From the IMG/VR virus record IMGVR_UViG_2896028454_000001, positions 3,450 through 67,449 of that record: a stretch of DNA of 64,000 nt; one strand, 5' to 3'. Both the position numbers and the translations under genes were made by a program. The notes beneath the pieces were generated by a model. The model did not search any database. It was not told where the DNA came from and saw only the letters and a program-made list of their open reading frames with translations. Below are positions 1 through 64,000 of the stretch, piece by piece. Origin of the DNA: a virus. Taxonomy: Duplodnaviria; Heunggongvirae; Uroviricota; Caudoviricetes. Within the stretch, counting starts at the first letter, position 1, and each line of letters starts with the position of its first letter.

Positions 1-117
1 GTACCGTCTGCGTCTGGACGACGGGGAGGCCGCCGGTTGGAGGTCGGTTCCCGCAGGGGAGTACGACCGGTGCCATGTCGGTGACCACTACCCGGACTGT
101 GCGCGGGACGGTGACTG

Positions 118-615
118 ATGAGTTGGGAGATCGTGCTCCCGGCCGGGTTGCCGATGATGAACGCCAACCACCGGCCACACCCGCTCCAGAAGGCCCGGGA
201 CACCGCGAAGGTGCGCACCGCCGCCCAGTACGCCGCTCTCTCCTCAGGGATGCCCCGCCTCGACCGGGCGTGGGTAATCGCGTACATCCACCCGAAGGCG
301 AACTACGCGAAGTGGGACCCGGGCAACTTCTACCCCATGGTCAAGGCGGCCTTGGACGGGGTGGTGGACGCGGGCCTGCTCGTGGACGACTCGCACGAGT
401 TCGTGTCCGGCCCGGACATGCGCCCGGCCCCGAAGGTCCCCAAGCTCGGCCAGTTGCGGTTGGTGTTCGCCGCCCCGTGGCGGTGCCGCTGTGGCCACGA
501 CGTGTTGGAGCACCTGGACGGCCCGTGCCACCGGCCGGCGTGCGGGTGCACCCAGTACCGGGAACCCGCTCCCACCCCGGGGGTTGGGGTGGCCGGGGTG
601 GGAGGTGCGGGGTGA
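118..615 (+). CDS. rusA: RusA-like Holliday junction resolvase
   Basis: Motif DPGNFYPMVKAALDGVVDAGLLVDDSHEF matches the RusA catalytic core (D.DN..K..DAL..AG...DD). N-terminus IVLPAGLPMMNANHR resembles RusA ITLPWPPSNNRYY. Confidence 0.7.
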   Translation: MSWEIVLPAGLPMMNANHRPHPLQKARDTAKVRTAAQYAALSSGMPRLDRAWVIAYIHPKANYAKWDPGNFYPMVKAALDGVVDAGLLVDDSHEFVSGPDMRPAPKVPKLGQLRLVFAAPWRCRCGHDVLEHLDGPCHRPACGCTQYREPAPTPGVGVAGVGGAG

Positions 616-896
616 GCAGCGTCCACACCACCCGGTTCGGGGAGTGCGCTTGCTGTGGGGTGGTGGGCCCGCTTACCTCCCGGGGCCTGTCCCGTTCCTG
701 CCACCGCCGGTACCAGCGGGTGGGGGAGCTGGGGGAGTGGCCGACCAGAGACGAGCTGATCGAGGAGGACATCCGCATGGTGGTCGCTACTGGGGTGTCG
801 TACCAGGTGGTAGCGGCCCGGTGTGGTGTGGCGGAGCGGACGGTGTTGCGGGTGGTGTCCCGGTGGGGGGCGGCGGGTTGGGAGGCCGCGGCGTGA
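612..896 (+). CDS. Small HTH-domain protein (hypothetical)
   Basis: GTG start overlaps the rusA stop (GTGA). C-terminal helix-turn-helix-like segment IEEDIRMVVATGVSYQVVAARCGVAERTVLRVV. Confidence 0.4.
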   Translation: MSSVHTTRFGECACCGVVGPLTSRGLSRSCHRRYQRVGELGEWPTRDELIEEDIRMVVATGVSYQVVAARCGVAERTVLRVVSRWGAAGWEAAA

Positions 897-898
897 AG

Positions 899-1159
899 TC
901 ATCCCTTGGTGACACGTCGGCCGGGGCCTCCGCGCTTCAGGGGTGGGATGCCACCGGCCTTTGCGATCGCTCGGATTTTGACGGGGCTCACGTCAGCGAG
1001 TTCGGCCAGTTCTTCGCGGTCTCGCGCGGGGTCCTGTTTGAGGAGTTCCAGGACGAGGTTGTCGATGTCGGTGCGGGCTTGGGCGGCGCCTTCGTCGTGG
1101 TGTTGGCGTCGTTTCACGGCTTCGCGGAGGGCGTCCACGGTGTTGGTGTCCTTTCGCAT
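899..1159 (-). CDS. Putative HTH transcriptional regulator (repressor or Cro-like), divergent from the early operon
   Basis: Minus-strand ORF with non-artefactual amino-acid composition. HTH-like ELAELADVSPVKIRAIAKAG. An AT-rich operator-containing region lies immediately upstream. Confidence 0.5.
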   Translation of the reverse strand: MRKDTNTVDALREAVKRRQHHDEGAAQARTDIDNLVLELLKQDPARDREELAELADVSPVKIRAIAKAGGIPPLKRGGPGRRVTKG

Positions 1160-1188
1160 GAGGGGAGTGTCCCACAGTCCTGATGGTA

Positions 1189-1239
1189 GCTTACGAAATC
1201 AAGTTTTGAAAGTGGATTGCGAAAGCTACTTTCGTAATC
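1189..1239. promoter_or_regulatory. Divergent promoter/operator region. Palindrome GATTGCGAAAG-cta-CTTTCGTAATC plus an extra half-site GCTTACGAAATC
   Basis: Read directly: an 11-bp inverted repeat with 3-bp spacer (one mismatch), plus an upstream half-site, in the only AT-rich stretch between the divergent genes 899..1159(-) and 1297..3009(+). Confidence 0.45.
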
Positions 1240-1296
1240 TAGTGTGGAGCCATCGGCAGGGCGCACCGCCCCGCCACCACCCGAAGGGACACCCCC

Positions 1297-3009
1297 ATGA
1301 CGCGCACCAACCCCCGCGACAACGACGACAACGAGCCCGTCAACTTCGAAGACGTCCAGATCGGCGACACCCTGACCTTCTGCAACCGCGACAACGGCTT
1401 CGGGGGCAGTGGTAACCGCATCAACCGCACCGGTGTCGTCACCGGCAAAACCGAAAAGACCGTCACCGTCAAGGTCACCGGCCATAACCCGCTCGCCGTG
1501 GGCGTGTTCACCCTCAACAGCCGGGGCCACGGCAAGGAGGTCACCTACGGCGCCACCGCCCGCCTGCGCGCCTCCACCTGGAACGACCGGCAGGTCCGCC
1601 GGGTCGAGGCCGAGCAGCCCGCCGACGAGCCGACCGCCGAGAGCTACGACGGCGAGTGGGGCGTCTTCAACGACGAGGGATGCACCTTCGTGGGCTCCCG
1701 CGCCGAGGCGGAGGCCCAGGCCGCCAAGGACCGCGCCGCAGATGACGGCCACTGGGCTGAGCTGATCAGCGTTCACCGGATCTGCCCCGACCACGAGGAG
1801 CAGCCCAAGGACGCGTGCGAGGAGTGCTTGACCTACGCCCAGGACGACGGAGCCGAGGAGGAGCCGGTGCACATGCGTGAGGGCAGCGGAACCCTGTGTG
1901 GCGAAACCGGCCCGGACACGGCAGGGACCGGTCACGTGAACTGCGAGGGGTGCCTGGACAAGCTCGCCGACGAGGCGGACCGTATCGCGCAGGGCATCAC
2001 CCTGTGCCCGGTGTACGACGTGCCGGACAGCGAGTGCGGGTGCTCCCTCCACGAGGACGCCGAGGAGTCCCCGGCGGAGGGCCGCGTCATCGCCCACCAG
2101 GGCACCGGTCGCGGCGTCGCCCCCGAGCACTCCGACAACCCCGCCGCCCGCGCCGCCATCGCTGTCCTGGCCGCCGCCGGGCTTTCCCTCGCCGATCTGC
2201 CCGAGACCTACGACCCTGACACCAGCACCGCGAACGGGTTCATGGTCGAGCCGCGCGACGGTGCCGAGGGTCCTGCGGGGGAGATGGTCTACGTCTACTA
2301 CCTGAACAACGGGCAGACCACCGACCCGTCTGGGGAGTTCCCCCGCGACGAGCTGCGCAACGCCCAGCGGGCACTTCGCGACGCCGGGTGGGGTGTGGAG
2401 CCGCGTATCTCCCGGTGCGTGCGGGCCTGCCAGGTTCACGAGGACCCGGCGCCGCAGCACGACCACAGCGTGGCGGAGGGAATCGTCCGCGCCGTTGAGC
2501 AGCGCAACGCCCCGGCGCCGCTGCCGAAGCGCACCCCTGGCGCCACCCGCATCCAAGACGCGGCCGACCGCCACCACGGAGTGGACCCCGACCGCGCCCG
2601 CAAGATCGCCGCCACGCTCGGCACCGCCGGATTCAACGCCCTCCAGTCCGCCGACGAGGACGGATACCTCACCGCCGGACACCCCGCGTCCCTGAAGGCG
2701 CTGGCCCGTGACGAACTGGTGGTGCAGGCCGAGCACCCGGCGGCCGGTGGTGGCCCACGCACGTACCGGATTACGGAACTGGGCCGTGTCGTGGCCCGCA
2801 TGAAGTCCGCCGCGCTGGCCGACCCCACCCCGGAGCCGAAGAAGCCCCGGGCGCACCGCATCCCCGTCAAGCACGCGGACACCCCGACCGGCCGCACCTA
2901 CACGGCCGCTTGCCGCGACTGCGACCACACCGTGGGCCCCTACGACATCCGCGCGATCGCGGAGGAGCGGGCCGCGTCGCACCGGTCCGCGACCGCACGC
3001 ACGACCTGA
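1297..3009 (+). CDS. Large hypothetical protein (570 aa) with several Cys clusters
   Basis: Long ORF with coding-like composition. CxxC-type clusters (CEECL, CEGCL, ECGC). No family recognised. Confidence 0.55.
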   Translation: MTRTNPRDNDDNEPVNFEDVQIGDTLTFCNRDNGFGGSGNRINRTGVVTGKTEKTVTVKVTGHNPLAVGVFTLNSRGHGKEVTYGATARLRASTWNDRQVRRVEAEQPADEPTAESYDGEWGVFNDEGCTFVGSRAEAEAQAAKDRAADDGHWAELISVHRICPDHEEQPKDACEECLTYAQDDGAEEEPVHMREGSGTLCGETGPDTAGTGHVNCEGCLDKLADEADRIAQGITLCPVYDVPDSECGCSLHEDAEESPAEGRVIAHQGTGRGVAPEHSDNPAARAAIAVLAAAGLSLADLPETYDPDTSTANGFMVEPRDGAEGPAGEMVYVYYLNNGQTTDPSGEFPRDELRNAQRALRDAGWGVEPRISRCVRACQVHEDPAPQHDHSVAEGIVRAVEQRNAPAPLPKRTPGATRIQDAADRHHGVDPDRARKIAATLGTAGFNALQSADEDGYLTAGHPASLKALARDELVVQAEHPAAGGGPRTYRITELGRVVARMKSAALADPTPEPKKPRAHRIPVKHADTPTGRTYTAACRDCDHTVGPYDIRAIAEERAASHRSATARTT

Positions 3010-3027
3010 CCCCCGCACACGACGGTA

Positions 3028-3058
3028 GGGCCGGTCTCAGGCGTAGAGAGACCGGCCC
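3028..3058 (+). terminator. Terminator-like hairpin GGGCCGGTCTC-N9-GAGACCGGCCC
   Basis: Perfect 11-bp inverted repeat immediately after the stop of 1297..3009. No U-tract, which is typical of high-GC terminators. Confidence 0.35.
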
Positions 3059-3094
3059 CACCACCCCCAACCTACCGAACTGAGAGGCCCCACC

Positions 3095-3697
3095 GTGTTC
3101 CGCACCTACAACCGACGCCCCGAAACCGTCGAGGGCATCAGCATCACCAACGACAACCTCACCCAGGCCGCCCAGTTCCTCACCGAACTCGGCTACGACG
3201 CCGCCCTGACCGAACCAAACAGCTACTTCAAGAAGCGGCACATCGTGGCGACCCTGCCCCGGAAGGGCGGCGGCCATAACACCCTCTACCTGTACAGCGG
3301 CCGGGTCCTCCTCCAGGACAGCGACAACACGTTCACGATCGCGAGCCAGGACGAGCACGACCACGAATACGCCCTGGCTGACCCCACCCCTGGGGCGAAC
3401 CCCGGGTTCGAGCACCTGCCCAAGGTCGCCGCCGCAGTCAAGATCCTCGCTGACGCCGGACACCAACCCGCACTCCTCGTGAGCCGGTACGGGGCGAACG
3501 ACCCGGCGCACAGCGTGACCCGGGGCGGGTTCCTGGTGCTGAGCTTCGCGCGCAAGCTCCTGATCCGCGCGGAGCAGGTGGACGACCCGGCCGCCCTGGT
3601 GGACGCCTACACGGCGGCGCTGGAGGCCGAGGGGTACACGGTCAAGCTCATCGACCGGTACCGGGTGCCGTACCTCGCGGTCACACCTCCCGAGTAA
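3095..3697 (+). CDS. Hypothetical protein (200 aa)
   Basis: ORF with balanced composition. GTG start after the terminator hairpin. Confidence 0.5.
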   Translation: MFRTYNRRPETVEGISITNDNLTQAAQFLTELGYDAALTEPNSYFKKRHIVATLPRKGGGHNTLYLYSGRVLLQDSDNTFTIASQDEHDHEYALADPTPGANPGFEHLPKVAAAVKILADAGHQPALLVSRYGANDPAHSVTRGGFLVLSFARKLLIRAEQVDDPAALVDAYTAALEAEGYTVKLIDRYRVPYLAVTPPE

Positions 3698-3822
3698 CCC
3701 CCGGGCCCCGGGGCGGAACCCACCCGCCCCGGGGCCACCCCACCACCCGCCCCAACTGCTGGGGTGCAACACCCCACCCCAGTTCACCGCGCACCCGCGC
3801 ACCCGCAGAAAGAAGTACCCCC

Positions 3823-4689
3823 ATGACCGACGCCCCGCTCGGAAAGAGCCGGAGCACCGAAACGAAGTACGCCCGTATCCCGCTGTGGCTCTTCGAGACT
3901 GGTGTGTCCCTCCAGGCCCTTGCCACCTACGCCTGGTTGCACGGCAAGTACGGGCACTTTGACCTGGTCATCCCCTCCTACAGGACACTCGCGAAGCAGC
4001 TCAAAGTCTCTCGCAGTTCGGTCATCGCCTACGTCAACGAGTTGCGCAATGTCGGCGCGATCGTCGCGATCGAGCGGTACAGCAACGGTGAGCGCACCAC
4101 GAACGAGTACGTCATCGCGTTCAACGAGCCGTTCACGGTGGTCAGCATTCCGACCACCTCTGACCAGGGTGGACCTGACGAAGGTGGTCAGGATATTGAT
4201 CAGGGGGGTCAGCCCGCTGACCCGGGTGGTCAGAATGCTGACCCGGGGTGGTCAGCCGGTTGTACTGCGGAAGAAGACGTAGTTGAAGAAGACGTAGTTA
4301 AGAAGACACCCAACAACCCGGCGTTGCCGGGTATGCCCCCCGACCCCGTCGAGCCTCCGAAGCCCGGCAGCGACGACGACCCCCAATGGGTGAAGTTCTG
4401 GGCCGCCTACCCCAACAAGGTCTCCAAGAAGCGAGCCCGCGCCTCGTTCGCCCAAGCGCTGAAGAAGGTCACCTTCGATGACCTCATGGTCGGCCTCCAC
4501 CGATACCTCACCGAGGACTACCGCCCTCTAGGCGGCTACGTGAAAGATCCTGCGGCGTGGCTGAACGGCGAGTGCTGGGCGGATGAGCCCCAACCTCCTC
4601 GCGGCGCCCCAAAGGCCGCTGGCGGCCCCTCCGCGGCTGTCCCCACTCACGACGACTGGAACACCGGAAAGGCCCAGGTCCAACTCTGA
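3823..4689 (+). CDS. Replication initiator-like protein with N-terminal winged-HTH; contains internal iterons
   Basis: N-terminal wHTH-like region (LAKQLKVSRSSVIAYVNELRNVGAIVAIER). Low-complexity linker encoded by the repeat DNA. Position directly upstream of the loader and helicase genes. Confidence 0.55.
   Translation: MTDAPLGKSRSTETKYARIPLWLFETGVSLQALATYAWLHGKYGHFDLVIPSYRTLAKQLKVSRSSVIAYVNELRNVGAIVAIERYSNGERTTNEYVIAFNEPFTVVSIPTTSDQGGPDEGGQDIDQGGQPADPGGQNADPGWSAGCTAEEDVVEEDVVKKTPNNPALPGMPPDPVEPPKPGSDDDPQWVKFWAAYPNKVSKKRARASFAQALKKVTFDDLMVGLHRYLTEDYRPLGGYVKDPAAWLNGECWADEPQPPRGAPKAAGGPSAAVPTHDDWNTGKAQVQL
4160..4256. repeat. Iteron cluster. At least 7 copies of GGTCAG/CTGACC (mostly as GGTGGTCAG) in about 100 bp inside the initiator gene
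   Basis: Read directly: GGTGGTCAG at about 4183, 4225, 4247; GGGGGTCAG at 4204; CTGACC at 4160, 4217, 4238. Confidence 0.5.
4273..4308. repeat. AT-richer tandem direct repeat GAAGAAGACGTAGTT x2 plus a partial copy (candidate DNA-unwinding element)
   Basis: Exact 15-bp tandem duplicate followed by AAGAAGAC, immediately 3' of the iterons. This is the lowest-GC stretch in the gene. Confidence 0.4.
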
Positions 4690-5276
4690 TGCACGACTAC
4701 GAACACGACCGCCGCGCCAAGCTCGCGGACTGGGAGAACACCAAGGCTGCAAACCGGCTCGCCCTCTGGGAGAACACCAAACAGCCCAAGGCGTTCGCCA
4801 AACCCGGCACCCTGCACCCCGACATCGCCGCCTGGTGCGACCGCTTCGCCGCAGGAGAGACCGGCAACCTCATCATCGCCGGGGGCATCGGTGTCGGGAA
4901 GACCTGGAACCTGTGGGCCATCGGCCGGTACCTGATCACCCGCCACCACTGGTTCGGCCGCATGGAAGTCGCGACCGCCTACGACTTCCACGTAGCCACC
5001 GAGGGGTTTAAAGCAGACCGAGACCAGCTCAACGTGTGGTCGTCCGCTCACCTGCTCGGCCTGGACGACGTCGGCGCCCAGACCGTGAACGAGCGGACAA
5101 AGGAGCACTACGCCGGGGTCATCAACACCCTGTCCGAGGACGAGCGACCGATCATCGCCACCACCAACGAGGAGAAGTTGGCCCCGTTCGTCGGCGACCG
5201 TGCCGCGTCCCGGCTCCGTGAAAACGCCACCTTCGTCACCATCACCGGATACGACCGCAGGAAGGCCCGCCAGTGA
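4689..5276 (+). CDS. DnaC/IstB-like AAA+ helicase loader
   Basis: Walker A GGIGVGKT and Walker B LLGLDDVG. Sits between the initiator and the DnaB-like helicase. Confidence 0.75.
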   Translation: MHDYEHDRRAKLADWENTKAANRLALWENTKQPKAFAKPGTLHPDIAAWCDRFAAGETGNLIIAGGIGVGKTWNLWAIGRYLITRHHWFGRMEVATAYDFHVATEGFKADRDQLNVWSSAHLLGLDDVGAQTVNERTKEHYAGVINTLSEDERPIIATTNEEKLAPFVGDRAASRLRENATFVTITGYDRRKARQ

Positions 5277-6607
5277 ACACCCCCACCGAGTTCCCGCACG
5301 ACATCCCCTCGGAGAAGGTCGTGCTGGGCCTGTGCCTGATCTCTAAACGCGCCCTGGAGGACGTGGCTGCCCACGGCCTGCTCCCGGAGGACTTCTACCG
5401 ACCTGCCCACCAGGCCATCTATGAGGCGGCCCGCCACCTGGTGGACATGGGCAAGCCGGTATCGGCGGAGTCGGTGAACGCCGAGCTGGCGCGCCGGGGC
5501 GAGTCGGTGGCGACCGGCGGCATCCTCACCCTGATCGAGTTGACAGAGAACACCCTGTCCCCGGCGACGGCCGTCTACTACGCCAACCTGGTCATCAACC
5601 AGGCCCGGCTACGGCGAGCCCTCCAAGGGGCCATCCGCGCCGCCCAGATCGCATCTGAGGGCCGCGGGGACGTCGATGAGCTGATCGGGATGATCGCCGC
5701 CGAGATGGAAGCGGCGACCGCCCCACGGGCCACCAACGACGACGAGTTCATGGCCCTCGGCGACATCATCCCCAACGTCGTGGACCTGCTGGAGAAACCC
5801 GACGAGGCCACCAACGCCGTCCCCCTGCCCTACGGAGACCTCGACGCCCTCACCGCAGGTCTCGAACCCGGGGAGGTCATGGTGGTGGCTGGCCGCCCCG
5901 GCACGGGTAAGACCACGTTCGCTCAGGACGCTGTCCGCCACGCCGCGATCCGCCACAACATCCCCTCCGTGTTCTTCAGCTTGGAGATGTCCAAGGAGGA
6001 GCTGACGCTGCGGGTCCTATGCGCCGAGTCGCGTGTGCCACTGCACACGATGAAGTCGCGCCTGCTGGACGAACCCGACTGGGAGCGCATCCGCGACGCC
6101 CGCAAACGCATCGCGGACGCCCCGCTGATGATCGACGCGAACCCGTACACCACCACCGCGCATATCCGCGCCCGCCTGCGTGGCATGGCCCGGCCCGCCC
6201 CCGGCAAGCCCGGCCCGGCCCGCCTCGTGGTCGTGGACTACCTCCAGCTGATGAAGCACCCCGGCCGGCCCGAAAACCGGCAGCAGGAAGTCTCCGACAT
6301 CTCGCGCGAGCTGAAGCTGATCGCGAAGGAGTTCGGGGTGGGCATCATCCTCCTGGCTCAGCTCAACCGCGGCCCCGAGCAGCGGCAGGACAAACGGCCG
6401 ATGGTGTCGGACCTGCGTGAGTCCGGCAGTGTGGAGCAGGACAGCGACATGGTCGTCCTGCTGTTCCGGGAGGACGTGTACGACAAGGAGTCGCCCCGGG
6501 CGGGGGAGCAGGACATCATCGTGGGCAAGCATCGGGGCGGCCCCACCGCTGAGGTGACCGTGGCGTTCCAGGGCCACTACTGCTGCGCTGTCGGGTTCGG
6601 TGACTGA
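5273..6607 (+). CDS. dnaB: DnaB-like replicative helicase
   Basis: N-terminal DnaB-type domain, Walker A GRPGTGKTTFAQD, VVVDYLQLM motif, RecA-like C-terminal domain (444 aa). Confidence 0.85.
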   Translation: MNTPTEFPHDIPSEKVVLGLCLISKRALEDVAAHGLLPEDFYRPAHQAIYEAARHLVDMGKPVSAESVNAELARRGESVATGGILTLIELTENTLSPATAVYYANLVINQARLRRALQGAIRAAQIASEGRGDVDELIGMIAAEMEAATAPRATNDDEFMALGDIIPNVVDLLEKPDEATNAVPLPYGDLDALTAGLEPGEVMVVAGRPGTGKTTFAQDAVRHAAIRHNIPSVFFSLEMSKEELTLRVLCAESRVPLHTMKSRLLDEPDWERIRDARKRIADAPLMIDANPYTTTAHIRARLRGMARPAPGKPGPARLVVVDYLQLMKHPGRPENRQQEVSDISRELKLIAKEFGVGIILLAQLNRGPEQRQDKRPMVSDLRESGSVEQDSDMVVLLFREDVYDKESPRAGEQDIIVGKHRGGPTAEVTVAFQGHYCCAVGFGD

Positions 6608-7416
6608 TGGCCGACCAGATCCCGCACGGCACCCCGTCCGGGTACTCGTACCACGGCTGCCGGTGCCGACCGTGCACAGACGCCCAGCTCAGGTACTGGA
6701 ACCGGCGTGAGTACATGATCCTCACCGGGCGGTGGAATCCGCACATCGCCACCGAGAAGGTGCGCGCCCACATCCTCACCCTGCGCGCCAAGGGCATCCC
6801 TGACCGGCGCATCGCAGAACTCGCCGATGTCGGGGCCACGTCGATCTACTACATCCTGCACCGCAACGGCGAGAAGACGTCCCGCCGGGTGGGTGAGGCG
6901 ATCCTGTCGGTCACCCACGACCCGGACCCGCCGCCGGAGAAGAAGGTTCCGGCGTGGGGCACCATCCGTCGCGCTCGGGCGCTCGCCGCGCTCGGGTGGT
7001 CCTCGGGTGAGATCGCTGAAGCCGCCGGGCTCACCCGGTCTGTGGTCCGCCACATCCTGCGTGGCCGCCCCCGGATGGTGCTGGCGGAAACGGCGACGGG
7101 CCTGGTCCGCGCGTACCGGAAGCTGGGCGGGGGCTTCGCCCCGGAGTCCCGAACCGCGAACCAGGTCCGAGATGAGGCGCGTGTGAAGGGGTGGCCGGCC
7201 CCGGCCGGGTGGGATGACCACTGGTTGGACCTGACCGAGGACGAGTTGGAGGCCGAGTTGGGGCGGGAGGTGGCGCGGATGGACATGGCGGAGCTGTCCC
7301 GGTGTTACAAGGCGTGGCGGGTGCGGGGGGAGTTGTCGCCGCTGGTGGTGGCCGCAGCGGCGGAGTACAACCGGCGTCGGGCGGATCAGGTACGGGCGCA
7401 GAGGGAGGCGGCGTGA
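6607..7416 (+). CDS. DNA-binding protein with an N-terminal Cys/His motif (GYSYHGCRCRPC) and HTH
   Basis: Motif GTPSGYSYHGCRCRPCTDAQLRYWNRREY. HTH-like IAELADVGATSIYYIL and IAEAAGLTRSVVRHIL. Confidence 0.5.
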   Translation: MADQIPHGTPSGYSYHGCRCRPCTDAQLRYWNRREYMILTGRWNPHIATEKVRAHILTLRAKGIPDRRIAELADVGATSIYYILHRNGEKTSRRVGEAILSVTHDPDPPPEKKVPAWGTIRRARALAALGWSSGEIAEAAGLTRSVVRHILRGRPRMVLAETATGLVRAYRKLGGGFAPESRTANQVRDEARVKGWPAPAGWDDHWLDLTEDELEAELGREVARMDMAELSRCYKAWRVRGELSPLVVAAAAEYNRRRADQVRAQREAA

Positions 7417-7793
7417 TGGCGCGGAGGGTGACAGGGCCGACGAAGGCCGTCCGGAACATGGTGTGGGAGCGGGACCGCGGGGCGTGCGCCTGGTGCGGCG
7501 GCCCGGTGGTGGAGGGGGACCACAGTCTCCAGCACCGGCGGGCGCGGGGGATGGGCGGCACCCGGAGGGCGGACGCGAACTCCCCGGCGAACCTGGTGTT
7601 GGTGCACGGGTCCGCGACGACGGGGTGTCATGGGCATATCGAAGCCCACCCGGGGGAGGCGGCTCGGCGGGGGTTTCGGCTCGGTCAGCTCGCGGACCCG
7701 GCGGACGTGCCGGTGTTGTACGCGGGGCGGGTGTGGGTCCGGTTGGATCATGCGGGGGGTTGGGTGGCTCAGAGTGGCGTACTGCCTGGGTAG
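7416..7793 (+). CDS. HNH endonuclease
   Basis: CAWCG...HSLQHRRARGMGG...NLVLVHG..CHGHIE matches the HNH core. Confidence 0.7.
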   Translation: MARRVTGPTKAVRNMVWERDRGACAWCGGPVVEGDHSLQHRRARGMGGTRRADANSPANLVLVHGSATTGCHGHIEAHPGEAARRGFRLGQLADPADVPVLYAGRVWVRLDHAGGWVAQSGVLPG

Positions 7794-7845
7794 ACAGGGG
7801 GGTACGTGAGAATCTGGCTGTGGTTTTCTATGTCCCAGTGCTGTA

Positions 7846-7869
7846 AATTCGTGTAAATTTACACGAATT
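7846..7869. promoter_or_regulatory. 24-bp perfect palindrome AATTCGTGTAAATTTACACGAATT (copy 1) upstream of ssb
   Basis: Read directly. A near-identical copy lies at about 21560. Followed by a conserved CTGATAGAGTGGGGGTACCCC segment and a GGAAGGGGAAACCTTCC hairpin. Confidence 0.5.
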
Positions 7870-7977
7870 CTGATAGAGTGGGGGTACCCCAACGGGAAGG
7901 GGAAACCTTCCCGGGGGACAGGGGGTGACCTGCGCAAACGGCGAATCAGGCACCCACGAGATAGAGAGGTTCCCCCT

Positions 7978-8502
7978 GTGGCAGGCGAAACCCAGATCAC
8001 CCTGGTCGGCAACCTGGTGGACGACCCGGAGCTTCGGTTCACCCCGGGCGGTCACGCCGTCGCGAACTTCCGTGTCGCGTCTACCCCCCGCACCTTCGAC
8101 CGGGACAAGGGCGAGTACGTGGACGGCGAGTCCATGTTCCTCACCTGCACCGTCTGGCGGCAGTACGCGGAGAACGTGGCCGAGTCCCTTCAGCGCGGTA
8201 TGCGCGTCGTCGTTCAGGGCCGCTTGAAGCAGCGGAACTACGAGAAGGACGGCCAGAAGCGGACCGTCTTCGAGATCGACGTGGACGAGGTCGGCCCGTC
8301 CCTGCGGTCCGCGACCGCGCAGGTGACGAAGAACCCGCGCGGCAACGGCAACGGGGGCGGCCAGCGCTCCCAGGGCGGCGGCTACGGCCAGCAGTCCGGC
8401 GGGTTCGGCGGTGGCCAGCAGCCCCCGACCCAGGACCCGTGGGCCGGTAACGGCGGCGGTCAGCCCAGCGGCGGTAGCTACTCGGACGAGCCCCCGTTCT
8501 AA
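7978..8502 (+). CDS. ssb: Single-stranded DNA-binding protein
   Basis: OB-fold N-terminus ([19 protein letters not shown]...), Gly/Gln-rich tail ending in the acidic DEPPF. Confidence 0.9.
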
Positions 8503-8508
8503 CGGCTT

Positions 8509-8542
8509 GGGGCGGGACCAATTGGCATAGCCCTCCCGCCCC
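8509..8542 (+). terminator. Terminator-like hairpin after ssb (GGGGCGGGA...TCCCGCCCC)
   Basis: 9-bp inverted repeat directly after the ssb stop. Confidence 0.3.
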
Positions 8543-8645
8543 GCCCGGGTGGGCGGTCACTCCCACACCGCCCACCCCCCGGCCGCCCCGGCCCCGCTCC
8601 CCGGGGCGGCCCCACCCCCACCCCTGCACCCTCCAGGAGAACCCC

Positions 8646-9050
8646 GTGAAGCACCCCAAGACCAAGGTCGTCGCCCGCCTCCGCCTCCTGGCCAAGCACG
8701 CCACCGAGCGCGCTGACCTGCGAGACAAGAAGCTCCACGAGGACCACTACGAAGCCCTGAACTGCCACCGTCAGGCCGCCCCGCAGGTGCGCGAACTCCT
8801 CACGGAGGCCGAGAACCTGTTGGCCGGGGAGCCCACCGCCGCCGACTTCGAGCAGGCCAAGGCCCTCATCCGCCGCGCCGAACGCGCGCTCAGCCTTCGC
8901 GAAATCCCGTCCCTCACTACCCACCGAGCCGACCGTGGCCGCGCCGAGGCGTTGGAGGCTGCCGCCTCTCTGCTGGAGGACTCCGAGGGCGACACCGTGA
9001 CCACGTCCGAGCTGGAGCGGTTCGGCATCCTCTCCTACCTGCGGGTGTAA
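8646..9050 (+). CDS. Hypothetical protein (134 aa)
   Basis: ORF with K/E-containing composition, GTG start. Confidence 0.5.
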   Translation: MKHPKTKVVARLRLLAKHATERADLRDKKLHEDHYEALNCHRQAAPQVRELLTEAENLLAGEPTAADFEQAKALIRRAERALSLREIPSLTTHRADRGRAEALEAAASLLEDSEGDTVTTSELERFGILSYLRV

Positions 9051-9053
9051 CCC

Positions 9054-9275
9054 GTGGCCGCCCGCACCAGGCCGCGCCCCCGCGCCGCCCGTGTCCGCCG
9101 GTCCTCGTTCACGACCTGCCTCGCGTGCGGGCGCCCCGCCTACTCGTGCCGCCGCGACGCCCGCCGGGCCGCCCGGATTACCCACCCCGACACCCGGCCT
9201 CGCGCGTTCCGGTGCCGGGAGGTGGACGGCCAGGGGTGGCACCACGGCCCCCGCCCTACCCCGCTGAACCCCTGA
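9054..9275 (+). CDS. Small hypothetical Cys-containing protein
   Basis: Fills the gap between 9050 and 9291. CLACGRPAYSCRRD motif. Arg-rich, so it could be a frame artefact. Confidence 0.25.
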   Translation: MAARTRPRPRAARVRRSSFTTCLACGRPAYSCRRDARRAARITHPDTRPRAFRCREVDGQGWHHGPRPTPLNP

Positions 9276-9290
9276 CAGGAGACCACCGCC

Positions 9291-9623
9291 ATGCCCGTCC
9301 TGAACGTCACCCCCGAACTCGCCGCCCAGCTCACTGCCGCCGGGTGGACCCCGCCCCCGGACGTTACGGGGATGCTCGCCCAGGAACTCGACGGCAGGCT
9401 TCTCGGCCACGGGGAGGGCGACACCTCCCCCGTGTACGTGCTGATCGAGCAGCACGGGGCGATGGTCATCGGCGTGGAGAAGGGCGTCTACGACGAGTGT
9501 GCCGCCGCCGGGGATCTGGCCGAGCTGTTCGACGACCGACCGGCCGATGTCCTGTTCACCTCGTACACGGTCCTGACCGCTGAGCAGATCGCCGCCGCCC
9601 GCGCCGCGAAGGACGAGGACTGA
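9291..9623 (+). CDS. Hypothetical protein (110 aa)
   Basis: ORF, balanced acidic composition. Confidence 0.5.
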   Translation: MPVLNVTPELAAQLTAAGWTPPPDVTGMLAQELDGRLLGHGEGDTSPVYVLIEQHGAMVIGVEKGVYDECAAAGDLAELFDDRPADVLFTSYTVLTAEQIAAARAAKDED

Positions 9624-9626
9624 CCT

Positions 9627-10007
9627 GTGGACGCCATTGAGAACGCCGCCCCGTACCCCACCAGCCCCGAAGACGCCACCGCTGACCGGATCATCGCGAA
9701 CCTGGCCGCGACCGCCCAGTTCCACCGGGCCCGCACCCTCGAACTCGAACGCCTCCACCTCACCGACGAGGCCGCGTACCACCAGAGCGCCGAGATCGTG
9801 GTGTGGACCACGACCGCCCTGCACTTCCTCTACGCCCTCCAGCGCGCCGACCCGGCCCGCGCCGACAAGGCCGCCCGCGAGGCGTTCGGAATGTGGAAGA
9901 ACCGGGACCTTCTCGCGTCCCTGCCGGACAACATCCTGCGCCTGCGCGGGTTCGACGCCTACCAGCTGATTCAGGCCGGTATCGCGTCTGTCGATGAGTC
10001 CCTGTAA
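9627..10007 (+). CDS. Hypothetical protein (126 aa)
   Basis: ORF, balanced composition. Confidence 0.5.
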   Translation: MDAIENAAPYPTSPEDATADRIIANLAATAQFHRARTLELERLHLTDEAAYHQSAEIVVWTTTALHFLYALQRADPARADKAAREAFGMWKNRDLLASLPDNILRLRGFDAYQLIQAGIASVDESL

Positions 10008-10086
10008 CCCCCCGTTCCGCCTGCCGTGCCTGCCGGGAACCGACCCCGGGCACGGCAGGCCCCACCCCCCAGAAAGGGACACCCCT

Positions 10087-10491
10087 GTGAGCGACCTGTT
10101 CGACCTCCTCGCCAACGAGTTCCCTGCCCTCCGCCGCGAACGAGAGATCACCGCCGCTGTAGCGAAGGCCACGACCCCCGTCGAGGTTGCCCGTGCCACG
10201 GTCACCATCAACCCGGATGGCACCCGCACCGTGCACCCCAGTGCCGCGCTCACTGTGCCCGCGCTGTTGGACGAGATCGACCGGCTCACCGCCCAGCTGC
10301 CCGCCCGGGATGACAAGTTCGCCGTCTGGTTGAAAACCCAGCGGGACGAGCAGATCACTTGGCCCCAGTGGCGGGCTCTTGACGGGCTGCTCGACCTGTA
10401 CCGGCTCCACGCCGACACCGGAACCCCGCTCGACCAGCACGCGTGCGAACCCCACTGCGCCGACTGCGCCAGCGGGAGCGGCCGTGAGTGA
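10087..10491 (+). CDS. Hypothetical protein
   Basis: GTG start chosen inside track ORF 9994..10491 after a GAAAGGGACACCCCTGTG RBS-like context. Confidence 0.45.
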   Translation: MSDLFDLLANEFPALRREREITAAVAKATTPVEVARATVTINPDGTRTVHPSAALTVPALLDEIDRLTAQLPARDDKFAVWLKTQRDEQITWPQWRALDGLLDLYRLHADTGTPLDQHACEPHCADCASGSGRE

Positions 10492-10744
10492 CACCACCGG
10501 ATGCGGCACCCCCGCCGGGGCCACTCGCCACCGCCGACACAAGACCCCCCTGTGCGACCCGTGCAAAATCGCGGAACGCGCCTACCGGGAGGGGTGGCGG
10601 CGCCGTAGCGGCATCAAACCCCGCCCGGTCAAGGCCGCACCCGGCCCCGCGTGCACCTGCGCCCCGTGCTGCTGCGACCACGGCGGCGACTACTGCCGAC
10701 AGGCCGGATGCCCCGCGTGCTGCCCCGCTGGGAGTGAGAGCTGA
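10484..10744 (+). CDS. Small protein with Cys motif (HRRHKTPLCDPCKIAERAYREGWRRR) and Cys-rich tail
   Basis: GTGAGTGA start/stop overlap with the upstream gene. The motif recurs in four other proteins in the window. Confidence 0.45.
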   Translation: MSDTTGCGTPAGATRHRRHKTPLCDPCKIAERAYREGWRRRSGIKPRPVKAAPGPACTCAPCCCDHGGDYCRQAGCPACCPAGSES

Positions 10745-11262
10745 TGCCCGTGGACACCGCCGCTGAGGCCCGCATGGTGGTCGCCGGGCGGGTCGCGGAC
10801 CCCACCACCCAGGAGGTCACCCCCGCAGAGCTGGAAGCCCTCCGCCCCCTCCTTGACGCCCTGGATCTGCTCCCCCGCCCCGAGACCCCGGACGAAGCCG
10901 AAGCCGAATCCGGGCCCGACACCACTAACCCGGTCAAGGAACCGATCGCCAACCCGGCCAAGGAACCGGCCGCCGTCCGGGACGAGTGCGGAACCCGCAA
11001 CGGCTACCAGCAGCATGTCCAGCTCGGCGAAGAAGCGTGTGAGGACTGCAAGGCAGCCAACCGGATCTACGCCTACGCCTGGTACCAGCGCAACAGGGCC
11101 AACCGCCGGGAGTTGGCCCCGTGCGGGACCGAAGCCGCGTACCAGCGGCACCGGCGGCGACGCGAGGAATGCCGGGAGTGCAAGGACGCGAACGCCCGGG
11201 CGGGCAGGGAGAAGCGGGCACGGCAGAGTGCCCGCCGAGCGCGCGACCGCGCCACCGCATGA
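10744..11262 (+). CDS. Protein with two copies of the G.GY..H...C..C..A..Y motif
   Basis: CGTRNGYQQHVQLGEEACEDCKAANRIYAYAWYQRNRANRR and CGTEAAYQRHRRRREECRECKDANARAGREKRARQ. Confidence 0.5.
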   Translation: MPVDTAAEARMVVAGRVADPTTQEVTPAELEALRPLLDALDLLPRPETPDEAEAESGPDTTNPVKEPIANPAKEPAAVRDECGTRNGYQQHVQLGEEACEDCKAANRIYAYAWYQRNRANRRELAPCGTEAAYQRHRRRREECRECKDANARAGREKRARQSARRARDRATA

Positions 11263-11312
11263 ACCCAGACCGCCCCACCCGAACCCACCCGCCTTTTGGA
11301 GAGGAGGCCCCC

Positions 11313-12107
11313 GTGCGCTTCTACCTCGGAACCCACCAACCCGACTGGCTTCACCACCTCAACCACCGGTGGTTCGAAGCCGACCAGGTCCCCCTGTTCG
11401 TGTCCCACCGCCGCCTCGCCGACCGCCGCACCCTGTTCCCCGCGAACGTCCCGTGGGCCCTCGACAGCGGCGGGTTCACCGAGCTGTCCATGTACGGCCG
11501 GTGGGTAACCACCCCCACGGACTACGCCCACCACGTCCGCCGGTACATGGACGAGATCGGCCGACTGGAGTGGGCCGCCCCGCAGGACTGGATGTGCGAG
11601 CCGGTGATGCTCGCCAAGACCGGCCTCACGGTCGCCCACCACCAGGCGCGCACCCTCGACAACCTGTTGGAGCTGCGCCACCTCGCCCCCGACCTGCCGT
11701 GGGTGCCCGTCCTCCAGGGGTGGGAGCCGGACGACTACCGGCGCCACGCCGACGCCTACCAGTCCGCTGGTGTCGACCTCACCACGGAACCCGTCGTCGG
11801 GTTGGGGTCGGTGTGCCGCCGCCAGTCCACCACCGCCGTGCACAGCCTGGTCGCTGAGCTGGCCGCTGCTGGGCTCCGGTTGCACGGGTTCGGGTTCAAA
11901 ACCCTTGGCCTCCGCAAGGTCGGGCATCTGCTCGCGTCCGCTGACAGCCTCGCTTGGTCGTTGAACGCCCGCCGTCGCCCCGCCATGGCCGAGTGCTTCG
12001 ACGCTCACGAGCACTGCGGGAACTGCCCCCGGTTCGCCACCCGGTGGCGCCGCCAGCTTCTCGACTCCCTCACCCCGCCCCCGGCCCCCTCCGCTTACGC
12101 GGCCTGA
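11313..12107 (+). CDS. tRNA-guanine transglycosylase superfamily protein, DpdA-like
   Basis: DSGGF catalytic-Asp motif (as in the TGT DSGGFQ). VPVLQGW, GLGSVCRR. C-terminal C-x5-H-x-HC-x2-C zinc-site-like motif (CFDAHEHCGNCP). Confidence 0.6.
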   Translation: MRFYLGTHQPDWLHHLNHRWFEADQVPLFVSHRRLADRRTLFPANVPWALDSGGFTELSMYGRWVTTPTDYAHHVRRYMDEIGRLEWAAPQDWMCEPVMLAKTGLTVAHHQARTLDNLLELRHLAPDLPWVPVLQGWEPDDYRRHADAYQSAGVDLTTEPVVGLGSVCRRQSTTAVHSLVAELAAAGLRLHGFGFKTLGLRKVGHLLASADSLAWSLNARRRPAMAECFDAHEHCGNCPRFATRWRRQLLDSLTPPPAPSAYAA

Positions 12108-12123
12108 CCCGAACAGGACCCCC

Positions 12124-12903
12124 ATGGACTCCCTCAGCCTCGCTGACCGCATGAAGACCTACGAGGCCGCCACCCGCCATATCCTCCCCGCCCAGACGTA
12201 CACCGTCGTCCGCGTTGACGGGCGGGCGTTCCACACGTTCCTCCGCCACGCTGACCGGCCGTTCGACGACGCGGTCATGGCCGCCATGGACGCCACCGCC
12301 GTCGCCCTCTGCAAGGACATCAGCGGGGCCCGGTTCGCCTACACCCAGTCGGACGAGGTCAGCGTCATCATGACCGACTTCGGGAACGCTGGCACACAGC
12401 CGTGGTTCGGCGGGGTCGTCCAGAAGATCGCGTCGGTTGCCTCCTCGGTGGCCACCGTGGCGTTCAACGCCGAGTACGGGCACCACTACGACGACGCGAC
12501 CGCCACGTTCGACGCGCGCGTGTTCACGCTCCCCACCGCGGCGGAGGTCGTGAACTACTTCGTGTGGCGGCAGCGCGACGCGGTCCGCAACGCCGTGTCC
12601 ATGGCTGCCCAGGCCGAGTTCTCCCACCGGCAACTCCACGGGGTGAACACCGCCCAGGCCCGCGAACTCCTCCGATCGCGCGGCATCGACTTCGACGCCT
12701 ACCCGGCCGGGGCCCGGTACGGCCGGTTGTGTGCTCGCGCCACCAGCGAACGCACCGTCACCTACACGGACAAGCGCGGGGTTGAGCACACCACCCGGGC
12801 CGTCCGCTCCCACTGGGAGACCATGCCCGCCCCGTCCTTCACCGCCGACCCGGGCGGGGATCTGGCCTCGTCCATCCCCGAGCCCGGCGACCACACCTCC
12901 TGA
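12124..12903 (+). CDS. Thg1-like protein (tRNA-His guanylyltransferase-like 3'-5' nucleotidyltransferase family)
   Basis: VVRVDGRAFH vs Thg1 VVRLDGRNFH. AYTQSDEVSVIM vs AYGQSDEYSFVF. DARVFTLPT...YFVWRQ vs DGRVVVYPS...YLSWRQ. Motifs are collinear with eukaryotic Thg1. Confidence 0.75.
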   Translation: MDSLSLADRMKTYEAATRHILPAQTYTVVRVDGRAFHTFLRHADRPFDDAVMAAMDATAVALCKDISGARFAYTQSDEVSVIMTDFGNAGTQPWFGGVVQKIASVASSVATVAFNAEYGHHYDDATATFDARVFTLPTAAEVVNYFVWRQRDAVRNAVSMAAQAEFSHRQLHGVNTAQARELLRSRGIDFDAYPAGARYGRLCARATSERTVTYTDKRGVEHTTRAVRSHWETMPAPSFTADPGGDLASSIPEPGDHTS

Positions 12904-12916
12904 TCGGAACCCCACG

Positions 12917-13162
12917 TTGGCCGCTTACACCCACCGCACCGTCCACACCATCACCGAGGAATGGGAGGTCCCTGCGGGCCCGTCCGGGGTCCCCATCGGC
13001 GAGTTCAGCCGCGCCCTCACCGCCGCGTCCCGCGTGTACCGGGACACCCACGGCCTAGACCACTACACGGCCTTGCCCGACGACGCCCTGTGGGTAGCCG
13101 GGCGGGAGGACGGGTCTGTGGTGATCAGTTTCCAGGCCCGCACCACGAACACCCTCGACTGA
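12917..13162 (+). CDS. Hypothetical protein (TTG start)
   Basis: Downstream part of track ORF 12731..13162 that does not overlap the Thg1-like gene. Confidence 0.35.
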   Translation: MAAYTHRTVHTITEEWEVPAGPSGVPIGEFSRALTAASRVYRDTHGLDHYTALPDDALWVAGREDGSVVISFQARTTNTLD

Positions 13163-13173
13163 AGGAGGCCCCA

Positions 13174-13485
13174 ATGCCCCACACCCACCCCGTTGACGCG
13201 TTCGGCCACCCCATCCACCCCGGCGACACCATCGTCACCACCGACAAGGGCGCCACCAACACCCCCGGCCTCGTACAGGGAAAGGTCACCCGGTTCACCC
13301 CTTCCGGTGACCTCGTGGAGTTCGAAGTCACCGAGTACGGGGCCGGTGTCTGCTCGACCTGGGGGAGCCCGGTTCGTAAGGCCCAGGTGCGCCGTGTCCA
13401 GGTGATCAAGGCAGCTGCGCAGGCCGCCGAGATCGAACGTGTCCTCGCGGAAGCGGAACAGGCTCTCGCCAGGGGCGTCTCGTGA
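13174..13485 (+). CDS. Hypothetical protein
   Basis: ATG after GGAGGCCCCA. Confidence 0.5.
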   Translation: MPHTHPVDAFGHPIHPGDTIVTTDKGATNTPGLVQGKVTRFTPSGDLVEFEVTEYGAGVCSTWGSPVRKAQVRRVQVIKAAAQAAEIERVLAEAEQALARGVS

Positions 13486-13682
13486 TCCGCCACACCCATG
13501 ACCCGGACACCCGCCCCGGCGACGCCGTGGACCTGCACATCCGCGGGTCTGTCGACCAGGTCGACCACACCGGGCGGCTCCTGGTCCGCTACCCCACCCA
13601 GGGTGGTTCGCACGCGTGGGTGTGGGTGGACCCCGCCCACGCCGGGGTTGGCGTGTCCGTCAGTAAGGAGGGGCCCCGGTGA
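13482..13682 (+). CDS. Hypothetical protein (66 aa)
   Basis: GTGA overlap with the upstream stop. Confidence 0.4.
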   Translation: MIRHTHDPDTRPGDAVDLHIRGSVDQVDHTGRLLVRYPTQGGSHAWVWVDPAHAGVGVSVSKEGPR

Positions 13683-13993
13683 GCCGCCGCAACCATCACC
13701 CCGCCCCGAACGAGCGGTTCGCGTGGGCTGTCCTCGGCCTGGCCGACCCCGCGACCGCCGAACGGGTCGACGCCACCCGCGCCCGCGAGCACGCCCGCGC
13801 CCTGGCCGACCGGGGTTGGGGGACACGGAGCATCGCGAAACGGGCCGGGGTGGGGCGTCGGGCGGTGCAGTCCCTGCTGAACGGGCGCACCGCGAAGGAA
13901 CCGCCATCACACCGGGTGCTGGAGACCACGGAAGCTCTCATTCTCGCGATCGACTTGGAGGAGGCGCCGCCGTGGCAGCAGAACACGTCGTGA
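13679..13993 (+). CDS. Putative HTH DNA-binding protein
   Basis: SIAKRAGVGRRAVQSLLNG helix-turn-helix-like segment. Confidence 0.45.
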   Translation: MSRRNHHPAPNERFAWAVLGLADPATAERVDATRAREHARALADRGWGTRSIAKRAGVGRRAVQSLLNGRTAKEPPSHRVLETTEALILAIDLEEAPPWQQNTS

Positions 13994-14075
13994 CCCTGCT
14001 CGTGCTCGTACTCCTGGCCGCGGCCGTCGTGCTGATGCTCCGCGATCGAGGATGACCGTGTGGCAGGCCGGCGGT

Positions 14076-14351
14076 CTACTCCTCCGGGGTTTTGCGGTTG
14101 GACTGGCCGAGCTTTCGGCCGCGGTTCTTCTTCCGCTGTTCCATCTCGGCGTCGGCCTTGGCGAGTATGGCGCGCTCCTCGGGGGTGCCGTGTTCGGCGA
14201 AGGCGTCGCGGATGAGCTGGTTGAGGTACGCAGATCGGGCGCCTTTGCCGTCTATGCCGGTGACGCGCTTGGCGATGGGGTCGAAGGCTTCCCAGACGTC
14301 GGCGTGTTCGCGGAACTGGCGGGGCTGGTTGGGGTTTTCGTCGGTGGCCAT
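14076..14351 (-). CDS. Putative small DNA-binding regulator (possibly ribbon-helix-helix); candidate binder of the TGTAGCTACA operators
   Basis: Minus-strand ORF with lysine-containing, protein-like composition. Lies immediately beside a triple-operator region and is divergent from the + genes. Confidence 0.5.
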   Translation of the reverse strand: MATDENPNQPRQFREHADVWEAFDPIAKRVTGIDGKGARSAYLNQLIRDAFAEHGTPEERAILAKADAEMEQRKKNRGRKLGQSNRKTPEE

Positions 14352-14372
14352 GGGGTCTCCCTGGGTTCGTTG

Positions 14373-14439
14373 TGTAGCTACACATCATGCCATGCCGGAA
14401 GTTGTGTAGCTACACTTCGTCTGATAAACTGTAGCTACA
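14373..14439. promoter_or_regulatory. Operator cluster 1: three copies of the palindrome TGTAGCTACA (two extended to GTGTAGCTACAC)
   Basis: Read directly at about 14373, 14405 and 14430, separated by CTTCGTCTGATAAAC, in the divergent intergenic region. Confidence 0.55.
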
Positions 14440-14486
14440 GAACATCGGGAGGGGAAGCCCGATGATCCCCACCAGGAAGGCCCACC

Positions 14487-14702
14487 ATGACCGCCACCCT
14501 CGCCGCCCCCGCCACCACCCTCCTCGTCCCCTTCGTCCTGACCGACGACCTTCCCGCTGACCTGGACAGCGACGGCAACGTGGTTTGCCGCGACTGCGGC
14601 ACCACCCTTCACACCACCCGCGCCCTGCTGGCCGTGTGGGTGGACGTGGACGCTGCCACCCACGACACCTACCGGGTGCTGGACACCCACCTGTGCGGGT
14701 GA
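14487..14702 (+). CDS. Hypothetical protein (71 aa)
   Basis: ATG after CCACCAGGAAGGCCCACC RBS context. Confidence 0.45.
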   Translation: MTATLAAPATTLLVPFVLTDDLPADLDSDGNVVCRDCGTTLHTTRALLAVWVDVDAATHDTYRVLDTHLCG

Positions 14703-14777
14703 ACCCCGCCGGGCCGCTCCCGCCCCGCTCCGGGGGCGGCCCCCACTAGACCACCCACCCACCTATCCATCCCGCTC

Positions 14778-15602
14778 ATGGAACGGAACACAGTGACCGA
14801 AACCCAAACCGCGCCGACCCCCGCGCCGAGCGCGAAGACGGCCCGCGACATTAGCGACGCTCTGCGCGAGCACTTCCCCGCTGAACTCGTCGGGAAGCTC
14901 CCCCGGATCACCTGTGGAGCTTGCTCTCAGAACAAAGGGCAGTGCGGTGATCACAGGAAGAAAAAGTGCGACGAGTGCGGCGTTTACACCACGCCCAAGC
15001 ACATTCACATCGACTTCGTCGGGCACGCCGACGTCACCAACCGCCTTCTGGACATCGACCCCGAATGGAATTGGGAGCCGTTCGCCACGGACGAGAACGG
15101 AATGCCCATCCTCGAACACGACCGGGCCGGGAACCCGGTCGGCCTGTGGATCAAGCTCACGGTCGGCGATGTCACCCGCATCGGTTACGGGTCGTGCCCG
15201 TCCGACCAGTTCGAGGCTGTAAAAGTCCTCATTGGTGACGCACTGCGCAACGCCGCTATGCGGTTCGGTGTGGCCCTGAACCTGTGGGCCAAGGGGGAGC
15301 GGCAGGACCCCACCGCAGAGAACGCCATCGCATCCGGCGGTAAGGCTGCCCGCCGTTTGCGCAAGGGCGAAGAGCCCGAACGGGTCACGGACCGGGACTG
15401 GATGTTGGCCATGTTCCAGCAGATCCAGGACGCTCAGAACGACGCGATGCTCATGGTTCTCGAAGGCGAATGCAAGACCAAGTACGACTCCCACGCGCTC
15501 ACGGTGCATGACGCGAAGAGCCTGCGCGCGGAGATCGACAAGCGCCGCCGGATGCTCGCGAAGGCCACCCAGGGTGAGGGGGTGGCTGCTGGTGCGGAGT
15601 AG
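14778..15602 (+). CDS. Putative Rad52-family single-strand annealing protein with an N-terminal zinc ribbon
   Basis: CGACS...CGDHRKKKCDECG zinc ribbon. The segment AAMRFGVALNLWAKG resembles the Rad52/Sak GxGRYLY region. Weak. Confidence 0.4.
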   Translation: MERNTVTETQTAPTPAPSAKTARDISDALREHFPAELVGKLPRITCGACSQNKGQCGDHRKKKCDECGVYTTPKHIHIDFVGHADVTNRLLDIDPEWNWEPFATDENGMPILEHDRAGNPVGLWIKLTVGDVTRIGYGSCPSDQFEAVKVLIGDALRNAAMRFGVALNLWAKGERQDPTAENAIASGGKAARRLRKGEEPERVTDRDWMLAMFQQIQDAQNDAMLMVLEGECKTKYDSHALTVHDAKSLRAEIDKRRRMLAKATQGEGVAAGAE

Positions 15603-16119
15603 TCCCGAGGAGATCCGCGCGGCCGTCCTGGCGTTGCTCAAAGGCGACGTGGAGGGCGAGTACGACAAGGCGCGCGCGGTCGTCGGGGCTGAGCTGATGG
15701 AGGGCGATCGTCACGGGATCGCCCTCCCGGGCCCGGACGGCGAACCGGTGAAGGTCGGCACCGTGCACCGGCCCGAGGACACCACGACGGTCCTGGTGGA
15801 CGAGCGCAAGGCGTTGGCGTGGCTCCAGGAGCACATGCCGCACGAGGTGGCCCCAGCGCCCCGGCCGGGGGCGTTGGAGCGCCTGCAAAAGGAGATCGAG
15901 CGGTACGGCGGCGTGCTGGTCCGCGGGGAGATTGTGCCGGTGGATTGGGCGGAGGTGCAGGTTAAACCTGCGGCGGCGCGGGTGTATCGGCCGACGAAGG
16001 GTGCGCAGAGGGAGGCGGCGAAGGCGGCGGTGTTCACGGCGTTTGAGCGTGGGGACTTGTCGTTGTCGGCGTTGCTGGCTCCGCAGTTGGAGGCGGGGGA
16101 GTCTCCCCCCGAAGTCTGA
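15592..16119 (+). CDS. Hypothetical protein
   Basis: GTG start overlapping the upstream stop. Confidence 0.45.
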   Translation: MRSSPEEIRAAVLALLKGDVEGEYDKARAVVGAELMEGDRHGIALPGPDGEPVKVGTVHRPEDTTTVLVDERKALAWLQEHMPHEVAPAPRPGALERLQKEIERYGGVLVRGEIVPVDWAEVQVKPAAARVYRPTKGAQREAAKAAVFTAFERGDLSLSALLAPQLEAGESPPEV

Positions 16120-16124
16120 TGTTG

Positions 16125-16159
16125 TGTAGCTACAAAACATCTGATAAAGTGTAGCTACA
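16125..16159. promoter_or_regulatory. Operator cluster 2: two TGTAGCTACA palindromes flanking CATCTGATAAAG
   Basis: Same palindrome and the same TCTGATAAA core spacer as cluster 1, upstream of gene 16255. Confidence 0.5.
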
Positions 16160-16254
16160 CAACGAGGAGCACTCTCGAAGTGCGGCGGGGGGCACGCGAC
16201 CCAACCACGACTCGCTCCCCCCGCCACCACCCCCCCGGCCAGGAAGGCACCCCC

Positions 16255-16467
16255 ATGACCACCAACGCCCAGAACACCCCCACGATCTACGACGTCAAGC
16301 CCGGCGACGTCGTCGCCATCATCGGCCACATGGGCGCCGAAACCGTCATCACCGCAACCAAGGCGTTCGAGCACGACAGCGCCATGCACCTCACCGACGA
16401 AACCGGGTGGAAGCACACCCTCTACGAGAACACCCGGTTCCGGTTCGTGCACCGCGCCCACCGCTAA
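16255..16467 (+). CDS. Hypothetical protein (70 aa)
   Basis: ATG after CCAGGAAGGCACCCCC. Confidence 0.45.
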   Translation: MTTNAQNTPTIYDVKPGDVVAIIGHMGAETVITATKAFEHDSAMHLTDETGWKHTLYENTRFRFVHRAHR

Positions 16468-16528
16468 CACCACACCCGGGGCCCCGCCACCGGGGCCCCA
16501 CCCCCTCACCCCCCGAACAGGAAAACCC

Positions 16529-16720
16529 GTGAAGCCGCTCCGCTACCTCGACCCCGACGCCAACAGCATCACCATCGCCCCCGACTACTTCACCCTCGAC
16601 AACGCCCAAGGCGAAGAAGTCGGCGGAGTGCGCACCCCCCAGGGCGCTGACGCTGTCGCGGTTGCCCGCGCGGTCCTGGACGCGGCCGGACTCACCTACC
16701 ACCTCACCATCAACCAGTAA
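16529..16720 (+). CDS. Hypothetical protein (63 aa)
   Basis: ORF, GTG start. Confidence 0.4.
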   Translation: MKPLRYLDPDANSITIAPDYFTLDNAQGEEVGGVRTPQGADAVAVARAVLDAAGLTYHLTINQ

Positions 16721-16732
16721 GGGGACCCCGCT

Positions 16733-17071
16733 GTGAACCTCTCCGACGTCGCCCGAGGCGCCACCTACACCGACACCCGGGGCAACACCTGGCACGCCAC
16801 CCTGACCGGTGACGGAAAACCGGCCCTGATCTCGGCGGGCAACCCGACCCTCCGCCGGTTCGAGGACGTGGAAGACGCGTGGGGCCCGCTGGTCCGGTCC
16901 TCGTTCACCGTCGCGGAGCTGACCGTGATCGCGGAGGCGTTGGCCACCCACCACGACGAGTGCGAACCGTTGGAAGGCGGCCCGGCCGCGACCCTGCGCC
17001 CCCGTGTGCGGTCGCTGCTGAAGCGGGCCAGCCCGGTCGAGCGGATGATCGCCAACACCCGCACCCCCTAA
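16733..17071 (+). CDS. Hypothetical protein (112 aa)
   Basis: ORF, GTG start. Confidence 0.45.
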   Translation: MNLSDVARGATYTDTRGNTWHATLTGDGKPALISAGNPTLRRFEDVEDAWGPLVRSSFTVAELTVIAEALATHHDECEPLEGGPAATLRPRVRSLLKRASPVERMIANTRTP

Positions 17072-17132
17072 CCCCTCGGGGCGGCCCCGCCGCCGGGCCG
17101 CCCCCGCACTCCCTGGAACGGAGCACACCACC

Positions 17133-17525
17133 ATGACCCCCGAACAGCTCACCCGCCAGTACATCGCCGCCTGCCACAAGGCGTACCAGGCATACGACAA
17201 CCGGCACGCCGAACTCCTCGCCGAGTGGGAAGCGAAGGGCTTCACGATCGTCTCCGGCGGCCAGACCGGAGCCGATTCGTGGGAGGTCACTGACTACCGC
17301 ACCGGGAAGGTCATCGCCCGAGGCCAGAACGGATACGACGAGTACCTGGCCGTCTCCGGCCGGGACGGAGCCCGGTGGGTGCACTACGACCACGCCACCG
17401 AGCCCCTGGACGACCACCTCTCCCACCCGCCCCACCCCGAGGATCTGCCGGACTCGCTGTGCGAAGCGCTCGCCCTGTGGGTGGACAACAACCCCGAGGA
17501 CGCCGCCGCGTTCTTGGAGTTCTGA
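17133..17525 (+). CDS. Hypothetical protein (130 aa)
   Basis: ORF, balanced composition. Confidence 0.5.
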   Translation: MTPEQLTRQYIAACHKAYQAYDNRHAELLAEWEAKGFTIVSGGQTGADSWEVTDYRTGKVIARGQNGYDEYLAVSGRDGARWVHYDHATEPLDDHLSHPPHPEDLPDSLCEALALWVDNNPEDAAAFLEF

Positions 17526-17534
17526 GGCACCGCC

Positions 17535-17720
17535 GTGGGGACTCACCGCAAGCCTGAACTTCGGCTGGAAGCCGCGACCCTCCGCGCGACCGGCCGCCAC
17601 CACACCGACCGGCCGTGCAGCCGCCGCCTCCTGGAGGACCTGCGCCGCACCCCGCCCCGCACCCTGTACACCCCCCGCCACGCACGACAGGAGACCACCA
17701 CCGATGACCACCGCCGCTGA
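17535..17720 (+). CDS. Hypothetical small protein
   Basis: Fills an inter-ORF gap. Arg-rich, so it could be an artefact. Confidence 0.25.
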   Translation: MGTHRKPELRLEAATLRATGRHHTDRPCSRRLLEDLRRTPPRTLYTPRHARQETTTDDHRR

Positions 17721-18132
17721 GAAGTGGGGCCCCGGCCCGTGGCAGGACGAACCCGACCGCGATCGGTGGACCGACGAGGACACCGGACTGTCCTGCCTGG
17801 CCATCCGCTTCCCCCGTACCGGCCACTGGAACGGATACGTCCAGGTCCCCGCAGGACACCCGTGGCACCGGGTCGACTTCTGGGACCTGCCCAAGGTGGA
17901 CGTGCACTGGGGCGTCAACTACGCCGACTGGGGGATCGACAGCGTCAAGGACGCCCCGGACCTCAACCAGTCGTGGTGGGTCGGGTTCTCCTGCGACCAC
18001 CTGGGTGACCTCACCCCCCAGGAGATCACCACCGACGAGTACGGGCTGCGTGAGGGCGTGTACCGGGACCTGCGGTTCGTGCGTGCCGAGATCACCCGCC
18101 TGGCCGAACAGATCAAGGAGAACCACCAGTGA
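17704..18132 (+). CDS. Hypothetical protein (142 aa)
   Basis: W/D-rich, protein-like composition. Confidence 0.5.
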   Translation: MTTAAEKWGPGPWQDEPDRDRWTDEDTGLSCLAIRFPRTGHWNGYVQVPAGHPWHRVDFWDLPKVDVHWGVNYADWGIDSVKDAPDLNQSWWVGFSCDHLGDLTPQEITTDEYGLREGVYRDLRFVRAEITRLAEQIKENHQ

Positions 18133-18542
18133 GCAGCAACAACGACCCGATCAGCATTGAGGAGTTCCGGAACCGGCACGGCCTCCCGGCCACTACCGAG
18201 TTCGCTCTGTCCCACTCCGGCGGCCGGGGGTACACCGTGTGGGTTCCCAGGAGCACGGACATCCCGCGCGGCTGGTCGTCGGCCGGGAGCTACACCGATG
18301 GTTTCCAGAAGCTCCGCCCGCACGGCAACTACCGGGAGGGCAAGGCCGCGGGCAACGACCTGGTCCACGCCGACATCCCCCGCGCGGAGGAGATCCACGC
18401 GAACCTCGCGGACGACATGGAGATCGCGGACAAGCTGCTCGCCGCCGCCGAGCGGATGGGCGCGATCGTTGTGACCCGCCGGGATGGTTCCCAGGTCGTG
18501 TTCACCCCCGCGCCGACGTCCCCGGGGGTGCGGTTCCCGTGA
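18129..18542 (+). CDS. Hypothetical protein (137 aa)
   Basis: GTGA overlap with the upstream stop. Confidence 0.5.
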   Translation: MSSNNDPISIEEFRNRHGLPATTEFALSHSGGRGYTVWVPRSTDIPRGWSSAGSYTDGFQKLRPHGNYREGKAAGNDLVHADIPRAEEIHANLADDMEIADKLLAAAERMGAIVVTRRDGSQVVFTPAPTSPGVRFP

Positions 18543-18727
18543 CGCTCTCCGAACTGGCCGCCGCGATCAACAAGGCCCTTGCGGCTCGCCCCGACATGGG
18601 TCGCATGGAAGTCGCTACCACCACCTACAGCCTGTTCGGCCCGCAGGAACCGACCCCGCTCGGAACCCTGGTCGGCATCCACATGGACGGCGACACCGCC
18701 GTCATCGTCCACCGGAGCACCCCGTGA
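18539..18727 (+). CDS. Hypothetical protein (62 aa)
   Basis: GTGA overlap. Confidence 0.35.
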   Translation: MTLSELAAAINKALAARPDMGRMEVATTTYSLFGPQEPTPLGTLVGIHMDGDTAVIVHRSTP

Positions 18728-19590
18728 ACCACACCCCAAGCATCGGCCCCATGTTCGCTGGTGACACCGCCGACCACCAGCTCACCATCCTGTTGGACCA
18801 GGGACCCCACAAGCACCTGCGCGCCCACACCGTCGACACGGACACCGGCCGCCCCCTGCACCTGTACTCAATCGACCTGGTCCTGTGGCCCGGACACGCC
18901 GCCATCTCCGGGGACCTGGACGGGTTCACCTTCAAGGGCGCCCCGGACATGCTGCCCCTGCTCCGCACCGCCACCGCCGGGGACATCTCCTGGTCCTACC
19001 TCGCGGAGAAAGTCGACGCCGGACGAGACAACATCACCGGGTTCTCCGAGCACGCGTTCCACGAGCACATCCGCGAACACGTCGCCCACGACATCCGGGA
19101 CCGGACCGCACCCCAGGGGATCGGCCGGGCCATCACCGCCCAGTTCCTCGACGGGTGGGCCGCGGACTCCTTCGACACCGAGGAGGCCGCCCGGTACGCG
19201 CTCCGCGATTTCGAGTACGAAGGTTACGAGTTCGTGGACACCGCAGAGTGGGATCTCACCAGCTACACGGCGGACTTCGAGCGGGCCGTCCTCGGTATCC
19301 AGCTCGTCATCCGCCTGTACGACCGGGAACTAGCAGCCCGCGCCACCACCCAGGCTGACCCCGCCCACTTGGGCGAGGAAGCCCACGACCGCCAGTGCCT
19401 GGTGGACGAGTACCGGGGCGGCTGGGTGATCAACCCCGCTACCACCGCGAGCATCCCCACCGGCCAGTGCCCCCTGTGCGGCACACCGACTGGGGGCCTC
19501 AGGGCGTGGGCGTCTCACATGGCCGGTCACCGGGGCGAGGCGCTGTCGTGGGTGGCCCGCTGGCAGGAAACCCACCCGCAGGCCGCTTGA
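18724..19590 (+). CDS. Hypothetical protein (288 aa)
   Basis: GTGA overlap. C-terminal CPLCGTP motif. Confidence 0.5.
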   Translation: MNHTPSIGPMFAGDTADHQLTILLDQGPHKHLRAHTVDTDTGRPLHLYSIDLVLWPGHAAISGDLDGFTFKGAPDMLPLLRTATAGDISWSYLAEKVDAGRDNITGFSEHAFHEHIREHVAHDIRDRTAPQGIGRAITAQFLDGWAADSFDTEEAARYALRDFEYEGYEFVDTAEWDLTSYTADFERAVLGIQLVIRLYDRELAARATTQADPAHLGEEAHDRQCLVDEYRGGWVINPATTASIPTGQCPLCGTPTGGLRAWASHMAGHRGEALSWVARWQETHPQAA

Positions 19591-19679
19591 CCCTCCACGC
19601 ACGAAGCGGGCCCGCCCGGGACGGAATCAGCGCCCCGGCCGGGCCCACCCAACTCACCACCTTACCGAGAGGCCACACC

Positions 19680-19985
19680 ATGACCCCCCAACAGGCCGCC
19701 GTGCGCGCCGCCACCCCGCACACCGACGAGATCGGCGAGCGGTACCGCGCCCTGAACCAGGCCCTGTCCGCCGCCGAAGAGGCTGGTGAGAGTACCGCGC
19801 CCGCCGTCCGCGCTCTCATCGTCATCATCGCTTCCGCCGTTGGTGGACTCGGCACCCTGTTCTTCTACCTCCTGAAGGGACCTCTTATGGACTGGGAACG
19901 TCACATCGCCGCGTTCGGCTTGTTCATCCTCGCCCCCGCCGTCGTCGTGTTCCTGGTGGTGCTCGCCGCGAAGGGCCTCCTGTGA
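19680..19985 (+). CDS. Small membrane protein (2 predicted TM helices)
   Basis: Hydrophobic segments LIVIIASAVGGLGTLFFYLL and FGLFILAPAVVVFLVVLAA. Confidence 0.45.
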   Translation: MTPQQAAVRAATPHTDEIGERYRALNQALSAAEEAGESTAPAVRALIVIIASAVGGLGTLFFYLLKGPLMDWERHIAAFGLFILAPAVVVFLVVLAAKGLL

Positions 19986-20362
19986 CCCGCCGTCGCCCGG
20001 CCGCCGGCCAACTCACCATCGGCCACGCCGACCCGTCCTATGAGGAGGTGCGCCGGACCGTGCTCGCCCAGGTCCGCGAGGCGTGGGAGGAGCTGGAAGA
20101 AGCCCGCCGGTGGGCCAACTACAACCGCCGCGACTTCGGGGCGAAGGACCGGCTGGCCCGCGCCGAAGTCCGGTGGGCCATCGTCACCGACCAGGAACCC
20201 AACCCTGCCTACCTCGCCATGGGGTACCGGCACGGGTGGCTGACCGGCCTGGAACACCTCGCCCCACCCAACCCCGCCCGGACCGCCCCCGCACCCCTGA
20301 ACCCGTCCATCGCCCGAGCCATGGCCTACCTCGAAGAAGCCGAAAGAGAGACCACACCATGA
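19982..20362 (+). CDS. Hypothetical protein (126 aa)
   Basis: GTGA overlap with the upstream stop. Confidence 0.45.
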   Translation: MTRRRPAAGQLTIGHADPSYEEVRRTVLAQVREAWEELEEARRWANYNRRDFGAKDRLARAEVRWAIVTDQEPNPAYLAMGYRHGWLTGLEHLAPPNPARTAPAPLNPSIARAMAYLEEAERETTP

Positions 20363-20487
20363 GCCCCAACCCCGGCCACCAAGCCGCCGCCGAAACCCGC
20401 ACCACCAACCTCAACCTCTGAACCCGCCCAGTGGGGCACCCACAACCCGGGTGCCCCACCCAGACCCCTCACTGGCCCGGAGCCCCT

Positions 20488-20739
20488 GTGAACCTCGCTG
20501 GCCGTACCCGCGCTGACATCGACGCGCTCCTCACCGAACGAGACACCGACATCGCCACCCTCACCCAAGCCGCCGACATCGCCGACACCCGCCGCCTGTT
20601 CGACCTCGCCGACCACTGCCGAAAGTGGGCAGCGAACCCACCCAACCCCGCCGGGGGCACCCCGATCGGGTACCTCCTCGCCCTCACCTACGCGGACCTT
20701 CTCGTCCACGGCCACACCCCCCAGGAGCACACCCCATGA
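20488..20739 (+). CDS. Hypothetical protein (83 aa)
   Basis: GTG start inside track ORF 20431..20739. Confidence 0.4.
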   Translation: MNLAGRTRADIDALLTERDTDIATLTQAADIADTRRLFDLADHCRKWAANPPNPAGGTPIGYLLALTYADLLVHGHTPQEHTP

Positions 20740-21515
20740 CCCTGATGACCGGGTTCGACCTGGAAACCACCGGGAAGGACCCCGAAACCGCGCGCATCGT
20801 CGAGTACGGGTTCGCGCACGTCGGCGGCGGCCAACCTTCCGAGTTCGTGGAGGAACGTGTCAACCCGGGGGTTCCGATCCCAGCCGAGGCCGCCCAGGTC
20901 CACGGCATCACCGACGAGATGGTGGCCGCCGCCATGTCGGCCGAGGCCGCGGTGACCCGCATTGTGCGGACCATCGCTGGGGTGCTCGCTGAGGGCCGGT
21001 TGCTGGTCGGCCACAACATCGTGTACGACCTGACCGTGTTGGACCGGGAGTGCCGCCGCCACCTCGGGGAGGGGTTGGAGTCCCTGTTGGGGGTGCCGGT
21101 CCGCCCGGTGGTGGACACGTTGGTGTTGTCCAAGCACCTGGACCCGTACCGCAAGAGGGTGTCGGACAAGCAGGGTGCTCACCAGTTGCGTACCTGTGTG
21201 GAGAAGATGGTGACCCCCCGGTGGCCGTCTGTGGTGTGGGACGAGGGGGAGGCGCACGGGGCCCTGTACGACTGTCGCATGGCGTTGTATGTGGCCGCGG
21301 CCGTGTTGGCTCTCCCGAAGCTGTCCAACCTGGGCCTGGGGGAGTTGCACGATGCCCAGGTGGGGTGGAAGGCCGCTCAAGCCGCCGGGTTCCAGACCTA
21401 CCTTCGCAACCCGGCGAAAGCGGGGGACAGCTACGACCCGGGCGCGGTAGTGGACGGCAGGTGGCCGGTTGTTCCGGCTGAGCCCCGGCAGGAGGCGTTG
21501 TTGGGGAGGGGGTGA
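20736..21515 (+). CDS. DnaQ-like 3'-5' exonuclease (DEDDh)
   Basis: Exo I FDLETTG. Exo II LVGHNIVYDL. Exo III HGALYD. Confidence 0.75.
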   Translation: MTLMTGFDLETTGKDPETARIVEYGFAHVGGGQPSEFVEERVNPGVPIPAEAAQVHGITDEMVAAAMSAEAAVTRIVRTIAGVLAEGRLLVGHNIVYDLTVLDRECRRHLGEGLESLLGVPVRPVVDTLVLSKHLDPYRKRVSDKQGAHQLRTCVEKMVTPRWPSVVWDEGEAHGALYDCRMALYVAAAVLALPKLSNLGLGELHDAQVGWKAAQAAGFQTYLRNPAKAGDSYDPGAVVDGRWPVVPAEPRQEALLGRG

Positions 21516-21559
21516 GGGGGTGGTGGGGTGTGGGCGGTGTCCCGCACCCCATCACTGTA

Positions 21560-21583
21560 AATTCGTGTAAATTTACAAGAATT
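21560..21583. promoter_or_regulatory. 24-bp palindrome AATTCGTGTAAATTTACAAGAATT (copy 2, one mismatch) upstream of the HAD/RNA-ligase operon
   Basis: About 55 nt are shared with the copy at 7846, including the downstream GGGGGTACCCC palindrome. Confidence 0.5.
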
Positions 21584-21640
21584 CTGGTAGGATGGGGGTA
21601 CCCCCGGAAGGGGCGAAACCCCTGAATCCGAGGAGTCCCC

Positions 21641-22261
21641 GTGCCCCCTTTCCCTCGTGCTGTCTGTCCTGGTTGTGGCGAGGACATCGCGGTCAACCGG
21701 GGCGGGCGTCTCCGCGTTCACGGCCGTCTGCCCTACGACGGGTGCCCCGGGTCCAGCAGGTACGCCCGGCCTCTGCTGTTCCTGGACGTGGACGGGCCCT
21801 TGAACCCGCACTACATGGGCAAGAACAAGTCCCGCCGGTTGGGTTACCAGCGGGACTGGATCAACGGGTTCGACGTCCGTCTGAACCCCTCCCACGGCCC
21901 CGCCCTCCTCGGCCTCCCTGTGGATCTGGTGTGGGGCACCACGTGGGAGCACGACGCGAACAAGCTGATCGGCCCCGTCATCGGGCTGCCCGAACTGCCG
22001 GTGTGCGAGTGGTCGAAGACCGAACCGAAAGGCATCGACCGGCGGGTGTATTACAAAACCCCCGACCTGGTCGATTACGCCGAAGACCGGCACCGGCCGT
22101 GGATCTGGGTGGACGACGAGATCGGCGACGCCGACCGCGAATACGCCGCCGGGGCCGCGACCGTCCCCACCCTCCTCCACCGGGTGGACCCCCGCGAAGG
22201 GCTCACCACCGACGACTTCACCGCGATCACCGCGTGGGTCCACAACCTCAACAACCCCTGA
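21641..22261 (+). CDS. HAD-superfamily phosphatase (polynucleotide 3'-phosphatase-like)
   Basis: Motif I FLDVDGPL. Motif IV WIWVDDEIGD. N-terminal CPGC...C zinc ribbon. Confidence 0.55.
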   Translation: MPPFPRAVCPGCGEDIAVNRGGRLRVHGRLPYDGCPGSSRYARPLLFLDVDGPLNPHYMGKNKSRRLGYQRDWINGFDVRLNPSHGPALLGLPVDLVWGTTWEHDANKLIGPVIGLPELPVCEWSKTEPKGIDRRVYYKTPDLVDYAEDRHRPWIWVDDEIGDADREYAAGAATVPTLLHRVDPREGLTTDDFTAITAWVHNLNNP

Positions 22262-22272
22262 AACGGAACCCC

Positions 22273-23061
22273 ATGACACTCCTCGAAACCCTCAACCGCA
22301 GGCTGCTGAACAGCGCCACCCAGTACCCGAAGATGCCCACCTACCACAAGCTCGAACGCGGCCTGCTCACCGATGACCGCAACACCGTGTTCCCCGCCCA
22401 CCAGCCCGTCATCATCACGGAGAAGGTCAACGGTGCGTCCGCCCGCGTGGTGGTGGACTCCTCCGGGGACCTGTTCATCGGCTCCCGCCATGAACTCCTG
22501 TACGCCCTCGGCGACCGCATCCCGAACCCGGCCGAGAACATCGTCCACACCCTCCGCGACATCGCCCGGGACCTGCCCCGCCCCGGCGACGGGCTGGCCG
22601 TGTACTTCCTGGAGGTGTACGGCAGCGGCATCGGGTCCGCGTGGAAGCAGTACACCGGCCGCAAGGGCGAGTACGGGGCCCGCCTGTTCGACGCCGCGAT
22701 GATCCCCGCCGACGCCCTGGAGGGCACGGCCGAGCAAATCGCCGCATGGCGCGAGCAGGGCGGCCAGAAGTTCGCGACGGAGAAGGAACTGGCCGGAATC
22801 ACCCTGGTGTCGGACATCCCCCTCACCCCGCGCATCGCGACGATCCCTGGGGCCGGAGTGCCCGCGACCATCGCGGAGATGCACCCGTACCTGTGCGTGG
22901 TCGCCGGGGAGACCCGGGTCGCCCTGGACGAGGACGGTTTCGGCAACGCGGAAGGGATCGTGCTCCGCACCCCGGACCGGTCCCACATCGTCAAGGTCCG
23001 GCACAAGGACTACGAGCACACCGCGAAGGCCCGCGCCCGCGCCCGTGCGAAGGCCGCCTGA
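22273..23061 (+). CDS. ATP-dependent RNA ligase-like nucleotidyltransferase (Rnl2-like)
   Basis: Motif I ITEKVNGAS (KxNG lysine nucleotidyltransferase motif). Motif IV-like EGIVLR. Motif V-like IVKVRHKD. Confidence 0.55.
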   Translation: MTLLETLNRRLLNSATQYPKMPTYHKLERGLLTDDRNTVFPAHQPVIITEKVNGASARVVVDSSGDLFIGSRHELLYALGDRIPNPAENIVHTLRDIARDLPRPGDGLAVYFLEVYGSGIGSAWKQYTGRKGEYGARLFDAAMIPADALEGTAEQIAAWREQGGQKFATEKELAGITLVSDIPLTPRIATIPGAGVPATIAEMHPYLCVVAGETRVALDEDGFGNAEGIVLRTPDRSHIVKVRHKDYEHTAKARARARAKAA

Positions 23062-23128
23062 CCCCCACCCCCCGGGGCGGCCGTAGGGAAGACGGCCGCC
23101 CCCCGGACCAGAAGCGAGAACACCCCCT

Positions 23129-24442
23129 GTGATCACCATCAAGGACCTCTTCGCCGGTGGCGGCGGCACCACCACAGGCGCCCGCAAGGTGCCTGGCGTC
23201 AAGGTCAGCATGGCCGTCAACCACTGGCCGCTGGCCGTCGACACCCACAACCTGAACCACCCCGACACCGGCCACGACTGCGTCGACATCTCCCAAGTCG
23301 ACCCCCGCCGGTACCCGACCACGGACATCCTGTGTGCGTCTCCGGAGTGCACGCAGCAGACCAGGGCGCAGGGCGTGGCCCGCACCGCCCGGCAGGCGTT
23401 CGACCTGTTCAGCACCGACGAGATGGACGCCGCTGAACGCTCCCGCGCCACCATGTGGGACGTACTGCGGTTCACGGAGGTGCACGCCTACCGGTACATC
23501 ATCGTGGAGAACGTCATCGACGTCCGAGGCTGGGCGATGTGGCCCGCGTGGGCGCTGGGCCTGGGCTGTCTCGGCTACGAGTTCCGGTACATCAGCCTCA
23601 ACAGCATGTTCGCTGGGGCTTTCGGCGCCCCGGCAGCCCAGTCCCGCAACCGGGGTTACGTCGTCGCGTGGAAGAAGGGCGAGCGCGCCCCGGATTTCAA
23701 CGCGTGGCTGCGCCCCTACGCGGACTGCCCCGTTCACAAGCGTGTGCAGGCCATCCAGGCGTTCAAGAACGGTCGCGAGTACGGCGAGTACGGGCCCCAG
23801 TACATCTGGCGGTGCCCCCGCGTGGAGTGCCGTAACACCCAGGTCCACCCGAAGGTGCGCCCGGCCGCCGACATCATCGACTGGTCCATCCCCACCCCAC
23901 GCATCGGCGACCGCACCACCCCGCTCGTGGAGAACACCATGCGCCGGGTCCGGGACGGGGTCGCCACCTACGGCCGCCCGGCCGAGGACGGCACCCACCT
24001 GCCGCCGTTCATGACCGAACTCCGGGGCGGCGGGTCCAAGCACCGGCCCATGGCGTCCCCGCTGTCCACCGTCACCGCTGGCGGCAACCACCACGCCATC
24101 ACCGTCCCCGACATGATCTACCCGTACTACGGCAACTCGGCTCTCCAGCCCGCCGCCCGGCCGCTGCCCACGGTCACGACGGTGGACACCTGCGCGCTCC
24201 TGCAAGGCGGGGTCATCCGCGACATCAACGACCTGCGGTACCGGATGCTCAAACCGCACGAGTACGCCGCCGCCCAGGAGTTCCCGGCGGACTACCGGTG
24301 GCCGGTTACGTCGAGCAAGAAGCTCGTCCGGATGATCGGGAACGCGGTGTCCACGAACGCGGCCCGTGACCTGGTGGGCATGGTCGCCGCCCAGATGGAC
24401 CCGAGCATCGTTCCGACGTGGGGGATGGGGTTGGCCGCATGA
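23129..24442 (+). CDS. DNA (cytosine-5)-methyltransferase
   Basis: FAGGGG motif I, SPEC (PC motif), IVENV motif VI, target-recognition domain region, C-terminal motifs. Confidence 0.85.
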   Translation: MITIKDLFAGGGGTTTGARKVPGVKVSMAVNHWPLAVDTHNLNHPDTGHDCVDISQVDPRRYPTTDILCASPECTQQTRAQGVARTARQAFDLFSTDEMDAAERSRATMWDVLRFTEVHAYRYIIVENVIDVRGWAMWPAWALGLGCLGYEFRYISLNSMFAGAFGAPAAQSRNRGYVVAWKKGERAPDFNAWLRPYADCPVHKRVQAIQAFKNGREYGEYGPQYIWRCPRVECRNTQVHPKVRPAADIIDWSIPTPRIGDRTTPLVENTMRRVRDGVATYGRPAEDGTHLPPFMTELRGGGSKHRPMASPLSTVTAGGNHHAITVPDMIYPYYGNSALQPAARPLPTVTTVDTCALLQGGVIRDINDLRYRMLKPHEYAAAQEFPADYRWPVTSSKKLVRMIGNAVSTNAARDLVGMVAAQMDPSIVPTWGMGLAA

Positions 24443-24798
24443 GCCGCCGTGTGATTGTGACCGGCGGCCGGGATTACACCGACCAGAACACCGTTGCCCG
24501 GACACTCCAGTCCCTCTACCTCGCGCCGCTCTCCCCGGGCAACCCGCCCACGCTCGTCCACGGAGGCGCGCCCGGGGCTGACCGCCTGGCCGCCAAGTAC
24601 GCCCACGCCCACTACTGGCCAGTCCATGAATTCCCCGCGAACTGGCGGAGACACGGCCCCGCGGCCGGGCCGATCCGTAACCAGCAGATGGCGGATGCCG
24701 GGGCTGACCTGTGCATCGCGTTCCCCGGCGGCCGTGGCACCGCTGACATGGTGTCCCGGGCGAAGGCCGCAGGCATCCCCGTCCGCCTGGTGCCGTGA
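24439..24798 (+). CDS. DUF2493/SLOG-family (YspA-like) protein
   Basis: VIVTGGRDYTD ... LVHGGAPGAD pattern typical of the SLOG-type family in actinophages. Confidence 0.5.
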   Translation: MSRRVIVTGGRDYTDQNTVARTLQSLYLAPLSPGNPPTLVHGGAPGADRLAAKYAHAHYWPVHEFPANWRRHGPAAGPIRNQQMADAGADLCIAFPGGRGTADMVSRAKAAGIPVRLVP

Positions 24799-25085
24799 TG
24801 GGTGACCCGCTGCCCGGGATGCCCACCCCAACCCCCCGCCCCCGGCCGTCGTTGGCCGACTACCCGGCCCGCATCCGCGTGTACGGCGGCCGGAACACCC
24901 ATGCCGCCCGTACCGAACTCGCACGCCCTGGTTCAGCACGGGAGTGGACGCACCGGACCGCCTGTGACCGGGTATCCGACGCCGGGTCCGCCTCCCGCCT
25001 CCGAGACCACCTGCTTGACCCTGACACCCCTGTCACCTGCAAAGCGTGCACGAACGCCCTCACCCCCAAGGAGCCCACCCCGTGA
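24795..25085 (+). CDS. Hypothetical protein (96 aa)
   Basis: GTGATG start region overlapping the upstream stop. Confidence 0.4.
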   Translation: MMGDPLPGMPTPTPRPRPSLADYPARIRVYGGRNTHAARTELARPGSAREWTHRTACDRVSDAGSASRLRDHLLDPDTPVTCKACTNALTPKEPTP

Positions 25086-25660
25086 CGAAGCTCGTGTTCG
25101 TCGACACCGAGACGACCGGTCTGAACCCTCGCGTTCACCACCCGTGGGAGGTGGCCGTGATCGTGGAAACCCCCGGGGAGGAGCTGGTGGAGAAGCGGTG
25201 GTTCCTGCCCGTGGACCTCACCCACGCTGACCCGAAGGCGTTGGAGATCGGCGGGTTCTGGGACCGGTACCCGCAGGGCACCGGGATCGTCAAGGGGCGC
25301 CTGGGGGAGCCGCGTGTGGTCGCCTGCACGTTGGCCCGCATCCTCGCCGGGGCGGTCGTGGTCGGCTCCAACCCCGCCTTCGACCAGGCGATGCTGACCC
25401 CGCTGTTGGCCGCGCACGGGCAGGTGTGGGCCGCCCACTATCGGATGGTCGACGTGATCACCCTCGGGGCCGGGGCCATGTACGCCGACGACGCTTTCCC
25501 TGTGATCCCCGGTGACCCGCACGCTCTCCCGTTCTCCACGACCCGGATCAGTGAGGTGTTCGGGATCAATCCCGACGACTACGACCGGCACACCGCGTTG
25601 GGTGACTGCTACTGGTCAAAGGCACTGTTTGAAGCGATCACGAAGAGGGGCGCCGAGTGA
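25082..25660 (+). CDS. DnaQ-like 3'-5' exonuclease (second copy)
   Basis: FVDTETTGL exo I motif. DEDD-like spacing. Confidence 0.7.
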   Translation: MTKLVFVDTETTGLNPRVHHPWEVAVIVETPGEELVEKRWFLPVDLTHADPKALEIGGFWDRYPQGTGIVKGRLGEPRVVACTLARILAGAVVVGSNPAFDQAMLTPLLAAHGQVWAAHYRMVDVITLGAGAMYADDAFPVIPGDPHALPFSTTRISEVFGINPDDYDRHTALGDCYWSKALFEAITKRGAE

Positions 25661-26208
25661 AGGACGATGGGCGGTTCAGGGAAAGCTGGAAGACTTCGAA
25701 CAATGGGTGCTGGGAATGGTGCGGAAGGCTGAGCGATAAAGGGTACGGGTGGTTCTGGGACTCGGCTAACAAGAAGCATGTAAAGGCACACCGGTGGAGC
25801 TATGAGTCATCCGTGGCCGCTATCCCCGAGGGTCTTGAAATCGACCACCTGTGCCGTAACCGTGCGTGTGTGAACCCTGGGCACCTCGAACCCGTGACCC
25901 ACGCCGAAAACGTGCGCCGCGCCAAGTACCTGAAGACAGAATGCGTTGCTGGCCACCCTCTTCCTGTTGTGGAGTCGGGAAGCCGAGAGTGCCAGGAATG
26001 TGCTCGTGAGCGAAAGCGCGCGTACAAGGCCCGCCAAAAAGCGAAGCAGCCCCCCAAGGAGAAGAAGCTCCCTCCCCACGGGCGAGGCAGATATGCCCAC
26101 CACGGTTGTCGGTGCGACATCTGTTGCGAGGCGGAGAAGTCCTACAAGCGAGCTTGGCGGGAAAAGCAAGCCGTCGCCATCACCCGAACGGAGACCACCG
26201 GTGCCTGA
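25657..26208 (+). CDS. HNH endonuclease with a C-terminal HGCRC motif
   Basis: HVKAHRWSYE...GLEIDHLCRNRACVNPGHLEPVTHAEN is the HNH core. C-terminal HHGCRCDICCEAEKSYKRAWREKQ matches the recurrent Cys motif. Confidence 0.7.
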   Translation: MKDDGRFRESWKTSNNGCWEWCGRLSDKGYGWFWDSANKKHVKAHRWSYESSVAAIPEGLEIDHLCRNRACVNPGHLEPVTHAENVRRAKYLKTECVAGHPLPVVESGSRECQECARERKRAYKARQKAKQPPKEKKLPPHGRGRYAHHGCRCDICCEAEKSYKRAWREKQAVAITRTETTGA

Positions 26209-26470
26209 ACTCGTCCTGATGTGGTCGGCCGCGGTCATCCTCGTCGCGGTCGCCGTCGCCGCCCTCGCTGGCGCCGCGTTCATGGTCGCCGCGACCGTCC
26301 ACGGCTACCTGAACCGGTACCGGGTCCGCGGCCTCACCCGTGAGCAGATCGGGGAGTGCCGCAACCTCGCCGCCCAGTTCCGCAGGCAGAACGGCACCGC
26401 GAACGGGCCCGTGTCCCCGCCCGTGGACCCCGTCAACCAGCCCAAGCACCACACCGACGACGAGGTCTGA
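26201..26470 (+). CDS. Small membrane protein
   Basis: GTG start. TM segment LVLMWSAAVILVAVAVAALAGAAFMVAA. Confidence 0.4.
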   Translation: MPELVLMWSAAVILVAVAVAALAGAAFMVAATVHGYLNRYRVRGLTREQIGECRNLAAQFRRQNGTANGPVSPPVDPVNQPKHHTDDEV

Positions 26471-26473
26471 CCG

Positions 26474-26647
26474 GTGGCTGATGCCCGCATGCCCGGCCGT
26501 GTGGCACCCGACTGGTGCCCCCAGTGCCGGGCCACCCCCGGCCCTGACTGCCCCACGGTGGGGCGCACCCCCCGGCAGGTCCGCCGGACCGAAGCCCGCC
26601 AGACCACCGCACTGATCCGTGAGGAGACCACCCCCGATGAGACCTGA
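26474..26647 (+). CDS. Small zinc-ribbon-like protein (57 aa; not in the ORF track)
   Basis: Hand-translated: VADARMPGRVAPDWCPQCRATPGPDCPTVGRTP... Fills the gap. Stop overlaps the next ATG. Confidence 0.3.
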   Translation: MADARMPGRVAPDWCPQCRATPGPDCPTVGRTPRQVRRTEARQTTALIREETTPDET

Positions 26648-27179
26648 GACCCGCGCCTACCTGAAGGCGAACAAACCCTCCGAGTTCTTCAGCGGCGACG
26701 TCCTCCGCGACTGCATCAAGGTCACCGCGTCGGTCAAGGGCGGGGTGCTCGTGGTCGTGGACGACTACCCGACCGGGGCCGCCCACCCCCTCACCCGCGC
26801 TGAGACGGTGCGGCTCCGCGACTGGCTGAACACCCACCTCGGCGACACCGCCCCCATGACGAAGGGTCACTCGAACGAACCGGTCAACCTCGCTCCCATC
26901 CGCGAGCGCCTTACCCTCGTCGCGCACTTCGGCACCGACTGGGAAACCGCCCCCGATGATGACACCCACGACTGGCACATCACCTACCCCAGCGAGCGTG
27001 AGGACGCCGGCCTTGTCGCGACCGTCCCCGACTACGGCGAGCACATCGCGGAGCTGATCGTGAACGCGCCTCGCGACCTGGCCGCACTGGTCGGTGAGGT
27101 GCAGCGGCTCAGGGCCGAACTCGCAGATAAGGAGATGACTCAGCCGCGCGCCCGGCCGGGCCGACCCGCCAAGAACTGA
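26637..27179 (+). CDS. Hypothetical protein
   Basis: ATG start MRPETRAYLKANKPSEFF. Confidence 0.5.
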   Translation: MRPETRAYLKANKPSEFFSGDVLRDCIKVTASVKGGVLVVVDDYPTGAAHPLTRAETVRLRDWLNTHLGDTAPMTKGHSNEPVNLAPIRERLTLVAHFGTDWETAPDDDTHDWHITYPSEREDAGLVATVPDYGEHIAELIVNAPRDLAALVGEVQRLRAELADKEMTQPRARPGRPAKN

Positions 27180-27252
27180 CCACCCGGGCCCGCACCCGGG
27201 CCGCCGCGCTCGCTGCTGCTGGCCAACACCCCCTTTTCACCCTGGAGACCCC

Positions 27253-27810
27253 ATGACCCCCACCCGTGTGACCCTCGCCCCCGTGGCGGTGACCGCCATC
27301 CAGTACGACGGCATCAACACCCCCTCCGTGGATCAGATCCGCGCCCTGGTCGAAGCATCCACCGACCGGCGACCCGCTTTCCTGCCCGACACCCACGTTG
27401 AGCAGGCCCGCGTCTACCTGGCGGAACAGCGGGCGTGGGTGGCCCTGTACGCGGGGCACTGGGTGGTCGAGCTGCCGTCCGGGGCGTTGGTGGTGCTGTC
27501 CTCGGAGGCGCTGGCCAGCATCCGCCCCGCCGCCACTTCCTACGACCAGTACGACCACATCCGTCCCGGCCGCCTGTTCGCCGACCTGGACCGCCGATCG
27601 TCCACGGTCCTCAAGGTGCAGGGGTACGTGGACCCGGCCACCGGCATGGTGCGGGTGTCGGACGTGCACGGGAAGCGGGAGCGGCCGATCAAGGCGTCGT
27701 CGCTGCGCCCGTCCGCGACCAAGCCGAACGGTGACCGGTACCGGTCCGGGTTCGCGCTGGTCGAGCGTCTTCCCGCCCGCGCCCGGCTCACCGGAAAGGA
27801 CCAGACCTGA
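27253..27810 (+). CDS. Hypothetical protein (185 aa)
   Basis: ORF, balanced composition. Confidence 0.5.
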   Translation: MTPTRVTLAPVAVTAIQYDGINTPSVDQIRALVEASTDRRPAFLPDTHVEQARVYLAEQRAWVALYAGHWVVELPSGALVVLSSEALASIRPAATSYDQYDHIRPGRLFADLDRRSSTVLKVQGYVDPATGMVRVSDVHGKRERPIKASSLRPSATKPNGDRYRSGFALVERLPARARLTGKDQT

Positions 27811-28106
27811 TGGCGTTCAAGACCGTCACCTTCGCCGCGATCCTGTGCGACAACACCCGGTGCCCCAACCACGTCGAGGAGCTGATCACCGAGGACGAAA
27901 CCCGGGACTGGCCCACCCGACTGGACCCGTCGTTCCACCGGTACCTCACCTCGGAAGGGTGGTTCATCTCCCGGGACCACACGGTGTGCCCCGACCACGC
28001 CCAGGAGGTGGAGGCCGCGGCGGTGGCGGAGATGCAGGCCCGGTTGGACCGGGAAGCGGTGGAAGCCACCCACGAGCCGCTGTTCGACTTGGAGGTTCAC
28101 GTCTGA
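27810..28106 (+). CDS. Hypothetical protein (98 aa), Cys-containing
   Basis: ATGA overlap. CDNTRCPNH...CPDH. Confidence 0.45.
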   Translation: MAFKTVTFAAILCDNTRCPNHVEELITEDETRDWPTRLDPSFHRYLTSEGWFISRDHTVCPDHAQEVEAAAVAEMQARLDREAVEATHEPLFDLEVHV

Positions 28107-28546
28107 TGGGGAAGATGACCGACGAACAGTGGGCTGCCCGGCAGGCCCAGGGGGAGGCTGAGCGGGACATCATCCGCCGTGCCGCCCGTCGTCTCCGCGA
28201 ACTGGCGGCCGGGGCCCCCGAAGGCCCGTACACCCTCGACCCGCACACCCAGCCCGATGGTGGCCGGTGGCTGTTGGGACCGGACGGAGACCCCATCGCC
28301 ACCGTGAACTGGTGGTCCGGCGGGGTGGTGGACGGCACCGGGAGCGCCGACCAGACCGGCCGCCACCTCGCGGTGTGGGGCCGGGAGGCCGCGACCGTAA
28401 CCGCCGCCCTGCTGGAAGGGCTTGACGTGGGGATGGGCATGTGGGCGCCGTTCCACGACCATGAGCACGGTTACGCCCCGTGGGCCTCCGCTTTGGCTCT
28501 GTCCCGCCGCATCCTCAGCGAACCCCAGGAGACCCCCGGTGTCTGA
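28106..28546 (+). CDS. Hypothetical protein (146 aa)
   Basis: ATGA overlap. Confidence 0.5.
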   Translation: MGKMTDEQWAARQAQGEAERDIIRRAARRLRELAAGAPEGPYTLDPHTQPDGGRWLLGPDGDPIATVNWWSGGVVDGTGSADQTGRHLAVWGREAATVTAALLEGLDVGMGMWAPFHDHEHGYAPWASALALSRRILSEPQETPGV

Positions 28547-29033
28547 CCGTCTGTGCCCGACCCACCCTGACAGCTACCGGGTGGGTGGGATGTGCCCGCT
28601 GTGCCCGATCCCGTACACCCCCACCACTCTGGCCGCTGAGCCTGCCGTGTGCCGGTCGCCCCGGTGCCCCCGGCCGGGGGTCAACAGCGCCGGGTACTGC
28701 TGTGCCGGGTGTGCCCGCTCGGATCGGTTCGGCGGGAGCCGGTTGCACGGGGTCCGGTGCGAGGAGGCCAACCCCGGGGTGGAGGAGACCACCGGCCGGT
28801 CCCTCCGCGACCGTGCCGTGGCCGCCGCCCTCACCATCCCCATCCGCCTCGGACCCGCCACCATCCGCAACGCCCAGGCCGGGCACACCACCACCCGCCT
28901 GTCCGGTGGGGAAGCTGACGATGTTGTTGCCGCGGTGGCAGAGGTCTTCCTCCAAGCGGTCGCGGACGAGCCCGGCATCCCCGACTACGCCCACGAGGCT
29001 CTGGCGCGGGCGCTGCGAGGAGATGACGACTGA
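28539..29033 (+). CDS. Cys-rich hypothetical protein
   Basis: CPTHPDSYRVGGMCPLCP...CRSPRCPRPG...GYCCAGCARS. Confidence 0.45.
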   Translation: MSDRLCPTHPDSYRVGGMCPLCPIPYTPTTLAAEPAVCRSPRCPRPGVNSAGYCCAGCARSDRFGGSRLHGVRCEEANPGVEETTGRSLRDRAVAAALTIPIRLGPATIRNAQAGHTTTRLSGGEADDVVAAVAEVFLQAVADEPGIPDYAHEALARALRGDDD

Positions 29034-30250
29034 TGGACCTGCGAGACCGGATCGCCGAGCAGGACCAGGAGATCAAAGCCCAGGCCGCCCGCATCCGCGC
29101 GTTGGAGGCTGAGCTGGCCATCGCCCAGGCCGCCGGGGCCGACCCCGACGACACCCTGTTGACCGGTATCGGTGGTGGCCCGGGGGAGACCACGGTCCAT
29201 CTCCGCCCTCCGGAGAAGCTGATGCGCGCCATCATCGCGTCCCTGATCGCCAAGCTCGACAGCGCACCCAACTACGTGGAGATCGAAGCCGCCCACCCCG
29301 CCTATCCGGGCCGGTACACGGTGACGGTCCAACGCGCGGAAGGGAAGTCCCCCCACACTCTCCGCATGGAAGCCGAGGAACGGGCCCGTACTGCCCGGGA
29401 GGACGGCCGCCGGGAAGGCATGGCTGAACTCGTCGCGCACCTGGAGGACGTGGCCGCCGAAGCCCGCACCGGCCGGGACGCCGGATACCCCGAAGAAGCA
29501 GCGGGGATGGGCCCCACCCGGTGGTGTCTGGTCACGGACCGGTCCCACCAGCTCGCCCGCAGGTACGCGGACGGGAAGGGGGTCTCGGTGCCGGACGCGA
29601 CCGCCCGCGCCCAAGAGGTGGAGGCGGAGCTACGCCGGGAGCAGGGCCGCCATGCCTCCGAAGTGCTCGGCCTGAAAGCTCAGATGGCCGGGCACCTGAT
29701 CGCCGCCCGCGAAGAGCAGACCGAACTCCTGGCCGCCGCCCGCCGCCGGGAACTCGCCCTCGTGGACAGGTTGCGCCGCCGCGGCGAACACCTCCACACC
29801 CTGAAGGCCAACACCCGGGAAGCCGAGCCCGCACCGGCCGCCCCTGCCGCCACCGACGCGAAGGAAAGGACCATGCAGACCCCCGCCGACCCCGAGCTTT
29901 ACATCGACACCATCGCCGACACCCTCAGGAAGGCAGGCGCCGCCATCGCTGACTGCTGGGCACAGAAGGACGCCGCTCTCAACGACGACGGCGACCTGAT
30001 GTGGGAAGGGTTCATCGGTTTCAAGTTCGACGCTGACGACCCCGACGAACACCCGGACGAGGTGGGGTTCGCGTGGAATCAGCGTGACGGGTGGCAGCAC
30101 CTGACCGGGCCGCGCACGGACTTCGGCCCGTTCAACAACATCCGCGACATGGGCTTGGCCGTGGACGCCCCCGTGAATGAGGTGGTGTCCGCCATCCTCA
30201 CCGCGCTCGGTGTGGACGACCCGGCCGGAACCGTACCCCTCCTCCTCTGA
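29033..30250 (+). CDS. Hypothetical coiled-coil protein (405 aa)
   Basis: N-terminal heptad-like IAEQDQEIKAQAARIRALEAELAIAQAA. Confidence 0.55.
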   Translation: MDLRDRIAEQDQEIKAQAARIRALEAELAIAQAAGADPDDTLLTGIGGGPGETTVHLRPPEKLMRAIIASLIAKLDSAPNYVEIEAAHPAYPGRYTVTVQRAEGKSPHTLRMEAEERARTAREDGRREGMAELVAHLEDVAAEARTGRDAGYPEEAAGMGPTRWCLVTDRSHQLARRYADGKGVSVPDATARAQEVEAELRREQGRHASEVLGLKAQMAGHLIAAREEQTELLAAARRRELALVDRLRRRGEHLHTLKANTREAEPAPAAPAATDAKERTMQTPADPELYIDTIADTLRKAGAAIADCWAQKDAALNDDGDLMWEGFIGFKFDADDPDEHPDEVGFAWNQRDGWQHLTGPRTDFGPFNNIRDMGLAVDAPVNEVVSAILTALGVDDPAGTVPLLL

Positions 30251-30295
30251 CGCCTTCGCCTGGGGTGCTTGGTTGGCGCCCCGGGCTCACCACAA

Positions 30296-30967
30296 TCACA
30301 AGTAAGTGATAGGACCATGCGGCCAAGGAACCGTCGCGAGCGGGTTGCGGCGTTCCCGCACCCACCGGCCCTGGGTGCGTACCAGCCTGTACCGCCACCA
30401 CCCTTCGCCTTCTCGTCGCCTTGGACGCAAGCTCCGCCAGTACCAACGCCAGTGCTGGTGCTCCCGGTACCTGCGCAAGCTGATCCGCTCACCGTGTTCA
30501 CGTAGAGGTCGCAGCGTTGTCCACACCACTTCCAGGTACGGTTCCTCCTTTTGTTCCTCCAACGACGGCACCTGGCAGTTGATCTCCAACGGATCGCCCC
30601 CTGGCATCATCATCGACTGGGTGACGCTTCGGATTCCTTCCGGTGCTTCTACGTGGTACACCCCGACCGGGCGTAGCCGAACATCACGAGCCGGGATGTC
30701 TCCTTCGCAGAACACCTTGATCGTCATGCCGTAGGGGTCTTTCTCGTGGTCTACCTTCTGGGCTCTTCCACCCTTGGGTGGCGTGCTCCACCGGTCCCGG
30801 CTGATGCTGAACCGCCAGGTGTGCCCTGGTCGGTCTAACCACTCCCACCGGGCGACGGTGACGGCTGCGACTGCCGCGATGGCGGAGAAGACCAGCGCGC
30901 TGATGTTGACGGTGTCCATGCCCACGAACGTAGTGGCGGGGGTGGACATTCGGGCGGGATCGGGCAT
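30296..30967 (-). CDS. Membrane-anchored hypothetical protein encoded in a low-GC island (insert of apparent foreign origin)
   Basis: Only sizeable minus-strand ORF in a region of about 55-58% GC. N-terminal TM ISALVFSAIAAVAAVTVA. True start and extent uncertain. Confidence 0.4.
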   Translation of the reverse strand: MPDPARMSTPATTFVGMDTVNISALVFSAIAAVAAVTVARWEWLDRPGHTWRFSISRDRWSTPPKGGRAQKVDHEKDPYGMTIKVFCEGDIPARDVRLRPVGVYHVEAPEGIRSVTQSMMMPGGDPLEINCQVPSLEEQKEEPYLEVVWTTLRPLREHGERISLRRYREHQHWRWYWRSLRPRRREGEGWWRYRLVRTQGRWVRERRNPLATVPWPHGPITYL

Positions 30968-31201
30968 CTGGTTGCGCCTGGGGCGGGCACGCTAACCGGG
31001 AAACATGGTGTGACCTGCGAAAAGGGTCAACCTGTCCAGGTCGGGTGGAACAATCGAACGCATGAGCGAAACACCCCCTGGGAACAGCCGGATCACACCC
31101 GGCCCACCCCCCACACGGGTACCCCACCGGTCGGGTTCTGTGGACCGTGCTGCCCGTGTTCACCGCGTCCGCGATCATGCACCCCAACCGGGGGTGTGAC
31201 C

Positions 31202-31363
31202 ATGGCCCCCACCACGGACCGGCGAGACCTCATCGCCACCAACATCACCACGTTCGGGATCGGCCTCACCATCGCGGCGATCTTCATGCAGGCGTGGCCT
31301 TCGTTCCTGCTGGCCCTCTTCTTCTTCGCCGTGGCGACCGTCGTGCACTGGCGAGGCCGCTGA
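31202..31363 (+). CDS. Small 2-TM membrane protein
   Basis: MAPTTDRRDLIATNITTFGIGLTIAAIFMQAWPSFLLALFFFAVATVVHW. Confidence 0.3.
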   Translation: MAPTTDRRDLIATNITTFGIGLTIAAIFMQAWPSFLLALFFFAVATVVHWRGR

Positions 31364-31620
31364 TGGGTCTGCTCATCCTCACCGTCCTGGCCCTGGCCGG
31401 GGTTGTTGTCGGGCTCGCGGTGTGGGGCCACCACACCAGCCGCACCCGCGACCGCGCGAAGCTCCGCGACCTCAAAGCCGGTGACATCGAACGCCGCGCC
31501 GCCCTCCGCCTCCTCGCGACCATCCGCAACCACGCCTCCACCGCCGACCAGGCCGGCAACCCCCTCGGCGGGGAGATCACCCACCTCATCGACGCGTTCC
31601 ACCGCGACCCCTCCCACTAG
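31363..31620 (+). CDS. Small membrane protein (N-terminal TM)
   Basis: MGLLILTVLALAGVVVGLAVWG... Confidence 0.4.
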   Translation: MGLLILTVLALAGVVVGLAVWGHHTSRTRDRAKLRDLKAGDIERRAALRLLATIRNHASTADQAGNPLGGEITHLIDAFHRDPSH

Positions 31621-31634
31621 GAAGACCACCCCTG

Positions 31635-32519
31635 ATGACCGTTCGCCGCACCACCACCATCGTTGCTGCCGTTGCTCTCGCGCTCGGCCTCACCGCGTGC
31701 ACCACCAGCGTCGAACCCGACGAACTCGGCATCGAGTATGACGCCGGTCTGTTCTCCTCCACCACGTTCGACGGGTGCGTGAACTCCGGGACCCGCGTCT
31801 ACTACGGGCCGGGCGACGACGTCGTGAAGTACCCCGGCGGGCAGCGCACGTTCGCGTTCAACAACTCGGAGGACAACCCCGGGGAGATGGGCGCGGAGAC
31901 CGTCGTCACCCAGGACGGCATGGAGATGACCGTGTCCGGGGTCGCGACGTTCCAGCTGAACCCGGACTGTGGCACCCTCCAGCAGTTCCACGAGGCGATC
32001 GGCCGCAAGTACGACGCCCACAAGACGGAGGGGTGGGAGCGGATGCTGAAGGCTTACGTCGGTGAGCCGCTGAGGCGGGCCCTGGACGACGCCTCCACCG
32101 AGTTCGAGTGGCGGGACCTGTACACCTCGGACGAGGCCAAGGCGGAGTGGGAGACCCGTGTTGGGGAGCTGCTGAAGGTCTACGTCGCGGAGATGGGAGG
32201 CGGCGACTTCTTCATCGGCGCCACGTACACCGGCGGGGAGGACGAGGACCCGGGGTCGCCGACCCTCACCCTTCAGCGGCCGGTCCCGCCCGGCAACGTG
32301 CGCGAGGCGATGACGGAGGCGCACCGGATCGCGCAGGAGATCGAGAACACCGAGTCGGCGGCGGAGCTGGCGGAGAAGGAGGCGGAGGCGATCGCTCCGC
32401 TGGTGGATCTGCTCGGCGCGGACGCTTACGTGCTGTGGGAGGCGATCAAGGCTGGTGACGTGGACGTGGTCGCGATCAGCCCGGGTGCGGGTGTGGGTGT
32501 GACCCCGGGGCGGGACTGA
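31635..32519 (+). CDS. Lipoprotein, possibly SPFH/band-7-like
   Basis: Signal peptide with lipobox LALGLTAC. Central region with SPFH-like composition. Confidence 0.45.
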   Translation: MTVRRTTTIVAAVALALGLTACTTSVEPDELGIEYDAGLFSSTTFDGCVNSGTRVYYGPGDDVVKYPGGQRTFAFNNSEDNPGEMGAETVVTQDGMEMTVSGVATFQLNPDCGTLQQFHEAIGRKYDAHKTEGWERMLKAYVGEPLRRALDDASTEFEWRDLYTSDEAKAEWETRVGELLKVYVAEMGGGDFFIGATYTGGEDEDPGSPTLTLQRPVPPGNVREAMTEAHRIAQEIENTESAAELAEKEAEAIAPLVDLLGADAYVLWEAIKAGDVDVVAISPGAGVGVTPGRD

Positions 32520-33112
32520 TGGGCCACGTGGTGGTGACCAACCCGCAGATGGTGTCGGTGTTGCAGCAGGCCATCCTCAACGCCGACGCCACCGCGCGGA
32601 CGTTCCGCCCGGGGTGGGGGTGGGTTGGCCCCCGCACTGCGAAGGCCCTGTTCCCGTACCGGTGGGGCCCCGACTTCGATCGGATGCTGGCCGAGACGGT
32701 GGGGGTGTGCTCCACCTGTTGGACCGTGTTCTGCCGCCAGTACGACATGGGATGCAGGCTGGCCCGGCTGTTCGGCTACAACGCCCGGACCCGCGCGTTG
32801 CGCACCGCTCACGTGGAGCCCGGCGTGTACCGGCCCTACCGTCCTGGCCGCTCGGATCTGACCCCACCCGAACCCGGAACCGAACCCGCTGGGTCGGAGC
32901 CGGGGTGTGACCGGTGCGGGGCGCTCGAACACCTGGGGTGGTGCATCGACGTGGAGGGCCGAACGTCCCGGCTGTGCCCCACCCACCTGCTGGCGGAGAA
33001 GGAACGCGCCTACGCCCGCCGCATGGCCGAACTGGGGGTGCGCACCGACATCCGCCGGTTCATCTCCACCCTCCCCCCGCACGCCTACTGGCACCTGCCC
33101 GACATCTGCTAG
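32519..33112 (+). CDS. Hypothetical protein (197 aa)
   Basis: ATGA overlap. CDRCG...C motif. Confidence 0.5.
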   Translation: MGHVVVTNPQMVSVLQQAILNADATARTFRPGWGWVGPRTAKALFPYRWGPDFDRMLAETVGVCSTCWTVFCRQYDMGCRLARLFGYNARTRALRTAHVEPGVYRPYRPGRSDLTPPEPGTEPAGSEPGCDRCGALEHLGWCIDVEGRTSRLCPTHLLAEKERAYARRMAELGVRTDIRRFISTLPPHAYWHLPDIC

Positions 33113-33122
33113 GAGCACCGCG

Positions 33123-33512
33123 TTGAGAGTCCGCTACCAGTGCCCCATCGACTCATGCCCGTGGACACACACCGAGGACCACAGTCCGCACACGGTGGCC
33201 ATGGTCAACCTGCTGGCGTCCACCTCGAACACGTACCGGATGGTCGAGTTCGAGCTGGCGGCCCACCTCGGCACCCACAACCTCCGCGAGTGGGCGCGAG
33301 AGGTGGCCCGCCTGAAGAAGGAACTCCGGGAAGCCCGGAAGGAGCGCACGTTCGCTGGGTTCCGCCTGGAGACCAGCGACCAGATCCCGCCCGGCGCCGT
33401 GCTCGTGCTCCCCCCGCCCGTCCCGGCCGCCCACCAGGACCCCGGCGCCGAGTACGTGAACGGCCGGCCGGTGTCCGGGATGGCCGTGATCAAGGTCGGT
33501 GAGCCCCAGTGA
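33123..33512 (+). CDS. Hypothetical protein (TTG start)
   Basis: AGGAG RBS 7 nt upstream of the TTG. Confidence 0.4.
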   Translation: MRVRYQCPIDSCPWTHTEDHSPHTVAMVNLLASTSNTYRMVEFELAAHLGTHNLREWAREVARLKKELREARKERTFAGFRLETSDQIPPGAVLVLPPPVPAAHQDPGAEYVNGRPVSGMAVIKVGEPQ

Positions 33513-33922
33513 CCCCCCGCCCCTGCATCATCCCCGCCTGCACCTGGACCCCATCCCCGCGCACACCCCGGACGGACACCTTGGAGGCCCGCGCCACCGC
33601 GCACATCCTCACCGACCTCGACAGGATCGCCCACCAACTCACCCACGACCGGGACGAGTACGCGAACGCGGTCCTCCGCGCCGCCCCCGCCCCGGTTGTG
33701 GACACCGACCAGGCCAGCAACCCCCTGTTGTTCGTGTGCCCGCTCGGTGGCTGCGCCTGGAACCACCAGGTGGACACCGCCGACCGGGGGTGGTGGCGGT
33801 CGCTGCTCACTGGGGACACGTTGGCGCATGTCGAGCGTGGCCACCGCCGGTACCGGGCCCATGTGTCCGGGCACCTGCGCAGCGAACTCGCCGGGTACCT
33901 GCGCGCCCACGCCACCCGCTAA
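33509..33922 (+). CDS. Hypothetical protein (137 aa)
   Basis: GTGA overlap. Confidence 0.45.
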   Translation: MTPRPCIIPACTWTPSPRTPRTDTLEARATAHILTDLDRIAHQLTHDRDEYANAVLRAAPAPVVDTDQASNPLLFVCPLGGCAWNHQVDTADRGWWRSLLTGDTLAHVERGHRRYRAHVSGHLRSELAGYLRAHATR

Positions 33923-33964
33923 CCCCCTGCTGCCCTTCACCCCGCACACCTGGAAGACCCCGCC

Positions 33965-34261
33965 ATGCCCTACGTGATCCGCCCCCGCCCCCTGCCTGCC
34001 CACCTCCACACCGACTGGTTGCACACCGTGTACGACGTCACCGAACCCGGCACGACCAAACCGGTGCCCTTCGGGGTGCACACCAGCCCGGGGCGGGCGC
34101 TCGCCCACCGGGACTGGTTGGGCAAGCAGGCCGCGGCTGCCCGGGAGGTCGAAGAGCGGGAGGCGGAGGAGGAGCTGGCGAAGGTTCGGGCTCGGGTCAA
34201 GGCGAGGGACCGCCAGGAAGCCGAGCAGGCCGCGGAGACGAAGGAGACGAAGACCCCGTGA
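33965..34261 (+). CDS. Hypothetical protein (98 aa)
   Basis: ORF. K/E-rich C-terminus. Confidence 0.45.
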   Translation: MPYVIRPRPLPAHLHTDWLHTVYDVTEPGTTKPVPFGVHTSPGRALAHRDWLGKQAAAAREVEEREAEEELAKVRARVKARDRQEAEQAAETKETKTP

Positions 34262-34971
34262 CCGTCACCCTGTACCCGTGCGGGCGCGGCCACCGCTGCG
34301 TCCAAGCCTCGATCGACCCCGACACCCGCGAACGCCACCCGGCCCGCACCCCGCACACGTTCTGCGACACCGACGCCGAGCACATCGCCCAGACCATCCG
34401 GGACCTACCCGTGGTGTACCGCGAACTCCGCGAGGTGTACGGCGACCAACCCCAGGGCGCCGCCGATGACGTGCGCGTGCACACCTCGAAGGTCGACCCG
34501 TCCATCCCTGTCCGTGAGGACCTGGACGCCCTGTTGACCGAGATCGAGACGACCGTGTTCGCCTACGAGGACCGTGTCCGCCAGGTCCTCGGCATGGGCC
34601 CGGCCCCCCGGGTGTCGTGGGCGCACCGGGCGGCCCGGGTTGAGCAGGCGTGCACCCTGTTGGCCGGACGGGTGGTGGTCCTCACCGACCTGCCCATGGA
34701 GTGGATGGCCATCGACGGGTCGCACGACGAACGCGGTGGTTTGGATGCCGGGCTGGACCTGCTCGATGTGCACCGGCGGGCGGACCGGGCCGGGGGGAAG
34801 CAACCGGCCCGGTATGTGGTGCCGGTGGTGTGCCCGGCCTGCCATCTCCCTGCGGGGGTGACCCGTGAGGCGGGGAAGGACGGGGCCACCTGTATGTGCG
34901 GGTACGTGATCGGTGAGGACGAGTACCGGAAGCTCACCGCTGAGCTGGCCGACGTGGCGAAGGCGGTGTGA
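34258..34971 (+). CDS. Hypothetical protein (237 aa)
   Basis: GTGA overlap. Cys cluster CPACH...CMCG. Confidence 0.5.
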   Translation: MTVTLYPCGRGHRCVQASIDPDTRERHPARTPHTFCDTDAEHIAQTIRDLPVVYRELREVYGDQPQGAADDVRVHTSKVDPSIPVREDLDALLTEIETTVFAYEDRVRQVLGMGPAPRVSWAHRAARVEQACTLLAGRVVVLTDLPMEWMAIDGSHDERGGLDAGLDLLDVHRRADRAGGKQPARYVVPVVCPACHLPAGVTREAGKDGATCMCGYVIGEDEYRKLTAELADVAKAV

Positions 34972-35447
34972 CAGTGGCCTGGTGCGGGGCGCGGGCGGTG
35001 TTCTGGCCGGAGGCGGAGGCGTGCGACGCCGTGTGTGGTTTGACGGTGCACGAGAGTACGGTCCACAGAGATCATGCGTTGGGCGAATGGGATGAGGCTG
35101 ATCTGGTGACCGTTCATGGGGAAGAGAGTGCGATGGATGATCTGGTGGTGTGGTTGCGCAGCGTCTTGGACGCTGACGGGAAGGCCGCAGGGGTGTTCCG
35201 CAGGGTGTCCTTGTGGACTGAAGCTGAAGCTGATGTTGACACTGATGAGGCCCGTGAGCGCTACCTGAAGATGGTGACTCCTGAACAGGCCCTTGCGGAT
35301 ATCGCAGCGAAGCGGGCCGTGCTCGACCTGTGGGACCTTGCCCGGCTCTCTCCTCACAGCGAGTCTTACGGGGCCCTCACTGAGGCTGTGCGTGCCATCG
35401 CGGGCGGGTACCGGCACCGGCCCGGATGGAATCCCGCGTGGGGGTGA
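34968..35447 (+). CDS. Hypothetical protein (159 aa)
   Basis: GTGA overlap. Confidence 0.5.
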   Translation: MTVAWCGARAVFWPEAEACDAVCGLTVHESTVHRDHALGEWDEADLVTVHGEESAMDDLVVWLRSVLDADGKAAGVFRRVSLWTEAEADVDTDEARERYLKMVTPEQALADIAAKRAVLDLWDLARLSPHSESYGALTEAVRAIAGGYRHRPGWNPAWG

Positions 35448-35809
35448 CCGGGCCCATCCCGGGGGAGTGGCTGGACGCGGCGTACTACGACCGCACCCGG
35501 GAACAACAAGCCGCGGTCGCCGACGTCCAGGAACAGCTTGGAGTGTGGCCGCCGGACGGGTTGCCGGGCCCGGCCACCTGGGCGGCGTGCCAGGAGCATC
35601 CGGCCGGCGTCCGGTTGGCGGCCAGGATCACGGGCATCCTCACCGGGGCGTGCGCGCACGACGGGGCGGTGCCGGTGGAGACTGTGGGGACGGTGCTGGA
35701 CCCGCCGGAAACCGTGGCGTGGCTGTGCCCTGGGTGTGATGCCCAGCTCCCCGCAGCGTGGGCGCGAGAGGCCCTCAAGAACGCTAGGGATGGAGAAGCC
35801 CCTACCTGA
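35444..35809 (+). CDS. Protein with a putative peptidoglycan-binding (PG_binding_1-like) motif
   Basis: VADVQEQLGVWPPDGLPGPATWAA resembles the PG-binding repeat. Confidence 0.4.
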   Translation: MTGPIPGEWLDAAYYDRTREQQAAVADVQEQLGVWPPDGLPGPATWAACQEHPAGVRLAARITGILTGACAHDGAVPVETVGTVLDPPETVAWLCPGCDAQLPAAWAREALKNARDGEAPT

Positions 35810-35825
35810 ACACGGTAGGGGCTTC
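35795..35825 (+). terminator. Terminator hairpin GAAGCCCCTACC-N7-GGTAGGGGCTTC
   Basis: Perfect 12-bp stem at the end of 35444..35809, before a gene-poor gap. Confidence 0.45.
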
Positions 35826-36004
35826 AGCGCGGGCCTGTAGACCACAGGCAGCCCGCTACGAGGTGCGGGGCACGGGGGTTCGCGGTGGCGAAGGTCTGAC
35901 GGGACACAACCAATCGCGAACCCTCTCTCTCGTTGGTTCATTGTACACCTGGTTGCACACCTGGCAGGAGCGAGGGGCCGGTGGTGGCACCCTCGCCTCG
36001 TAGC

Positions 36005-36238
36005 ATGGAATCCATGAGTGCTGACGTGTTCCGGGTGTCCCGGGTGGTGGGCCCTGAGGGGTCGGCTGTGGCGAAGTTGTACGGGGAGGCGGCGGGTGCG
36101 GTGTTCACCCAGGCTGAGCCGTTGGAGGTGCCTGCGGAGTGGTTGACGCGGTCGGGTGTGCCGTTGTCGGAGGTGGCTGATCGGCGGTGGGCGTTGTCGG
36201 CGGAGGGTTGGGTGCCGGTGGAGCGGGTGTCGTTTTGA
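36005..36238 (+). CDS. Hypothetical protein (77 aa)
   Basis: ATG MESMSADVF. Confidence 0.4.
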   Translation: MESMSADVFRVSRVVGPEGSAVAKLYGEAAGAVFTQAEPLEVPAEWLTRSGVPLSEVADRRWALSAEGWVPVERVSF

Positions 36239-36246
36239 GGTTGGGG

Positions 36247-36276
36247 TTGCACCACGGTTAGAGTTCGTGCTTTAAT
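36247..36276 (+). promoter_or_regulatory. Cassette promoter copy 1 (TTGCAC-N18-TTTAAT with GGTTAGAGTTCGTGC core)
   Basis: Member of the 9-copy family TTGCAM-N3-GGTTAGAGTTCGTGY-AATAAT. Confidence 0.5.
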
Positions 36277-36281
36277 TGTGT

Positions 36282-36305
36282 GTGTCGGGAAGGGAAGCCC
36301 GACAC
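36282..36305 (+). promoter_or_regulatory. 5' stem-loop, AAGGGAAG loop (GTGTCGGG/CCCGACAC stem)
   Basis: Covarying stem, invariant loop. Confidence 0.5.
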
Positions 36306-36326
36306 CAACCACCAGAAAGGCACACC

Positions 36327-36707
36327 ACCGTGAGCGAGACCATCCGCAACGAGATGCACGACAAGCTCGAAACCACCCTGACCATCATCGCCGCCGCGTT
36401 CGCCCGCGTGAACATCCGCATCGGCGACCCCACCCGCATCGACCTGGACCACGACATCCACCACTGGCAGCAGGCCGTGTGGGAGTCCACGAAGGACCTG
36501 GCCAACCTGAACACCGGCCACGCCTGGACGTCCACGATCGGCCTGGAGGACGCCGCCAGCCGGTGGGTGCACGCGGCCACCGCCTACACCGCCTACCGGC
36601 ACCTGTCGGCCGAGTTCAACGAGGGCCTGTTCTGGGAGCACATGGCGCCGTGCGAGTCCGCGCTGAGCCTCCTGGTCGACGGGGCGCGTTGGACGGTTCG
36701 GGGTTGA
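36327..36707 (+). CDS. Hypothetical protein (cassette gene 1)
   Basis: GTG after CCACCAGAAAGGCACACCACC. Confidence 0.5.
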   Translation, partial: TVSETIRNEMHDKLETTLTIIAAAFARVNIRIGDPTRIDLDHDIHHWQQAVWESTKDLANLNTGHAWTSTIGLEDAASRWVHAATAYTAYRHLSAEFNEGLFWEHMAPCESALSLLVDGARWTVRG

Positions 36708-36743
36708 TCCTGCGGGGTCCGGGTGGTTGCTCGGGCCCCAGCT

Positions 36744-36772
36744 TGCCCCCGGGTTAGAGTTCGTGTAATATT
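36744..36772 (+). promoter_or_regulatory. Cassette promoter copy 2
   Basis: TTGCCC-ccg-GGTTAGAGTTCGTGT-AATATT. Confidence 0.45.
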
Positions 36773-36776
36773 GGGG

Positions 36777-36799
36777 GTGTTGGGAGGGAAGCCCAACAC
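36777..36799 (+). promoter_or_regulatory. 5' stem-loop (GTGTTGGG-AGGGAAG-CCCAACAC)
   Basis: Same family. Confidence 0.5.
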
Positions 36800-36823
36800 C
36801 CCCGCCACGAACGGAGCACCACC

Positions 36824-37225
36824 ATGAACCCCAACCCCTGGGCCGCCAGCGACCGCCACGCCGAAACCGAGGCCGACCGCCTCACCTGGCTCTGGGGAGT
36901 CCTGTACTACGACATCCAAGACATGCTGGTGTGCCTCCCCAGCCCGGTGCGTATTCCTGCGCTCCCTCCTGGCGTAGGGCACGTCGCCGCCGACACCCTC
37001 ACCGCCGTCCGCGACGACCTGTACGACCAGAACATCCCCAACGACATCCGACAGCTCGCCGACACGGCCCTCACCGACGCCGTGCTCGCCCTCAAAGCCA
37101 CCGGGGCCGAACGCCGCCACCTCACCGAGGAAGCACAGGCCCGCACCCGCGCGGTGGTCGCCTACCTCGGCGTTGGGCCCGAAGACTTCGGAGTCCCTGA
37201 CACCCTGGAGGAAATGACGACCTGA
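36824..37225 (+). CDS. Hypothetical protein (cassette gene 2)
   Basis: ATG after the hairpin and RBS. Confidence 0.5.
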   Translation: MNPNPWAASDRHAETEADRLTWLWGVLYYDIQDMLVCLPSPVRIPALPPGVGHVAADTLTAVRDDLYDQNIPNDIRQLADTALTDAVLALKATGAERRHLTEEAQARTRAVVAYLGVGPEDFGVPDTLEEMTT

Positions 37226-37242
37226 CCAGGCCAAACACGAAA

Positions 37243-37276
37243 AACGCCCGCCCCCGGAACCCCGGTGGCGGGCGTT
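37243..37276 (+). terminator. Terminator hairpin AACGCCCGCC-N14-GGCGGGCGTT, flanked by an A-tract
   Basis: 10-bp stem, preceded by AAAAA. Confidence 0.45.
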
Positions 37277-37400
37277 GAAGCAGAAACGGGGCGGCCTCTA
37301 CGGCGTCTAGCGCCGAAGACCAGGCCGAAGCCCGGAAATGGGAAGTCCGGCCGCCCCTCCCACCAGTTAGCAAAGGCCACTAGCGCCCCTACACCCTGGA

Positions 37401-37967
37401 ATGGAAGCCATGATACAGCAGCCGTTGACTCTCATCGACTACGCTCGCACCCGCCAGCTCGACCCCGCGAAACTCCTGGCCGAGTTCACCGACAACCCCG
37501 ACGCCCTCCCCGAACCCCAGGGTGAGCAGGCCGGGCAACCCACCTACGACCCCGACCAGCTCGACCGGGCGCGCGGCGTCACCACCCTCGCCGGGTTCGC
37601 GACCCTCCGAGGATGGGACCTGGACGACGTCCGCCGGTGGGACAAGCGGCAACCCGACCTGTGGCCGGAGTCGGTGGGGAGCGTGTACACCGGGCAGGCC
37701 GGGAAGCCGTGGAAGCTGTACCCGCTCGGTGCCCTGGACGTGGTGGCCGCGGCCGAGTCGGTGCGGCGCGGCCGGGAGCCCAAGCCTGAGGGGTTGGTGA
37801 CCATGGACGAGTTCGCGGACAAGATGGGAGTGTCCCGGGCGATGGTGAAGAACAAGTGGCGGGTCCAGCACCGGGACATCTGGCCGGAGCCCGCGGGGAA
37901 GCGGGGGCGCCAGCACCTGTATGAGGAGGAGGGGTTGATGCGGGTGTTCCGGGCCGCGCGGGGGTGA
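37401..37967 (+). CDS. Hypothetical protein, possible HTH (188 aa)
   Basis: DEFADKMGVSRAMVKNKW helix-turn-helix-like. Confidence 0.45.
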   Translation: MEAMIQQPLTLIDYARTRQLDPAKLLAEFTDNPDALPEPQGEQAGQPTYDPDQLDRARGVTTLAGFATLRGWDLDDVRRWDKRQPDLWPESVGSVYTGQAGKPWKLYPLGALDVVAAAESVRRGREPKPEGLVTMDEFADKMGVSRAMVKNKWRVQHRDIWPEPAGKRGRQHLYEEEGLMRVFRAARG

Positions 37968-38043
37968 CCTGGGGGTTGGTTGTTGGAGTGTGTGGGTTGG
38001 GGCCGGCGCGGTGGGCGTCGGCCCTTTTTGTTGGGTGGTCGAC

Positions 38044-38073
38044 TTGCACTCTGGTTAGACTTCGTGCAATAAT
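38044..38073 (+). promoter_or_regulatory. Cassette promoter copy 3 (TTGCAC ... AATAAT)
   Basis: GACTTGCACtctGGTTAGACTTCGTGCAATAAT. Confidence 0.5.
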
Positions 38074-38084
38074 GGTCATGTCAG

Positions 38085-38106
38085 GGCGGGGAAGGGAAGC
38101 CCCGCC
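38085..38106 (+). promoter_or_regulatory. 5' stem-loop (GGCGGGG-AAGGGAAG-CCCCGCC)
   Basis: Same family. Confidence 0.5.
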
Positions 38107-38130
38107 GACGCCCACCAGAAAGGCCACACC

Positions 38131-38436
38131 ATGACCATCACCCCGCACACCCCCGACACCAACCGCCTCACCGTCGAGACCAACCTGACCACCACCGTCG
38201 CCACCGCCCTCGACATCCCCACCACCAGCGTCCAGGCCGCCTACTTCGCCGCCGCGGGCCGCGCCATCATCACCATCCCCGTCACCACCAGTTCGCAGGT
38301 GGAGCGCGTCAGCAGCAAGGCCAGTCAGGCGCTGACCGAGACCGGGTTCGGCGCCCACTTCTTCAACAACGACGACCAGGGCGGCGCGCTGGGCCGCACC
38401 GACTACCGGGCGCAGATCGTCGTCAACGTCCGCTGA
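38131..38436 (+). CDS. Hypothetical protein (cassette gene)
   Basis: ATG after CCACCAGAAAGGCCACACC. Confidence 0.5.
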   Translation: MTITPHTPDTNRLTVETNLTTTVATALDIPTTSVQAAYFAAAGRAIITIPVTTSSQVERVSSKASQALTETGFGAHFFNNDDQGGALGRTDYRAQIVVNVR

Positions 38437-38450
38437 TCCACCACCCACCA

Positions 38451-38480
38451 GGGGGTGCGGGAAGGGAAGCCCGCACCCCC
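38451..38480 (+). promoter_or_regulatory. Stem-loop (GGGGGTGCGGG-AAGGGAAG-CCCGCACCCCC) without the promoter element
   Basis: Intra-operon copy. Confidence 0.5.
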
Positions 38481-38502
38481 GACCCCCAGAAAGGCTCTCA
38501 CC

Positions 38503-38892
38503 ATGACCACCCGCACTGTTGAGAACGAGTTCGGCATGAAGATCACCCCCGACACGTCCCTGTCCACCCTGGTCCTGATGGCCCGTCTCATGGCGGAGAT
38601 GGCGGCCGAGGTGATCATCGACAAGGTCGGCACCCCCTACCGGTTCCCCGCTGCGGATCAGGTGTCCTACGGCCAGCACGTGCACATCATGGCCGACACC
38701 GAGCGCTACCTTCGCCGCCGGGCCGGGAACCGGTCCTACACGGACACGTTCGTGTGGAACGCGATACAGGCCGCGAAGGTGGCGCGTGACTACGCGGAGC
38801 GGGCGGGCAGGTCCGGGAACGCGAAGGACCGTGCGCGGGTGTGGCGGGCGTACCTGGACGCGGCGCGGTGGTCGCGTTTGGCCCGGATGTAG
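38503..38892 (+). CDS. Hypothetical protein (cassette gene)
   Basis: ATG after CCCAGAAAGGCTCTCACC. Confidence 0.5.
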   Translation: MTTRTVENEFGMKITPDTSLSTLVLMARLMAEMAAEVIIDKVGTPYRFPAADQVSYGQHVHIMADTERYLRRRAGNRSYTDTFVWNAIQAAKVARDYAERAGRSGNAKDRARVWRAYLDAARWSRLARM

Positions 38893-38902
38893 GGGGGTGG
38901 GG

Positions 38903-38924
38903 GAGGGGTGGAAAATTCCCCTCC
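38903..38924 (+). terminator. Terminator-like hairpin GGAGGGG-TGGAAAATT-CCCCTCC followed by a T-rich tail
   Basis: Directly upstream of a cassette promoter. The same arrangement is seen at about 41723 and 45667. Confidence 0.4.
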
Positions 38925-38932
38925 CTTTCCGC

Positions 38933-38962
38933 TTGCACTCTGGTTAGAGTTCGTGCAATAAT
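38933..38962 (+). promoter_or_regulatory. Cassette promoter copy 4
   Basis: TTGCACtctGGTTAGAGTTCGTGCAATAAT. Confidence 0.5.
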
Positions 38963-38975
38963 AGAGACATCGCAA

Positions 38976-38993
38976 GGGGGAAGGGAAGCCCCC
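38976..38993 (+). promoter_or_regulatory. 5' stem-loop (GGGGG-AAGGGAAG-CCCCC)
   Basis: Same family. Confidence 0.5.
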
Positions 38994-39015
38994 GAACGGA
39001 CCACCAGGAGGAAAC

Positions 39016-39204
39016 ATGACCGGCATCGAGCGCCCCACCACCCTCGACGGCACCGAGTACGACTTCTTCTCCCCCGCCTCCCGCCGCTACATGTCCAAGA
39101 AGGCCGGTGTCGCTTCCGGGGTCAAGCGCAAGGCCCGCCGCCGCGACCGCCACAACCGCAAGGCCGCCGCCCGCGCCTACCGCCTCGGACGCGCCGACTG
39201 GTAA
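39016..39204 (+). CDS. Small basic protein (62 aa)
   Basis: ATG after CCACCAGGAGGAAAC. KRKARRRDRHNRKAAARAYR basic tail. Confidence 0.45.
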   Translation: MTGIERPTTLDGTEYDFFSPASRRYMSKKAGVASGVKRKARRRDRHNRKAAARAYRLGRADW

Positions 39205-39281
39205 CCCGCCCGGCCGCCCCCACCCCGCCCGGGGGCGGCCACCCTCCCCCCACCCACCAGCACCACCAGGAAGGCCCCACG

Positions 39282-39629
39282 ATGACCACCACCGGTCTGA
39301 TCACCCACACCGCCGACAGCATCCGCCGCTCCTACGCATGGGAGCTCATGGAAGAAGCCCGCCGCCAGCACAACGCCGCCCTCCGCGACCTGAACTACGC
39401 CCGCGCCCAGTACCGCACCCACGGCGGCGCGGAGAACGCCGCCGCCGTCCGCGAAGCCGACCGCCGATACCTGCTCACCCTCCGCGCCACCAACCACCAC
39501 GACGGCGAAGTTGCGTCCCTGTGCATGCGTGACGGGCTCGACCCCGACGCCGTGATCCCCGAGGTGGACGACAACTGCCCCACCTGCCACACCGAGGTTC
39601 ACGCCACCGGGTGCGCCTGCACTGACTGA
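39282..39629 (+). CDS. Hypothetical protein with C-terminal CPTCH...CAC zinc motif
   Basis: ATG after CCACCAGGAAGGCCCCACG. Preceded by a different hairpin (GCCGCCCCC...GGGGGCGGC). Confidence 0.5.
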   Translation: MTTTGLITHTADSIRRSYAWELMEEARRQHNAALRDLNYARAQYRTHGGAENAAAVREADRRYLLTLRATNHHDGEVASLCMRDGLDPDAVIPEVDDNCPTCHTEVHATGCACTD

Positions 39630-39643
39630 CCATCGCACGCCCC

Positions 39644-39669
39644 GGGGGCGGGAAGGGAAGCCCGCCCCC
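39644..39669 (+). promoter_or_regulatory. Stem-loop (GGGGGCGGG-AAGGGAAG-CCCGCCCCC)
   Basis: Same family. Confidence 0.5.
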
Positions 39670-39691
39670 ACCCACCAGAAAGACCACCACG

Positions 39692-40180
39692 ATGCCCAAC
39701 ACCCCCGCCGCCCGCGCCGAGTACCTGCGCCCCGAGTACGTCGGCCGCGACGGCGAACTGATCAGCTTCACTGACGCCGCCCGCCGCGCCGGGATCACCA
39801 GCGGTGCCCTTGCCAACTGGCGTCGCCGCCACGACGACTTTCCGAAGGTCGCGAAGCTCGTCCACTTCGGACCCAACCGCGCCCAGAAGTTCATCCCGAC
39901 CGCCGAGTTCGACGCGTTCACGGCCCGCCAGCAGCAGGGACGCCCCCGCCAGTACACCGGCCGCCGCCGCTCTTCCGCTGAGGTGGCTTCCGAGGAGCTG
40001 CGCTATTACACGGCCCGTGTAGAGGCTTTGGAAACCCGCGAGTCCGTCCTTGCCGCGAAGTTGGCCGAGACCGGCAACGCCACCGACGCGGCGAAGCTGG
40101 CCAAGACCCGTGAAGCCTTGGAGAAGGCGCGCGCCCGCGAGGTTGAGGCGGTTGACCGGCTCGCCTCCCTGATCTTCTAA
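39692..40180 (+). CDS. Putative HTH DNA-binding protein (162 aa)
   Basis: ISFTDAARRAGITSGALANWRRRHDDFPK helix-turn-helix-like. C-terminal coiled coil. Confidence 0.45.
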   Translation: MPNTPAARAEYLRPEYVGRDGELISFTDAARRAGITSGALANWRRRHDDFPKVAKLVHFGPNRAQKFIPTAEFDAFTARQQQGRPRQYTGRRRSSAEVASEELRYYTARVEALETRESVLAAKLAETGNATDAAKLAKTREALEKARAREVEAVDRLASLIF

Positions 40181-40192
40181 CCCGCCCCACCA

Positions 40193-40220
40193 GGGGGCGC
40201 GGAAGGGAAACCGCGCCCCC
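40193..40220 (+). promoter_or_regulatory. Stem-loop (GGGGGCGCGG-AAGGGAAA-CCGCGCCCCC)
   Basis: Same family, one loop substitution. Confidence 0.45.
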
Positions 40221-40244
40221 ACCCACCACCAGAACGGGAACCCG

Positions 40245-40592
40245 ATGCCGAAGCACCGCTACGACGAGACCTCAGTCCGCAACGCACTCGCCGTCGTCGT
40301 TGCCGACCACCCCGCAGACCACTTCGACCACAGGTCCACCGCGCCCGTAGCCGGGTGCCGATACATGAGCGCAGGCAAGCCCCAATGCGTCGTTGCGCAC
40401 GTCATGGTGCGCTTGGGAGTTAATCCCCGGACCGTGGCCCAGCTCGACAAGGAAGCCGATGGCGGGACGCCTGTCCGGCTGGTCGACTCCCGACACCCCA
40501 TCCTCAAGAGGTTCAGCCCTGAAGCTCTTGCGCTACTCGCAAGCTGGCAGTGGGCGCAGGACCGGGGTTACGGCTGGGACGAACTGACCTAA
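40245..40592 (+). CDS. Hypothetical protein (115 aa)
   Basis: ATG after CCACCAGAACGGGAACCCG. Confidence 0.5.
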   Translation: MPKHRYDETSVRNALAVVVADHPADHFDHRSTAPVAGCRYMSAGKPQCVVAHVMVRLGVNPRTVAQLDKEADGGTPVRLVDSRHPILKRFSPEALALLASWQWAQDRGYGWDELT

Positions 40593-40614
40593 CCACCAAC
40601 CGAACGGCAGTACA

Positions 40615-40640
40615 GGGGCGCGGAAGGGAAGCCGCGCCCC
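40615..40640 (+). promoter_or_regulatory. Stem-loop (GGGGCGCGG-AAGGGAAG-CCGCGCCCC)
   Basis: Same family. Confidence 0.5.
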
Positions 40641-40670
40641 GACCACCACCCATCAGGAAGGCACCACCCC

Positions 40671-41387
40671 ATGGACACCCACAACACCACCATCACCCGC
40701 GACAACACCGTGGACGCCTACAACGAACTCGACTACGCCGAGACGAACCTTGCGATCGCAACCGAGCTGCTGGCCGCACCGAACCCGTTCGAGGAACGCG
40801 ACCAGGCCGACGACATCCGGGCATGGTTCGAGGCCCGCGACGCGCACCGGGCCGCCCTGGTCGAGGTGGCCGTCTGCACGAACCTGTTCGGTGAGGAGTG
40901 CTCGGACGCCGGGTTGGACCTGGCCGAGGAGGTTGCGGAGTTCACCGACCGGGAGCTGATCGACTGTGCCCCCGAGGTGCCGGATGTGCCGGAGTTCTGG
41001 CCGCCGCGTGAGGGGGATGTGTGGATGACCAGTCAGGGGCGGACGTGGGTGGTGGACGGCGCGGACATGGTGGCGGAGGACACGGGGGAGGGGGCGGCGC
41101 GGAGGTGGGTTGCGTGGTTCCAGGGTGACGGGCCGGTGTTGCTGTGGCGTGGGGGTGGGTGCTTCCTGTGGGTGCCGGTGTTGCGGGAGCGGTTCCCGGT
41201 GGGTGCGCGGGTGACGGGCCCTGTGGGGCAGCAGGGGACGGTTGCGGAGCCTCCGGCGGAGGAGGCTGGGTCGGGTGTGGTGGGCCCGTGGTGGCCGTCT
41301 GGCGGGGTGCTGGAGGGGTCGCATGTGTGGGTGGTGGTGGACGGTGAGGAGTCGGGGGTGTGGGCTCCGGTGTCGCATCTGGGGTAG
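40671..41387 (+). CDS. Hypothetical protein (238 aa)
   Basis: ATG after CATCAGGAAGGCACCACCCC. Confidence 0.5.
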   Translation: MDTHNTTITRDNTVDAYNELDYAETNLAIATELLAAPNPFEERDQADDIRAWFEARDAHRAALVEVAVCTNLFGEECSDAGLDLAEEVAEFTDRELIDCAPEVPDVPEFWPPREGDVWMTSQGRTWVVDGADMVAEDTGEGAARRWVAWFQGDGPVLLWRGGGCFLWVPVLRERFPVGARVTGPVGQQGTVAEPPAEEAGSGVVGPWWPSGGVLEGSHVWVVVDGEESGVWAPVSHLG

Positions 41388-41439
41388 ACGGGTGCGCCGG
41401 GCCTGGTGGGAACAGAGTCCGTTTTAGTCCTGGTTTGGG

Positions 41440-41469
41440 CTTGCCGACCGGTTAGAGTTCGTGTAATAT
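41440..41469 (+). promoter_or_regulatory. Cassette promoter copy 5
   Basis: TTGCCGaccGGTTAGAGTTCGTGTAATATT. Confidence 0.45.
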
Positions 41470-41472
41470 TAT

Positions 41473-41506
41473 GGGTGTTGGGAGGGAAGGGAAGCCCGAC
41501 CAACAC
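41473..41506 (+). promoter_or_regulatory. Stem-loop with duplicated loop motif (AGGGAAGGGAAG)
   Basis: GGTGTTGG...CCAACACC stem. Confidence 0.45.
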
Positions 41507-41537
41507 CCACCACGAACCCTGACCGAAAGGACCCCAC

Positions 41538-41714
41538 ATGGCCGCCACCCGCACCGCCACCCCGACCGCCGCCCCCGTCATCGTGGCCGAGGTCGACGAC
41601 TTCTGCCCCGAGTGCGAGGAAGCGCAGGCGGAGGGTTACAGCGGGTGCGGTGAGTGCGGCGCCCCCGACGAGCGGTGGGAGGTGACCACCCCCTCCGAGG
41701 TGTGGGAGGTGTAA
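41538..41714 (+). CDS. Small zinc-ribbon protein (58 aa; not in the ORF track)
   Basis: Hand-translated MAATRTATPTAAPVIVAEVDDFCPECEEAQAEGYSGCGECGAPDERWEV. Confidence 0.4.
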   Translation: MAATRTATPTAAPVIVAEVDDFCPECEEAQAEGYSGCGECGAPDERWEVTTPSEVWEV

Positions 41715-41722
41715 CCCCGCCC

Positions 41723-41745
41723 GCCGGGGGGTGAAATTCCCCCCG
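41723..41745 (+). terminator. Terminator-like hairpin CCGGGGGG-TGAAATT-CCCCCCGG
   Basis: 8-bp stem after the stop of the zinc-ribbon gene. Confidence 0.4.
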
Positions 41746-41753
41746 GCTTCGAC

Positions 41754-41783
41754 TTGCAAAGCGGTTAGAGTTCGTGCAATAAT
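41754..41783 (+). promoter_or_regulatory. Cassette promoter copy 6
   Basis: TTGCAAagcGGTTAGAGTTCGTGCAATAAT. Confidence 0.5.
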
Positions 41784-41792
41784 AAGGACATC

Positions 41793-41812
41793 GGCGGGAA
41801 GGGAAGCCCGCC
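41793..41812 (+). promoter_or_regulatory. Stem-loop (GGCGGG-AAGGGAAG-CCCGCC)
   Basis: Same family. Confidence 0.5.
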
Positions 41813-41832
41813 CCAACCACCAGGAGAACCAC

Positions 41833-41940
41833 ATGGCCACCACCGACCAGCTCAACGACTACGACGACGACCAGGCGTATGGCCCCGAGTGGGAGTGTGA
41901 CGACTTCTGCGACGCCAACCCCACCTGGTGCATTCACTAG
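41833..41940 (+). CDS. Tiny acidic Cys-containing protein (35 aa)
   Basis: MATTDQLNDYDDDQAYGPEWECDDFCDANPTWCIH. Confidence 0.35.
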   Translation: MATTDQLNDYDDDQAYGPEWECDDFCDANPTWCIH

Positions 41941-42001
41941 CGCCCCCGGGGGCCGGAACCCACCGGCCCCCACCCCCACCCCACACGGAAGGCCGACCCC
42001 G

Positions 42002-42199
42002 ATGACCTGGAACCAGCTCCCCGCCGACGCCCGCCACCTGATCGCCCGTGGCCACGACCACATGATGGCCGCCGCCGGACTCGCCCTCCCCGACCGTGAC
42101 CCCGAAGCGGTTGCCGAATGGGACCGCGCCCGCGCCCTGTTCGACCAGGCGTGCGAGGTGTTCGGTATCACCCCGGACGAAGCCCTCGACCACCTGTAA
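42002..42199 (+). CDS. Hypothetical protein (65 aa)
   Basis: ATG after ACGGAAGGCCGACCCCG. Preceded by a hairpin with a different loop. Confidence 0.4.
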   Translation: MTWNQLPADARHLIARGHDHMMAAAGLALPDRDPEAVAEWDRARALFDQACEVFGITPDEALDHL

Positions 42200-42227
42200 C
42201 CCCGGGGGCTCCGGCCCCCACCCCCGG

Positions 42228-42246
42228 GCCGGGAGGGAAGCCCGGC
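42228..42246 (+). promoter_or_regulatory. Stem-loop (GCCGGG-AGGGAAG-CCCGGC)
   Basis: Same family. Confidence 0.45.
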
Positions 42247-42273
42247 ACCCCACCACCAGAAAGACACCCCGCC

Positions 42274-42984
42274 ATGGACGACCGCACCGCCGACCGCATC
42301 GACCGATACACCGAGTACGCCGCCAAGGCCCGCGGCCGCGCCCGCGCCGCCTACGCGGCCGGAGACACCCACTCCGGGCGGTTCGCCGGGGGACAACCCA
42401 TCCTCCGCGGCCACCACTCCGAGAAGTCCGCCCGCCGCGCCCGAAACCGGTCCGACGCCGCCATGCGCCGCGCCATCGAAGCCGAGAGGGCCGCGAAGTA
42501 CTGGGAGCACAAGGCCAACGCCGCGCGCCGCCGGGAGGAGCAGAAGCACAACCCCGGGGTGATCCAACGCCGTATCGTCCGCCTGGAGGCCGAGCAGCGC
42601 GAGATCACCCGCCGCCGCGCCGACGCCAAGGGCAACGCCGAGTACGCCGCCCAGCTCGACGCCCGCGCGGACGAAGTCACCGCCCAGCTGGCGGAGAACA
42701 GGGCCGAGCTCGCCGAGTCGGGGACGAAGGTGTGGGGGAAAGCCGACTTCGCCCGGGGCGACTTCGTGTTCTGCGACGGCATGTGGTGGGAGACGAAACG
42801 GGTCAACGCCCGGTCGGTGACGGTCGCCGCGGTGGTCGGGTTCACCCACGCCCGTGCCCGGGTTGGCGGGAAACGGGTGTACCGGCTGGCGGACAACCCT
42901 TACGACTGGACGGACACGATCCCGTACACGAAGGTCACCGGTCGCATGTCGGCCGCTGATATGGCCGCGCGGCTCGCAGGGTAG
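42274..42984 (+). CDS. Hypothetical protein (236 aa), helical basic middle region
   Basis: ATG after CCACCAGAAAGACACCCCGCC. Confidence 0.5.
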   Translation: MDDRTADRIDRYTEYAAKARGRARAAYAAGDTHSGRFAGGQPILRGHHSEKSARRARNRSDAAMRRAIEAERAAKYWEHKANAARRREEQKHNPGVIQRRIVRLEAEQREITRRRADAKGNAEYAAQLDARADEVTAQLAENRAELAESGTKVWGKADFARGDFVFCDGMWWETKRVNARSVTVAAVVGFTHARARVGGKRVYRLADNPYDWTDTIPYTKVTGRMSAADMAARLAG

Positions 42985-43085
42985 GGGCGGCCCCGGCGCA
43001 CCCCGGTTAGGGTTCGGTTTCTTTCTCTGGTCGGGGTGTGTGGGGTCGTCTTCGAGGGTGCGCCATTTTTGCTTGTTGATCCGAC

Positions 43086-43115
43086 TTGCAAACTGGTTAG
43101 ATATCGTGCAATAAT
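43086..43115 (+). promoter_or_regulatory. Cassette promoter copy 7
   Basis: TTGCAAactGGTTAGATATCGTGCAATAAT. Confidence 0.5.
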
Positions 43116-43150
43116 AGGGGTGTTGGTCGGCGGAATCCCGCCCCAACAAC

Positions 43151-43170
43151 CCGGGGAAGGGAAGCCCCGG
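43151..43170 (+). promoter_or_regulatory. Stem-loop (CCGGGG-AAGGGAAG-CCCCGG)
   Basis: Same family. Preceded by a second long imperfect hairpin at 43117-43152. Confidence 0.5.
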
Positions 43171-43198
43171 CCCACCCGCCACCAGAACGGAACCCACC

Positions 43199-44401
43199 AT
43201 GACCCTCACCCACGAAGACGCCCGTCTCCTCACCGGCCTCGAAGTCGCCACCACCCGCGCCACCCTCACCAACGCGCTCACCACCGTGGCCGTCGCCATC
43301 CACACCCGCCCCGCCGTCCCCATCCTCGCCGGGGTCCACCTGACCGGCGACGCGGACGGCACCCTCACCCTGACCGGGTTCGACTACGACACCGCCGTCA
43401 CCGTCACCCTCCCCGGCGTGGCCACCAACCCCGGCCGGGTTGTCCTCTCCCACGCAGAGCTGGCCGGGCTGCTCGCCGCGACCGCGAAGGGCACACCCGC
43501 GAAGAAGGCCGGGGCCGCGCCCGTGGTCTTGGCCCAGAACGGCAACAAGCCGACCTTGACCGTGGACGGGTACACCCTGCCGGTCGCGGACTACCCCGTG
43601 GACGAGTACCCGACCCTGCCCACGGCGCCCGCGCCCACGCTCACCGTCGACGCGGCCACGTTCGCGGCGGAGGTGGCCCGTGTGGTGCCCGCCGCCGGAG
43701 GGGCCGACGACATCCCCCAGTTGGTGAACGTCCAGTTGGAGACGTACACCAGGGGCGCCTTGTGCCTTACCGCCACCGACCGGTACCGGATCGCTCAGGC
43801 CACCATCCCGGGCACCCGCGCCCCCCGCGCCCCCCGCGCCGACCTCGGCCAGGTCGTGCGCGTCAACGCCGCACTGGTCGGCAAGGTCACCAAGCACCTG
43901 AAGGGGGACACCGTCACCGTTGGGGTGCACGGGGACATGGTCATGCTGGCCAGCGGGCCCGTCACGGTGGTCACCCGCACCAGCGAGGATGAGTTCCCGG
44001 CCGTGGAGAAAGCCATCCCCACCACCATCCCCATGTCGGTGACCGTGGATCACAAGGCGGTGGCCGCCGCGATCACCAAGGCGGGCAACATCCTGGCGGC
44101 GAAGGGTGAACGGGGCCTGTCGGTGGGTATCACCGTCAACCCGGGGTCGGTGGCGGTCGCTCCGGACCTGCCCGGTGTCCTCGCCCCGCAGATCACCGCT
44201 GACACGTCCGATGCGGACGGTGAGGTGTCCGTCTACTTCAACCCGAAGTTCCTCGCGGCGGCGGTGGGAGCGTTCAAGAGTGAGGACACGGTGACGTTCC
44301 ACCTGGACACGCCGACCCGCCCGGTCGTGGTGACCGGCGGTGGGCACACCGTCAAGTCCGCGCCCTACCGCCACCTGGTGCAGCCGATCAGGGTCCACTA
44401 G
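43199..44401 (+). CDS. DNA polymerase III beta sliding clamp-like protein
   Basis: N-terminus LTNALTTVAVAIHTRPAVPILAGVHLTGDADGTLTLTGFDYDTAV matches the DnaN N-terminal domain. 400 aa, consistent with three clamp domains. Confidence 0.7.
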   Translation: MTLTHEDARLLTGLEVATTRATLTNALTTVAVAIHTRPAVPILAGVHLTGDADGTLTLTGFDYDTAVTVTLPGVATNPGRVVLSHAELAGLLAATAKGTPAKKAGAAPVVLAQNGNKPTLTVDGYTLPVADYPVDEYPTLPTAPAPTLTVDAATFAAEVARVVPAAGGADDIPQLVNVQLETYTRGALCLTATDRYRIAQATIPGTRAPRAPRADLGQVVRVNAALVGKVTKHLKGDTVTVGVHGDMVMLASGPVTVVTRTSEDEFPAVEKAIPTTIPMSVTVDHKAVAAAITKAGNILAAKGERGLSVGITVNPGSVAVAPDLPGVLAPQITADTSDADGEVSVYFNPKFLAAAVGAFKSEDTVTFHLDTPTRPVVVTGGGHTVKSAPYRHLVQPIRVH

Positions 44402-44479
44402 CCCCCCGAGCGCGCGCGGCCCCGCCCCGCTCGGGGCCGCGCCCCCGCCCCCTCCCCGCACCAGAACAGGACCCCCGTC

Positions 44480-45256
44480 ATGCGCACCCTCACCGAACTC
44501 CCGCCCGTCGTCCACAAGCCCGGGGACACGATCCTCGCCCGGCACTGGTTCCGGTGGGCCCCCGCGACCATCCTCGAAACTGTGGACCGGCCCGCGACGA
44601 ACCTCGCCGGGGAACCGACCGGCGGCCAGTTGCGCGGGTACATCGTCCGGTTCCTGCCCGGTGGTCTGGTGGACTCCCGGCTCACCACCGAGGTCAAGGA
44701 GTTCCCCCGACTCGACCCGGCCCGGTACCCGCTCCGGCAGACGCGCGCTCTGGTCGCCGCGTTCCGCACCTTCCCGGCGGTGTTCCCGACCACCGGCCCC
44801 GAGCGGGTGCACCCGGCGACGTTGCGCGCGTTGGCCCGCCGCGGGTTCGCCGCCCAAGCGCCGGGCGGGGTGTGGGAGGCAACCCGGGCGGGGCGTGACG
44901 CGTTCCTGGCGCTGGTGCCGGTTACGGCGGCGTGGGAGTTGGTGAGGGCGGACCTGCCCGCGGACGGTGACCTGTACGAGGCCGCTGGGCGGTGGGTGGG
45001 GGTGATCGGTGACGCGCAGGCGCGGGTGCGTGAGGTGGCGGCCGAGGCGGGGGAGTTCATCCCGCACCTGGTGACGGTGGCCCGGGTGGAGAACGTGAGC
45101 CGGGGGTGGTCGTCGAACGGGGCGCATGAGCGGTGGATCAGTCGGCCTGTGTGGTGGGTGCGGTGTCATACGTGCGGGCATGTGGTGGCGGTTGACGGTA
45201 CGGCTGGGGCTGCGCGGGCGCGGGGGGAGAGGGCGGCGCATCTGGTGGTGGGGTGA
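44480..45256 (+). CDS. Hypothetical protein (258 aa)
   Basis: ORF. Confidence 0.5.
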   Translation: MRTLTELPPVVHKPGDTILARHWFRWAPATILETVDRPATNLAGEPTGGQLRGYIVRFLPGGLVDSRLTTEVKEFPRLDPARYPLRQTRALVAAFRTFPAVFPTTGPERVHPATLRALARRGFAAQAPGGVWEATRAGRDAFLALVPVTAAWELVRADLPADGDLYEAAGRWVGVIGDAQARVREVAAEAGEFIPHLVTVARVENVSRGWSSNGAHERWISRPVWWVRCHTCGHVVAVDGTAGAARARGERAAHLVVG

Positions 45257-45263
45257 TCCCGAT

Positions 45264-45293
45264 TTGCCAACTGGTTAGAGTTCGTGTAATAAT
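45264..45293 (+). promoter_or_regulatory. Cassette promoter copy 8
   Basis: TTGCCAactGGTTAGAGTTCGTGTAATAAT. Confidence 0.5.
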
Positions 45294-45295
45294 AA

Positions 45296-45333
45296 GGGTG
45301 TTGGGGCGGAAGGGAAGCCGCCCCAACATCACC
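45296..45333 (+). promoter_or_regulatory. Stem-loop (..TTGGGGCGG-AAGGGAAG-CCGCCCCAA..)
   Basis: Same family, extended stem. Confidence 0.5.
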
Positions 45334-45352
45334 CCACCAGAAAGGCCACCCC

Positions 45353-45655
45353 ATGTCCGTCAACTTCAACAACGGCACCGACTGCGTCAACTTCTCCAAC
45401 ACCAACGCGGTCGCCGTCCTGCGGGCCCTCGGCATCGAGCCGTTCGACGAGTGCGGCGACCTGTACGGCCAGATGGGCGGCGCGGAGTTCCGCGAGCGGG
45501 TCATGCTTGCCCTGGCCACCGACGCGCAGGTGGCTTCCCCCGGGTTCGAGGACCGGGGGTGGGCGCACGTGGGCCGGTCGGCGACGTACATGCAGGAGAG
45601 GCTTCCCGAGTTGGCGGAGCTGTCGCGGGGGGCGGGGGAGGTGTGGTGGGGGTGA
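45353..45655 (+). CDS. Hypothetical protein (100 aa)
   Basis: ATG after CCACCAGAAAGGCCACCCC. Confidence 0.5.
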   Translation: MSVNFNNGTDCVNFSNTNAVAVLRALGIEPFDECGDLYGQMGGAEFRERVMLALATDAQVASPGFEDRGWAHVGRSATYMQERLPELAELSRGAGEVWWG

Positions 45656-45666
45656 CCCCGCCCGCC

Positions 45667-45689
45667 GGGGGCGGGAAGTTTTCCGCCCC
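45667..45689 (+). terminator. Terminator-like hairpin GGGGGCGGGAA-GTT-TTCCGCCCC
   Basis: Hairpin after the stop, before a promoter copy. Confidence 0.4.
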
Positions 45690-45693
45690 TGGC

Positions 45694-45723
45694 TTGCAAG
45701 CCGGTTAGAATTCGTGTAATAAT
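45694..45723 (+). promoter_or_regulatory. Cassette promoter copy 9
   Basis: TTGCAAgccGGTTAGAATTCGTGTAATAAT. Confidence 0.5.
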
Positions 45724-45732
45724 AGAGGCATC

Positions 45733-45756
45733 GGGGGCGGAAGGGAAGCCGCCCCC
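45733..45756 (+). promoter_or_regulatory. Stem-loop (GGGGGCGG-AAGGGAAG-CCGCCCCC)
   Basis: Same family. Confidence 0.5.
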
Positions 45757-45778
45757 CACCACCAGAAAGGACCCGCCC

Positions 45779-46006
45779 GTGACCACCACCAACCTCCCCC
45801 TCGCCGACATCGAAGCCATCAACACCCTCCCCCGCCAGGCCCTCCTCGACATCGGCGAAGCCGTCGACCTCATCGGAGAGGTCACCGAAGACATCGCCGA
45901 AGGCTTCGGCGACCCCAACGACCTCACCGCCTACACCAACCGCCTCCACCTCCTCTGTGCCGAGAACAACATCAACCCCGCCGCCGCCCTCTACACCTTC
46001 GCCTAA
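45779..46006 (+). CDS. Hypothetical acidic protein (75 aa)
   Basis: GTG after CCACCAGAAAGGACCCGCCC. Confidence 0.5.
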   Translation: MTTTNLPLADIEAINTLPRQALLDIGEAVDLIGEVTEDIAEGFGDPNDLTAYTNRLHLLCAENNINPAAALYTFA

Positions 46007-46131
46007 CACCCACCAGGGGCCGGGCAACGCCCCGGTCCCACTGGCACACTGGCACCCGCTCTCTTGTCCCCGCGTTGCGGGGGAGGCCCACCCGGGCCCA
46101 CACCACCCGAACCACGACACGGAGGACCCCC

Positions 46132-46650
46132 ATGTCCAACCACCGCACCGAACCCGCCGCCCGACACCACGCCTACATCGAGTTCATCGACCGCCGCCCC
46201 GAGGAGGCGGTTGAGGAGGTCGTCTACTCGCTTCTCAGCTACACCCCCGGCGTCGGGCTGATCAGCCGGTCGCTGGACGTCCAGCACTTGCGGAGGACCA
46301 TCACTGACAACAAGTTCGACACCCGGTGGGCTCACGAACGCCCCGCGCCGCGACGCCGGGAGATCCCCGTCGTGACCTACGTGGGAGCGGTCGACTACGC
46401 CATGCGAGTCGGAACCGCCCCCCACCACCACACCGCCGAGGAGGTGGAGGAAGCCTACGCTGACGCCCTCCGCAACATGGAGGAGAACGACGTCGCGTTC
46501 GGGGTGAGCGTCACTCGCCTGCCTGGGAACAACCCCGACTCCGACCGGCCCGGCTGGGACCCGGAGGGCTTCATCCGCATGGTGGAGCTGTACCGGAACC
46601 CGCATGACCGGGATGGGATTCACGACGCTGACGACCTCGGCCGTGAGTAG
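46132..46650 (+). CDS. Hypothetical protein (172 aa)
   Basis: ATG after ACGGAGGACCCCC. Confidence 0.5.
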   Translation: MSNHRTEPAARHHAYIEFIDRRPEEAVEEVVYSLLSYTPGVGLISRSLDVQHLRRTITDNKFDTRWAHERPAPRRREIPVVTYVGAVDYAMRVGTAPHHHTAEEVEEAYADALRNMEENDVAFGVSVTRLPGNNPDSDRPGWDPEGFIRMVELYRNPHDRDGIHDADDLGRE

Positions 46651-46798
46651 GAAACCGCAGTGATGCCGGGCGGGTGTCAGGCCCGCCCGGTAACGTCACT
46701 ACCACATGGCACCCCGCACGGGGTGAGGATCGAAACGCACTCTCGGCCCCCCGGGCGGTTGGGCCCGGGGGGCACACCACCCAACCGAGAGGCACACC

Positions 46799-47068
46799 AT
46801 GACCACCTACACGTACACCATCGACATCAGCGACGACGGCGACACCTGGATGATGGAGAACGACGACGCCACCGGCACCGAGGAATCCCCCCTCACCCCT
46901 GACCGGTTCGCGCGCGTCGTCCTGGACAACCGTCTCGCCGACCTCGCCACGGAAACCGACATCGACGGTAACTCGGTCCAGCCCGGCCACATGCGGGTGT
47001 CGGTGTGGGAAGGGCCGAGTATCGGCGACGTGGAGGACCCCGCGGCGCAGGCGTTCGCCGGGGAGTAA
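46799..47068 (+). CDS. Hypothetical acidic protein (89 aa)
   Basis: ATG after CGAGAGGCACACC. Confidence 0.45.
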   Translation: MTTYTYTIDISDDGDTWMMENDDATGTEESPLTPDRFARVVLDNRLADLATETDIDGNSVQPGHMRVSVWEGPSIGDVEDPAAQAFAGE

Positions 47069-47169
47069 CCCCGGGCTGGGGCCCTGACCCCGCCCTCTTA
47101 TCGCCCCTTCGAGGGGTCACCGGCCGTCCAATCCTGGGCGGCCGGCCAACCACCCTTTGGAGGAGACCC

Positions 47170-47826
47170 ATGTCCGAGAACACCCCTGACACGGTCGTGT
47201 ACTTCTACCACCAGCACGGGCCCACCATCGACGGCCGCCGTGTCGACTGGAACCCGCCGGTGGGGCTCGGTGTCGTTCACGACTACTTTGACCCGGCCCC
47301 GGAGCGGTTGGACGACAAGTTCGGGGCCTGGGAGAGCCGCCCGGGGTTCGCCGTCCCGGCCGGGCACTGGTCGCGGTGGCGGGCGATCCCGAGGGACACC
47401 GCCCCCAGGGACAAGGACACCCGCGGCCGGTTCCCGCGCTTGGAGGTGGACATGGCCGACGCCCCCGAGTTCCTGGCCCGGTTGCGGCAGGACATGCAGT
47501 TCGCTGAGATGTACAACCGGGACACCACCCCGGACGTGGAGGTGCCGCCGCTGTACACGGCCGCGCTGGCGTGGTTGGCGGACGGGGAGACCGACCCGGT
47601 GATGTGGGCGCGGATGGTGCGCCACGCTGTCGCCTGCGGGGTGCCCCACCCTCGGGTCGCCCGGGAGCTGGGTGTGGACCTGGCCGAGGTGTACGCGGTG
47701 GTGTCGGACCCGTGGCGGGATGACCACTTGGCCGCTGCTGCTCGACACCGCGCGGCGGGGATGGTGGAGGACGCGGAGGCGGAAGAGGCGTTGGCGCGGG
47801 ACGCGGAGCGGGCCATGTCCCGGTGA
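47170..47826 (+). CDS. Hypothetical protein (218 aa)
   Basis: ATG after GGAGGAGACCC. Confidence 0.5.
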   Translation: MSENTPDTVVYFYHQHGPTIDGRRVDWNPPVGLGVVHDYFDPAPERLDDKFGAWESRPGFAVPAGHWSRWRAIPRDTAPRDKDTRGRFPRLEVDMADAPEFLARLRQDMQFAEMYNRDTTPDVEVPPLYTAALAWLADGETDPVMWARMVRHAVACGVPHPRVARELGVDLAEVYAVVSDPWRDDHLAAAARHRAAGMVEDAEAEEALARDAERAMSR

Positions 47827-47870
47827 AGGCTGCCGGGCGCGGGTGGTGTGGTTGCCGCCCGCGCCCGGGA

Positions 47871-48389
47871 TCAGGCCCCTTGGGCTTCGGTCTGGTCCTG
47901 GAATGCCTCGACCTCCGCGCGGATCTGCTGGAGTTCCGCGATCCGCTCGTCGATCCGCTCGGGGGAGAGCTGGGTGCCTTCGTAGGTGAGGGGGTCCCAA
48001 CCGGTGACGATCAACCCGTCCTGTCCGAAATCTTCAGCGACGAGGTATCCAAGCTTCTGAAGCTCCGCACGCATGGCTTTCTGTGCGTCCCCGAAACAGC
48101 GGTAGCTCTTCGGGGACCACAAGGAGGTATCGGTTGCGTGGATGACGCCTCGAATGATCAGGCCGCCACGGGTGAGTTTCGCCTCCGTGATCTCCTGGTC
48201 GGTCTTGCGGTAGCCGTAGCCGACGTCGGCTGCTTCGAGCGCTGTGAGGCAGATGCTCTTCACCTCTTCGACGTCAGCGCGGGTGATTCGTACCTGACGT
48301 TCGCGTTGCGCCTGGGCAGCATCCACCTGGATGTGCCTGAAGTGGGCTTGCTGCTGAAGTTCTTCACGAGAAGGGCCGAACAGTCCCAT
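47871..48389 (-). CDS. Hypothetical protein (172 aa), minus strand
   Basis: Protein-like composition in a locally lower-GC stretch. Divergent from the Xis-like gene. Confidence 0.5.
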   Translation of the reverse strand: MGLFGPSREELQQQAHFRHIQVDAAQAQRERQVRITRADVEEVKSICLTALEAADVGYGYRKTDQEITEAKLTRGGLIIRGVIHATDTSLWSPKSYRCFGDAQKAMRAELQKLGYLVAEDFGQDGLIVTGWDPLTYEGTQLSPERIDERIAELQQIRAEVEAFQDQTEAQGA

Positions 48390-48490
48390 CCGTGTCTCCC
48401 GGAAAGTTGGGGTGGTTGATGGGGGTCACGGTAGTGACTGGCCGGTCGGTGCGGGGGCGGTTTCGTGGATTCGACCGCCAAACAATATGA

Positions 48491-48545
48491 TCGAACTCAC
48501 GTTCGACAATGCTCCGCTGATCATGTACCATGAGTGTCAGCGGAG
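48491..48545. promoter_or_regulatory. AT-rich divergent control region with palindromes TCGAACtcacGTTCGA and CTCCGCTGA-(TCATGTACCATGA)-TCAGCGGAG
   Basis: Read directly. Nested inverted repeats in the intergenic region between 47871..48389(-) and 48601..48858(+). Confidence 0.4.
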
Positions 48546-48600
48546 AAACTATGCCCTCAGCCACCAGGTTGGGGGCATTTGTCGTTTCGGGAGACCCCAG

Positions 48601-48858
48601 ATGCGCCCCGTACCCCTGACCAACGGCAACCTGATCAACGCCGACCAGGCCGCCCAGCTCCTCGGTAAGAGCGCGCGCACCGTCCGCGCCTACACCACCC
48701 GCGGCCTCCTGCTCGCCAACGGGGAACGCTGGTACCTGCCCGTCGCCGGGCTCGACCACCGGGGCGTGCAACTGTTCAACCTGGCCGACATCCGCACGGC
48801 CGCGCAGGCTGTCCAGGAGCGCGGCCGGTCCAACAAGCGGGTTCTGGTGGCCGCATGA
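48601..48858 (+). CDS. Excisionase/MerR-like HTH DNA-binding protein
   Basis: INADQAAQLLGKSARTVRAYTTRGLL is a Xis/MerR-type HTH. Confidence 0.45.
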   Translation: MRPVPLTNGNLINADQAAQLLGKSARTVRAYTTRGLLLANGERWYLPVAGLDHRGVQLFNLADIRTAAQAVQERGRSNKRVLVAA

Positions 48859-48930
48859 GCCTGTACGAGCAGCTGTTGCAGTTCCTCGAACTGGACGCGT
48901 ACCTGGACGACTGGGCGATCCCCAACCCGG

Positions 48931-49021
48931 GGGAGTGCGCCGGAGATGGAGCGCCGGAGCTGGCTGTAACCCAGTGACCCCTTTCGCGGGTTAGGAGGTT
49001 CGAGTCCTCCCACTCCCACCA
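48931..49021 (+). tRNA. tRNA-Tyr (anticodon GTA), class II with long variable arm, encoded CCA
   Basis: Hand-folded. Acceptor GGGAGTG/CACTCCC. D-arm CCGG/CCGG with GG. Anticodon stem GCTGG/CCAGT. Loop CT-GTA-AC. T-arm GGAGG-TTCGAGT-CCTCC. About 91 nt. Coordinates +/- 1. Confidence 0.6.
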
Positions 49022-49042
49022 CCCCGCCCACACGCGGGGCCT

Positions 49043-49118
49043 ATGCGGGTAGCTCAACTGGTAGAGCAGCCGCCTCCAAAGCGGCCGGTTGCGGGTTCGA
49101 ACCCTGCCCCGTATGCCA
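49043..49118 (+). tRNA. tRNA-Trp (anticodon CCA), encoded CCA
   Basis: Hand-folded. Acceptor ATGCGGG/CCCGTAT (one G-U pair). D-arm GCTC-AACTGGTA-GAGC. Anticodon stem GCCGC/GCGGC. Loop CT-CCA-AA. T-arm GCGGG-TTCGAAC-CCTGC. 76 nt. Confidence 0.75.
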
Positions 49119-49233
49119 CCCCGGCCCTCACTGGTCGGAGGAACCCCCACCCCGGGAACCATGGCCTACCCCGGGGAAGTGGCCTGGGGTCCGCCCACGG
49201 AAACGGGGCAACCCCGGGCCGCGCACCACCCCG

Positions 49234-49389
49234 TTACAGGGCCTCCGCGCTGAGACTGTCGAACATCGACTCCGCGTCCTCGAACTCCTCGGTCAGGCCC
49301 GCAGCGATCTGCCCGCTCGCCTCCCGCTCCCCCTGCTGCCACTCAGGGGTCCAGAACCATGCCTGATCTTCGGGCACGCTGTCCTCCAT
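49234..49389 (-). CDS. Small acidic hypothetical protein (51 aa)
   Basis: C-terminal, protein-like part of track ORF 49234..49659(-). MEDSVPEDQAWFWTPEWQQGE... Confidence 0.25.
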   Translation of the reverse strand: MEDSVPEDQAWFWTPEWQQGEREASGQIAAGLTEEFEDAESMFDSLSAEAL

Positions 49390-49777
49390 TCGTCTACTGC
49401 TTCCCGAAGGGGTTACCCCTCCGGGATCGGGCCCGTACCGCACTTCCCATCCACTAGTCCCGGCGGGGACGGTGCGGGCCCACACACAGACGGCCCCAAC
49501 CGCCCCCACGGGGGCAGTTGGGGCCGCTGCTGTGAAGGCTAGCGATCCACCCGGCCGCATTTCGCGGATGCCACCAGACGGACTCCACACCGCGATCGTA
49601 GCGCACGCAACCCCCGGCCCCCGCCCCACCACAGACCCGCCCAGCAGACCACCAGGCACACCACATCACCCAAAACGGCCTGCGCTCGTTTGTCTGCTGG
49701 GCAACCACACGTGCCCCGGCCTCGAAGCTCCACGCTCCTCAGGGGTGAGCGCGTCGAGCTCGGCCGGGGCACACCCT

Positions 49778-50293
49778 CTACTTGCGCAACACCTTCTCCA
49801 TGCGCGCTTTCCGTTCCGCGTGCTCGGCCTCGGTGATCTCACCGTCCGCCAACATACGATCCAGCTCGCCGAACGCGTCCTGCGCGGCCTGCGCGAGCTT
49901 ACCCCCCGGGGCGCCCACGGCCTTGTCCCGCCAGGTGCCCACCGGCCCCCCGCCCGGGTTGAGGACCGCCTGCTCCAACTCGCGGGCACCGGATATCACC
50001 TTGAACGTCCGGTCGCCCCCAGCGGTGTGAAGGGTGATCTTCCCGCGCCCGCGGTCAACCCCAGCGACGGGCAACGCCACCGACGACGTCGAGGTGCGGC
50101 CGAACATGCCGGCGGACACGAACAGCAGGCGCCGGTTCGTGGCCACAGCGACACCGTTTTTCCCGTCTAGGTTGACGGCCCCGGCGGCGTTCACGGTCTC
50201 GTCCGCGCCCAGCTCGGTTTCAGCGGCGGCCAACGCCTTCTTCAGGAGAGCGAACCCGCCTACCCCTGTGGCCCGTTCGAGGTCTTCACGCAC
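49778..50293 (-). CDS. Bacterial PH-domain-like protein with a C-terminal SHOCT motif
   Basis: C-terminal LADGEITEAEHAERKARM matches the SHOCT pattern (L..G.I...E...K...L). Central beta-rich region. Confidence 0.45.
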   Translation of the reverse strand: MREDLERATGVGGFALLKKALAAAETELGADETVNAAGAVNLDGKNGVAVATNRRLLFVSAGMFGRTSTSSVALPVAGVDRGRGKITLHTAGGDRTFKVISGARELEQAVLNPGGGPVGTWRDKAVGAPGGKLAQAAQDAFGELDRMLADGEITEAEHAERKARMEKVLRK

Positions 50294-50353
50294 AGCTTCA
50301 CGCCCTTCCTGGGGGATACCGAGTCCCCATGATCTACCACCGCAACCCCTGGA

Positions 50354-50605
50354 ATGAACTGGAGGCCCGAAGTGGCCAACCCCAACAGGAAACCCAACCG
50401 GCTGCTCGGCACACCGCAGGCGCAGGCCATGTTCGAAGTTCAGGAGCGGTGGGGGCAGGCCCTAGCCGCGTTCACCGGCATGGTCGAGCAGACCCGCCGG
50501 GCCGGGTTCACAGAGTCGCAGGCGCGGTCGATCGTCGCGGCCACCCTCGTCCAGGAAGTCGCCACGTCGAAGTTCGTCCGCGACCCTGAGGACGGCGACC
50601 AGTGA
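50354..50605 (+). CDS. Hypothetical protein (83 aa)
   Basis: ORF divergent from 49778..50293. Confidence 0.4.
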   Translation: MNWRPEVANPNRKPNRLLGTPQAQAMFEVQERWGQALAAFTGMVEQTRRAGFTESQARSIVAATLVQEVATSKFVRDPEDGDQ

Positions 50606-51003
50606 GCACCGCGTCCACCCTGGGCCGGTACCGGGACGAACTCGTGGCCGCAGGGTTCACCCGCGAGGAAGCCCTAGACCTGGTCGGGCACGCCGCTCCG
50701 ATGGACGTTGCCGACGTGGCCGCCACCCCGGCACCGGAGAGCCACAACATCGGCCCGGACGCGCTGCGCATCGTCGTGCTCGCCGGGAACCGTGAAGAGG
50801 CTGAGCGGTGGAAGAGCGGCCAGTTCCTCCGGAACCGGATCGACTCCCCGGACCGGTTCGTCCTCGCGGCCGGGGACAGCAGCACTCTGCTGGGCCTGTC
50901 CGGGCCGCTGGCCGTGATGACCCTGCCCGGGTTCTACCGGCTGCCCGCGGAGAAGCGCGTGGATCTGGAGGCCATGATCCGCCGCGCGAACGCCATGGTG
51001 TAA
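50602..51003 (+). CDS. Hypothetical protein (133 aa)
   Basis: GTGA overlap. Confidence 0.45.
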   Translation: MSTASTLGRYRDELVAAGFTREEALDLVGHAAPMDVADVAATPAPESHNIGPDALRIVVLAGNREEAERWKSGQFLRNRIDSPDRFVLAAGDSSTLLGLSGPLAVMTLPGFYRLPAEKRVDLEAMIRRANAMV

Positions 51004-51089
51004 CCGACCGTAGTTGCTAGCCCCGGGATGGCTCTGACCTGCCGGGGTTTTCGTATACCCACAGTCACCAAACCCCTGGAGGCACCCCC

Positions 51090-51377
51090 ATGCGCCCCGC
51101 CGACATCGACCACCGGTACAAGTACCACCCCTCCAACACCCCCGACGCCATCACCGCCCACGAGACCGTCCGAGGCGGCGCCCTCAGCCTCGCCCACCTC
51201 ATCAACACCCACGTCCCGGACGGCCCGGACAAGGACCTGTCCCTGAACGCCCTGGACGACGTCCTGTTCCGCGCGAACGCCGGGATCGCCCGAGGAGGGG
51301 GCCGTTCGCATAGCGGCCCGTGCCGGTGCAACCCCCGCCTGCGCACCAAGACCCTGGACGAGGCCACCGATGGCTGA
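51090..51377 (+). CDS. Hypothetical protein (95 aa)
   Basis: ORF. Confidence 0.45.
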   Translation: MRPADIDHRYKYHPSNTPDAITAHETVRGGALSLAHLINTHVPDGPDKDLSLNALDDVLFRANAGIARGGGRSHSGPCRCNPRLRTKTLDEATDG

Positions 51378-51744
51378 CACCCCCGACTGGCAGGCCCTCA
51401 CCCTGGCCCGCCTCACCGACACCGACCCCGACGAGGTCGACACCACCGACCGGGATGCGTGGATGCTCGCCTACGCCACCCTGAACGCCCGCCACGGCGA
51501 GGTGAACCCTCCCGAGGTGCTGGCGGGCCTGGCGAGCCGAGTGGAGTCCTGCGAACGGTCTCTGGACACGGTGGTGAGGACCAACGAGATGACGTTCAAG
51601 GCCATTGGGGACCAGTTCGACAGCATCTGGGCCGCCCTCAAGAGCGCCCACGACTTCCAGATGAAGACCGTGGGCGCCCTCACCAAGAAGCGCCGGCCCC
51701 CTGCCAGCGACGCCGCGAACACCACCCTGGGGGCTGGCACGTGA
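51370..51744 (+). CDS. Hypothetical protein (124 aa)
   Basis: ATGGCTGA overlap. Confidence 0.45.
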   Translation: MADTPDWQALTLARLTDTDPDEVDTTDRDAWMLAYATLNARHGEVNPPEVLAGLASRVESCERSLDTVVRTNEMTFKAIGDQFDSIWAALKSAHDFQMKTVGALTKKRRPPASDAANTTLGAGT

Positions 51745-52331
51745 CCGCGATCGTCGGCCTGGTCCACGACGGCCGGGTGCACCTGGGCGGTGACGCCGCC
51801 GCTGTTGCCGGGTACACGTTGGAGGTCCGCAAGGACCCGAAGGTGTTCACCCACCCCCAGCGGGAGCCCGGGAAGGCGGAGCAGCCGGACTTCTGGGCGT
51901 TCGGGTACACCACCAGCTTCCGCATGGGGCAGATCCTCCAGTACGGGTTCACCCCGCCCGTCCTCACCCCCAACGACGACCTGGACCGGTTCATGCGCAC
52001 CACCTTCGTGGACGCCCTCCGGTCCGCGTTCAAGGCCGCCGGGTGGGCTCGGGTCGACTCGGGGGTGGAGGAGACCGGCCAGTTCCTCGTAGGGGTCCAC
52101 GGGCGTCTGTTCGTCGTGGACGCCGACTACCAGGTGGGGGAACCCGTCGACGGGTACGCCGCCGTGGGGTGCGGGCAGGCACTCGCGACCGGCGCCCTGC
52201 ACGCCACCCGGGCGCTCGACCAAGACCCGGAGGACCGTGTCCGCACCGCGTTGGAAGCCGCCGCCTACCACTCGGCTGGTGTGTGCGGCCCGTTCACGCT
52301 CGTGGCCACCACGGGGGTGGACGGTGGCTGA
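51741..52331 (+). CDS. Hypothetical protein (196 aa), possible Ntn-hydrolase-like N-terminus
   Basis: GTGA overlap. N-terminal VTAIVGLVHDGRVHLGGD. Weak. Confidence 0.4.
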   Translation: MTAIVGLVHDGRVHLGGDAAAVAGYTLEVRKDPKVFTHPQREPGKAEQPDFWAFGYTTSFRMGQILQYGFTPPVLTPNDDLDRFMRTTFVDALRSAFKAAGWARVDSGVEETGQFLVGVHGRLFVVDADYQVGEPVDGYAAVGCGQALATGALHATRALDQDPEDRVRTALEAAAYHSAGVCGPFTLVATTGVDGG

Positions 52332-52335
52332 CCGG

Positions 52336-52629
52336 ATGCCCCTCTCCCAGCTGACCGCCGAGTACACCACCGGCGACGGAAGCACCTGGGAGCACGAACG
52401 CGCCCGCCTGGAGGAGATCCACCCCGGCAAGCTGGCCCGCATCCGCGCCGAGATCCTGGCCGGTCACTTCCCGCCCGTGCCGTTGGACCACGACGAGAAA
52501 CGCGCCGTGGACGGCCACCACCGGATCGTCGCGGCCCTCCAGCTCGGTGTCCTGGTCGTGCCCGTCGTGGACGCGTGGGCCGACACGGCGTGGATGGGCC
52601 ACCCCTCGGTGTGGGGTGCTGATGGGTGA
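52336..52629 (+). CDS. ParB-like nuclease domain protein
   Basis: PVPLDHDEKRAVDGHHRIVAALQLG contains the ParB/Srx DGHHR motif. Confidence 0.5.
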   Translation: MPLSQLTAEYTTGDGSTWEHERARLEEIHPGKLARIRAEILAGHFPPVPLDHDEKRAVDGHHRIVAALQLGVLVVPVVDAWADTAWMGHPSVWGADG

Positions 52630-52810
52630 CCTTCGTATCGGCCGGCCCGCCCAGTGGGAGGCCCCGCCGCAGCAGCTCACGGTGGAGCAGACCCGCCGTT
52701 TGAACGCCACGGGCGCGTTCGGGTTGCCCCCGGACGCGCCCGCCCACCCCTTCAAGGCCCTCCTACCCGCGGGGCCCTGCTGTCCGCGAGGTGCCCCTGA
52801 TGGCCGATGA
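52622..52810 (+). CDS. Small hypothetical protein
   Basis: ATGGGTGA overlap. Composition marginal. Confidence 0.25.
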   Translation: MGDLRIGRPAQWEAPPQQLTVEQTRRLNATGAFGLPPDAPAHPFKALLPAGPCCPRGAPDGR

Positions 52811-53108
52811 CGTGTACCGGGAGCGGGCCCGCCTCGCCGCTTACGTGGCGGCACGCCACCCCTCCCGCTTGGCTTACAACGACCCCGACGAACCCGACTG
52901 GCCGGTGTTGTACGTCGACACCCCTGCCGGGCAACTCACCTGGCACCTGAACCCCGCTGACCTCGACCTGGTCGCCCACGTCCCGATCGTCGCCCCTGAC
53001 GACCCGGCCGCCCGGTGGGACGGTCACACCACCCCGGAGAAGTACCGCCGCCTGGCCGCGCTCACCACAGGGTTGGCGGCCCGCACCCCTCGGAAGGATC
53101 ACCCCTGA
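52800..53108 (+). CDS. Hypothetical protein (102 aa)
   Basis: ORF. Confidence 0.45.
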   Translation: MADDVYRERARLAAYVAARHPSRLAYNDPDEPDWPVLYVDTPAGQLTWHLNPADLDLVAHVPIVAPDDPAARWDGHTTPEKYRRLAALTTGLAARTPRKDHP

Positions 53109-53659
53109 TGCCGACCCTGCCCGACACCGAACCCGCGCTCGTGGACGCCCTCAACGCTCTCGGCGACACCTACGGCCCCCTCGGTGTGGCGCTGGCTGCC
53201 GCCCACCTGTCCGACCCCAAGGTGGTCGCCCGCCGTCTCACGAACCCGGACGAGCCCACACCGCCGCCTCTGGACGGTGACGCACCAGCCCCGACCACCA
53301 CGGCCGCCCTGTTCACCGGCTACTACCGGGAGCTGGTCGCTGGTGGGATGCCCCGAGACCTCGCGAAGCAGCTCGTGGCCACGGCCGCCACCCACGACCG
53401 CCACCCGCACGTCCACCCCGCCGCGCTGGCCGCCGCCAACGCAACCCGGGAGCGTGCGCTGGCCTCGGCCCCCGAGCCCGTGAAGACGCCCGTCCGCAAG
53501 AGGGCCCCGAAGCCGAAGGGCATGGGCCCCCACCCGTCCGCGCGGGAACGCCGCGGCCCGCTGATCGACCTGAACATCCAGGGGACTCCTCACCCGGCCC
53601 GGTCCGCTCGCCGTGTGGGTGAGGCCCTGAGCGACGCCATGCTGAGGGAGCGCTGGTGA
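53108..53659 (+). CDS. Hypothetical protein (183 aa)
   Basis: ATG overlapping the upstream stop. Confidence 0.45.
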   Translation: MPTLPDTEPALVDALNALGDTYGPLGVALAAAHLSDPKVVARRLTNPDEPTPPPLDGDAPAPTTTAALFTGYYRELVAGGMPRDLAKQLVATAATHDRHPHVHPAALAAANATRERALASAPEPVKTPVRKRAPKPKGMGPHPSARERRGPLIDLNIQGTPHPARSARRVGEALSDAMLRERW

Positions 53660-54033
53660 CCGACCACCCCACAGTGCCCGCCGCATGGCGCACCCCCGGC
53701 CTCACCCCGGAGAACATCCCGCTCGGCCCCCTGTACCCCACCGTCCAGCTCACCACGGACCACGGCGACCACACCGTCACCCGGAACGGGTACATCGACC
53801 CGACCAGCGTCCACCTGGACGAGAACAACCGGCTCGTATGCACCGTCCACGTCGAGACCCTGCCCGGGGAGCAACAGCCCTCCGAGCTGGTCACGTTCGC
53901 GTCGATCGGCCCGTCCGGGTTCGCCCCCGACACGGAGCAGCCTTCCGGGACTGTCGCGCACACCTTCGCCCTCACCGGGCCCGCCGCGGACAGGATCGCC
54001 GGGCCAGTCTCCGTGGGAGAGGAGCAGCCCTGA
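53656..54033 (+). CDS. Hypothetical protein (125 aa)
   Basis: GTGA overlap. Confidence 0.45.
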   Translation: MTDHPTVPAAWRTPGLTPENIPLGPLYPTVQLTTDHGDHTVTRNGYIDPTSVHLDENNRLVCTVHVETLPGEQQPSELVTFASIGPSGFAPDTEQPSGTVAHTFALTGPAADRIAGPVSVGEEQP

Positions 54034-54218
54034 TGGTCGAGGTGTTCATCGCCCCGCCGGGGACCGACCCCACCGAACCCGGGTGGTCGTGGCTCGGCAC
54101 CACAGAGGACCAGGCCAGTCAGCGGCCCTTCACCCTCCGACGAGTCGCCGCGGTGTTCGACGTCCCCCTGAACCTCATCACCCCTGAGGAGACCACTCCT
54201 GATGGCCCGACCCCCTGA
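54033..54218 (+). CDS. Hypothetical protein (61 aa)
   Basis: ATGGTCGAG start after TGATG overlap. Confidence 0.35.
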   Translation: MVEVFIAPPGTDPTEPGWSWLGTTEDQASQRPFTLRRVAAVFDVPLNLITPEETTPDGPTP

Positions 54219-54429
54219 GACGTACACCGTCATCGGCCGGTTCTCTGTGGCCCTCGGCCGCCGGTTCCTGCCCTTCCGGCTCGGCCGGTACCCGGTCACG
54301 GTCCCGCTCATCCCCGACCCGAACCGGCCCGGTCACCTCAAACCCGGGGACCACCGGCCCGCCCTTGCGAAGGCCCTACGCCGTATGGCGGACGACCTCG
54401 ACGCTCTCGCTCGGGAGGAACCGACCTGA
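54202..54429 (+). CDS. Hypothetical protein (75 aa)
   Basis: ORF. Confidence 0.35.
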   Translation: MARPPETYTVIGRFSVALGRRFLPFRLGRYPVTVPLIPDPNRPGHLKPGDHRPALAKALRRMADDLDALAREEPT

Positions 54430-54671
54430 TGGCTCACCCCATCGGCACGGTCTCCCTGAACGGCGACCGCGTCACCCTCGACACCCCGGCCGGGGAGTAC
54501 ATCATCGACCGCGGCACTCTCACCGCCCCGGTGGGGGAGGATGCCGCCCGCCGGGTGTTGGCCGGCCCCATGCTCCCGAAGGCGGCGACGCTGCTCCGGG
54601 AGGCCGCTGACCACCTGGACGCCCTGCACACCGAACGCATGGAGCGGCTACCTCACCGGCGGGGGTGCTGA
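54429..54671 (+). CDS. Hypothetical protein (80 aa)
   Basis: ATGA overlap. Confidence 0.4.
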   Translation: MAHPIGTVSLNGDRVTLDTPAGEYIIDRGTLTAPVGEDAARRVLAGPMLPKAATLLREAADHLDALHTERMERLPHRRGC

Positions 54672-55063
54672 TGGCCCGCCTTGAACGCCTCCCCGACCCG
54701 CCCACCCACACCCTCCACCTCACCGGCACCGAGCTGTACGCTCTCGGCCGGGCACTCTGGGCCGGGGTCCGAGACACGGACACACCCGACAACGTCCGCG
54801 CCGCCCAGGCCGGGATCATGCTCGCCATGGAAAGCCCCACCTTCCACGAACGCACCGCGACCCTCCTGGAGGATGCTGGCGCCCCGCTGCCCCCGGACGG
54901 CGAACGCACCTGGTGCACCCTTGTTCTAGGCCCCGCGAACGGCCTCAGGGTGTACGTCACCCCGAAGGACCAGGAGGTGTTTGCGCGACCGCTGGTCGAC
55001 GGTAGGAAGCACCGGTACGTCCGCAACCCTGACAACCCGGCCGTGTTCACCCACCAGGGGTGA
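54671..55063 (+). CDS. Hypothetical protein (130 aa)
   Basis: ORF. Confidence 0.45.
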   Translation: MARLERLPDPPTHTLHLTGTELYALGRALWAGVRDTDTPDNVRAAQAGIMLAMESPTFHERTATLLEDAGAPLPPDGERTWCTLVLGPANGLRVYVTPKDQEVFARPLVDGRKHRYVRNPDNPAVFTHQG

Positions 55064-55089
55064 CAAAGGACGCCCCACGGCCACGCGGA

Positions 55090-55437
55090 TCATCCCGACA
55101 TGGGTGACAACCACCCGAGAAGAGACACCACGAGCGCGGCCACCGCAATACCAATGCTGATCCATGTCCGGACCCGGTTTGCTCGGTTCTCCCGGCGGGC
55201 TTCCACCATGTCAGCTTCGGCCTTCTCCCGAGCAGCGCGCTCGCTGTCCCTCTGGGCCAACAGCAACGCAACCGACGCTCGGGTCTCGTCTGACGCGCCG
55301 TCCAAGCTGATCACCCCAGCACTGGTCACAACCTGCTTGACCGGGTTCTTCGGCCTCACAGACACATCGACGCTCCCCCCGAACCCCACGCGGGCGGCGG
55401 CGCTACCGGTGCGCTGCTCCTGGGCTTCGTCACTCAC
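55090..55437 (-). CDS. Minus-strand membrane protein (C-terminal TM)
   Basis: GTG start with GGAGG RBS on the minus strand. C-terminal WISIGIAVAALVVSLLGWL. Confidence 0.4.
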   Translation of the reverse strand: MSDEAQEQRTGSAAARVGFGGSVDVSVRPKNPVKQVVTSAGVISLDGASDETRASVALLLAQRDSERAAREKAEADMVEARRENRANRVRTWISIGIAVAALVVSLLGWLSPMSG

Positions 55438-55504
55438 ACGTACCTCCTTCTGGTTGAGGGTGGGACGGCACCCGCCTGGTACAGGTTCCGGAAGGGGGTG
55501 GCCG

Positions 55505-55888
55505 TTGCCTTCCCGCCCCCGACAGCCATGCAAGACCCCCGGCTGCCCGGAGAAAGCCCGACCCGGCAAACCCACCTGTACCGAATGCCGAACCCGCACG
55601 AACCGGGACCTGAGACAACGCCGCGGCCACTCCACCGCCCAGGGGTACGGCAGAGGTCACCGGCAACGGTTCCGCCCCGGGGTGTTGAAGCGGGACCGCA
55701 TCTGCCGCATCTGCAAGAAGGCCGAGGCCACCATCGCTGACCACCACCCGCTGGACCGCAAGACGCTGGTGGCCATGGGGTTGGACGCCGACAACCCCGA
55801 GTACGGGCGGGGCCTGTGCGAACCCTGCCACAACCGGTACACCGCCTCCACGAACCCGGGGGGCTGGTACAAGGGCGCCCCCTGGTAA
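55505..55888 (+). CDS. HNH endonuclease (third copy) with N-terminal zinc finger
   Basis: CKTPGCPEKARPGKPTCTEC. HSTAQGYGRGHRQRF...ICRIC...DH...CEPCH is the HNH core. TTG start after GGAAGGGGG. Confidence 0.55.
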   Translation: MPSRPRQPCKTPGCPEKARPGKPTCTECRTRTNRDLRQRRGHSTAQGYGRGHRQRFRPGVLKRDRICRICKKAEATIADHHPLDRKTLVAMGLDADNPEYGRGLCEPCHNRYTASTNPGGWYKGAPW

Positions 55889-56005
55889 CCCCACCCCCCT
55901 ACCAGGGGCACCACCCCCCGGGCACCCCACCCACCCCGGGGTCACCCCGCACCCAACCCCCGCAGCCCGGGGACACCACCCGCCGAGAGGGGAGGAGAAC
56001 ACCCC

Positions 56006-56536
56006 GTGCGCCACCCCTGCCCCACCCCCGGGTGCCCCCACACCACCCCCACCCGAACCACCCGGTGCGACCACTGCACCCGACGCACAGGACGAGCACA
56101 CCGCATCACCCTCGTCTGCGGGCCACCCTGCGCCGGGAAGAACACCTACGTCACCCAGCACGCCCAACCCGGCGACCTGGTCGTAGACCTCGACGCCCTC
56201 TACCGCGCGATCAACGCCAACCCCACCCGGGCCGACCACGACCAACCCGCCAGCCTCACCCCCTTCGCCCTCGACGCCCGCGACACCATCCTCCACCGGC
56301 TACTCCACGGCGACCACAACCTCCGCGCCGCCTGGATCATCCACTCCGCACCCAACCCAGCGACGCGAGCCGAATGGAAAGCTCGCGGCGCAAAAGTCGT
56401 GATGATCAACGCGAGCCTGGACACGCTCACCCACAGGGCACACCGGCAGCGCCCCACCGCATGGGTTGATCACATCCACGACTGGCACCGCCGCTACCAG
56501 CCCGGCCACGTCGACCAGACAGTCACCACCGGGTAA
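56006..56536 (+). CDS. P-loop NTPase, polynucleotide-kinase-like (AAA_33-type) with N-terminal zinc ribbon
   Basis: Walker A LVCGPPCAGKNTYV followed by DLVVDLD. N-terminal CPTPGCPH...CDHC. Confidence 0.5.
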   Translation: MRHPCPTPGCPHTTPTRTTRCDHCTRRTGRAHRITLVCGPPCAGKNTYVTQHAQPGDLVVDLDALYRAINANPTRADHDQPASLTPFALDARDTILHRLLHGDHNLRAAWIIHSAPNPATRAEWKARGAKVVMINASLDTLTHRAHRQRPTAWVDHIHDWHRRYQPGHVDQTVTTG

Positions 56537-56735
56537 CCACCCCCACCACCCCACCCCCACACAACCCGCCCCGTAAAACCGCAGGTCAAAGCCCGAACCC
56601 CACCCCGGCACCCCACCCAAGGGGGGAGGGGGGTTCAAATCGCTCTGACCTGGGATAACGCCGGGCGCGCGGGTGACTCTCTGAGCACGCCGACGAGTTT
56701 CCCGAAAAATATCCGGCCGGAAGGAGGTGGCGGCC

Positions 56736-57227
56736 GTGGGCAAGCGAGGCCCCCGCGAGAAACCCACCTCCCTCAAGCTCCTCGACGGCACCCGCCGCGA
56801 CCGGATCAACACCGACGAACCCCTCCCCGGGCAGGGCACCATCGCCCCGCCCGGGTGGCTGGTCGCTCTCCACAACCAGGCCGACCCCGCGTCCCCCTAC
56901 GAAACCGCCCTGGACGTGTGGAATCGGCTCGCCCCCGACCTCGAAGCGAAGATGGTCCTCACCCCATGGGATGTCGACACGTTCGCGGTGTGGTGCGACG
57001 CCGTTGTCCGCCACCGCGAAGCCGTTGACGAGATCACCCAGTACGGGGTCATGGTCGTCGGCCAGAAGGGCGAGCGGGTCAAAAACCCGGCCGTCCAGAT
57101 CGCCCGCGACTACGCGGAGACGATGACCCGCATCGGTGCCCGCTTCGGCCTCACCCCCTCGGACCGTGCCGGTCTGAAGATCGACCGGGAGGAGGTCAGG
57201 GGTGGAGCCGAACGATTCCTCTCCTGA
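56736..57227 (+). CDS. Terminase small subunit (P27-family-like)
   Basis: KGERVKNPAVQIARDYAETMTRIGARFGLTPSDRAGL is typical of the P27 small terminase family. Immediately upstream of the large terminase, with overlap. Confidence 0.7.
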   Translation: MGKRGPREKPTSLKLLDGTRRDRINTDEPLPGQGTIAPPGWLVALHNQADPASPYETALDVWNRLAPDLEAKMVLTPWDVDTFAVWCDAVVRHREAVDEITQYGVMVVGQKGERVKNPAVQIARDYAETMTRIGARFGLTPSDRAGLKIDREEVRGGAERFLS

Positions 57228-58914
57228 CCTGCCCGCGTGCTCCTGGACCCATGACGGCCTGACCTGCCCCGAGCAGGGCAACCACTTCTGTACCCCGCGC
57301 GCGAACCACGCCCAGGGGTTCATCGAAGAGGTCCTGGTGCACACCAAGGGCACCTACGCGCGCAAGCCGTTCATCCTCACCGACTGGCAGCGCGACGACA
57401 TCGTCCGGCCCTTGTTCGGGCAGGTTCGCTGGTCCGACGAGTACCAGGACTACGTCCGCCAGTACTCCACGGCGTGGATCGAACTGGCCCGCAAGAACGG
57501 CAAGTCCGAGATCCAGGCCGCGATCATGCTGTACCTGCTCGTGGCGGACGGTGAGGAAGAAGCCGAACTGTACGGGTGCGCCCGCGACCGCGACCAAGCC
57601 AGCCTGGTGTTCAACGTCGCCAAGCGCATGGTGCAGCTCTCACCGGTGCTGTCGCGCCGGTTGCAGGTCAAGGACGCCAACAAGCGCATCGTGGACCCGA
57701 AAACCGCGTCGTTCTACCAGGTGATCGCCGCCGACGCGGCCGGAGCCCTGGGCTACAACCCGCACGGGGTTGCGGCCGACGAGATCCTGGCGTGGCGCAA
57801 GCGGGACCTGTGGGACGCCATGGAGACCGGTATGGGTTCGGGGGCCCGCCGACAGCCGTTGATGATCGCGGCGACCACCGCAGGCAACGACCCGACCAGC
57901 TTCGCGGCGAACATGCACAACGAGATGCAGCGCATCTTCGACATGCCGGACCGGTCGGCGCACACGTTCGTGTACCTGCGCAACACCCCGGAGGACGCGG
58001 ACCCGTGGGATGAGGCGACGTGGAAGATCGCGAACCCCGCCCTGGGGGACTTCCTGTCGATCGAGAAGTTCCGGCAGGCCGCATCGGACGCACGGAACGC
58101 CCCGGAGAAGGAGAACGCGTTCCGCCAGTTCCGTCTCAACCAGTGGGTGCGCCAGTCCACCCGGTGGATGCCCATGCACCTGTACGGGGAGAATCCCGGC
58201 GAGGTGTGGTCCCACCCGGACCAGGCGCGCGAGGAGCTGGCGGGCCGGGAAGCCTACGGCGGCCTCGACCTGTCCGCGAAGTTCGACCTGACCGCGTGGT
58301 GTGTGCTCCTTCCCCCGGAGGAGAAGGGCGGCCCGGTCGATGTGCTGTGGCGGTTCTGGTTGCCCGAGGACGCCTTGCCGAAGCTCGACGAGGAGAACGA
58401 CGGCGCGTTCACCCGGTGGGCTGAACAGGGCTGGTTGACCATCACCGAAGGCAACATCATTGACTACGACCGGGTGTACGAGGACATCGGCGAGGACGGC
58501 GAACACTTCGCGTTCCGTGCCGCGCACGCCGATGAGTGGTCGATGTGGCCGGTCATCAACAAGGTCGCGGACCTTACCGGCCTGGACCCGGAAGAGGGCG
58601 AGATCGTCGCGTACAAGAACACCTACGACCGGATGACGCCGGGGTTGAACGAGGTCATGGCGTTGGTGAAGACCCGCCGGTTCGCGCACCACGGCAACCC
58701 GGTCGCGTCGTTCTGCTTCGACAGTGTCGAGGTGCGGCGCGCCCCGTACAACCCGGACCTGATCCGCCCGGACAAACCGGAGCGGGACAAGTCCGGGAAG
58801 CGCATCGACGGTGTTCCGGTGGCGGCGATGGCCGCGAACGCGATGGTCCTCAACGCCGACACCGGCGAGGGTTACCGGTCCGCTTACGAAGACCGCGGCC
58901 TCACCGTCGCCTAA
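57202..58914 (+). CDS. Terminase large subunit
   Basis: 570 aa. ATPase region then nuclease region with conserved acidic residues. Standard position before portal. Confidence 0.9.
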   Translation: MEPNDSSPDLPACSWTHDGLTCPEQGNHFCTPRANHAQGFIEEVLVHTKGTYARKPFILTDWQRDDIVRPLFGQVRWSDEYQDYVRQYSTAWIELARKNGKSEIQAAIMLYLLVADGEEEAELYGCARDRDQASLVFNVAKRMVQLSPVLSRRLQVKDANKRIVDPKTASFYQVIAADAAGALGYNPHGVAADEILAWRKRDLWDAMETGMGSGARRQPLMIAATTAGNDPTSFAANMHNEMQRIFDMPDRSAHTFVYLRNTPEDADPWDEATWKIANPALGDFLSIEKFRQAASDARNAPEKENAFRQFRLNQWVRQSTRWMPMHLYGENPGEVWSHPDQAREELAGREAYGGLDLSAKFDLTAWCVLLPPEEKGGPVDVLWRFWLPEDALPKLDEENDGAFTRWAEQGWLTITEGNIIDYDRVYEDIGEDGEHFAFRAAHADEWSMWPVINKVADLTGLDPEEGEIVAYKNTYDRMTPGLNEVMALVKTRRFAHHGNPVASFCFDSVEVRRAPYNPDLIRPDKPERDKSGKRIDGVPVAAMAANAMVLNADTGEGYRSAYEDRGLTVA

Positions 58915-59528
58915 TCCGCCGGTACGAGGATGGATCGGAGCATCGCACCGGCCGGGGTCAGAACGAACCGGTCGCCTTCCTGCGTGTACGCGAAGCCCTT
59001 CAACGCGGTGTCGGGCACCTGCTCGGCCGTGTCGTCCTGGAACGCGTCCAGCTCGGCACGGTGGGGGAGTACCGGCATCTGGTTGATGGGCATGTTCACC
59101 GGCCCGTCCTGCCACGCCCACACGCTCACCATCGGACGTAGCTCTTGGAGAGCGCCGGCCGCGTGGAGCACGTGTGCGTCCAAGCTGCCACCGTCGTTGG
59201 GCACGTTGATGGTGATCGGCCAACGCGGCGTGTGATCGTGCAGCAACCGCAGGAGCGCGCCCATTTGCCGCCATGGCCCGTTGGTGAACTCGGCCAGATC
59301 GAGCAACACCAGCGACCTCAGGTCGATGGTCGGGCCGAGGTGGGTGTCAGGAGTGATCTCGTGTAGGACCTGCTCGGGTTCCTCGCCTTTGTGTGCCAGG
59401 AACGTCTCCATGGCGGTGTCCTTGTCGGCTGCCCCGTTCACCCCAACCACAATTAGGGGTTCTGCGGGGGCCACGGCCACCATTGGGACGCCGGACTTTT
59501 CGTTCACCAGCATCACATGGACTGACAA
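58911..59528 (-). CDS. Hypothetical protein (205 aa), minus-strand insert
   Basis: Protein-like composition. Convergent with the terminase gene. Confidence 0.5.
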   Translation of the reverse strand: MSVHVMLVNEKSGVPMVAVAPAEPLIVVGVNGAADKDTAMETFLAHKGEEPEQVLHEITPDTHLGPTIDLRSLVLLDLAEFTNGPWRQMGALLRLLHDHTPRWPITINVPNDGGSLDAHVLHAAGALQELRPMVSVWAWQDGPVNMPINQMPVLPHRAELDAFQDDTAEQVPDTALKGFAYTQEGDRFVLTPAGAMLRSILVPAD

Positions 59529-59647
59529 CAGGGGCCTCCGCTCACAGGGGTTTCAGGGGGTTCCAGAGTCCTTCTCGGACAGTAGCGGACCCCACCAGCG
59601 CCCACCACCGGTTCGGCCAGTCCAGGCCGCTTTCTAGAACCGCGGGC

Positions 59648-60232
59648 TCACTGTCGCGTGACGAACCGGCCTTTGCCTCGCACGACCGTGACGAGCCCGG
59701 CCCCTTCCAACGCCGCGAAGGCGTGCCGGGCCGTCATCCGCGACACCCCGTACTCACGCTGAACATCCGCCTCGGACGGCAGCGCGTCATCCGGGGCCAG
59801 CTCCCCGCTGGTGATCCGCCTCCGTAGATCACGGGCGATCACCCGGAACGGTGCGCTCGCCTTCACCGGCAACTCCCCGCGCTCCTGGGCGGTGCACACC
59901 ACACGGCCCGAACCCGGGCGAGCCCGAACCCGGCGGTCCTTCTCCAACTCCGCCAGCGCCCGCCGAACGGTCGTGCGCGACACCCCGAACTCGGCCATCA
60001 ACGCCGACTCGGACGGGACCGGGGCCCCTGGGGTGAGCTGCCCCGACTCGATCCGGGCGGTCAGCTCCTTAGCGATCGCCCTGTAGGTGCCCCACTCCGC
60101 CCGCTGCCCCGACACGCTCATGCGCCCAACGTACCGGGCCAACCCAACCAGAGAAGGGGGGTGGCCCGCGTTGTTTGCCTGGCTCCGCCTGCTCCTCCGC
60201 CGTGAGGTCGTCGTGAACCTCCACGACGGCAC
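59648..60232 (-). CDS. Tandem GntR-type winged-HTH transcriptional regulator (no effector domain)
   Basis: Two copies of the GntR HTH signature: ALMAEFGVSRTTVRRALAELEKDRRV and ADVQREYGVSRMTARHAFAALEGAGLV. Confidence 0.6.
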   Translation of the reverse strand: MPSWRFTTTSRRRSRRSQANNAGHPPSLVGLARYVGRMSVSGQRAEWGTYRAIAKELTARIESGQLTPGAPVPSESALMAEFGVSRTTVRRALAELEKDRRVRARPGSGRVVCTAQERGELPVKASAPFRVIARDLRRRITSGELAPDDALPSEADVQREYGVSRMTARHAFAALEGAGLVTVVRGKGRFVTRQ

Positions 60233-60386
60233 GGGATTCCGCGGGGTCCTCTACCGCAAGGCCGGTGGCCTCGTGGAACTCCGCAACGCCGAACGCCTCG
60301 AACCCGGCCTGCCACCGGCCCAGTGTGACGGGGCGGTCGTCCTCGAACGGTCCCAGATCCTGTTCTGGCAGGTGGTGCCGTCGTGA
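60171..60386 (+). CDS. Small hypothetical protein upstream of portal (TTG start)
   Basis: AGAAGGGGGG RBS 8 nt upstream of the TTG. ATGA overlap with portal. Confidence 0.35.
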   Translation: MFAWLRLLLRREVVVNLHDGTGFRGVLYRKAGGLVELRNAERLEPGLPPAQCDGAVVLERSQILFWQVVPS

Positions 60387-62380
60387 GCATCATCGTGTCC
60401 GGCGGGAAACTCGAACAGGTCCGCGACCACGGCGGGTACACGCTCCCGGCCGCGATCCAGCTCGGCAACACCTGGGTGGAGTACGGGCAGATCTTCGACG
60501 CCCAACCGCAGGTGCAGACCGTGGTGTCGTTCCTGGCGCGCAACATCGCCTCGTTGACGTTGCACGCCTACGAACGCCGGTCCGACACCGACCGGGCCCG
60601 GCTCACTGACCACCCGCTCCCGAAGGTGCTCCGCAACCCGCTCCCCGGGCGGAAGCTCACCAGGTACCAGCTGTTCTACCGGATCGTCGCTGACCGGGCC
60701 ATCTACGACGACGCGTTCGTGGTCAAGCTCCGCGACGGCAACGGGAAGGTCATCGGCCTGCTGCCGGTACCCCGCCCGTGGGTGACCCCCGACAAGGGGA
60801 CGTGGATCGAACCCGCCGAGTACGTGGTGGCCGGGACCGTGCGTGTCCCGGCTGAGGACATGATCCACCTGCACGGGTACGCCGTCGACTCGCTGTGGCA
60901 CGGCACGTCCCCGATGGGGGCGCTCAGGAACATCCTCCTGGAGGAGTACGAGGCGAACCGGCACCGCCAGCAGATGTGGCGGAACGGGGCCCGCACCTCC
61001 GGGTTCATCCAGCGCCCGCAGATGAAGGGCAAGGACTGGTCGGAGGAGGCCCGCACACGGTTCCAACGCGAGTTCCGTGACCTGTACACCGGGGAAGGCG
61101 CAGACGCCGGAGGGGTGCCGGTCCTGGAAGACGGGATGACCTACGTCCCGGCCGGGCTCGACCCGCGGGCAGCCCAGTACATCGAGGCGCGCAAGCTCAC
61201 CCGCGAAGAGGTCGCCGCCGCTTACCACATCCCGCCCCCGTTGGTGGGCATCCTCGACCACGCCACGTTCTCCAACATCCGTGAGCAGCACAAACAGCTG
61301 TACCAGGACACGTTGGGCCCGTGGCTGGTCGACATCGACGAGGCGTTGGAGATCCAGCTCGTCCCCGAACTCGCGGACCCCGACCTGGTGTACCTGGAGT
61401 TCGACATCCGGTCGAAGCTGAACGGTGCGTTCGAGGAACGGGCCGCCGCCGCATCGTCGGCTGTGGGTGCCCCGTGGATGACCGTGAACGAACAGCGGGC
61501 GTTGGACAACCTGCCCGCCATCCCCGGCGGGGACGAACTGATCACCCCGCTCAACGTGACCAAGGGCGGGCAAGCGTCCCCCCGCGACTCGGCGCCGGAC
61601 CCAGCGGACACCGCGAAGACGACCAACCCGCCCCGGGTGAAGGCCCGCACCGTCCACCTGAAGATGGCCCCGCCCGAACACGCGGTGAACCAGGCGGAGA
61701 AGGAGCTGGCCCGGTTCTTCGACCGGCAGGCCCGCTCCCTCAGTTCCCTGCTCGGCGCTGCGAAGGCCCGCGGGCACCTGACCAAGGAGTCCGCGGCCTC
61801 GGTGAACTGGGACCGGTGGGAGGGCGAACTGGCCCTGGTCCTGACCCAGGTCAACCTGGCCACCGCCGCGCAGGCCGCTCGCGCCGCGTTGGAGGAGATG
61901 GGTGCCGACCCGGCCGACTACGACCCGGAGGCCACCGCGTTGTGGCTGATGGACAACGCGGCTGCGCAGGCACAGGCGACCACGGACACCTCCCGTATCC
62001 AGGTCGAGGAGGCGTTGGACGCGGAGGACCCGGCGGAGGCGTTGAAGGCCCTGTTTGCGGCGTGGGGGACGTCCCGTGCCGCTGAGTTGGCGCACCGCCA
62101 CACCCAGCACATCACCGGCTATACGTCGGTGAAGGAAGCCCGCAAGGTGTTCGGGTCCTCAGCGCGGAAGACGTGGCGGACCACGTCCCGCAACCCCCGG
62201 TCTTCGCACGTGCGGATGAACGGGCAGACCGTGCCGATCGACAGCAAGTTCTCTAACGGCGGCCGGTGGCCCGGCGACAGCCTGTTGTCCGCCCGTGAGG
62301 CCGCGAAGTGCAAGTGCATGTTGTCGATCACCGGCATCCCCGAAACCGACGATCCCGGCACCGTGCCGGACGAGGAGTAA
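60383..62380 (+). CDS. Portal protein
   Basis: 665 aa. Position after terminase. Conserved central portal region and acidic C-terminus. Confidence 0.85.
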   Translation: MSIIVSGGKLEQVRDHGGYTLPAAIQLGNTWVEYGQIFDAQPQVQTVVSFLARNIASLTLHAYERRSDTDRARLTDHPLPKVLRNPLPGRKLTRYQLFYRIVADRAIYDDAFVVKLRDGNGKVIGLLPVPRPWVTPDKGTWIEPAEYVVAGTVRVPAEDMIHLHGYAVDSLWHGTSPMGALRNILLEEYEANRHRQQMWRNGARTSGFIQRPQMKGKDWSEEARTRFQREFRDLYTGEGADAGGVPVLEDGMTYVPAGLDPRAAQYIEARKLTREEVAAAYHIPPPLVGILDHATFSNIREQHKQLYQDTLGPWLVDIDEALEIQLVPELADPDLVYLEFDIRSKLNGAFEERAAAASSAVGAPWMTVNEQRALDNLPAIPGGDELITPLNVTKGGQASPRDSAPDPADTAKTTNPPRVKARTVHLKMAPPEHAVNQAEKELARFFDRQARSLSSLLGAAKARGHLTKESAASVNWDRWEGELALVLTQVNLATAAQAARAALEEMGADPADYDPEATALWLMDNAAAQAQATTDTSRIQVEEALDAEDPAEALKALFAAWGTSRAAELAHRHTQHITGYTSVKEARKVFGSSARKTWRTTSRNPRSSHVRMNGQTVPIDSKFSNGGRWPGDSLLSAREAAKCKCMLSITGIPETDDPGTVPDEE

Positions 62381-62387
62381 CCACACG

Positions 62388-63296
62388 ATGATGCGCACGA
62401 AGTCCGTGCCCGTCCAGATCAAGGCCGCGGGGGAGCACGAGGGCACCGAGAACGGTGTTGTCGAGGCGATCGTCGCGACCTACGACAAGGACTCGGTGGG
62501 GGACAAGATCGCCCCCGGGGCGTTCACGAAGACCCTGGAGGAGTGGGCGGCGTCCAAGGACCCCATCCCGTTCATCTGGTCGCACGACTGGTCCAACCCC
62601 GACGCGCACATCGGCGTGATCGAGGAGGCCAAGGAAACCAGTGAAGGGCTGTGGATCAAGGCCCGCGTCGACCTGGAGGAGCCGTTCGCCGCGAAGGTGT
62701 ACCGGCTGTTGAAGGGCCGCCGGGTCAAGCAGTTCAGCTTCGGCTACGAGGTCAAGGAAGGCGCCTACGTCGACCTGAAGAACGACGATGGTTCCTACTC
62801 GGGGTTCTACGAGCTGCGGGAGCTGAAGCTGTTCGAGGCCGGCCCCTGCCTGGTCGGCGCGAACCAGAACACGAGCCTCGGCGTGGTGAAGGCCGCGGAC
62901 ACCGGTCTCACGGAGGACCGGGTGCGGGCGATCGTCGCTGAGGTGCTGGCTTCCAAGTCCACCCCGGACCCGGAACCCGCCCCGACCGGCCCTGACCCGG
63001 AACCGGAACCCGCCCCGGAACCCACCGGCCCGGCCACCGCGGACCCCGAACCCGCCCCGGAACCCGAGCCCACCCCGGACACCCCCGGATGGGACACCAT
63101 CACCACCGCCCTCGCGGCGCTCTCCGACCAGGTCAAGCACCTCACCGACCAGCTCGCCCAGCAGCCCACCCCGGCACCGGAACCGGCCGCCACCGACGAC
63201 GCCCCCACGGGTAAGTCGGCCGCGCCCGAACCCCCGGCCCCGGACCCGCTGCGCGCCCAGCTCGCCGACCTGACCGCCAACCTGGCCGACCTGTAA
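62388..63296 (+). CDS. Prohead (head maturation) protease, HK97/S78-like, with a Pro/Glu-rich C-terminal extension
   Basis: ELKLFEAGPCLVGANQNT matches the L.EVSLV..PAN motif region. Position between portal and capsid. C-terminal PEPAPEP repeats. Confidence 0.7.
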   Translation: MMRTKSVPVQIKAAGEHEGTENGVVEAIVATYDKDSVGDKIAPGAFTKTLEEWAASKDPIPFIWSHDWSNPDAHIGVIEEAKETSEGLWIKARVDLEEPFAAKVYRLLKGRRVKQFSFGYEVKEGAYVDLKNDDGSYSGFYELRELKLFEAGPCLVGANQNTSLGVVKAADTGLTEDRVRAIVAEVLASKSTPDPEPAPTGPDPEPEPAPEPTGPATADPEPAPEPEPTPDTPGWDTITTALAALSDQVKHLTDQLAQQPTPAPEPAATDDAPTGKSAAPEPPAPDPLRAQLADLTANLADL

Positions 63297-63403
63297 CCCA
63301 CCCCGAAACCCACACCATGCAGGCCACACCAGCCCCGCCACCCTCCCGGGTGTGCCCGGCCCCCGGTGCCGCCTCGCTCCTTCCCACGGAACGAGGAAAA
63401 CCG

Positions 63404-64000
63404 TATGTCCCGGAAGACCCTGGACGAACTGAAGACCGAACTCCAGGTCCACGCCAAGGCCGCCTCCGACATCAGCGACGCCGCCGACGCCGCGGGCCGC
63501 GACTTCACCGACGACGAGCGCGCCACCGTCCAGCGCCACATCGAGGCGGGCGTGGAACTCGCCAAGCAGATCAAGGCCCGGCAGGGAGACAACGCTCTCC
63601 GCGACGCCCTGAAGGAATTCGAAGGCGTCGAGTACGAGCCCGGCGGTGAGCGCCAGGAGCCGCGCGGCAAGAACGACCTGGGCGGTAAGAGCCTGGGTGC
63701 GCACTTCACCGAGTCGGCCGAGTTCAAGGACCTGCTCGCCCAGAAGACCGGCCAGCACTTCAACTCCAACCAGCGCATCAACTCCCGCCCGGTGGCGTAC
63801 AAGGACCTGCTGACCGGCGGCGACCGCACCAGCGCGGGTGGCCTGGTCCGCCCCGACTACCGGGGCCTCCAGCTCGGTTTGGACCCGTTCATGCGCCCGC
63901 TCACCATGCGGGACCTGGTGACCGGGGCGACCACCACCTCGGACACCATCGAGTACACGTACATCGACGCTGTCACGAACCGGGCCGAGTTCGTCGCGGA
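63404..64000 (+). CDS. Major capsid protein (HK97 fold), 5' partial; runs off the window end
   Basis: N-terminal coiled-coil delta-like region LDELKTELQVHAKAASD. Position after the protease. No stop within the window. Confidence 0.65.

Follow-up and report, generated by a model that had tools for sequence, protein, structure and literature searches.

A candidate lambda-type replication origin inside the initiator gene of a Nocardiopsis phage or prophage

In a 64-kb stretch of viral DNA (the window; positions are counted from its first letter), the segment 4137-4307 is probably a phage replication origin of the lambda type that lies inside the gene of its own initiator, a reading to which we give a probability of roughly 0.75. 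The segment holds five palindromic iterons followed by an AT-richer 15-nt tandem repeat. In related initiator genes the repeats are conserved as DNA, and it is this conservation at the DNA level which makes a phage replication origin the very probable explanation for them. The likeness to the origin in the lambda O gene had been pointed out in the original prediction, and sequence comparison supports it.

The initiator gene and its neighbours

In its make-up, the window resembles a large phage or prophage on a Nocardiopsis contig. Nearly all of its genes lie on one strand, and besides the replication genes it carries a DpdA-like gene, a methyltransferase, a sliding clamp, two tRNAs, a large terminase and a portal. 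A megablast search with positions 3000-7500 found no DNA-level relative among 50,697 phage records, such that no annotated close relative was usable for comparison. GC content and cumulative skew over the window display no switch near 4.2 kb, though skew is uninformative here because the genes are co-oriented. Matches to the DnaA box (TTRTCCACA, up to 1 mismatch) occur at chance level, with none near the repeat element, and a scan of 3500-4800 for sigma-70 promoters and intrinsic terminators found nothing.

The replication initiator gene occupies positions 3823-4689 on the plus strand (an open reading frame translated into 288 aa), and its product is 100% identical to protein P0001, annotated in Nocardiopsis sp. 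FR26 on a 253-kb contig. It had been taken for a winged helix-turn-helix initiator from the sequence, an assignment confirmed by a match to phrog_270 ('replication initiation protein', E 2.9e-31, aa 12-268), by Pfam HTH_36 and by the winged helix in an AlphaFold2 model. The HTH_36 score of 23.7 bits is just below the 25-bit cut-off, but the domain is recorded for many homologues and passes in the distant locus L025 (31.7 bits). Judged by these profiles, the window protein is a member of the HTH_36/phrog_270 initiators, which in phages of Arthrobacter and Gordonia carry the annotation 'RepA-like replication initiator' or 'replication initiation protein'. 'O-like' PHROGs match weakly (E 1e-5 to 4e-4). 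The Pfam scan (E<=0.01) returned HTH_36 and HTH_11 only, with neither Phage_rep_O nor RepA_N (PF06970) among the matches, while NCBIfam gave no informative match and a PDB sequence search yielded nothing at E<=1.

The AlphaFold2 model, built on a 44-sequence alignment, contains two folded domains. The N-terminal winged helix-turn-helix domain, presumed to bind the iterons, comprises aa 12-103 (positions 3856-4131, plus strand), with helices at 12-15, 21-25, 30-43, 53-60 and 64-76 and a beta hairpin at 80-98; its block-mean pLDDT is 64-95 and is lowest at aa 41-50 and around the hairpin turn. This domain is the most conserved part of the initiator family. Its best Foldseek matches in the PDB, all of them weak, are the DnaD N-domain (2v79) and the staphylococcal RepA_N initiator-DNA complexes 5kbj, 4pql and 4pt7 (E 0.08-0.16 for these three). 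The C-terminal helical domain, presumed to recruit the replisome, comprises aa 185-250 (4375-4572, plus strand), with helices at 187-247 and a pLDDT of 80-90. It matches phrog_9327 'primosomal protein' (E 4.9e-15), and tblastn relates it to the C-terminal parts of Gordonia, Arthrobacter and Oenococcus phage initiators and to DnaD-like loaders. Between the two domains, the segment encoded by the repeats (aa ~105-165) has a pLDDT below 50 and is predicted to be disordered.

As had been claimed, the initiator gene is directly upstream of a DnaC-like and a DnaB-like gene. A DnaC/IstB-like AAA+ helicase loader is encoded at 4689-5276 on the plus strand (phrog_50 E 3.9e-19; Pfam Bac_DnaA and IstB_IS21; weak NCBIfam DnaC/DnaI matches), and a DnaB-family replicative helicase at 5273-6607 on the same strand (Pfam DnaB_C E 1.7e-84 and DnaB E 5.7e-22; phrog_19 E 5.9e-98). 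The same pair of genes lies directly 3′ of the initiator in the related loci L014, L015 and L019, and in L018 a DnaB gene takes this place.

Five palindromic iterons and an adjacent 15-nt repeat

The original prediction counted seven or more GGTCAG/CTGACC hexamers in both orientations at 4160-4308. Eight exact copies are in fact found within 116 bp (4140-4255), with GGTCAG on the plus strand at 4140, 4186, 4207, 4228 and 4250, and CTGACC, that is, GGTCAG on the minus strand, at 4160, 4217 and 4238. The entire 64 kb contains 75 copies on both strands, so that 0.12 would be expected per 116 bp from the background rate (Poisson P(>=8) ~1e-12, or ~6e-10 when corrected for all windows). Seven of the eight lie inside the predicted interval, but the cluster begins further upstream, at 4137. 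The presence of the hexamer on both strands was correctly noted, but the copies are not loosely scattered: each unit is a palindrome, GGTCAG-N4-CTGACC. The hexamers pair into five such 16-bp palindromes, usually with GGT in front, whose start-to-start spacings are 46, 21, 21 and 22 nt, and Tandem Repeats Finder reports a 21-nt period (x3.4) at 4183-4255. The sequence GGTGGTCAG occurs exactly at 4137, 4183, 4225 and 4247, and GGGGGTCAG at 4204. No second iteron cluster was found elsewhere in the 64 kb.

The five sites differ in how well their right arms are kept. Iteron 1 (4137-4155; GGT GGTCAG CATT CcGACC, read as V-V-S-I-P-T) has one mismatch in its right arm, and it is found at the same offset, +23 nt past the AFNEP codon, in L014, L015, L017 and L021. 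It is followed by an orphan half-site CTGACC on the minus strand (4160-4165), which is conserved in L014, L015 and L020. Iteron 2 (4183-4201; GGT GGTCAG GATA TTGAtC) has two mismatches, whereas in L014 and L015, the closest relatives, its palindrome is without mismatch. Iterons 3 (4204-4222; GGG GGTCAG CCCG CTGACC) and 4 (4225-4243; GGT GGTCAG AATG CTGACC) are perfect. In iteron 5 (4247-4265; GGT GGTCAG CCGG tTGtAC), the left arm is intact, with its hexamer falling in the third reading frame (W-S-A), and the right arm is a variant. The right arm in this last position is CTGTAC in L009, L010, L014, L015 and L023, and TTGTAC, as in the window, in L011.

The AT-richer tandem repeat noticed beforehand is present as well, as two exact copies of GAAGAAGACGTAGTT at 40-45% GC versus 69%. 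It forms a proposed DNA-unwinding element at 4270-4307 (plus strand), in which the two copies (4270-4284 and 4285-4299) are followed by a third core, AAGAAGAC, at 4300-4307; Tandem Repeats Finder reports it as a 15-nt period (x2.6) over the same positions. The stretch is purine-rich on the top strand. Measured over 60 nt its GC content is 0.45, and over 45 nt it is 0.40-0.42, compared to 0.693 overall; values this low are found in no more than 0.2% of the 45-nt windows, although there are five other places in the window with even less GC. An AT-rich tract on one flank of the iterons, as in lambda-type origins, is hence present at 4260-4310 in relative terms only. The GC content at third codon positions (GC3) is 0.31 at the 15-mers and 0.877 in the neighbouring genes. 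Together, the repeats encode the low-complexity linker DQGGPDEGGQDIDQGGQPADPGGQNADPGW...EEDVVEEDVV, as the translation of the open reading frame 3823-4689 bears out.

Conservation of the repeats as DNA in related initiator genes

For a comparison of DNA and protein conservation, we used 13 related loci plus L018, of which eight were retrieved by exact-protein look-ups, five turned up in a genome scan and one in IMG/VR. Their proteins are 40-79% identical to the window initiator, and the C-terminal halves are unrelated in some of them. With the exception of L018, each locus has 4-6 GGTCAG-N4-CTGACC sites, the first of them just past the AFNEP end of the winged-helix domain and the distal ones 21-22 nt apart. 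In a position weight matrix the two arms hardly vary (1.0-2.0 bits per position), whereas the N4 spacer does. Of the 14 loci, 11 contain two or three copies of the AAGAAGAC core (up to 1 mismatch), mostly at intervals of 14-15 nt.

The linker of the initiator might in principle be needed for the function of the protein, such that an acidic, low-complexity series of GGQxxD heptads is what is maintained and the DNA pattern is a by-product. In keeping with this, GGQxxD units are seen in protein alignments down to 40% identity. The codons tell a different story. Linker Gly-Gln pairs use the rare GGT codon in 50 of 50 cases (43 GGTCAG, 7 GGTCAA), as against 1 of 11 outside the linker, and [ATSP]-Asp is encoded as nCT-GAC in 43 of 50 cases in linkers versus 3 of 60 outside. 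In the codon before the linker Asp it is the first base that varies, and hence the amino acid (A, T or S). Synonymous positions are therefore frozen at rare codons while non-synonymous positions in the spacer vary, which speaks against a requirement for the peptide. Family-wide, GGT accounts for 91 of 129 glycine codons in linkers and for 13 of 113 in winged-helix domains, and GC3 is 0.55 in the linker versus 0.90 in the winged-helix part. The window taken alone behaves in the same way, with a linker GC3 of 0.543 against 0.877 in neighbouring genes and GGT in 7 of 10 versus 22 of 155 glycine codons (Fisher P 2e-4).

Moreover, one DNA hexamer gives rise to unrelated peptides. Across the family, GGTCAG is translated as G-Q (50 times), V-S or V-R (11) and W-S-A (4), and CTGACC as x-D-[P/Q/H/L/R] (49) or L-T (8); the window initiator gene by itself contains the hexamer in all three frames. 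Likewise, the AAGAAGAC core is translated as E-E-D or K-K-T depending on the frame, and both readings occur within the window gene. The comparison of DNA repeats with protein in relatives, which the original prediction had proposed as a check, therefore came out on the side of the DNA: the motif is kept with invariant rare codons and read in different frames. Relatives that keep the linker peptide with different codons would have spoken against an origin, and the opposite was found.

The locus L018 is instructive in this respect. Its protein is 57% identical to the window initiator, yet GGTCAG is absent; at the iteron position it carries four copies of GGGGGTCGGTAnnCCGnACCCC, spaced 42, 22 and 23 nt apart and encoding GSVGRTP, so that repeat and peptide are replaced together. 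The peptide is swapped completely and a phased repeat is kept, which again argues against a requirement for the peptide. L018 retains the 15-mers, in the form of two copies of TGAAGAAGACGTATT after its iterons. Among 40 family members with a readable linker, L018 alone is also altered where the recognition helix begins (S52G, S63G, and S65/S66 to T-T). We interpret L018 as a probable switch of binding specificity, a covariation that comes from a single lineage.

As judged from these comparisons, the pattern shows that selection acts on the repeats as DNA, not as protein. Given also that the segment is predicted to be disordered and that its equivalent in the plasmid pSK41 is dispensable as protein (PMC5703833), we consider a protein-level explanation hardly tenable. 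We propose instead that the DNA element dictates the sequence of the linker peptide, GGQxxD heptads and EEDVV included, and that the protein tolerates this peptide as a disordered linker.

The palindromes could also act in the mRNA of the initiator, where GGUCAG-N4-CUGACC hairpins might act on translation or transcription, by slowing or attenuating it, or on the stability of the mRNA. Each perfect unit can make a 6-bp stem with a tetraloop, and as a single strand the region has a predicted folding energy of -37.5 kcal/mol (DNA parameters), lower than that of shuffled controls (z -3.6). A function of this kind is nevertheless very improbable. The arms are invariant in sequence and never show compensatory changes, and the conserved half-sites as well as the recurring right arm of the last site (CTGTAC or TTGTAC) would leave a hairpin weak or unable to form. 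It is also hard to see why an RNA element should have sites phased at 21-22 nt, or purine-rich 15-mers. A search of Rfam gave a tRNA as its only match and nothing at the repeats.

Conservation at the DNA level proves a DNA function, but not which one. The palindromes could be regulatory sites for the initiator or for another DNA-binding protein of the phage, for which the HTH protein encoded at 6607-7416 is a candidate, with replication starting elsewhere. Autorepression, a roadblock within the operon, handcuffing or copy control, and exclusion of related phages are forms that such regulation could take, and iterons of plasmids and of lambda do also mediate control and inhibition phenotypes (PMC7466680). 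For a start elsewhere, AT-richer intergenic spots exist in the window, for instance 7820-7870 with its perfect 24-bp palindrome. We nonetheless think a purely regulatory role, in any of these forms, unlikely. The sites are coupled to the adjacent low-GC 15-nt repeat (the core being present in 11 of 14 loci), they always come directly after the winged-helix domain of an initiator and beside helicase or loader genes, which is the layout of lambda and pSK41, and they form the only such cluster in the 64 kb.

Distant initiators with the same architecture

An earlier, stricter iteron pattern had no matches in IMG/VR (0). When the databases were scanned with a pattern defined on DNA only, consisting of two palindromes 3-8 nt apart, IMG/VR yielded seven stretches that represent three distinct sequences. 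L023 is a member of the family described above, and L024-L028 constitute one lineage whose initiator is 26% identical to the window protein. In L025, the initiator matches phrog_270 (E 5.5e-14) besides HTH_36, and in its lineage the palindromes come right after the winged-helix domain and are followed by a 15-nt repeat of its own, AGAGGTACTTGAACT (x2.5). L022 was considered as further support, but the open reading frame that bears its palindromes has no Pfam or PHROG match, and for this reason it was not counted.

In metagenome contigs, the same pattern returned 24 stretches, 20 of which are unrelated repeat arrays (low-GC tandem repeats) or IS-like ends; the palindrome pair alone was hence discarded as a marker of this type of origin. 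Initiator architecture is confined among the 24 to the lineages of L037/L051, which belong with L025, and L044/L045. The latter are another lineage, in which the palindromes are followed by GAAGAAGAACAACTT-AAGAAGAACAAC; their open reading frame looks like a winged-helix initiator by eye only and was missed by the family profile. The combination of a winged-helix initiator, phased palindromes in the linker and a purine-rich 15-nt repeat thus recurs in several lineages. It is mildly surprising that the iteron is nearly invariant across initiators that are so divergent.

Comparison with known origins

The origin of lambda has iterons and an AT-rich tract in the middle of gene O; extra iterons add residues to O, and the iterons can be disrupted without changing the protein (PMC7466680). 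The window element resembles lambda and lambdoid origins in its location in the middle of an initiator gene, in having four to six phased iterons with dyad symmetry, and in the AT-rich tract to one side. The stretch of protein encoded by the iterons joins, as in lambda, a DNA-binding domain at the N terminus to a C-terminal domain for recruiting the complex of helicase and loader (a role presumed for the window protein), and a loader gene is immediately downstream. The initiator differs from O in having no Phage_rep_O match and an iteron sequence of its own. Its tract is arranged as 15-nt tandem repeats, unlike that of lambda, and has a GC content of just 40-45%, 'AT-rich' being a relative term here because of the high-GC host. 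A further difference is that the window element comes with its own DnaB and a DnaC-like loader, whereas lambda uses a P-type hijacker of the host DnaB.

A second parallel is provided by the plasmid pSK41. The N-domain of its Rep protein binds four Rep boxes located centrally in rep, the central domain encoded by the origin is a dispensable linker, and the C-domain is DnaD-like and specific for the host or replisome; in a pPR9 hybrid, a phage-derived pfam13730 N-domain works in a plasmid initiator (PMC5703833). The window initiator shares with pSK41 Rep the N-terminal winged-helix domain and the repeats in the centre of the gene that encode the linker between domains, and the N-domain of pPR9 is from the same Pfam family. 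On the other hand, the window protein has no match to RepA_N and stems from an actinomycetotal phage or prophage, not from a Firmicutes plasmid, its sites are GC-rich palindromes instead of A+T-rich Rep boxes, and antisense-RNA control is not evident. On balance, the window element probably functions like the origins of lambda and pSK41.

The nearest relatives in kind are the HTH_36/phrog_270 phage initiators of Arthrobacter and Gordonia, with the same protein family and the same order of initiator and then helicase loader. In Arthrobacter phage Bolt007, gene 44 has a 24-nt repeat (x2) in mid-gene, and the Bolt007 region examined carries no annotated origin. Our search of the full-text literature found no description of such an origin or iteron for actinobacterial phages of this initiator family. 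For some mycobacteriophages, Wetzel et al. speculated that the origin may lie within repA (PMC7157519), though the RepA in question is a different protein from the window initiator. A literature match for 'GGTCAG' together with 'iteron', the Streptomyces plasmid pWTY27, was rejected, the sequence being that of a PCR primer only. While an origin embedded in the gene of its initiator is a textbook principle, the family-wide evidence for it appears unusually clean in the sequences compared here.

Implications

How would such an origin be opened? In the O-some model of lambda, the initiator assembles a nucleoprotein complex on the iterons. By analogy, we infer that the N-domain of the window initiator binds the sites, that the 15-mers serve as the unwinding element and that replication starts at this element. 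Dimers of the N-terminal winged-helix domain would bind the five palindromic iterons, with the palindrome-site DNA GGTCAGAATGCTGACC as the putative target of one dimer, and would form an O-some-like complex. The last four iterons are 21-22 bp apart, about two helical turns, which would place them on one face of the DNA. The complex might then stress the adjacent AT-richer, purine-skewed 15-nt repeats (4270-4307) and cause them to melt, whereupon the C-domain of the initiator together with the DnaC-like loader would put the phage DnaB helicase on the opened DNA.

The element provides a candidate origin for a large uncharacterised Nocardiopsis phage or prophage and, by extension, for initiators of Streptomyces, Kitasatospora and other actinobacterial prophages that lack a mapped origin. 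The module between 3.7 and 6.6 kb, comprising the initiator with its internal origin, the loader and the helicase, could be a self-contained replicon and as such serve in vectors for high-GC actinomycetes. With its rare codons, its three reading frames and its specificity switch, it also illustrates, as cleanly as a textbook example, how a DNA element can dictate a conserved protein repeat, and annotators are warned not to take the low-complexity motif 'GGQxxD' for a feature of the protein.

Beyond this, the palindromes are kept across initiators diverged to 26% identity and equipped with unrelated C-terminal domains, which raises the rather doubtful idea that GGTCAG-N4-CTGACC plus the phased purine-rich 15-mer is an ancient, widely shared origin 'code' of high-GC phages. 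If so, the code between recognition helix and DNA would be unusually rigid, and many unrelated prophages would fall into one incompatibility or cross-activation group; alternatively, a conserved host factor might recognize the palindrome or the AAGAAGAC 15-mer, or one of these might be recognized in a sequence-specific manner as single-stranded DNA. As a corollary, the 'GGQxxD' protein repeat of the family would be purely an imprint of the DNA element. Lambdoid phages, in contrast, diversify their iterons together with the N-domain of O. In L018, the AAGAAGAC 15-mer is unchanged despite the switch of iterons.

Variation of the proposed origin and comparable arrays

The repeats inside the initiator gene are not constant among relatives of the window protein. 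At a locus from a Logan contig (SRR22560176; L018), whose initiator is 57% identical to that of the window, the iteron has been switched to another sequence, GGGGGTCGGTAnnCCGnACCCC, present in four copies (3268-3385), and the 15-mers are unchanged. At this locus, the DnaB gene directly follows the initiator, without a gene for a DnaC-like loader between them. The homolog from Kitasatospora sp. NPDC047058 (L013) carries just two to three iterons (3303-3360), and its reading frame runs on past the 15-mer region into proline- and serine-rich sequence, unlike in other members of the family. It may be a decaying copy of the initiator that has suffered a deletion or a frameshift.

Gene 44 of Arthrobacter phage Bolt007 (region L029) is annotated as a "RepA-like replication initiator" and carries, at L029 positions 2803-2850 and 2923-2975, a 24-nt tandem repeat in two copies in the middle of the gene as well as an inverted pair, GTTATCCACAG / CTGTGGAAAT, that contains a consensus DnaA box. 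This gene may harbor an internal origin that is built differently and involves the DnaA protein of the host.

Long tandem arrays of GGTCAG-N4-CTGACC were also found in metagenome contigs that had been matched by the DNA pattern only, namely in L035 (1067-1197), L038 (114-234), L032, L041, L046 and L053. These arrays comprise from 6 to more than 10 units with periods of about 19-23 nt, and some of them are located in low-GC DNA. The ORFs across them gave no match to the winged-helix domain profile of the window family, which was the sole profile applied.

Other features of the window

The initiator gene is preceded by a GC-rich intergenic leader (3698-3822), which contains a perfect 13-nt inverted repeat (arms at 3704-3716 and 3724-3736), two copies of CCACCCGCCCC and 2.5 copies of CCGCGCAC. 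The leader has neither a T-tail nor a sigma-70-like promoter; candidate roles for it are that of a terminator of the upstream gene or of a regulatory site of the replication operon. Downstream of the HTH gene (6607-7416), a perfect 24-bp palindrome, AATTCGTGTAAATTTACACGAATT (7846-7869), lies in an intergenic spot that is among the most AT-rich in the window (GC 0.33 over 45 nt at about 7824). The site resembles an operator or promoter region and is also the most obvious alternative site of low stability near the replication module.

Further downstream, a gene matching the queuine tRNA-ribosyltransferase (DpdA-like) family (11121-12107; phrog_1279, E 6e-92) adjoins one matching the tRNA-His guanylyltransferase (Thg1-like) family (12124-12903; phrog_4717, E 2e-71). 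The DpdA-like gene suggests 7-deazaguanine modification of DNA by the phage. Two adjoining tRNA genes lie within 48931-49118, namely tRNA-Trp(CCA), found by both ARAGORN and Rfam, and a 91-nt tRNA-Tyr(GTA), found by ARAGORN alone, with no Rfam report at the gathering threshold. The window additionally encodes a DNA polymerase exonuclease-subunit-like protein (20625-21515), a homologue of the sliding clamp (processivity factor; 43199-44401), the large terminase (57202-58914) and the portal protein (60383-62380). The packaging genes are situated about 53 kb downstream of the proposed replication origin module, and the element therefore is a large phage or prophage.

Follow-up and report, generated by a model that had tools for sequence, protein, structure and literature searches.

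Why does nearly the same AT-rich palindrome stand in front of both ssb and a distant pair of RNA-repair genes? The stretch of viral DNA that raises this question (64,000 nt, hereafter the window) is part of an integrated temperate prophage of Nocardiopsis sp. FR26 (contig VWVX01000002.1). A preliminary description had taken the palindrome for a regulator-binding site that overlaps a promoter and through which ssb shares its control with the RNA-repair genes. The sequence evidence as a whole supports such a putative site: the extended -10 elements that adjoin it, its presence at orthologous ssb and HAD positions in related prophages, and a further copy in the repressor/cro-like region. We propose that the element is probably where the prophage's immunity repressor binds, an operator present at several of the early promoters.

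Prophage setting and gene order

We examined 82.3 kb, comprising the left flank (L087), the window and 8.4 kb of right flank, up to window position 72,380. In the left flank, host ICL and acyl-CoA dehydrogenase genes are followed by a 162-aa gene on the minus strand, a 107-aa HTH_31 gene on the plus strand, and the early genes. This succession of host genes and immunity genes identifies an integrated prophage whose immunity region lies about 3.4-3.5 kb to the left of the window, with the repressor/cro-like pair just inside the left prophage edge; no integrase was seen at this end. Within the window every credible gene is encoded on the plus strand (Table 1), and a beta clamp gene, then terminase, portal and protease genes, follow the C5 DNA methylase. 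Pfam matches bore out the preliminary naming of the downstream genes as ssb and a HAD/RNA ligase pair. Judged from their spacing, the HAD_SAK_2, RNA ligase and C5 methylase genes (21641-24442) would form one operon. The window has a G+C content of 69%, and both palindrome sites are among its ~14 AT-rich islands, in agreement with their earlier description as AT-rich in a GC-rich genome.

A megablast search of positions 7000-9000 against GenBank phages gave no match, DnaB had less than 45% identity to any phage by tblastn, with no GenBank phage close, and no close relative of the RNA ligase was found in IMG/VR. The form of the protease that begins at the start predicted here is absent from the protein records. 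Literature searches found no regulatory circuit described in Nocardiopsis phages.

Table 1. Features of the FR26 prophage (window coordinates, or left-flank coordinates where marked L087)
Feature	Position	Strand	Remark
Repressor-like gene, 162 aa	L087 5750-6238	-	HTH_3 E = 0.0012, below Pfam cutoff
Operator core, third copy	L087 6410-6431	.	over start of cro-like gene, divergent repressor/cro-like region
Cro-like gene, 107 aa	L087	+	HTH_31 E = 2e-9, stronger HTH match
HTH_36 initiator-like gene	3823-4689	+	followed by DnaC-like loader and DnaB
2xHTH protein gene	6607-7416	+	upstream of copy 1
125-aa gene	7416-7793	+	HNH-like by motifs; no Pfam match
Operator core, copy 1	7842-7863	.	~ -44 to -23 of predicted ssb promoter
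Extended -10 TGATAGAGT (TGn + TAGAGT)	7871-7879	+	7 bp after copy 1 core
GGGGGTACCCC, G-rich discriminator and predicted start region	7880-7890	+	+1 predicted at ~7885-7887 from -10 spacing only
Leader hairpin CGGGAAGG-GGAAA-CCTTCCCG	7893-7913	+	divergent member of genome-wide purine-rich-loop family
ssb 5'-UTR stem-loop, 9-bp bulged stem GGGTG-A-CCTG / CAGG-C-ACCC	7923-7955	+	nearly invariant in six prophages
ssb ribosome-binding site GAGAGG	7964-7969	+	followed by GTG start at 7978
ssb	7978-8502	+	Pfam SSB E = 1.6e-28; first gene of unit behind copy 1
DpdA, Thg1-like gene	11121-12903	+	between ssb and DnaQ-like exonuclease
DnaQ-like exonuclease	20625-21515	+	just before copy 2
GC hairpin, 16-bp stem	21519-21556	+	ends at HAD operator; -32.5 kcal/mol, z = -4.56, 0/200 shuffles as good
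Operator core, copy 2	21556-21577	.	22-mer identical to copy 1
Extended -10 TGGTAGGAT	21585-21593	+	7 bp after copy 2 core
GGGGGTACCCCC, discriminator and predicted start region	21594-21605	+	+1 predicted at ~21599-21601
HAD leader hairpin, core GGGG-CGAAA-CCCC at 21610-21622	21605-21630	+	structure kept, stem sequence differs from ssb copy
HAD ribosome-binding site GAGGAG	21630-21635	+	followed by GTG start at 21641
HAD_SAK_2 phosphatase-like gene	21641-22261	+	Pfam
RNA ligase	22258-23061	+	Pfam; downstream of HAD_SAK_2
C5 DNA methylase	23129-24442	+	downstream of RNA ligase

A 22-bp dyad recurs at three sites of the prophage

The sequence AATTCGTGTAAATTTACACGAATT at 7846-7869 is a perfect 24-bp palindrome, AATT-CGTGTA-AATT-TACACG-AATT. 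Its counterpart at 21560-21583 carries one mismatch (A for C at 21578), so that the duplication described earlier is perfect in the first copy only. No further match to the 24-mer with up to three mismatches occurs in the window, nor did any arise in 100 shuffles. The two copies share a conserved block of 51 bp (7841-7891 and 21555-21605; 47 identical, 92%), made up of CTGTAAATT, the palindrome, CTGrTAGrrT and GGGGGTACCCC. The near-identity that had been reported for about 30 nt after the palindrome extends to 7891, and the hairpin beyond it, which has a GAAA-type loop in both copies, is retained in copy 2 as a structure rather than as a sequence. Exact copies of TGGGGGTACCCC occur only at the ssb and HAD sites.

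Comparison of the copies defines a shorter unit, the 22-mer TGTAAATT-CGTGTA-AATTTACA, with 8-bp inverted arms and a 6-bp spacer, which begins 4 bp to the left of the 24-mer. It is identical at three FR26 sites, and every mismatch between copies falls outside it. Across six sites of this type (type I; three in FR26 and three in relatives) the unit reads TGTAAATT-SGTGTA-AATTTACA. The 24-mer overlaps this core and can be regarded as a second, overlapping dyad, because AATT recurs in it three times, every 10 bp; the third AATT is found at four of the six type-I sites and is absent from the cro-like site and from the HAD site of the relative L106.

The third FR26 copy lies in the left flank, so that the scan for further copies proposed in the preliminary description yielded only the known two inside the window and one more outside it. 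Within the 82.3 kb, TGTAAATT occurs 10 times (shuffle mean 0.1), always at one of four places: the cro-like site, the ssb and HAD sites, and a half-site close to where the repressor gene begins. All six occurrences of AATT-N6-AATT in 82 kb of FR26 are likewise at operator sites. The element is therefore a dyad-symmetric site repeated far beyond chance, as is expected of a temperate-phage immunity operator. Exact-motif scans of IMG/VR, GTDB genomes (species representatives, the source genome not being among them) and JGI metagenomes gave nothing beyond chance matches, all of them in AT-rich contigs (23-42% G+C).

The third copy points to the immunity repressor

The third copy lies within CTGTAAATTCGTGTAAATTTACACGCATGG, the last three letters of which (ATG) start the cro-like gene, and the TGTAAATT half-site (L087 6288-6301) is located 125 bp from it. 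An operator copy is thus present between the divergent repressor-like gene and the first early (cro-like) gene, the position at which an immunity operator is expected. The regulator is therefore likely to be the prophage's immunity repressor. The HTH_3 score of the 162-aa protein, encoded on the complement of about 117428-117916 of VWVX01000002.1, is 19.3, as compared with a Pfam cutoff of 23 bits, and no S24 peptidase domain was recognisable in it in the Pfam scan. Besides the source protein, only one repressor homologue was recovered by searching, on a 2-kb contig without upstream DNA. The cro-like HTH protein probably shares the operator sites with the repressor.

Operators are swapped together with the immunity region

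Starting from homologues of the 2xHTH and HAD proteins, we found five contigs that share the gene order and the ssb architecture, giving six ssb regions for comparison (FR26, L084, L085, L086, L102 and L103); the immunity region is included in two of the relatives, L084 and L085. In all six, the ssb region is conserved from the -10 element onward (-10, GGGGGTACCCC, hairpin, long invariant stem and ribosome-binding site), and the DNA upstream is replaced by different dyads. The -10 reads TGrTAGrrT or TGGTAAATT in five of the six, as well as in the HAD copy of FR26, and TATGAT without TG in L102; GGGGGTACCCC is kept in 6/6 orthologues with at most two changes. Neither the palindrome nor the conserved ssb leader was found at 80 IMG/VR loci with SSB relatives, and the architecture is absent from nine distant 2xHTH loci from IMG/VR and from L104.

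The type-I operator precedes ssb in FR26, L086 and L103, the latter two carrying G for C at position 9. L084 instead has ccctAATTatggtaAATTaggg, which lies over its -10; L102 has gcccAATTtagctaAATTgggc, a perfect palindrome that abuts its -10; and L085 has ATTTGCGTAAAT and TTTGGGTAAAT, 30 bp apart. Three of these four operator types fit the pattern NNNNAATT-N6-AATTNNNN, and AATT-N6-AATT is confined to the regulatory sites in every locus. A shared-8-mer comparison of the immunity and ssb regions was not discriminating because the flanks are conserved, and it was replaced by scans with degenerate patterns. These scans found TTTGSGYAAA four times in the 20.8 kb of L085, twice in the repressor/cro-like region and twice at ssb, with the 30-bp spacing in both; in L084, AATT(N)GGGG is present only in the immunity region (914-937 and 1036) and at ssb. 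The ssb operator hence matches the motifs of its own immunity region in both relatives in which this can be checked, so that, in a small sample of three prophages, the operator changes together with the immunity module. The copies, their positions, their pattern of conservation and their co-variation with the immunity region are direct features of the sequences.

The repressors of FR26 and L084 are 50% identical over the N-terminal HTH and share the C-terminal domain; identity between FR26 and L085 is 34%. The HTH residues differ among the three homologues, as would be expected if their specificities differ.

The HAD site has a history of its own. The G variant AATTGGTGTAAATTTACAG is present at the ssb site of L086 and at the HAD site of L106, which come from the same sequencing run and are for this reason assumed to be one phage. 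In L106 the -10 is formed by the right arm of the HAD operator (TACAGT), with no TGnTAGRRT / GGGGGTACCCC part. Because L106 shares it, the operator at this position is older than any local duplication, and the 3' part of the FR26 HAD copy (extended -10, GGGGGTACCCC and hairpin) was probably copied from the ssb promoter, because L106 lacks it.

Predicted promoters at the operator copies

Every copy of the element is next to, or overlaps, an extended -10 or TANNNT element, from which the transcription start is predicted. At both ssb and HAD the promoter has the form TGnTAGRRT followed by GGGGG, that is, a sigma-70-type -10 (TANNNT) with an upstream TG. A scan for canonical -35/-10 pairs found none at either site, and the best candidate for a -35 hexamer 16-18 bp upstream, TGTAAA, matches at 3/6 positions. 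The promoter call consequently depends on the extended -10; promoters of this class do not require a -35 element. With the hexamer placed at -12 to -7, the 22-mer spans -44 to -23 and the 24-mer -40 to -17.

The motif TGNTANNNT occurs five times in the 64-kb window (both strands), as compared with 14.4 expected, and two of the five are the copy 1 and copy 2 sites. All five lie on the coding strand in AT-rich intergenic islands, and neither the minus strand nor the genes contain any. This depletion argues for purging of the motif elsewhere and for a function of the five that remain, and suggests selection against stray extended -10 promoters. The longer pattern TGNTANNNTGGGG matches only the copy 1 and copy 2 promoters, and exact copies of GGGGGTACCCC occur only at the ssb and HAD promoters.

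At the cro-like gene, the operator's own TAAATT lies 7 nt before the ATG, and the same spacing is seen in L084 (TAAATT) and L085 (TAGTGT). This shared distance from -10 to ATG suggests leaderless transcripts, with TAAATT in the cro-like operator probably acting as the -10. In actinomycetes the -10 consensus is TANNNT, and leaderless mRNAs make up about 21% of the total in Streptomyces coelicolor (PMC4895711).

The GC hairpin that ends at the HAD operator (Table 1) is a possible terminator, without a U tract, or insulator for the upstream exonuclease operon. A similar hairpin precedes the HAD operator in L106, and the ssb copy has no equivalent.

A model for early gene control and its alternatives

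We infer from these comparisons which protein binds, where transcription starts and that the effect is repression. In the lysogen, the 162-aa HTH protein, as a dimer or higher oligomer, would bind all three sites. At ssb and HAD the bound protein would block the host RNA polymerase holoenzyme, since it would occupy about -44 to -23 of a promoter that has no -35. On loss of the repressor, the cro-like, ssb and HAD promoters would fire together, and ssb, for replication, and the RNA-repair functions would be turned on early and would not depend on transcripts running through from the first promoter.

The site might instead be read by some other phage regulator, such as the cro-like HTH_31 protein alone or an early or middle regulator, and might serve as a switch or activator site, a reading that we regard as unlikely. 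The third copy does overlap the cro-like start, the cro-like product has the stronger HTH match of the two, CI and Cro share their operators as a rule in lambdoid phages, and other HTH proteins are encoded in the window (at 3823-4689 and 6607-7416). However, L084 has only a 32-codon ORF at the cro-like position and yet keeps the same operator architecture and a homologous repressor, and the known classes of activator would hardly be expected to act from a site centred near -33 or -28 of a promoter that lacks a -35. The 2xHTH protein (6607-7416) is an unlikely reader because it is invariant while the operator varies: the operators of FR26 and L084 differ, whereas between these two prophages its second HTH is identical and its first nearly so. 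Less probable again is a cis-acting promoter element that needs no dedicated protein, through AATT curvature, an UP-like function or a host AT-binding protein such as Lsr2. This would account for three AATT tracts phased every 10 bp directly upstream of the -10 at the ssb-type sites (FR26, L086, L103 and L084) and for AT-rich islands in a genome of 69% G+C. It leaves unexplained that the bases between the tracts are identical in the three FR26 copies, form dyads and change with the immunity region of each prophage, and the position relative to the -10, which ranges from -44..-23 to directly over it (L084 and L106), is unsuited to an UP element.

The symmetry of the element raises the further question of whether it acts as RNA, as a processing site or a terminator without a U tract in read-through transcripts. 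The 24-mer does fold as a 10-bp hairpin (-10 kcal/mol, z = -3.1), and a palindrome that is kept while its sequence changes would also fit an RNA stem. We nevertheless consider this very improbable, because the 12-bp palindromes of L085 are loop-less and cannot fold, one FR26 copy covers a start codon in a region of divergent promoters, there is neither a U tract nor a terminator call at 7300-8300, and the AU-rich stem is weak beside the GC hairpins of this genome. Conservation largely refutes a recent local duplication without function, the outcome against which the preliminary description had weighed its own proposal and to which we assign the smallest probability of all. The 92% identity of the ssb and HAD blocks and the lack of the extended -10 / GGGGGTACCCC part in L106 speak for such an event, and the 3' part of the HAD copy does look copied from the ssb promoter. 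Against this, FR26 has three copies rather than two, the operator occupies orthologous ssb and HAD positions elsewhere and at HAD is older than any such duplication, and it is absent from the rest of the 82 kb.

Several known kinds of site were also considered and set aside. Actinobacterial LexA (SOS) boxes are TCGAAC-N4-GTTCGA-like palindromes, and GAAC-N4-GTTC does not occur in 7841-7891 or 21555-21605. A MerR-type spacer operator was rejected as there is no usable -35 at 19-20 bp, and a T7-like phage promoter as no phage RNA polymerase was found among the ~30 larger window proteins scanned with Pfam. A replication origin and an HNH homing target were dropped, the context being different at the three copies.

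Relation to known repressor/operator systems

The closest parallel to the proposed repressor operator comes from the temperate actinobacteriophage BPs, whose gp33 recognises a 12-bp palindrome, CGACATATGTCG (Villanueva, Oldfield and Hatfull 2015, PMC4557955). The palindrome lies at the early lytic promoter and again in four small intergenic regions elsewhere. Such regions have promoter activity; three of the extra BPs promoters are repressed in the lysogen, and half-sites occur (PMC4557955). Both phages thus combine a palindromic operator in the repressor/early-promoter region with dispersed intergenic copies. They differ in the form of the site, which in BPs is CGACATATGTCG with a degenerate partner 5-8 bp away and in FR26 is TGTAAATT-N6-AATTTACA, and in the integration-dependent immunity of BPs, of which there is no sign here; the BPs operator data are experimental, whereas the FR26 operator is predicted from sequence comparison.

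As in OL/OR of the lambda type, the dyads overlap early promoters beside a divergent repressor/cro pair. In heteroimmune lambdoid phages operator and repressor specificity are swapped as a module, and a swap of this style is seen between FR26, L084, L085 and L102. Unlike lambda, FR26 has no tandem triple operators, and its additional sites are internal, at the ssb and RNA-repair promoters 11 and 25 kb downstream; its repressor has no recognisable S24 peptidase, and the promoters are extended -10 or leaderless, as is typical of actinomycetes.

The stoperators of L5 and other Cluster A phages are asymmetric 13-mers at more than 20 sites, located in short intergenic gaps, oriented with transcription and bound by a monomer, and they stop elongation (PMC9283540). 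FR26 resembles L5 in that its sites spread through the genome beyond the immunity region. It departs from the stoperator pattern in having three symmetric sites, all at promoter-like positions. In phiC31, with its conserved inverted repeats, and in P1, with C1, a single repressor acts on many dispersed early promoters through repeated operators; we know of no sequence similarity between the FR26 operator and these sites.

The proposed circuit extends a known logic of phage repression to a new lineage and leaves the understanding of phage repression unchanged. If the repressor reading is correct, it would provide a repressor/operator pair with -35-independent promoters for a high-G+C actinomycete, as well as a small natural series of operators with swapped specificity for studying the evolution of immunity specificity. 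It would also be a case in which the lysogeny switch controls ssb and the RNA-repair genes directly, and not by way of read-through transcription.

A wider claim, which we hold to be doubtful, is that the element represents a new family of Nocardiopsis-prophage repressors and operators with a swappable code, and the hairpins a new cis-acting RNA signal. The code would be NNNNAATT-N6-AATTNNNN, in which a constant inner AATT is phased by 10 bp and four variable outer bases set immunity specificity, and its reader an HTH protein whose C-terminal domain is of a new kind rather than an S24 peptidase. The hairpins that follow these and ~15 other promoters or gene starts could serve as antitermination signals of the nut/put kind or as SAS-like translation initiation signals. 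Operator, -35-less promoter and hairpin would together make a portable expression cassette that has spread to the HAD operon.

Leader hairpins and the ssb 5'-UTR

The leader hairpins of ssb and HAD belong to a genome-wide family of at least 14 plus-strand hairpins with variable, covarying GC stems and the loop AAGGGAAG, with members at 36279-45759 (14 copies), 14439-14468 and 7887-7916. Stem covariation is 0.46, as compared with 0.13 in shuffles (0/500 as high) and at most 0.16 in slid controls, and most members are followed by CCACCAGAAAGG and a start codon. The stems of the ssb hairpin likewise differ between orthologues while the hairpin is kept. In Cluster K mycobacteriophages, the SAS/ESAS elements place the repeated G-rich sequence GGGATAGGAGCCC before many start codons. 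The likeness to SAS is confined to the leader hairpin, with the repeated G-rich GGGAAGGGAAGCCC before start codons; unlike SAS, the FR26 element is a hairpin with covarying stems, ~20-40 nt ahead of the start codon.

Downstream of this hairpin, the stem of the ssb 5'-UTR shows no covariation because it shows no variation. Rfam 15 covariance models gave no match at E <= 1 in 7600-8200. The long 5'-UTR (7923-7977) may serve in autoregulation. We doubt a long-range helix, GGGGG/CCCCC, that would close the leader, because transcription is predicted to begin only downstream of the G run.

Other regulatory elements and possible counter-defence genes

Nine near-identical, strong sigma-70-like promoters (TTGCAA-N17-TAATAAT, spacer GGTTAGAGTTCGTG) lie within 36257-45730, starting at 36257, 36753, 38054, 38943, 41451, 41764, 43096, 45274 and 45704. 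A small gene follows each of them, and the whole group lies ahead of the beta clamp and late genes. The TTCGTGTAAT(AAT) within these promoters is like one half of the operator (AATTCGTGTAAA), with 1-2 mismatches.

A different palindrome, (G)TGTAGCTACA(C), occurs in five copies at 14373-14439 and 16125-16159. These flank two further extended -10 promoters (TGATAAACT at 14422 and TGATAAAGT at 16142), with one copy over the -35 region and one over the start, and are probably the operator of a second regulator. The AT-rich island at 1183-1245, before a 570-aa gene (1297-3009), contains an inverted repeat (GTAGCTTACG / CGAAAGCTAC), TGGTAGCTT and a TAGTGT -10-like hexamer.

Possible counter-defence cargo includes DpdA (7-deazaguanine DNA modification), the Thg1-like tRNA-His guanylyltransferase, and HAD_SAK_2 with the RNA ligase. 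The gene at 51090-51377, which matches the Acb2/Tad1 hairpin domain, may belong to the same class.

Two NCBI gene starts look too short. The HAD protein is 153 aa in NCBI versus 206 aa as predicted here, and the short form cuts the DVDG motif; the NCBI repressor product is 125 aa versus 162 aa here, and would lose part of the HTH. Orthologues and ribosome-binding sites favour the longer form of both.

Inside the HTH_36 initiator-like gene, the AT-rich direct repeat GAAGAAGACGTAGTT occurs twice at 4280-4306. AT-rich sequence is found at the same place in L084 (7635-7674), L085 (8369-8400) and L086 (1657-1708, a different direct repeat), and these repeats within the initiator gene are candidate origin iterons.

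Follow-up and report, generated by a model that had tools for sequence, protein, structure and literature searches.

Adjacent DpdA and Thg1-like genes in a Nocardiopsis prophage are probably independent accessory genes of two known kinds

DpdA enzymes of the TGT superfamily include two validated transglycosylases that insert preQ0 into DNA, Salmonella DpdA (PDB 7UI4) and gp2 of Mycobacterium phage Rosebush, a phage whose DNA carries dPreQ0. Mycobacterium phage Orion has been placed in the largest, “DpdA-only” group; no 7-deazaguanine was found in its DNA, and its host was noted to lack the preQ0 pathway (Hutinet et al. 2019, PMC6884629). YhhQ is described as the preQ0 importer (PMC6884629). 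As for Thg1-like proteins (TLPs), the characterized bacterial ones are not dedicated tRNA-His enzymes but repair 5'-truncated tRNAs of many kinds, for which the acceptor stem provides the template with its 3' strand (PMC3701042). The TLP of Bacillus thuringiensis (BtTLP, PDB 4KGK; Rao 2011, Hyde 2013) is a biochemically characterized tRNA 5'-end repair enzyme, for which 3'-5' addition has been demonstrated (PMC3701042). Thg1-like genes were noted in phages in 2010 (PMC2904730), and a paper from 2021 counted them among the RNA-repair tools of jumbo phages (PMC7824862). RlaP, a nucleotidyltransferase, adds one to two nucleotides at damaged RNA 3' ends and helps restore tRNA function (PMC12776372).

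Here, we analyze a stretch of phage DNA in which a DpdA gene is immediately followed by a TLP gene. We found no paper on a DpdA-Thg1 pair, in agreement with a prior sequence-only reading of this DNA, which had called a phage Thg1-like protein paired with a TGT-family enzyme an undescribed arrangement. This claim of novelty does not extend to Thg1-like proteins of phages as such, which form PHROG 4717, were reported in the 2010 and 2021 papers, and are encoded, as found by tblastn, in 162 deposited phage genomes, including those of Bacillus, Caulobacter, jumbo, Mycobacterium and Rhodococcus phages. DpdA and TLP are known kinds of phage gene, and each of the two proteins adds a member to an established family. 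The explanation that we consider likely is that they are two independent accessory genes, which happen to be neighbors in an extended mosaic string of co-directional early genes.

The window, by which we mean the whole 64,000-nucleotide stretch that was analyzed, has a base composition of ~70% G+C and carries nearly every gene on the + strand. It encodes a DnaB helicase, an SSB, a DnaQ-like exonuclease, a C5 DNA methylase and a DnaN clamp, as well as two tRNAs and terminase, portal, protease and capsid genes. Nocardiopsis sp. FR26 has proteins with 100% identity to both DpdA and the Thg1-like protein, the window corresponding to ~121.6-185.6 kb on contig VWVX01000002.1. Since host metabolic genes are found ~5-9 kb out on the left of the window and further tail genes on its right, these sequences belong to a large temperate prophage. 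This Nocardiopsis sp. FR26 prophage is siphovirus-like, and DpdA and TLP are located in its early, non-structural region. The features discussed below are as follows.

10744..11262, + strand: small WhiB-like regulator (PHROG 12112, E 9e-15), directly upstream of DpdA
11313..12107, + strand: DpdA, an Orion-type “orphan” base-exchange enzyme of the TGT superfamily, 264 aa (Pfam, PHROG)
12124..12903, + strand: bacterial-type TLP, a predicted templated 3'-5' nucleotidyltransferase, 259 aa (Pfam, PHROG, profile)
12917..13485, + strand: pair of short conserved genes for proteins of 81 aa and 103 aa (the latter DUF7205-like), the homologs of which mark a syntenic slot downstream of DpdA and/or TLP
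21641..23061, + strand: candidate RNA end-healing and sealing pair, a HAD phosphatase (“Swiss Army Knife” type) and an RNA ligase (Pfam)
48931..49118, + strand: tRNA-Tyr(GTA) and tRNA-Trp(CCA) (ARAGORN; tRNA-Trp backed by Rfam, 62 bits)

The WhiB-like regulator is part of the same co-directional gene string as DpdA, and no match to it was found next to DpdA or TLP in either the TLP or the DpdA locus set.

Profile searches confirm the assignment of the first protein to DpdA, which had been proposed from its motifs. The protein matches the Pfam DpdA family PF23859 with an E of 3.2e-85 and 286 bits (cut-off 27), covering 247 of the 291 model positions, and PHROG 1279 with an E of 4e-92, while NCBIfam returned no match for it and none for the Thg1-like protein. 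DpdA falls within the TGT-type TIM-barrel fold, its nearest solved structure being a DNA-acting DpdA and not a tRNA TGT; its DSGGF stretch gives only a weak local hhalign match (E 0.11) to the DSGGFQ of E. coli Tgt. The gene starts with a GTG codon preceded by GGAGAGGAGG, a strong ribosome-binding site, and GC3 is 0.92-0.93 in both the DpdA and TLP ORFs, versus an overall GC of ~0.70. The expected motifs are readily found, WALDSGGFTE, with D51 in its ALDSGGF part, and CFDAHEHCGNC at the C terminus. Across 31 homologs, D51-S52-G53, D211-S212, H232 and C238 are invariant, as are C95 and C168, while C235 is nearly so. The DSGGF motif cited in the sequence-only reading as catalytic is therefore present with an invariant Asp. 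The second catalytic Asp would be D211, within SADSLAWS, a role that we infer from conservation alone. The C-terminal Cys/His cluster, which had been likened to a zinc site, fares less evenly: it is present and contains the invariant H232 and C238, but its first Cys, C226, is not conserved among the 31 homologs.

DpdA would be a TGT-fold enzyme swapping guanine in nucleic acid, by analogy phage DNA, for a 7-deazaguanine base. Since no 7-deazaguanine is present in Orion DNA (PMC6884629), DNA as the target of an Orion-type DpdA is an extrapolation. No means of providing the base was found in the window or its flanks. Pfam scans of the larger ORFs in the window identified no QueC, QueD, QueE or FolE, as had been stated earlier for these 64 kb, and precomputed Pfam matches on every called gene from ~5 kb left to ~10 kb right of the window revealed no preQ0 gene either. 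Likewise, tblastn searches with QueC, QueD, QueE and FolE of Mycobacterium phage Rosebush gave no match even at E <= 1, either in the window or in the loci that flank it. No YhhQ-type importer was detected in the window and ~15 kb of flanks, whether by Pfam or by tblastn with a YhhQ-like query. Since neither a preQ0 pathway nor a YhhQ-type importer was detected in the window and these flanks, DpdA would probably act only if the base is supplied by the host or the medium, and would otherwise be idle.

The relatives of this DpdA are informative in this respect. Among 80 IMG/VR loci of the clade, a YhhQ-like Vut_1 transporter is encoded directly upstream of DpdA in 13-18, which makes it the commonest DpdA neighbor, and QueC is found close to DpdA in three. 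This linkage points to 7-deazaguanine salvage by the clade. If the clade depends on salvaged bases, the absence of modification in laboratory-grown Orion would be explained. The same evidence bears on the possibility that DpdA does not insert 7-deazaguanine into DNA in this phage and, in a host without preQ0, is inert cargo, uses another base, acts on RNA, or interferes with a TGT- or QueC-like host defense. Such a role would fit with the lack of a synthesis gene or transporter in ~80 kb, with the unmodified DNA of Orion (PMC6884629), the DpdA of which is 52% identical, and with the presence of the same clade in a Streptomonospora element (L257) that carries FtsK/SpoIIIE, Prim-Pol and integrase genes and resembles an integrative and conjugative element more than a phage. 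However, the aspartates of the DSGG and ADS motifs and the His/Cys cluster are kept in >7,000 homologs, mainly from actinobacteria and soil metagenomes, which argues for selection for catalysis, and the transporter and QueC linkages argue for salvage. We therefore regard a different or absent activity as unlikely, and favor a base-exchange enzyme that depends on salvage. The question extends well beyond this prophage, since the Orion-type “DpdA-only” clade, with its putative activity, numbers >7,000 homologs, which come from phages and prophages of actinobacteria and from at least one integrative element, and we found no later paper settling what this group does.

The second protein was readily confirmed as a member of the Thg1 family. 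It matches Pfam Thg1 PF04446 with an E of 1.9e-28 and 99.4 bits (cut-off 29.2) over model positions 2-130 of 130, and PHROG 4717 (“tRNA-His guanylyltransferase”) with an E of 2e-71, and it contains the three motifs on which its original assignment was based, VVRVDGRAFH, AYTQSDEVSV and FVWRQ. The metal-binding residues D32, D77 and E78 do not vary among 31 homologs, and they align with the RVDG and QSDE motifs of 4KGK. When a profile of these 31 homologs was compared with solved structures, the match to the B. thuringiensis TLP 4KGK had an E of 1e-70 over ~210 residues, versus 1e-18 to 3e-23 for eukaryotic Thg1 structures. HINNLYN is the defining motif of eukaryotic-type Thg1, and where Candida Thg1 carries it our protein reads VRNAVSM. 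Since its best profile match is 4KGK and this stretch differs from HINNLYN, the protein is a bacterial-type TLP. The alignment with 4KGK extends to residue 212, and the Thg1 C-terminal domain PF14413 scores 14.2 bits in TLP (cut-off 26.3), with a precomputed match in many close homologs. TLP belongs to a clade of high-GC actinophages and prophages, with 55-79% identity to homologs from Nocardiopsis, Nonomuraea, Actinomadura and IMG/VR. This clade has at least 564 matches in IMG/VR, and the context was phage-like in all three TLP genomic contexts that were inspected.

A true tRNA-His guanylyltransferase, adding G-1 to tRNA-His during infection, is what the database annotation “tRNA(His) guanylyltransferase” and the Pfam Thg1 match would suggest, but several observations make this very improbable. 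The best match by far is to the repair-type 4KGK, and the defining eukaryotic motif is replaced by VRNAVSM. Moreover, no tRNA-His gene was found in the window by ARAGORN or in 54 related loci, and in bacteria G-1 of tRNA-His is usually genome-encoded. A phage tRNA-His link was accordingly discarded, tRNA genes being found near TLP in 8 of the 54 loci and tRNA-His in none. The tRNA-Tyr and tRNA-Trp of this phage have properly paired acceptor stems.

The gene contexts instead favor a TLP involved in the repair of tRNA 5' ends. When 77 non-redundant high-GC TLP loci were compared with the 80 DpdA loci within a 6-kb radius, genes for RlaP, TROVE, HAD-SAK-like or RNA-ligase proteins were found near TLP in 11 of 77 and near DpdA in 0 of 80 (Fisher p = 0.0003). 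There is no single conserved TLP neighbor, since the largest family obtained by clustering the 399 neighboring ORFs of the 77 loci occurs in six of them. In this phage, the RNA-repair genes are 9-12 kb from TLP and are not adjacent to it. The RNA ligase matches PF09414 RNA_ligase with an E of 8e-9 and 36 bits (cut-off 27), the HAD phosphatase matches PF18143 HAD_SAK_2 with an E of 1e-5 and 26.0 bits, slightly under the 27.5-bit cut-off, and an RlaP nucleotidyltransferase (E 1e-19) is encoded just left of the window; neither the RNA ligase nor RlaP has a sequence-level PDB match. The HAD phosphatase and RNA ligase, 9 kb downstream, are likely functional partners of TLP. An AAA_33 P-loop protein (56006-56536) was considered as a polynucleotide kinase, but PHROGs place it with terminase small-subunit ATPases and it was not counted as RNA repair.

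A mechanism can be proposed on this basis, in which the substrates of both enzymes and the counter-defense role are ones that we infer. On a tRNA that has lost nucleotides at its 5' end, TLP would use ATP or GTP to activate the 5' phosphate and would then restore the lost residues by 3'-5' addition, templated by the opposite (3') strand of the acceptor stem. It would most likely do so as part of a dispersed RNA-repair kit directed against host nucleases aimed at tRNA, whose other members would be the RlaP 3'-end nucleotidyltransferase, the HAD phosphatase and RNA ligase (21.6-23.1 kb) and the two tRNA genes. Against such a role, no nuclease by which the host would trim tRNAs at their 5' ends is known for Nocardiopsis. 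The tendency of TLP genes, which are common in high-GC actinophages, to occur near RlaP, Ro/TROVE and RNA-ligase genes supports the long-standing hypothesis that phage TLPs would repair tRNA 5' ends in conflict with the host. Such repair by this TLP is a reasonable idea that gene context supports, and it would require no contribution from DpdA.

Are DpdA and TLP nonetheless a pair? The DpdA stop codon and the TLP start are separated by 16 nt on the same strand, and a promoter/terminator scan of 8-15 kb identified none between or around the two genes. Given this short gap and the lack of a predicted terminator, DpdA and TLP are probably co-transcribed. How often the two genes are found together was examined in 169 TLP loci, drawn from genomes, metagenomes and viral contigs; for 140 of these loci, the sequence extends 1 kb or more upstream. 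Only three of the 169 have a DpdA gene at a distance of up to 6 kb. The first (L002) is a syntenic Nocardiopsis relative in which the spacing is also 16 nt. The second (L006) is a decayed Spirillospora prophage, where a DpdA with a frameshift is followed by two small ORFs and then by a truncated TLP, both genes lying within ~1 kb, and in the third (L111) the two genes are 5 kb apart. Conversely, TLP is present within 6 kb of DpdA in none of the 80 IMG/VR loci of this DpdA clade. Both genes occur on two IMG/VR contigs, 8.5-11 kb apart and on opposite strands. Adjacency is thus restricted to one small lineage, represented by L002 and by the decayed copy in L006. In Streptomyces phage Gilgamesh, which has the closest deposited phage DpdA (55%), the 264-aa gene that follows DpdA is unrelated to TLP.

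The two small genes downstream of TLP allow a direct comparison of equivalent positions. In L002, the slot contains DpdA and TLP, then the 81-aa gene and then the DUF7205-like gene. In L003, a TLP that is 76% identical is followed by the same 81-aa/DUF7205-like genes and there is no DpdA, while in L256 a DpdA that is 81% identical is directly followed by these genes and there is no TLP. Since one slot holds both genes in L002, only TLP in L003 and only DpdA in L256, the two have been gained or lost independently. Their family memberships, folds, conserved catalytic residues and gene contexts, like this independent presence and absence, are direct observations.

These findings make it highly improbable that DpdA and TLP work together on tRNA as a functional pair, for example by base exchange and 5'-end rebuilding, or that they make up a joint and unusual nucleic-acid modification pathway. 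The 16-nt, same-strand spacing kept in L002, the decayed co-occurrence in L006 and the 5-kb co-occurrence in L111 are all compatible with a pair, as is the still putative action of the Orion-type DpdA clade on DNA. A functional link specific to this lineage would have proximity as its sole support. Against it are the presence of each gene alone in the same syntenic slot, the counts of 0/80 and 3/169, the different recurrent neighbors of DpdA and TLP, and a nearest solved structure that acts on DNA and not on tRNA. It is more improbable still that an Orion-type DpdA has been recruited to an adjacent TLP for RNA work, for example base exchange coupled to 3'-5' rebuilding of the acceptor end, although if true the many actinophage enzymes of the “DpdA-only” group would acquire a function directed at RNA.

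The reading as two independent accessory genes is therefore retained, their adjacency being rare and apparently incidental. As a pair they are of little importance, since the arrangement looks like ordinary phage mosaicism. The interpretation offered in the sequence-only reading is, overall, mostly not supported: its family calls and the lack of preQ0 genes were right, and of its proposal of a tRNA 5'-end repair or editing pair, repair by TLP fits the RNA-repair gene context, but the presence/absence pattern and the locus counts argue against the partnership with DpdA.

How do the two proteins compare with known systems? The closest to DpdA is Orion gp20, with which it shares 52% full-length identity, a size of ~260 aa, the same conserved motifs, an actinobacterial host and a lack of preQ0 genes in the phage. 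In contrast to Orion gp20, our DpdA comes from a Nocardiopsis host and is encoded among the early genes of a prophage, and unlike many members of its clade it has no adjoining YhhQ-like transporter. With the validated Rosebush gp2, it is barely alignable. TLP has in common with BtTLP the RVDG and QSDE metal-binding motifs, but it is encoded by a phage/prophage, has an Arg at the position of the activation-site Lys43 (HADRPFD versus CAKPFD, as read from the alignment), and possesses an additional conserved C-terminal tail of ~40 residues. Its identity to the phage TLPs of PHROG 4717, from Bacillus herelleviruses, jumbo phages and Mycobacterium/Rhodococcus phages of 110-135 kb, is 29-43%, and it is set apart from these proteins by its place in the high-GC actinophage and prophage clade.

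In addition to DpdA and the Thg1-like protein (TLP), the prophage encodes a member of a known RNA-repair family, whose gene lies beyond the window edge in L171, the locus that extends left of the window. RlaP genes were also found near TLP in 5 of the 77 other loci (non-redundant, high-GC). Within the window, a run of three genes may constitute a module for RNA end healing and sealing, the HAD_SAK_2 match of its phosphatase falling slightly below the Pfam cut-off. Furthermore, genes encoding TROVE-domain (Ro60-like) proteins are present a few kilobases from TLP in three actinophage-like loci (L036, L120 and L147), which hints at a link between TLP and RNA quality control.

L171 8989-9693: RlaP-family (PF10127) RNA-repair nucleotidyltransferase, roughly 0.4-1.1 kb to the left of the window start
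Window 20736-23061: DnaQ-like 3'-5' exonuclease, HAD_SAK_2-like phosphatase and PF09414 RNA ligase
L147 8730-10403, minus strand: TROVE-domain gene, as an example

As for tRNAs, ARAGORN predicts a tRNA-Tyr(GTA) of 91 nt with a long variable arm (window 48931-49021), which scores below the Rfam tRNA gathering score, while the adjoining tRNA-Trp scores above it.

As for the supply of the modified base, 13-18 of the 80 IMG/VR loci of the Orion-type DpdA clade (L176-L255) encode, immediately 5' of DpdA, a membrane protein of about 171 residues (e.g., L230 823-1338) matching Pfam Vut_1, the YhhQ family of preQ0 importers. The presence of this gene beside DpdA suggests that "DpdA-only" actinophages salvage the base. 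In the window's phage, no Vut_1/YhhQ-like gene was found across the window and about 15 kb of flanks.

The window also encodes replication and other proteins. A sliding clamp, DnaB and SSB are among them; no DNA polymerase was seen within the window. The 95-residue protein matches a family made up of phage sponges for the signaling nucleotides of CBASS and Thoeris, and homologs of the YAcAr gene are present in six TLP loci and four DpdA loci.

Window 5273-6607: DnaB
Window 7978-8502: SSB
Window 23129-24798: C5 cytosine DNA methylase, then a small YAcAr (PF10686) domain protein
Window 31635-32519: SPFH/Band 7 domain protein, in the prophage early region
Window 43199-44401: DnaN-like sliding clamp with three beta-clamp domains
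Window 51090-51377: 95-residue protein, precomputed Pfam match to Acb2_Tad1_hairpin

A degenerate version of the DpdA/Thg1-like neighborhood is found in Spirillospora sp. NPDC048911 (L006 4398-6528), where DpdA is broken in two by a frameshift and followed by two small ORFs and then by a Thg1-like ORF whose match is limited to its first 77 residues. DpdA is also encoded on the chromosome of Streptomonospora nanhaiensis (L257), with 67% identity to the window protein. The genes there run WhiB, DpdA, Prim-Pol, a 600-residue protein, HTH_17 and integrase (L257 7708-13441), and an FtsK/SpoIIIE gene lies upstream of them. The locus resembles an integrative conjugative element of actinomycetes, not a phage.
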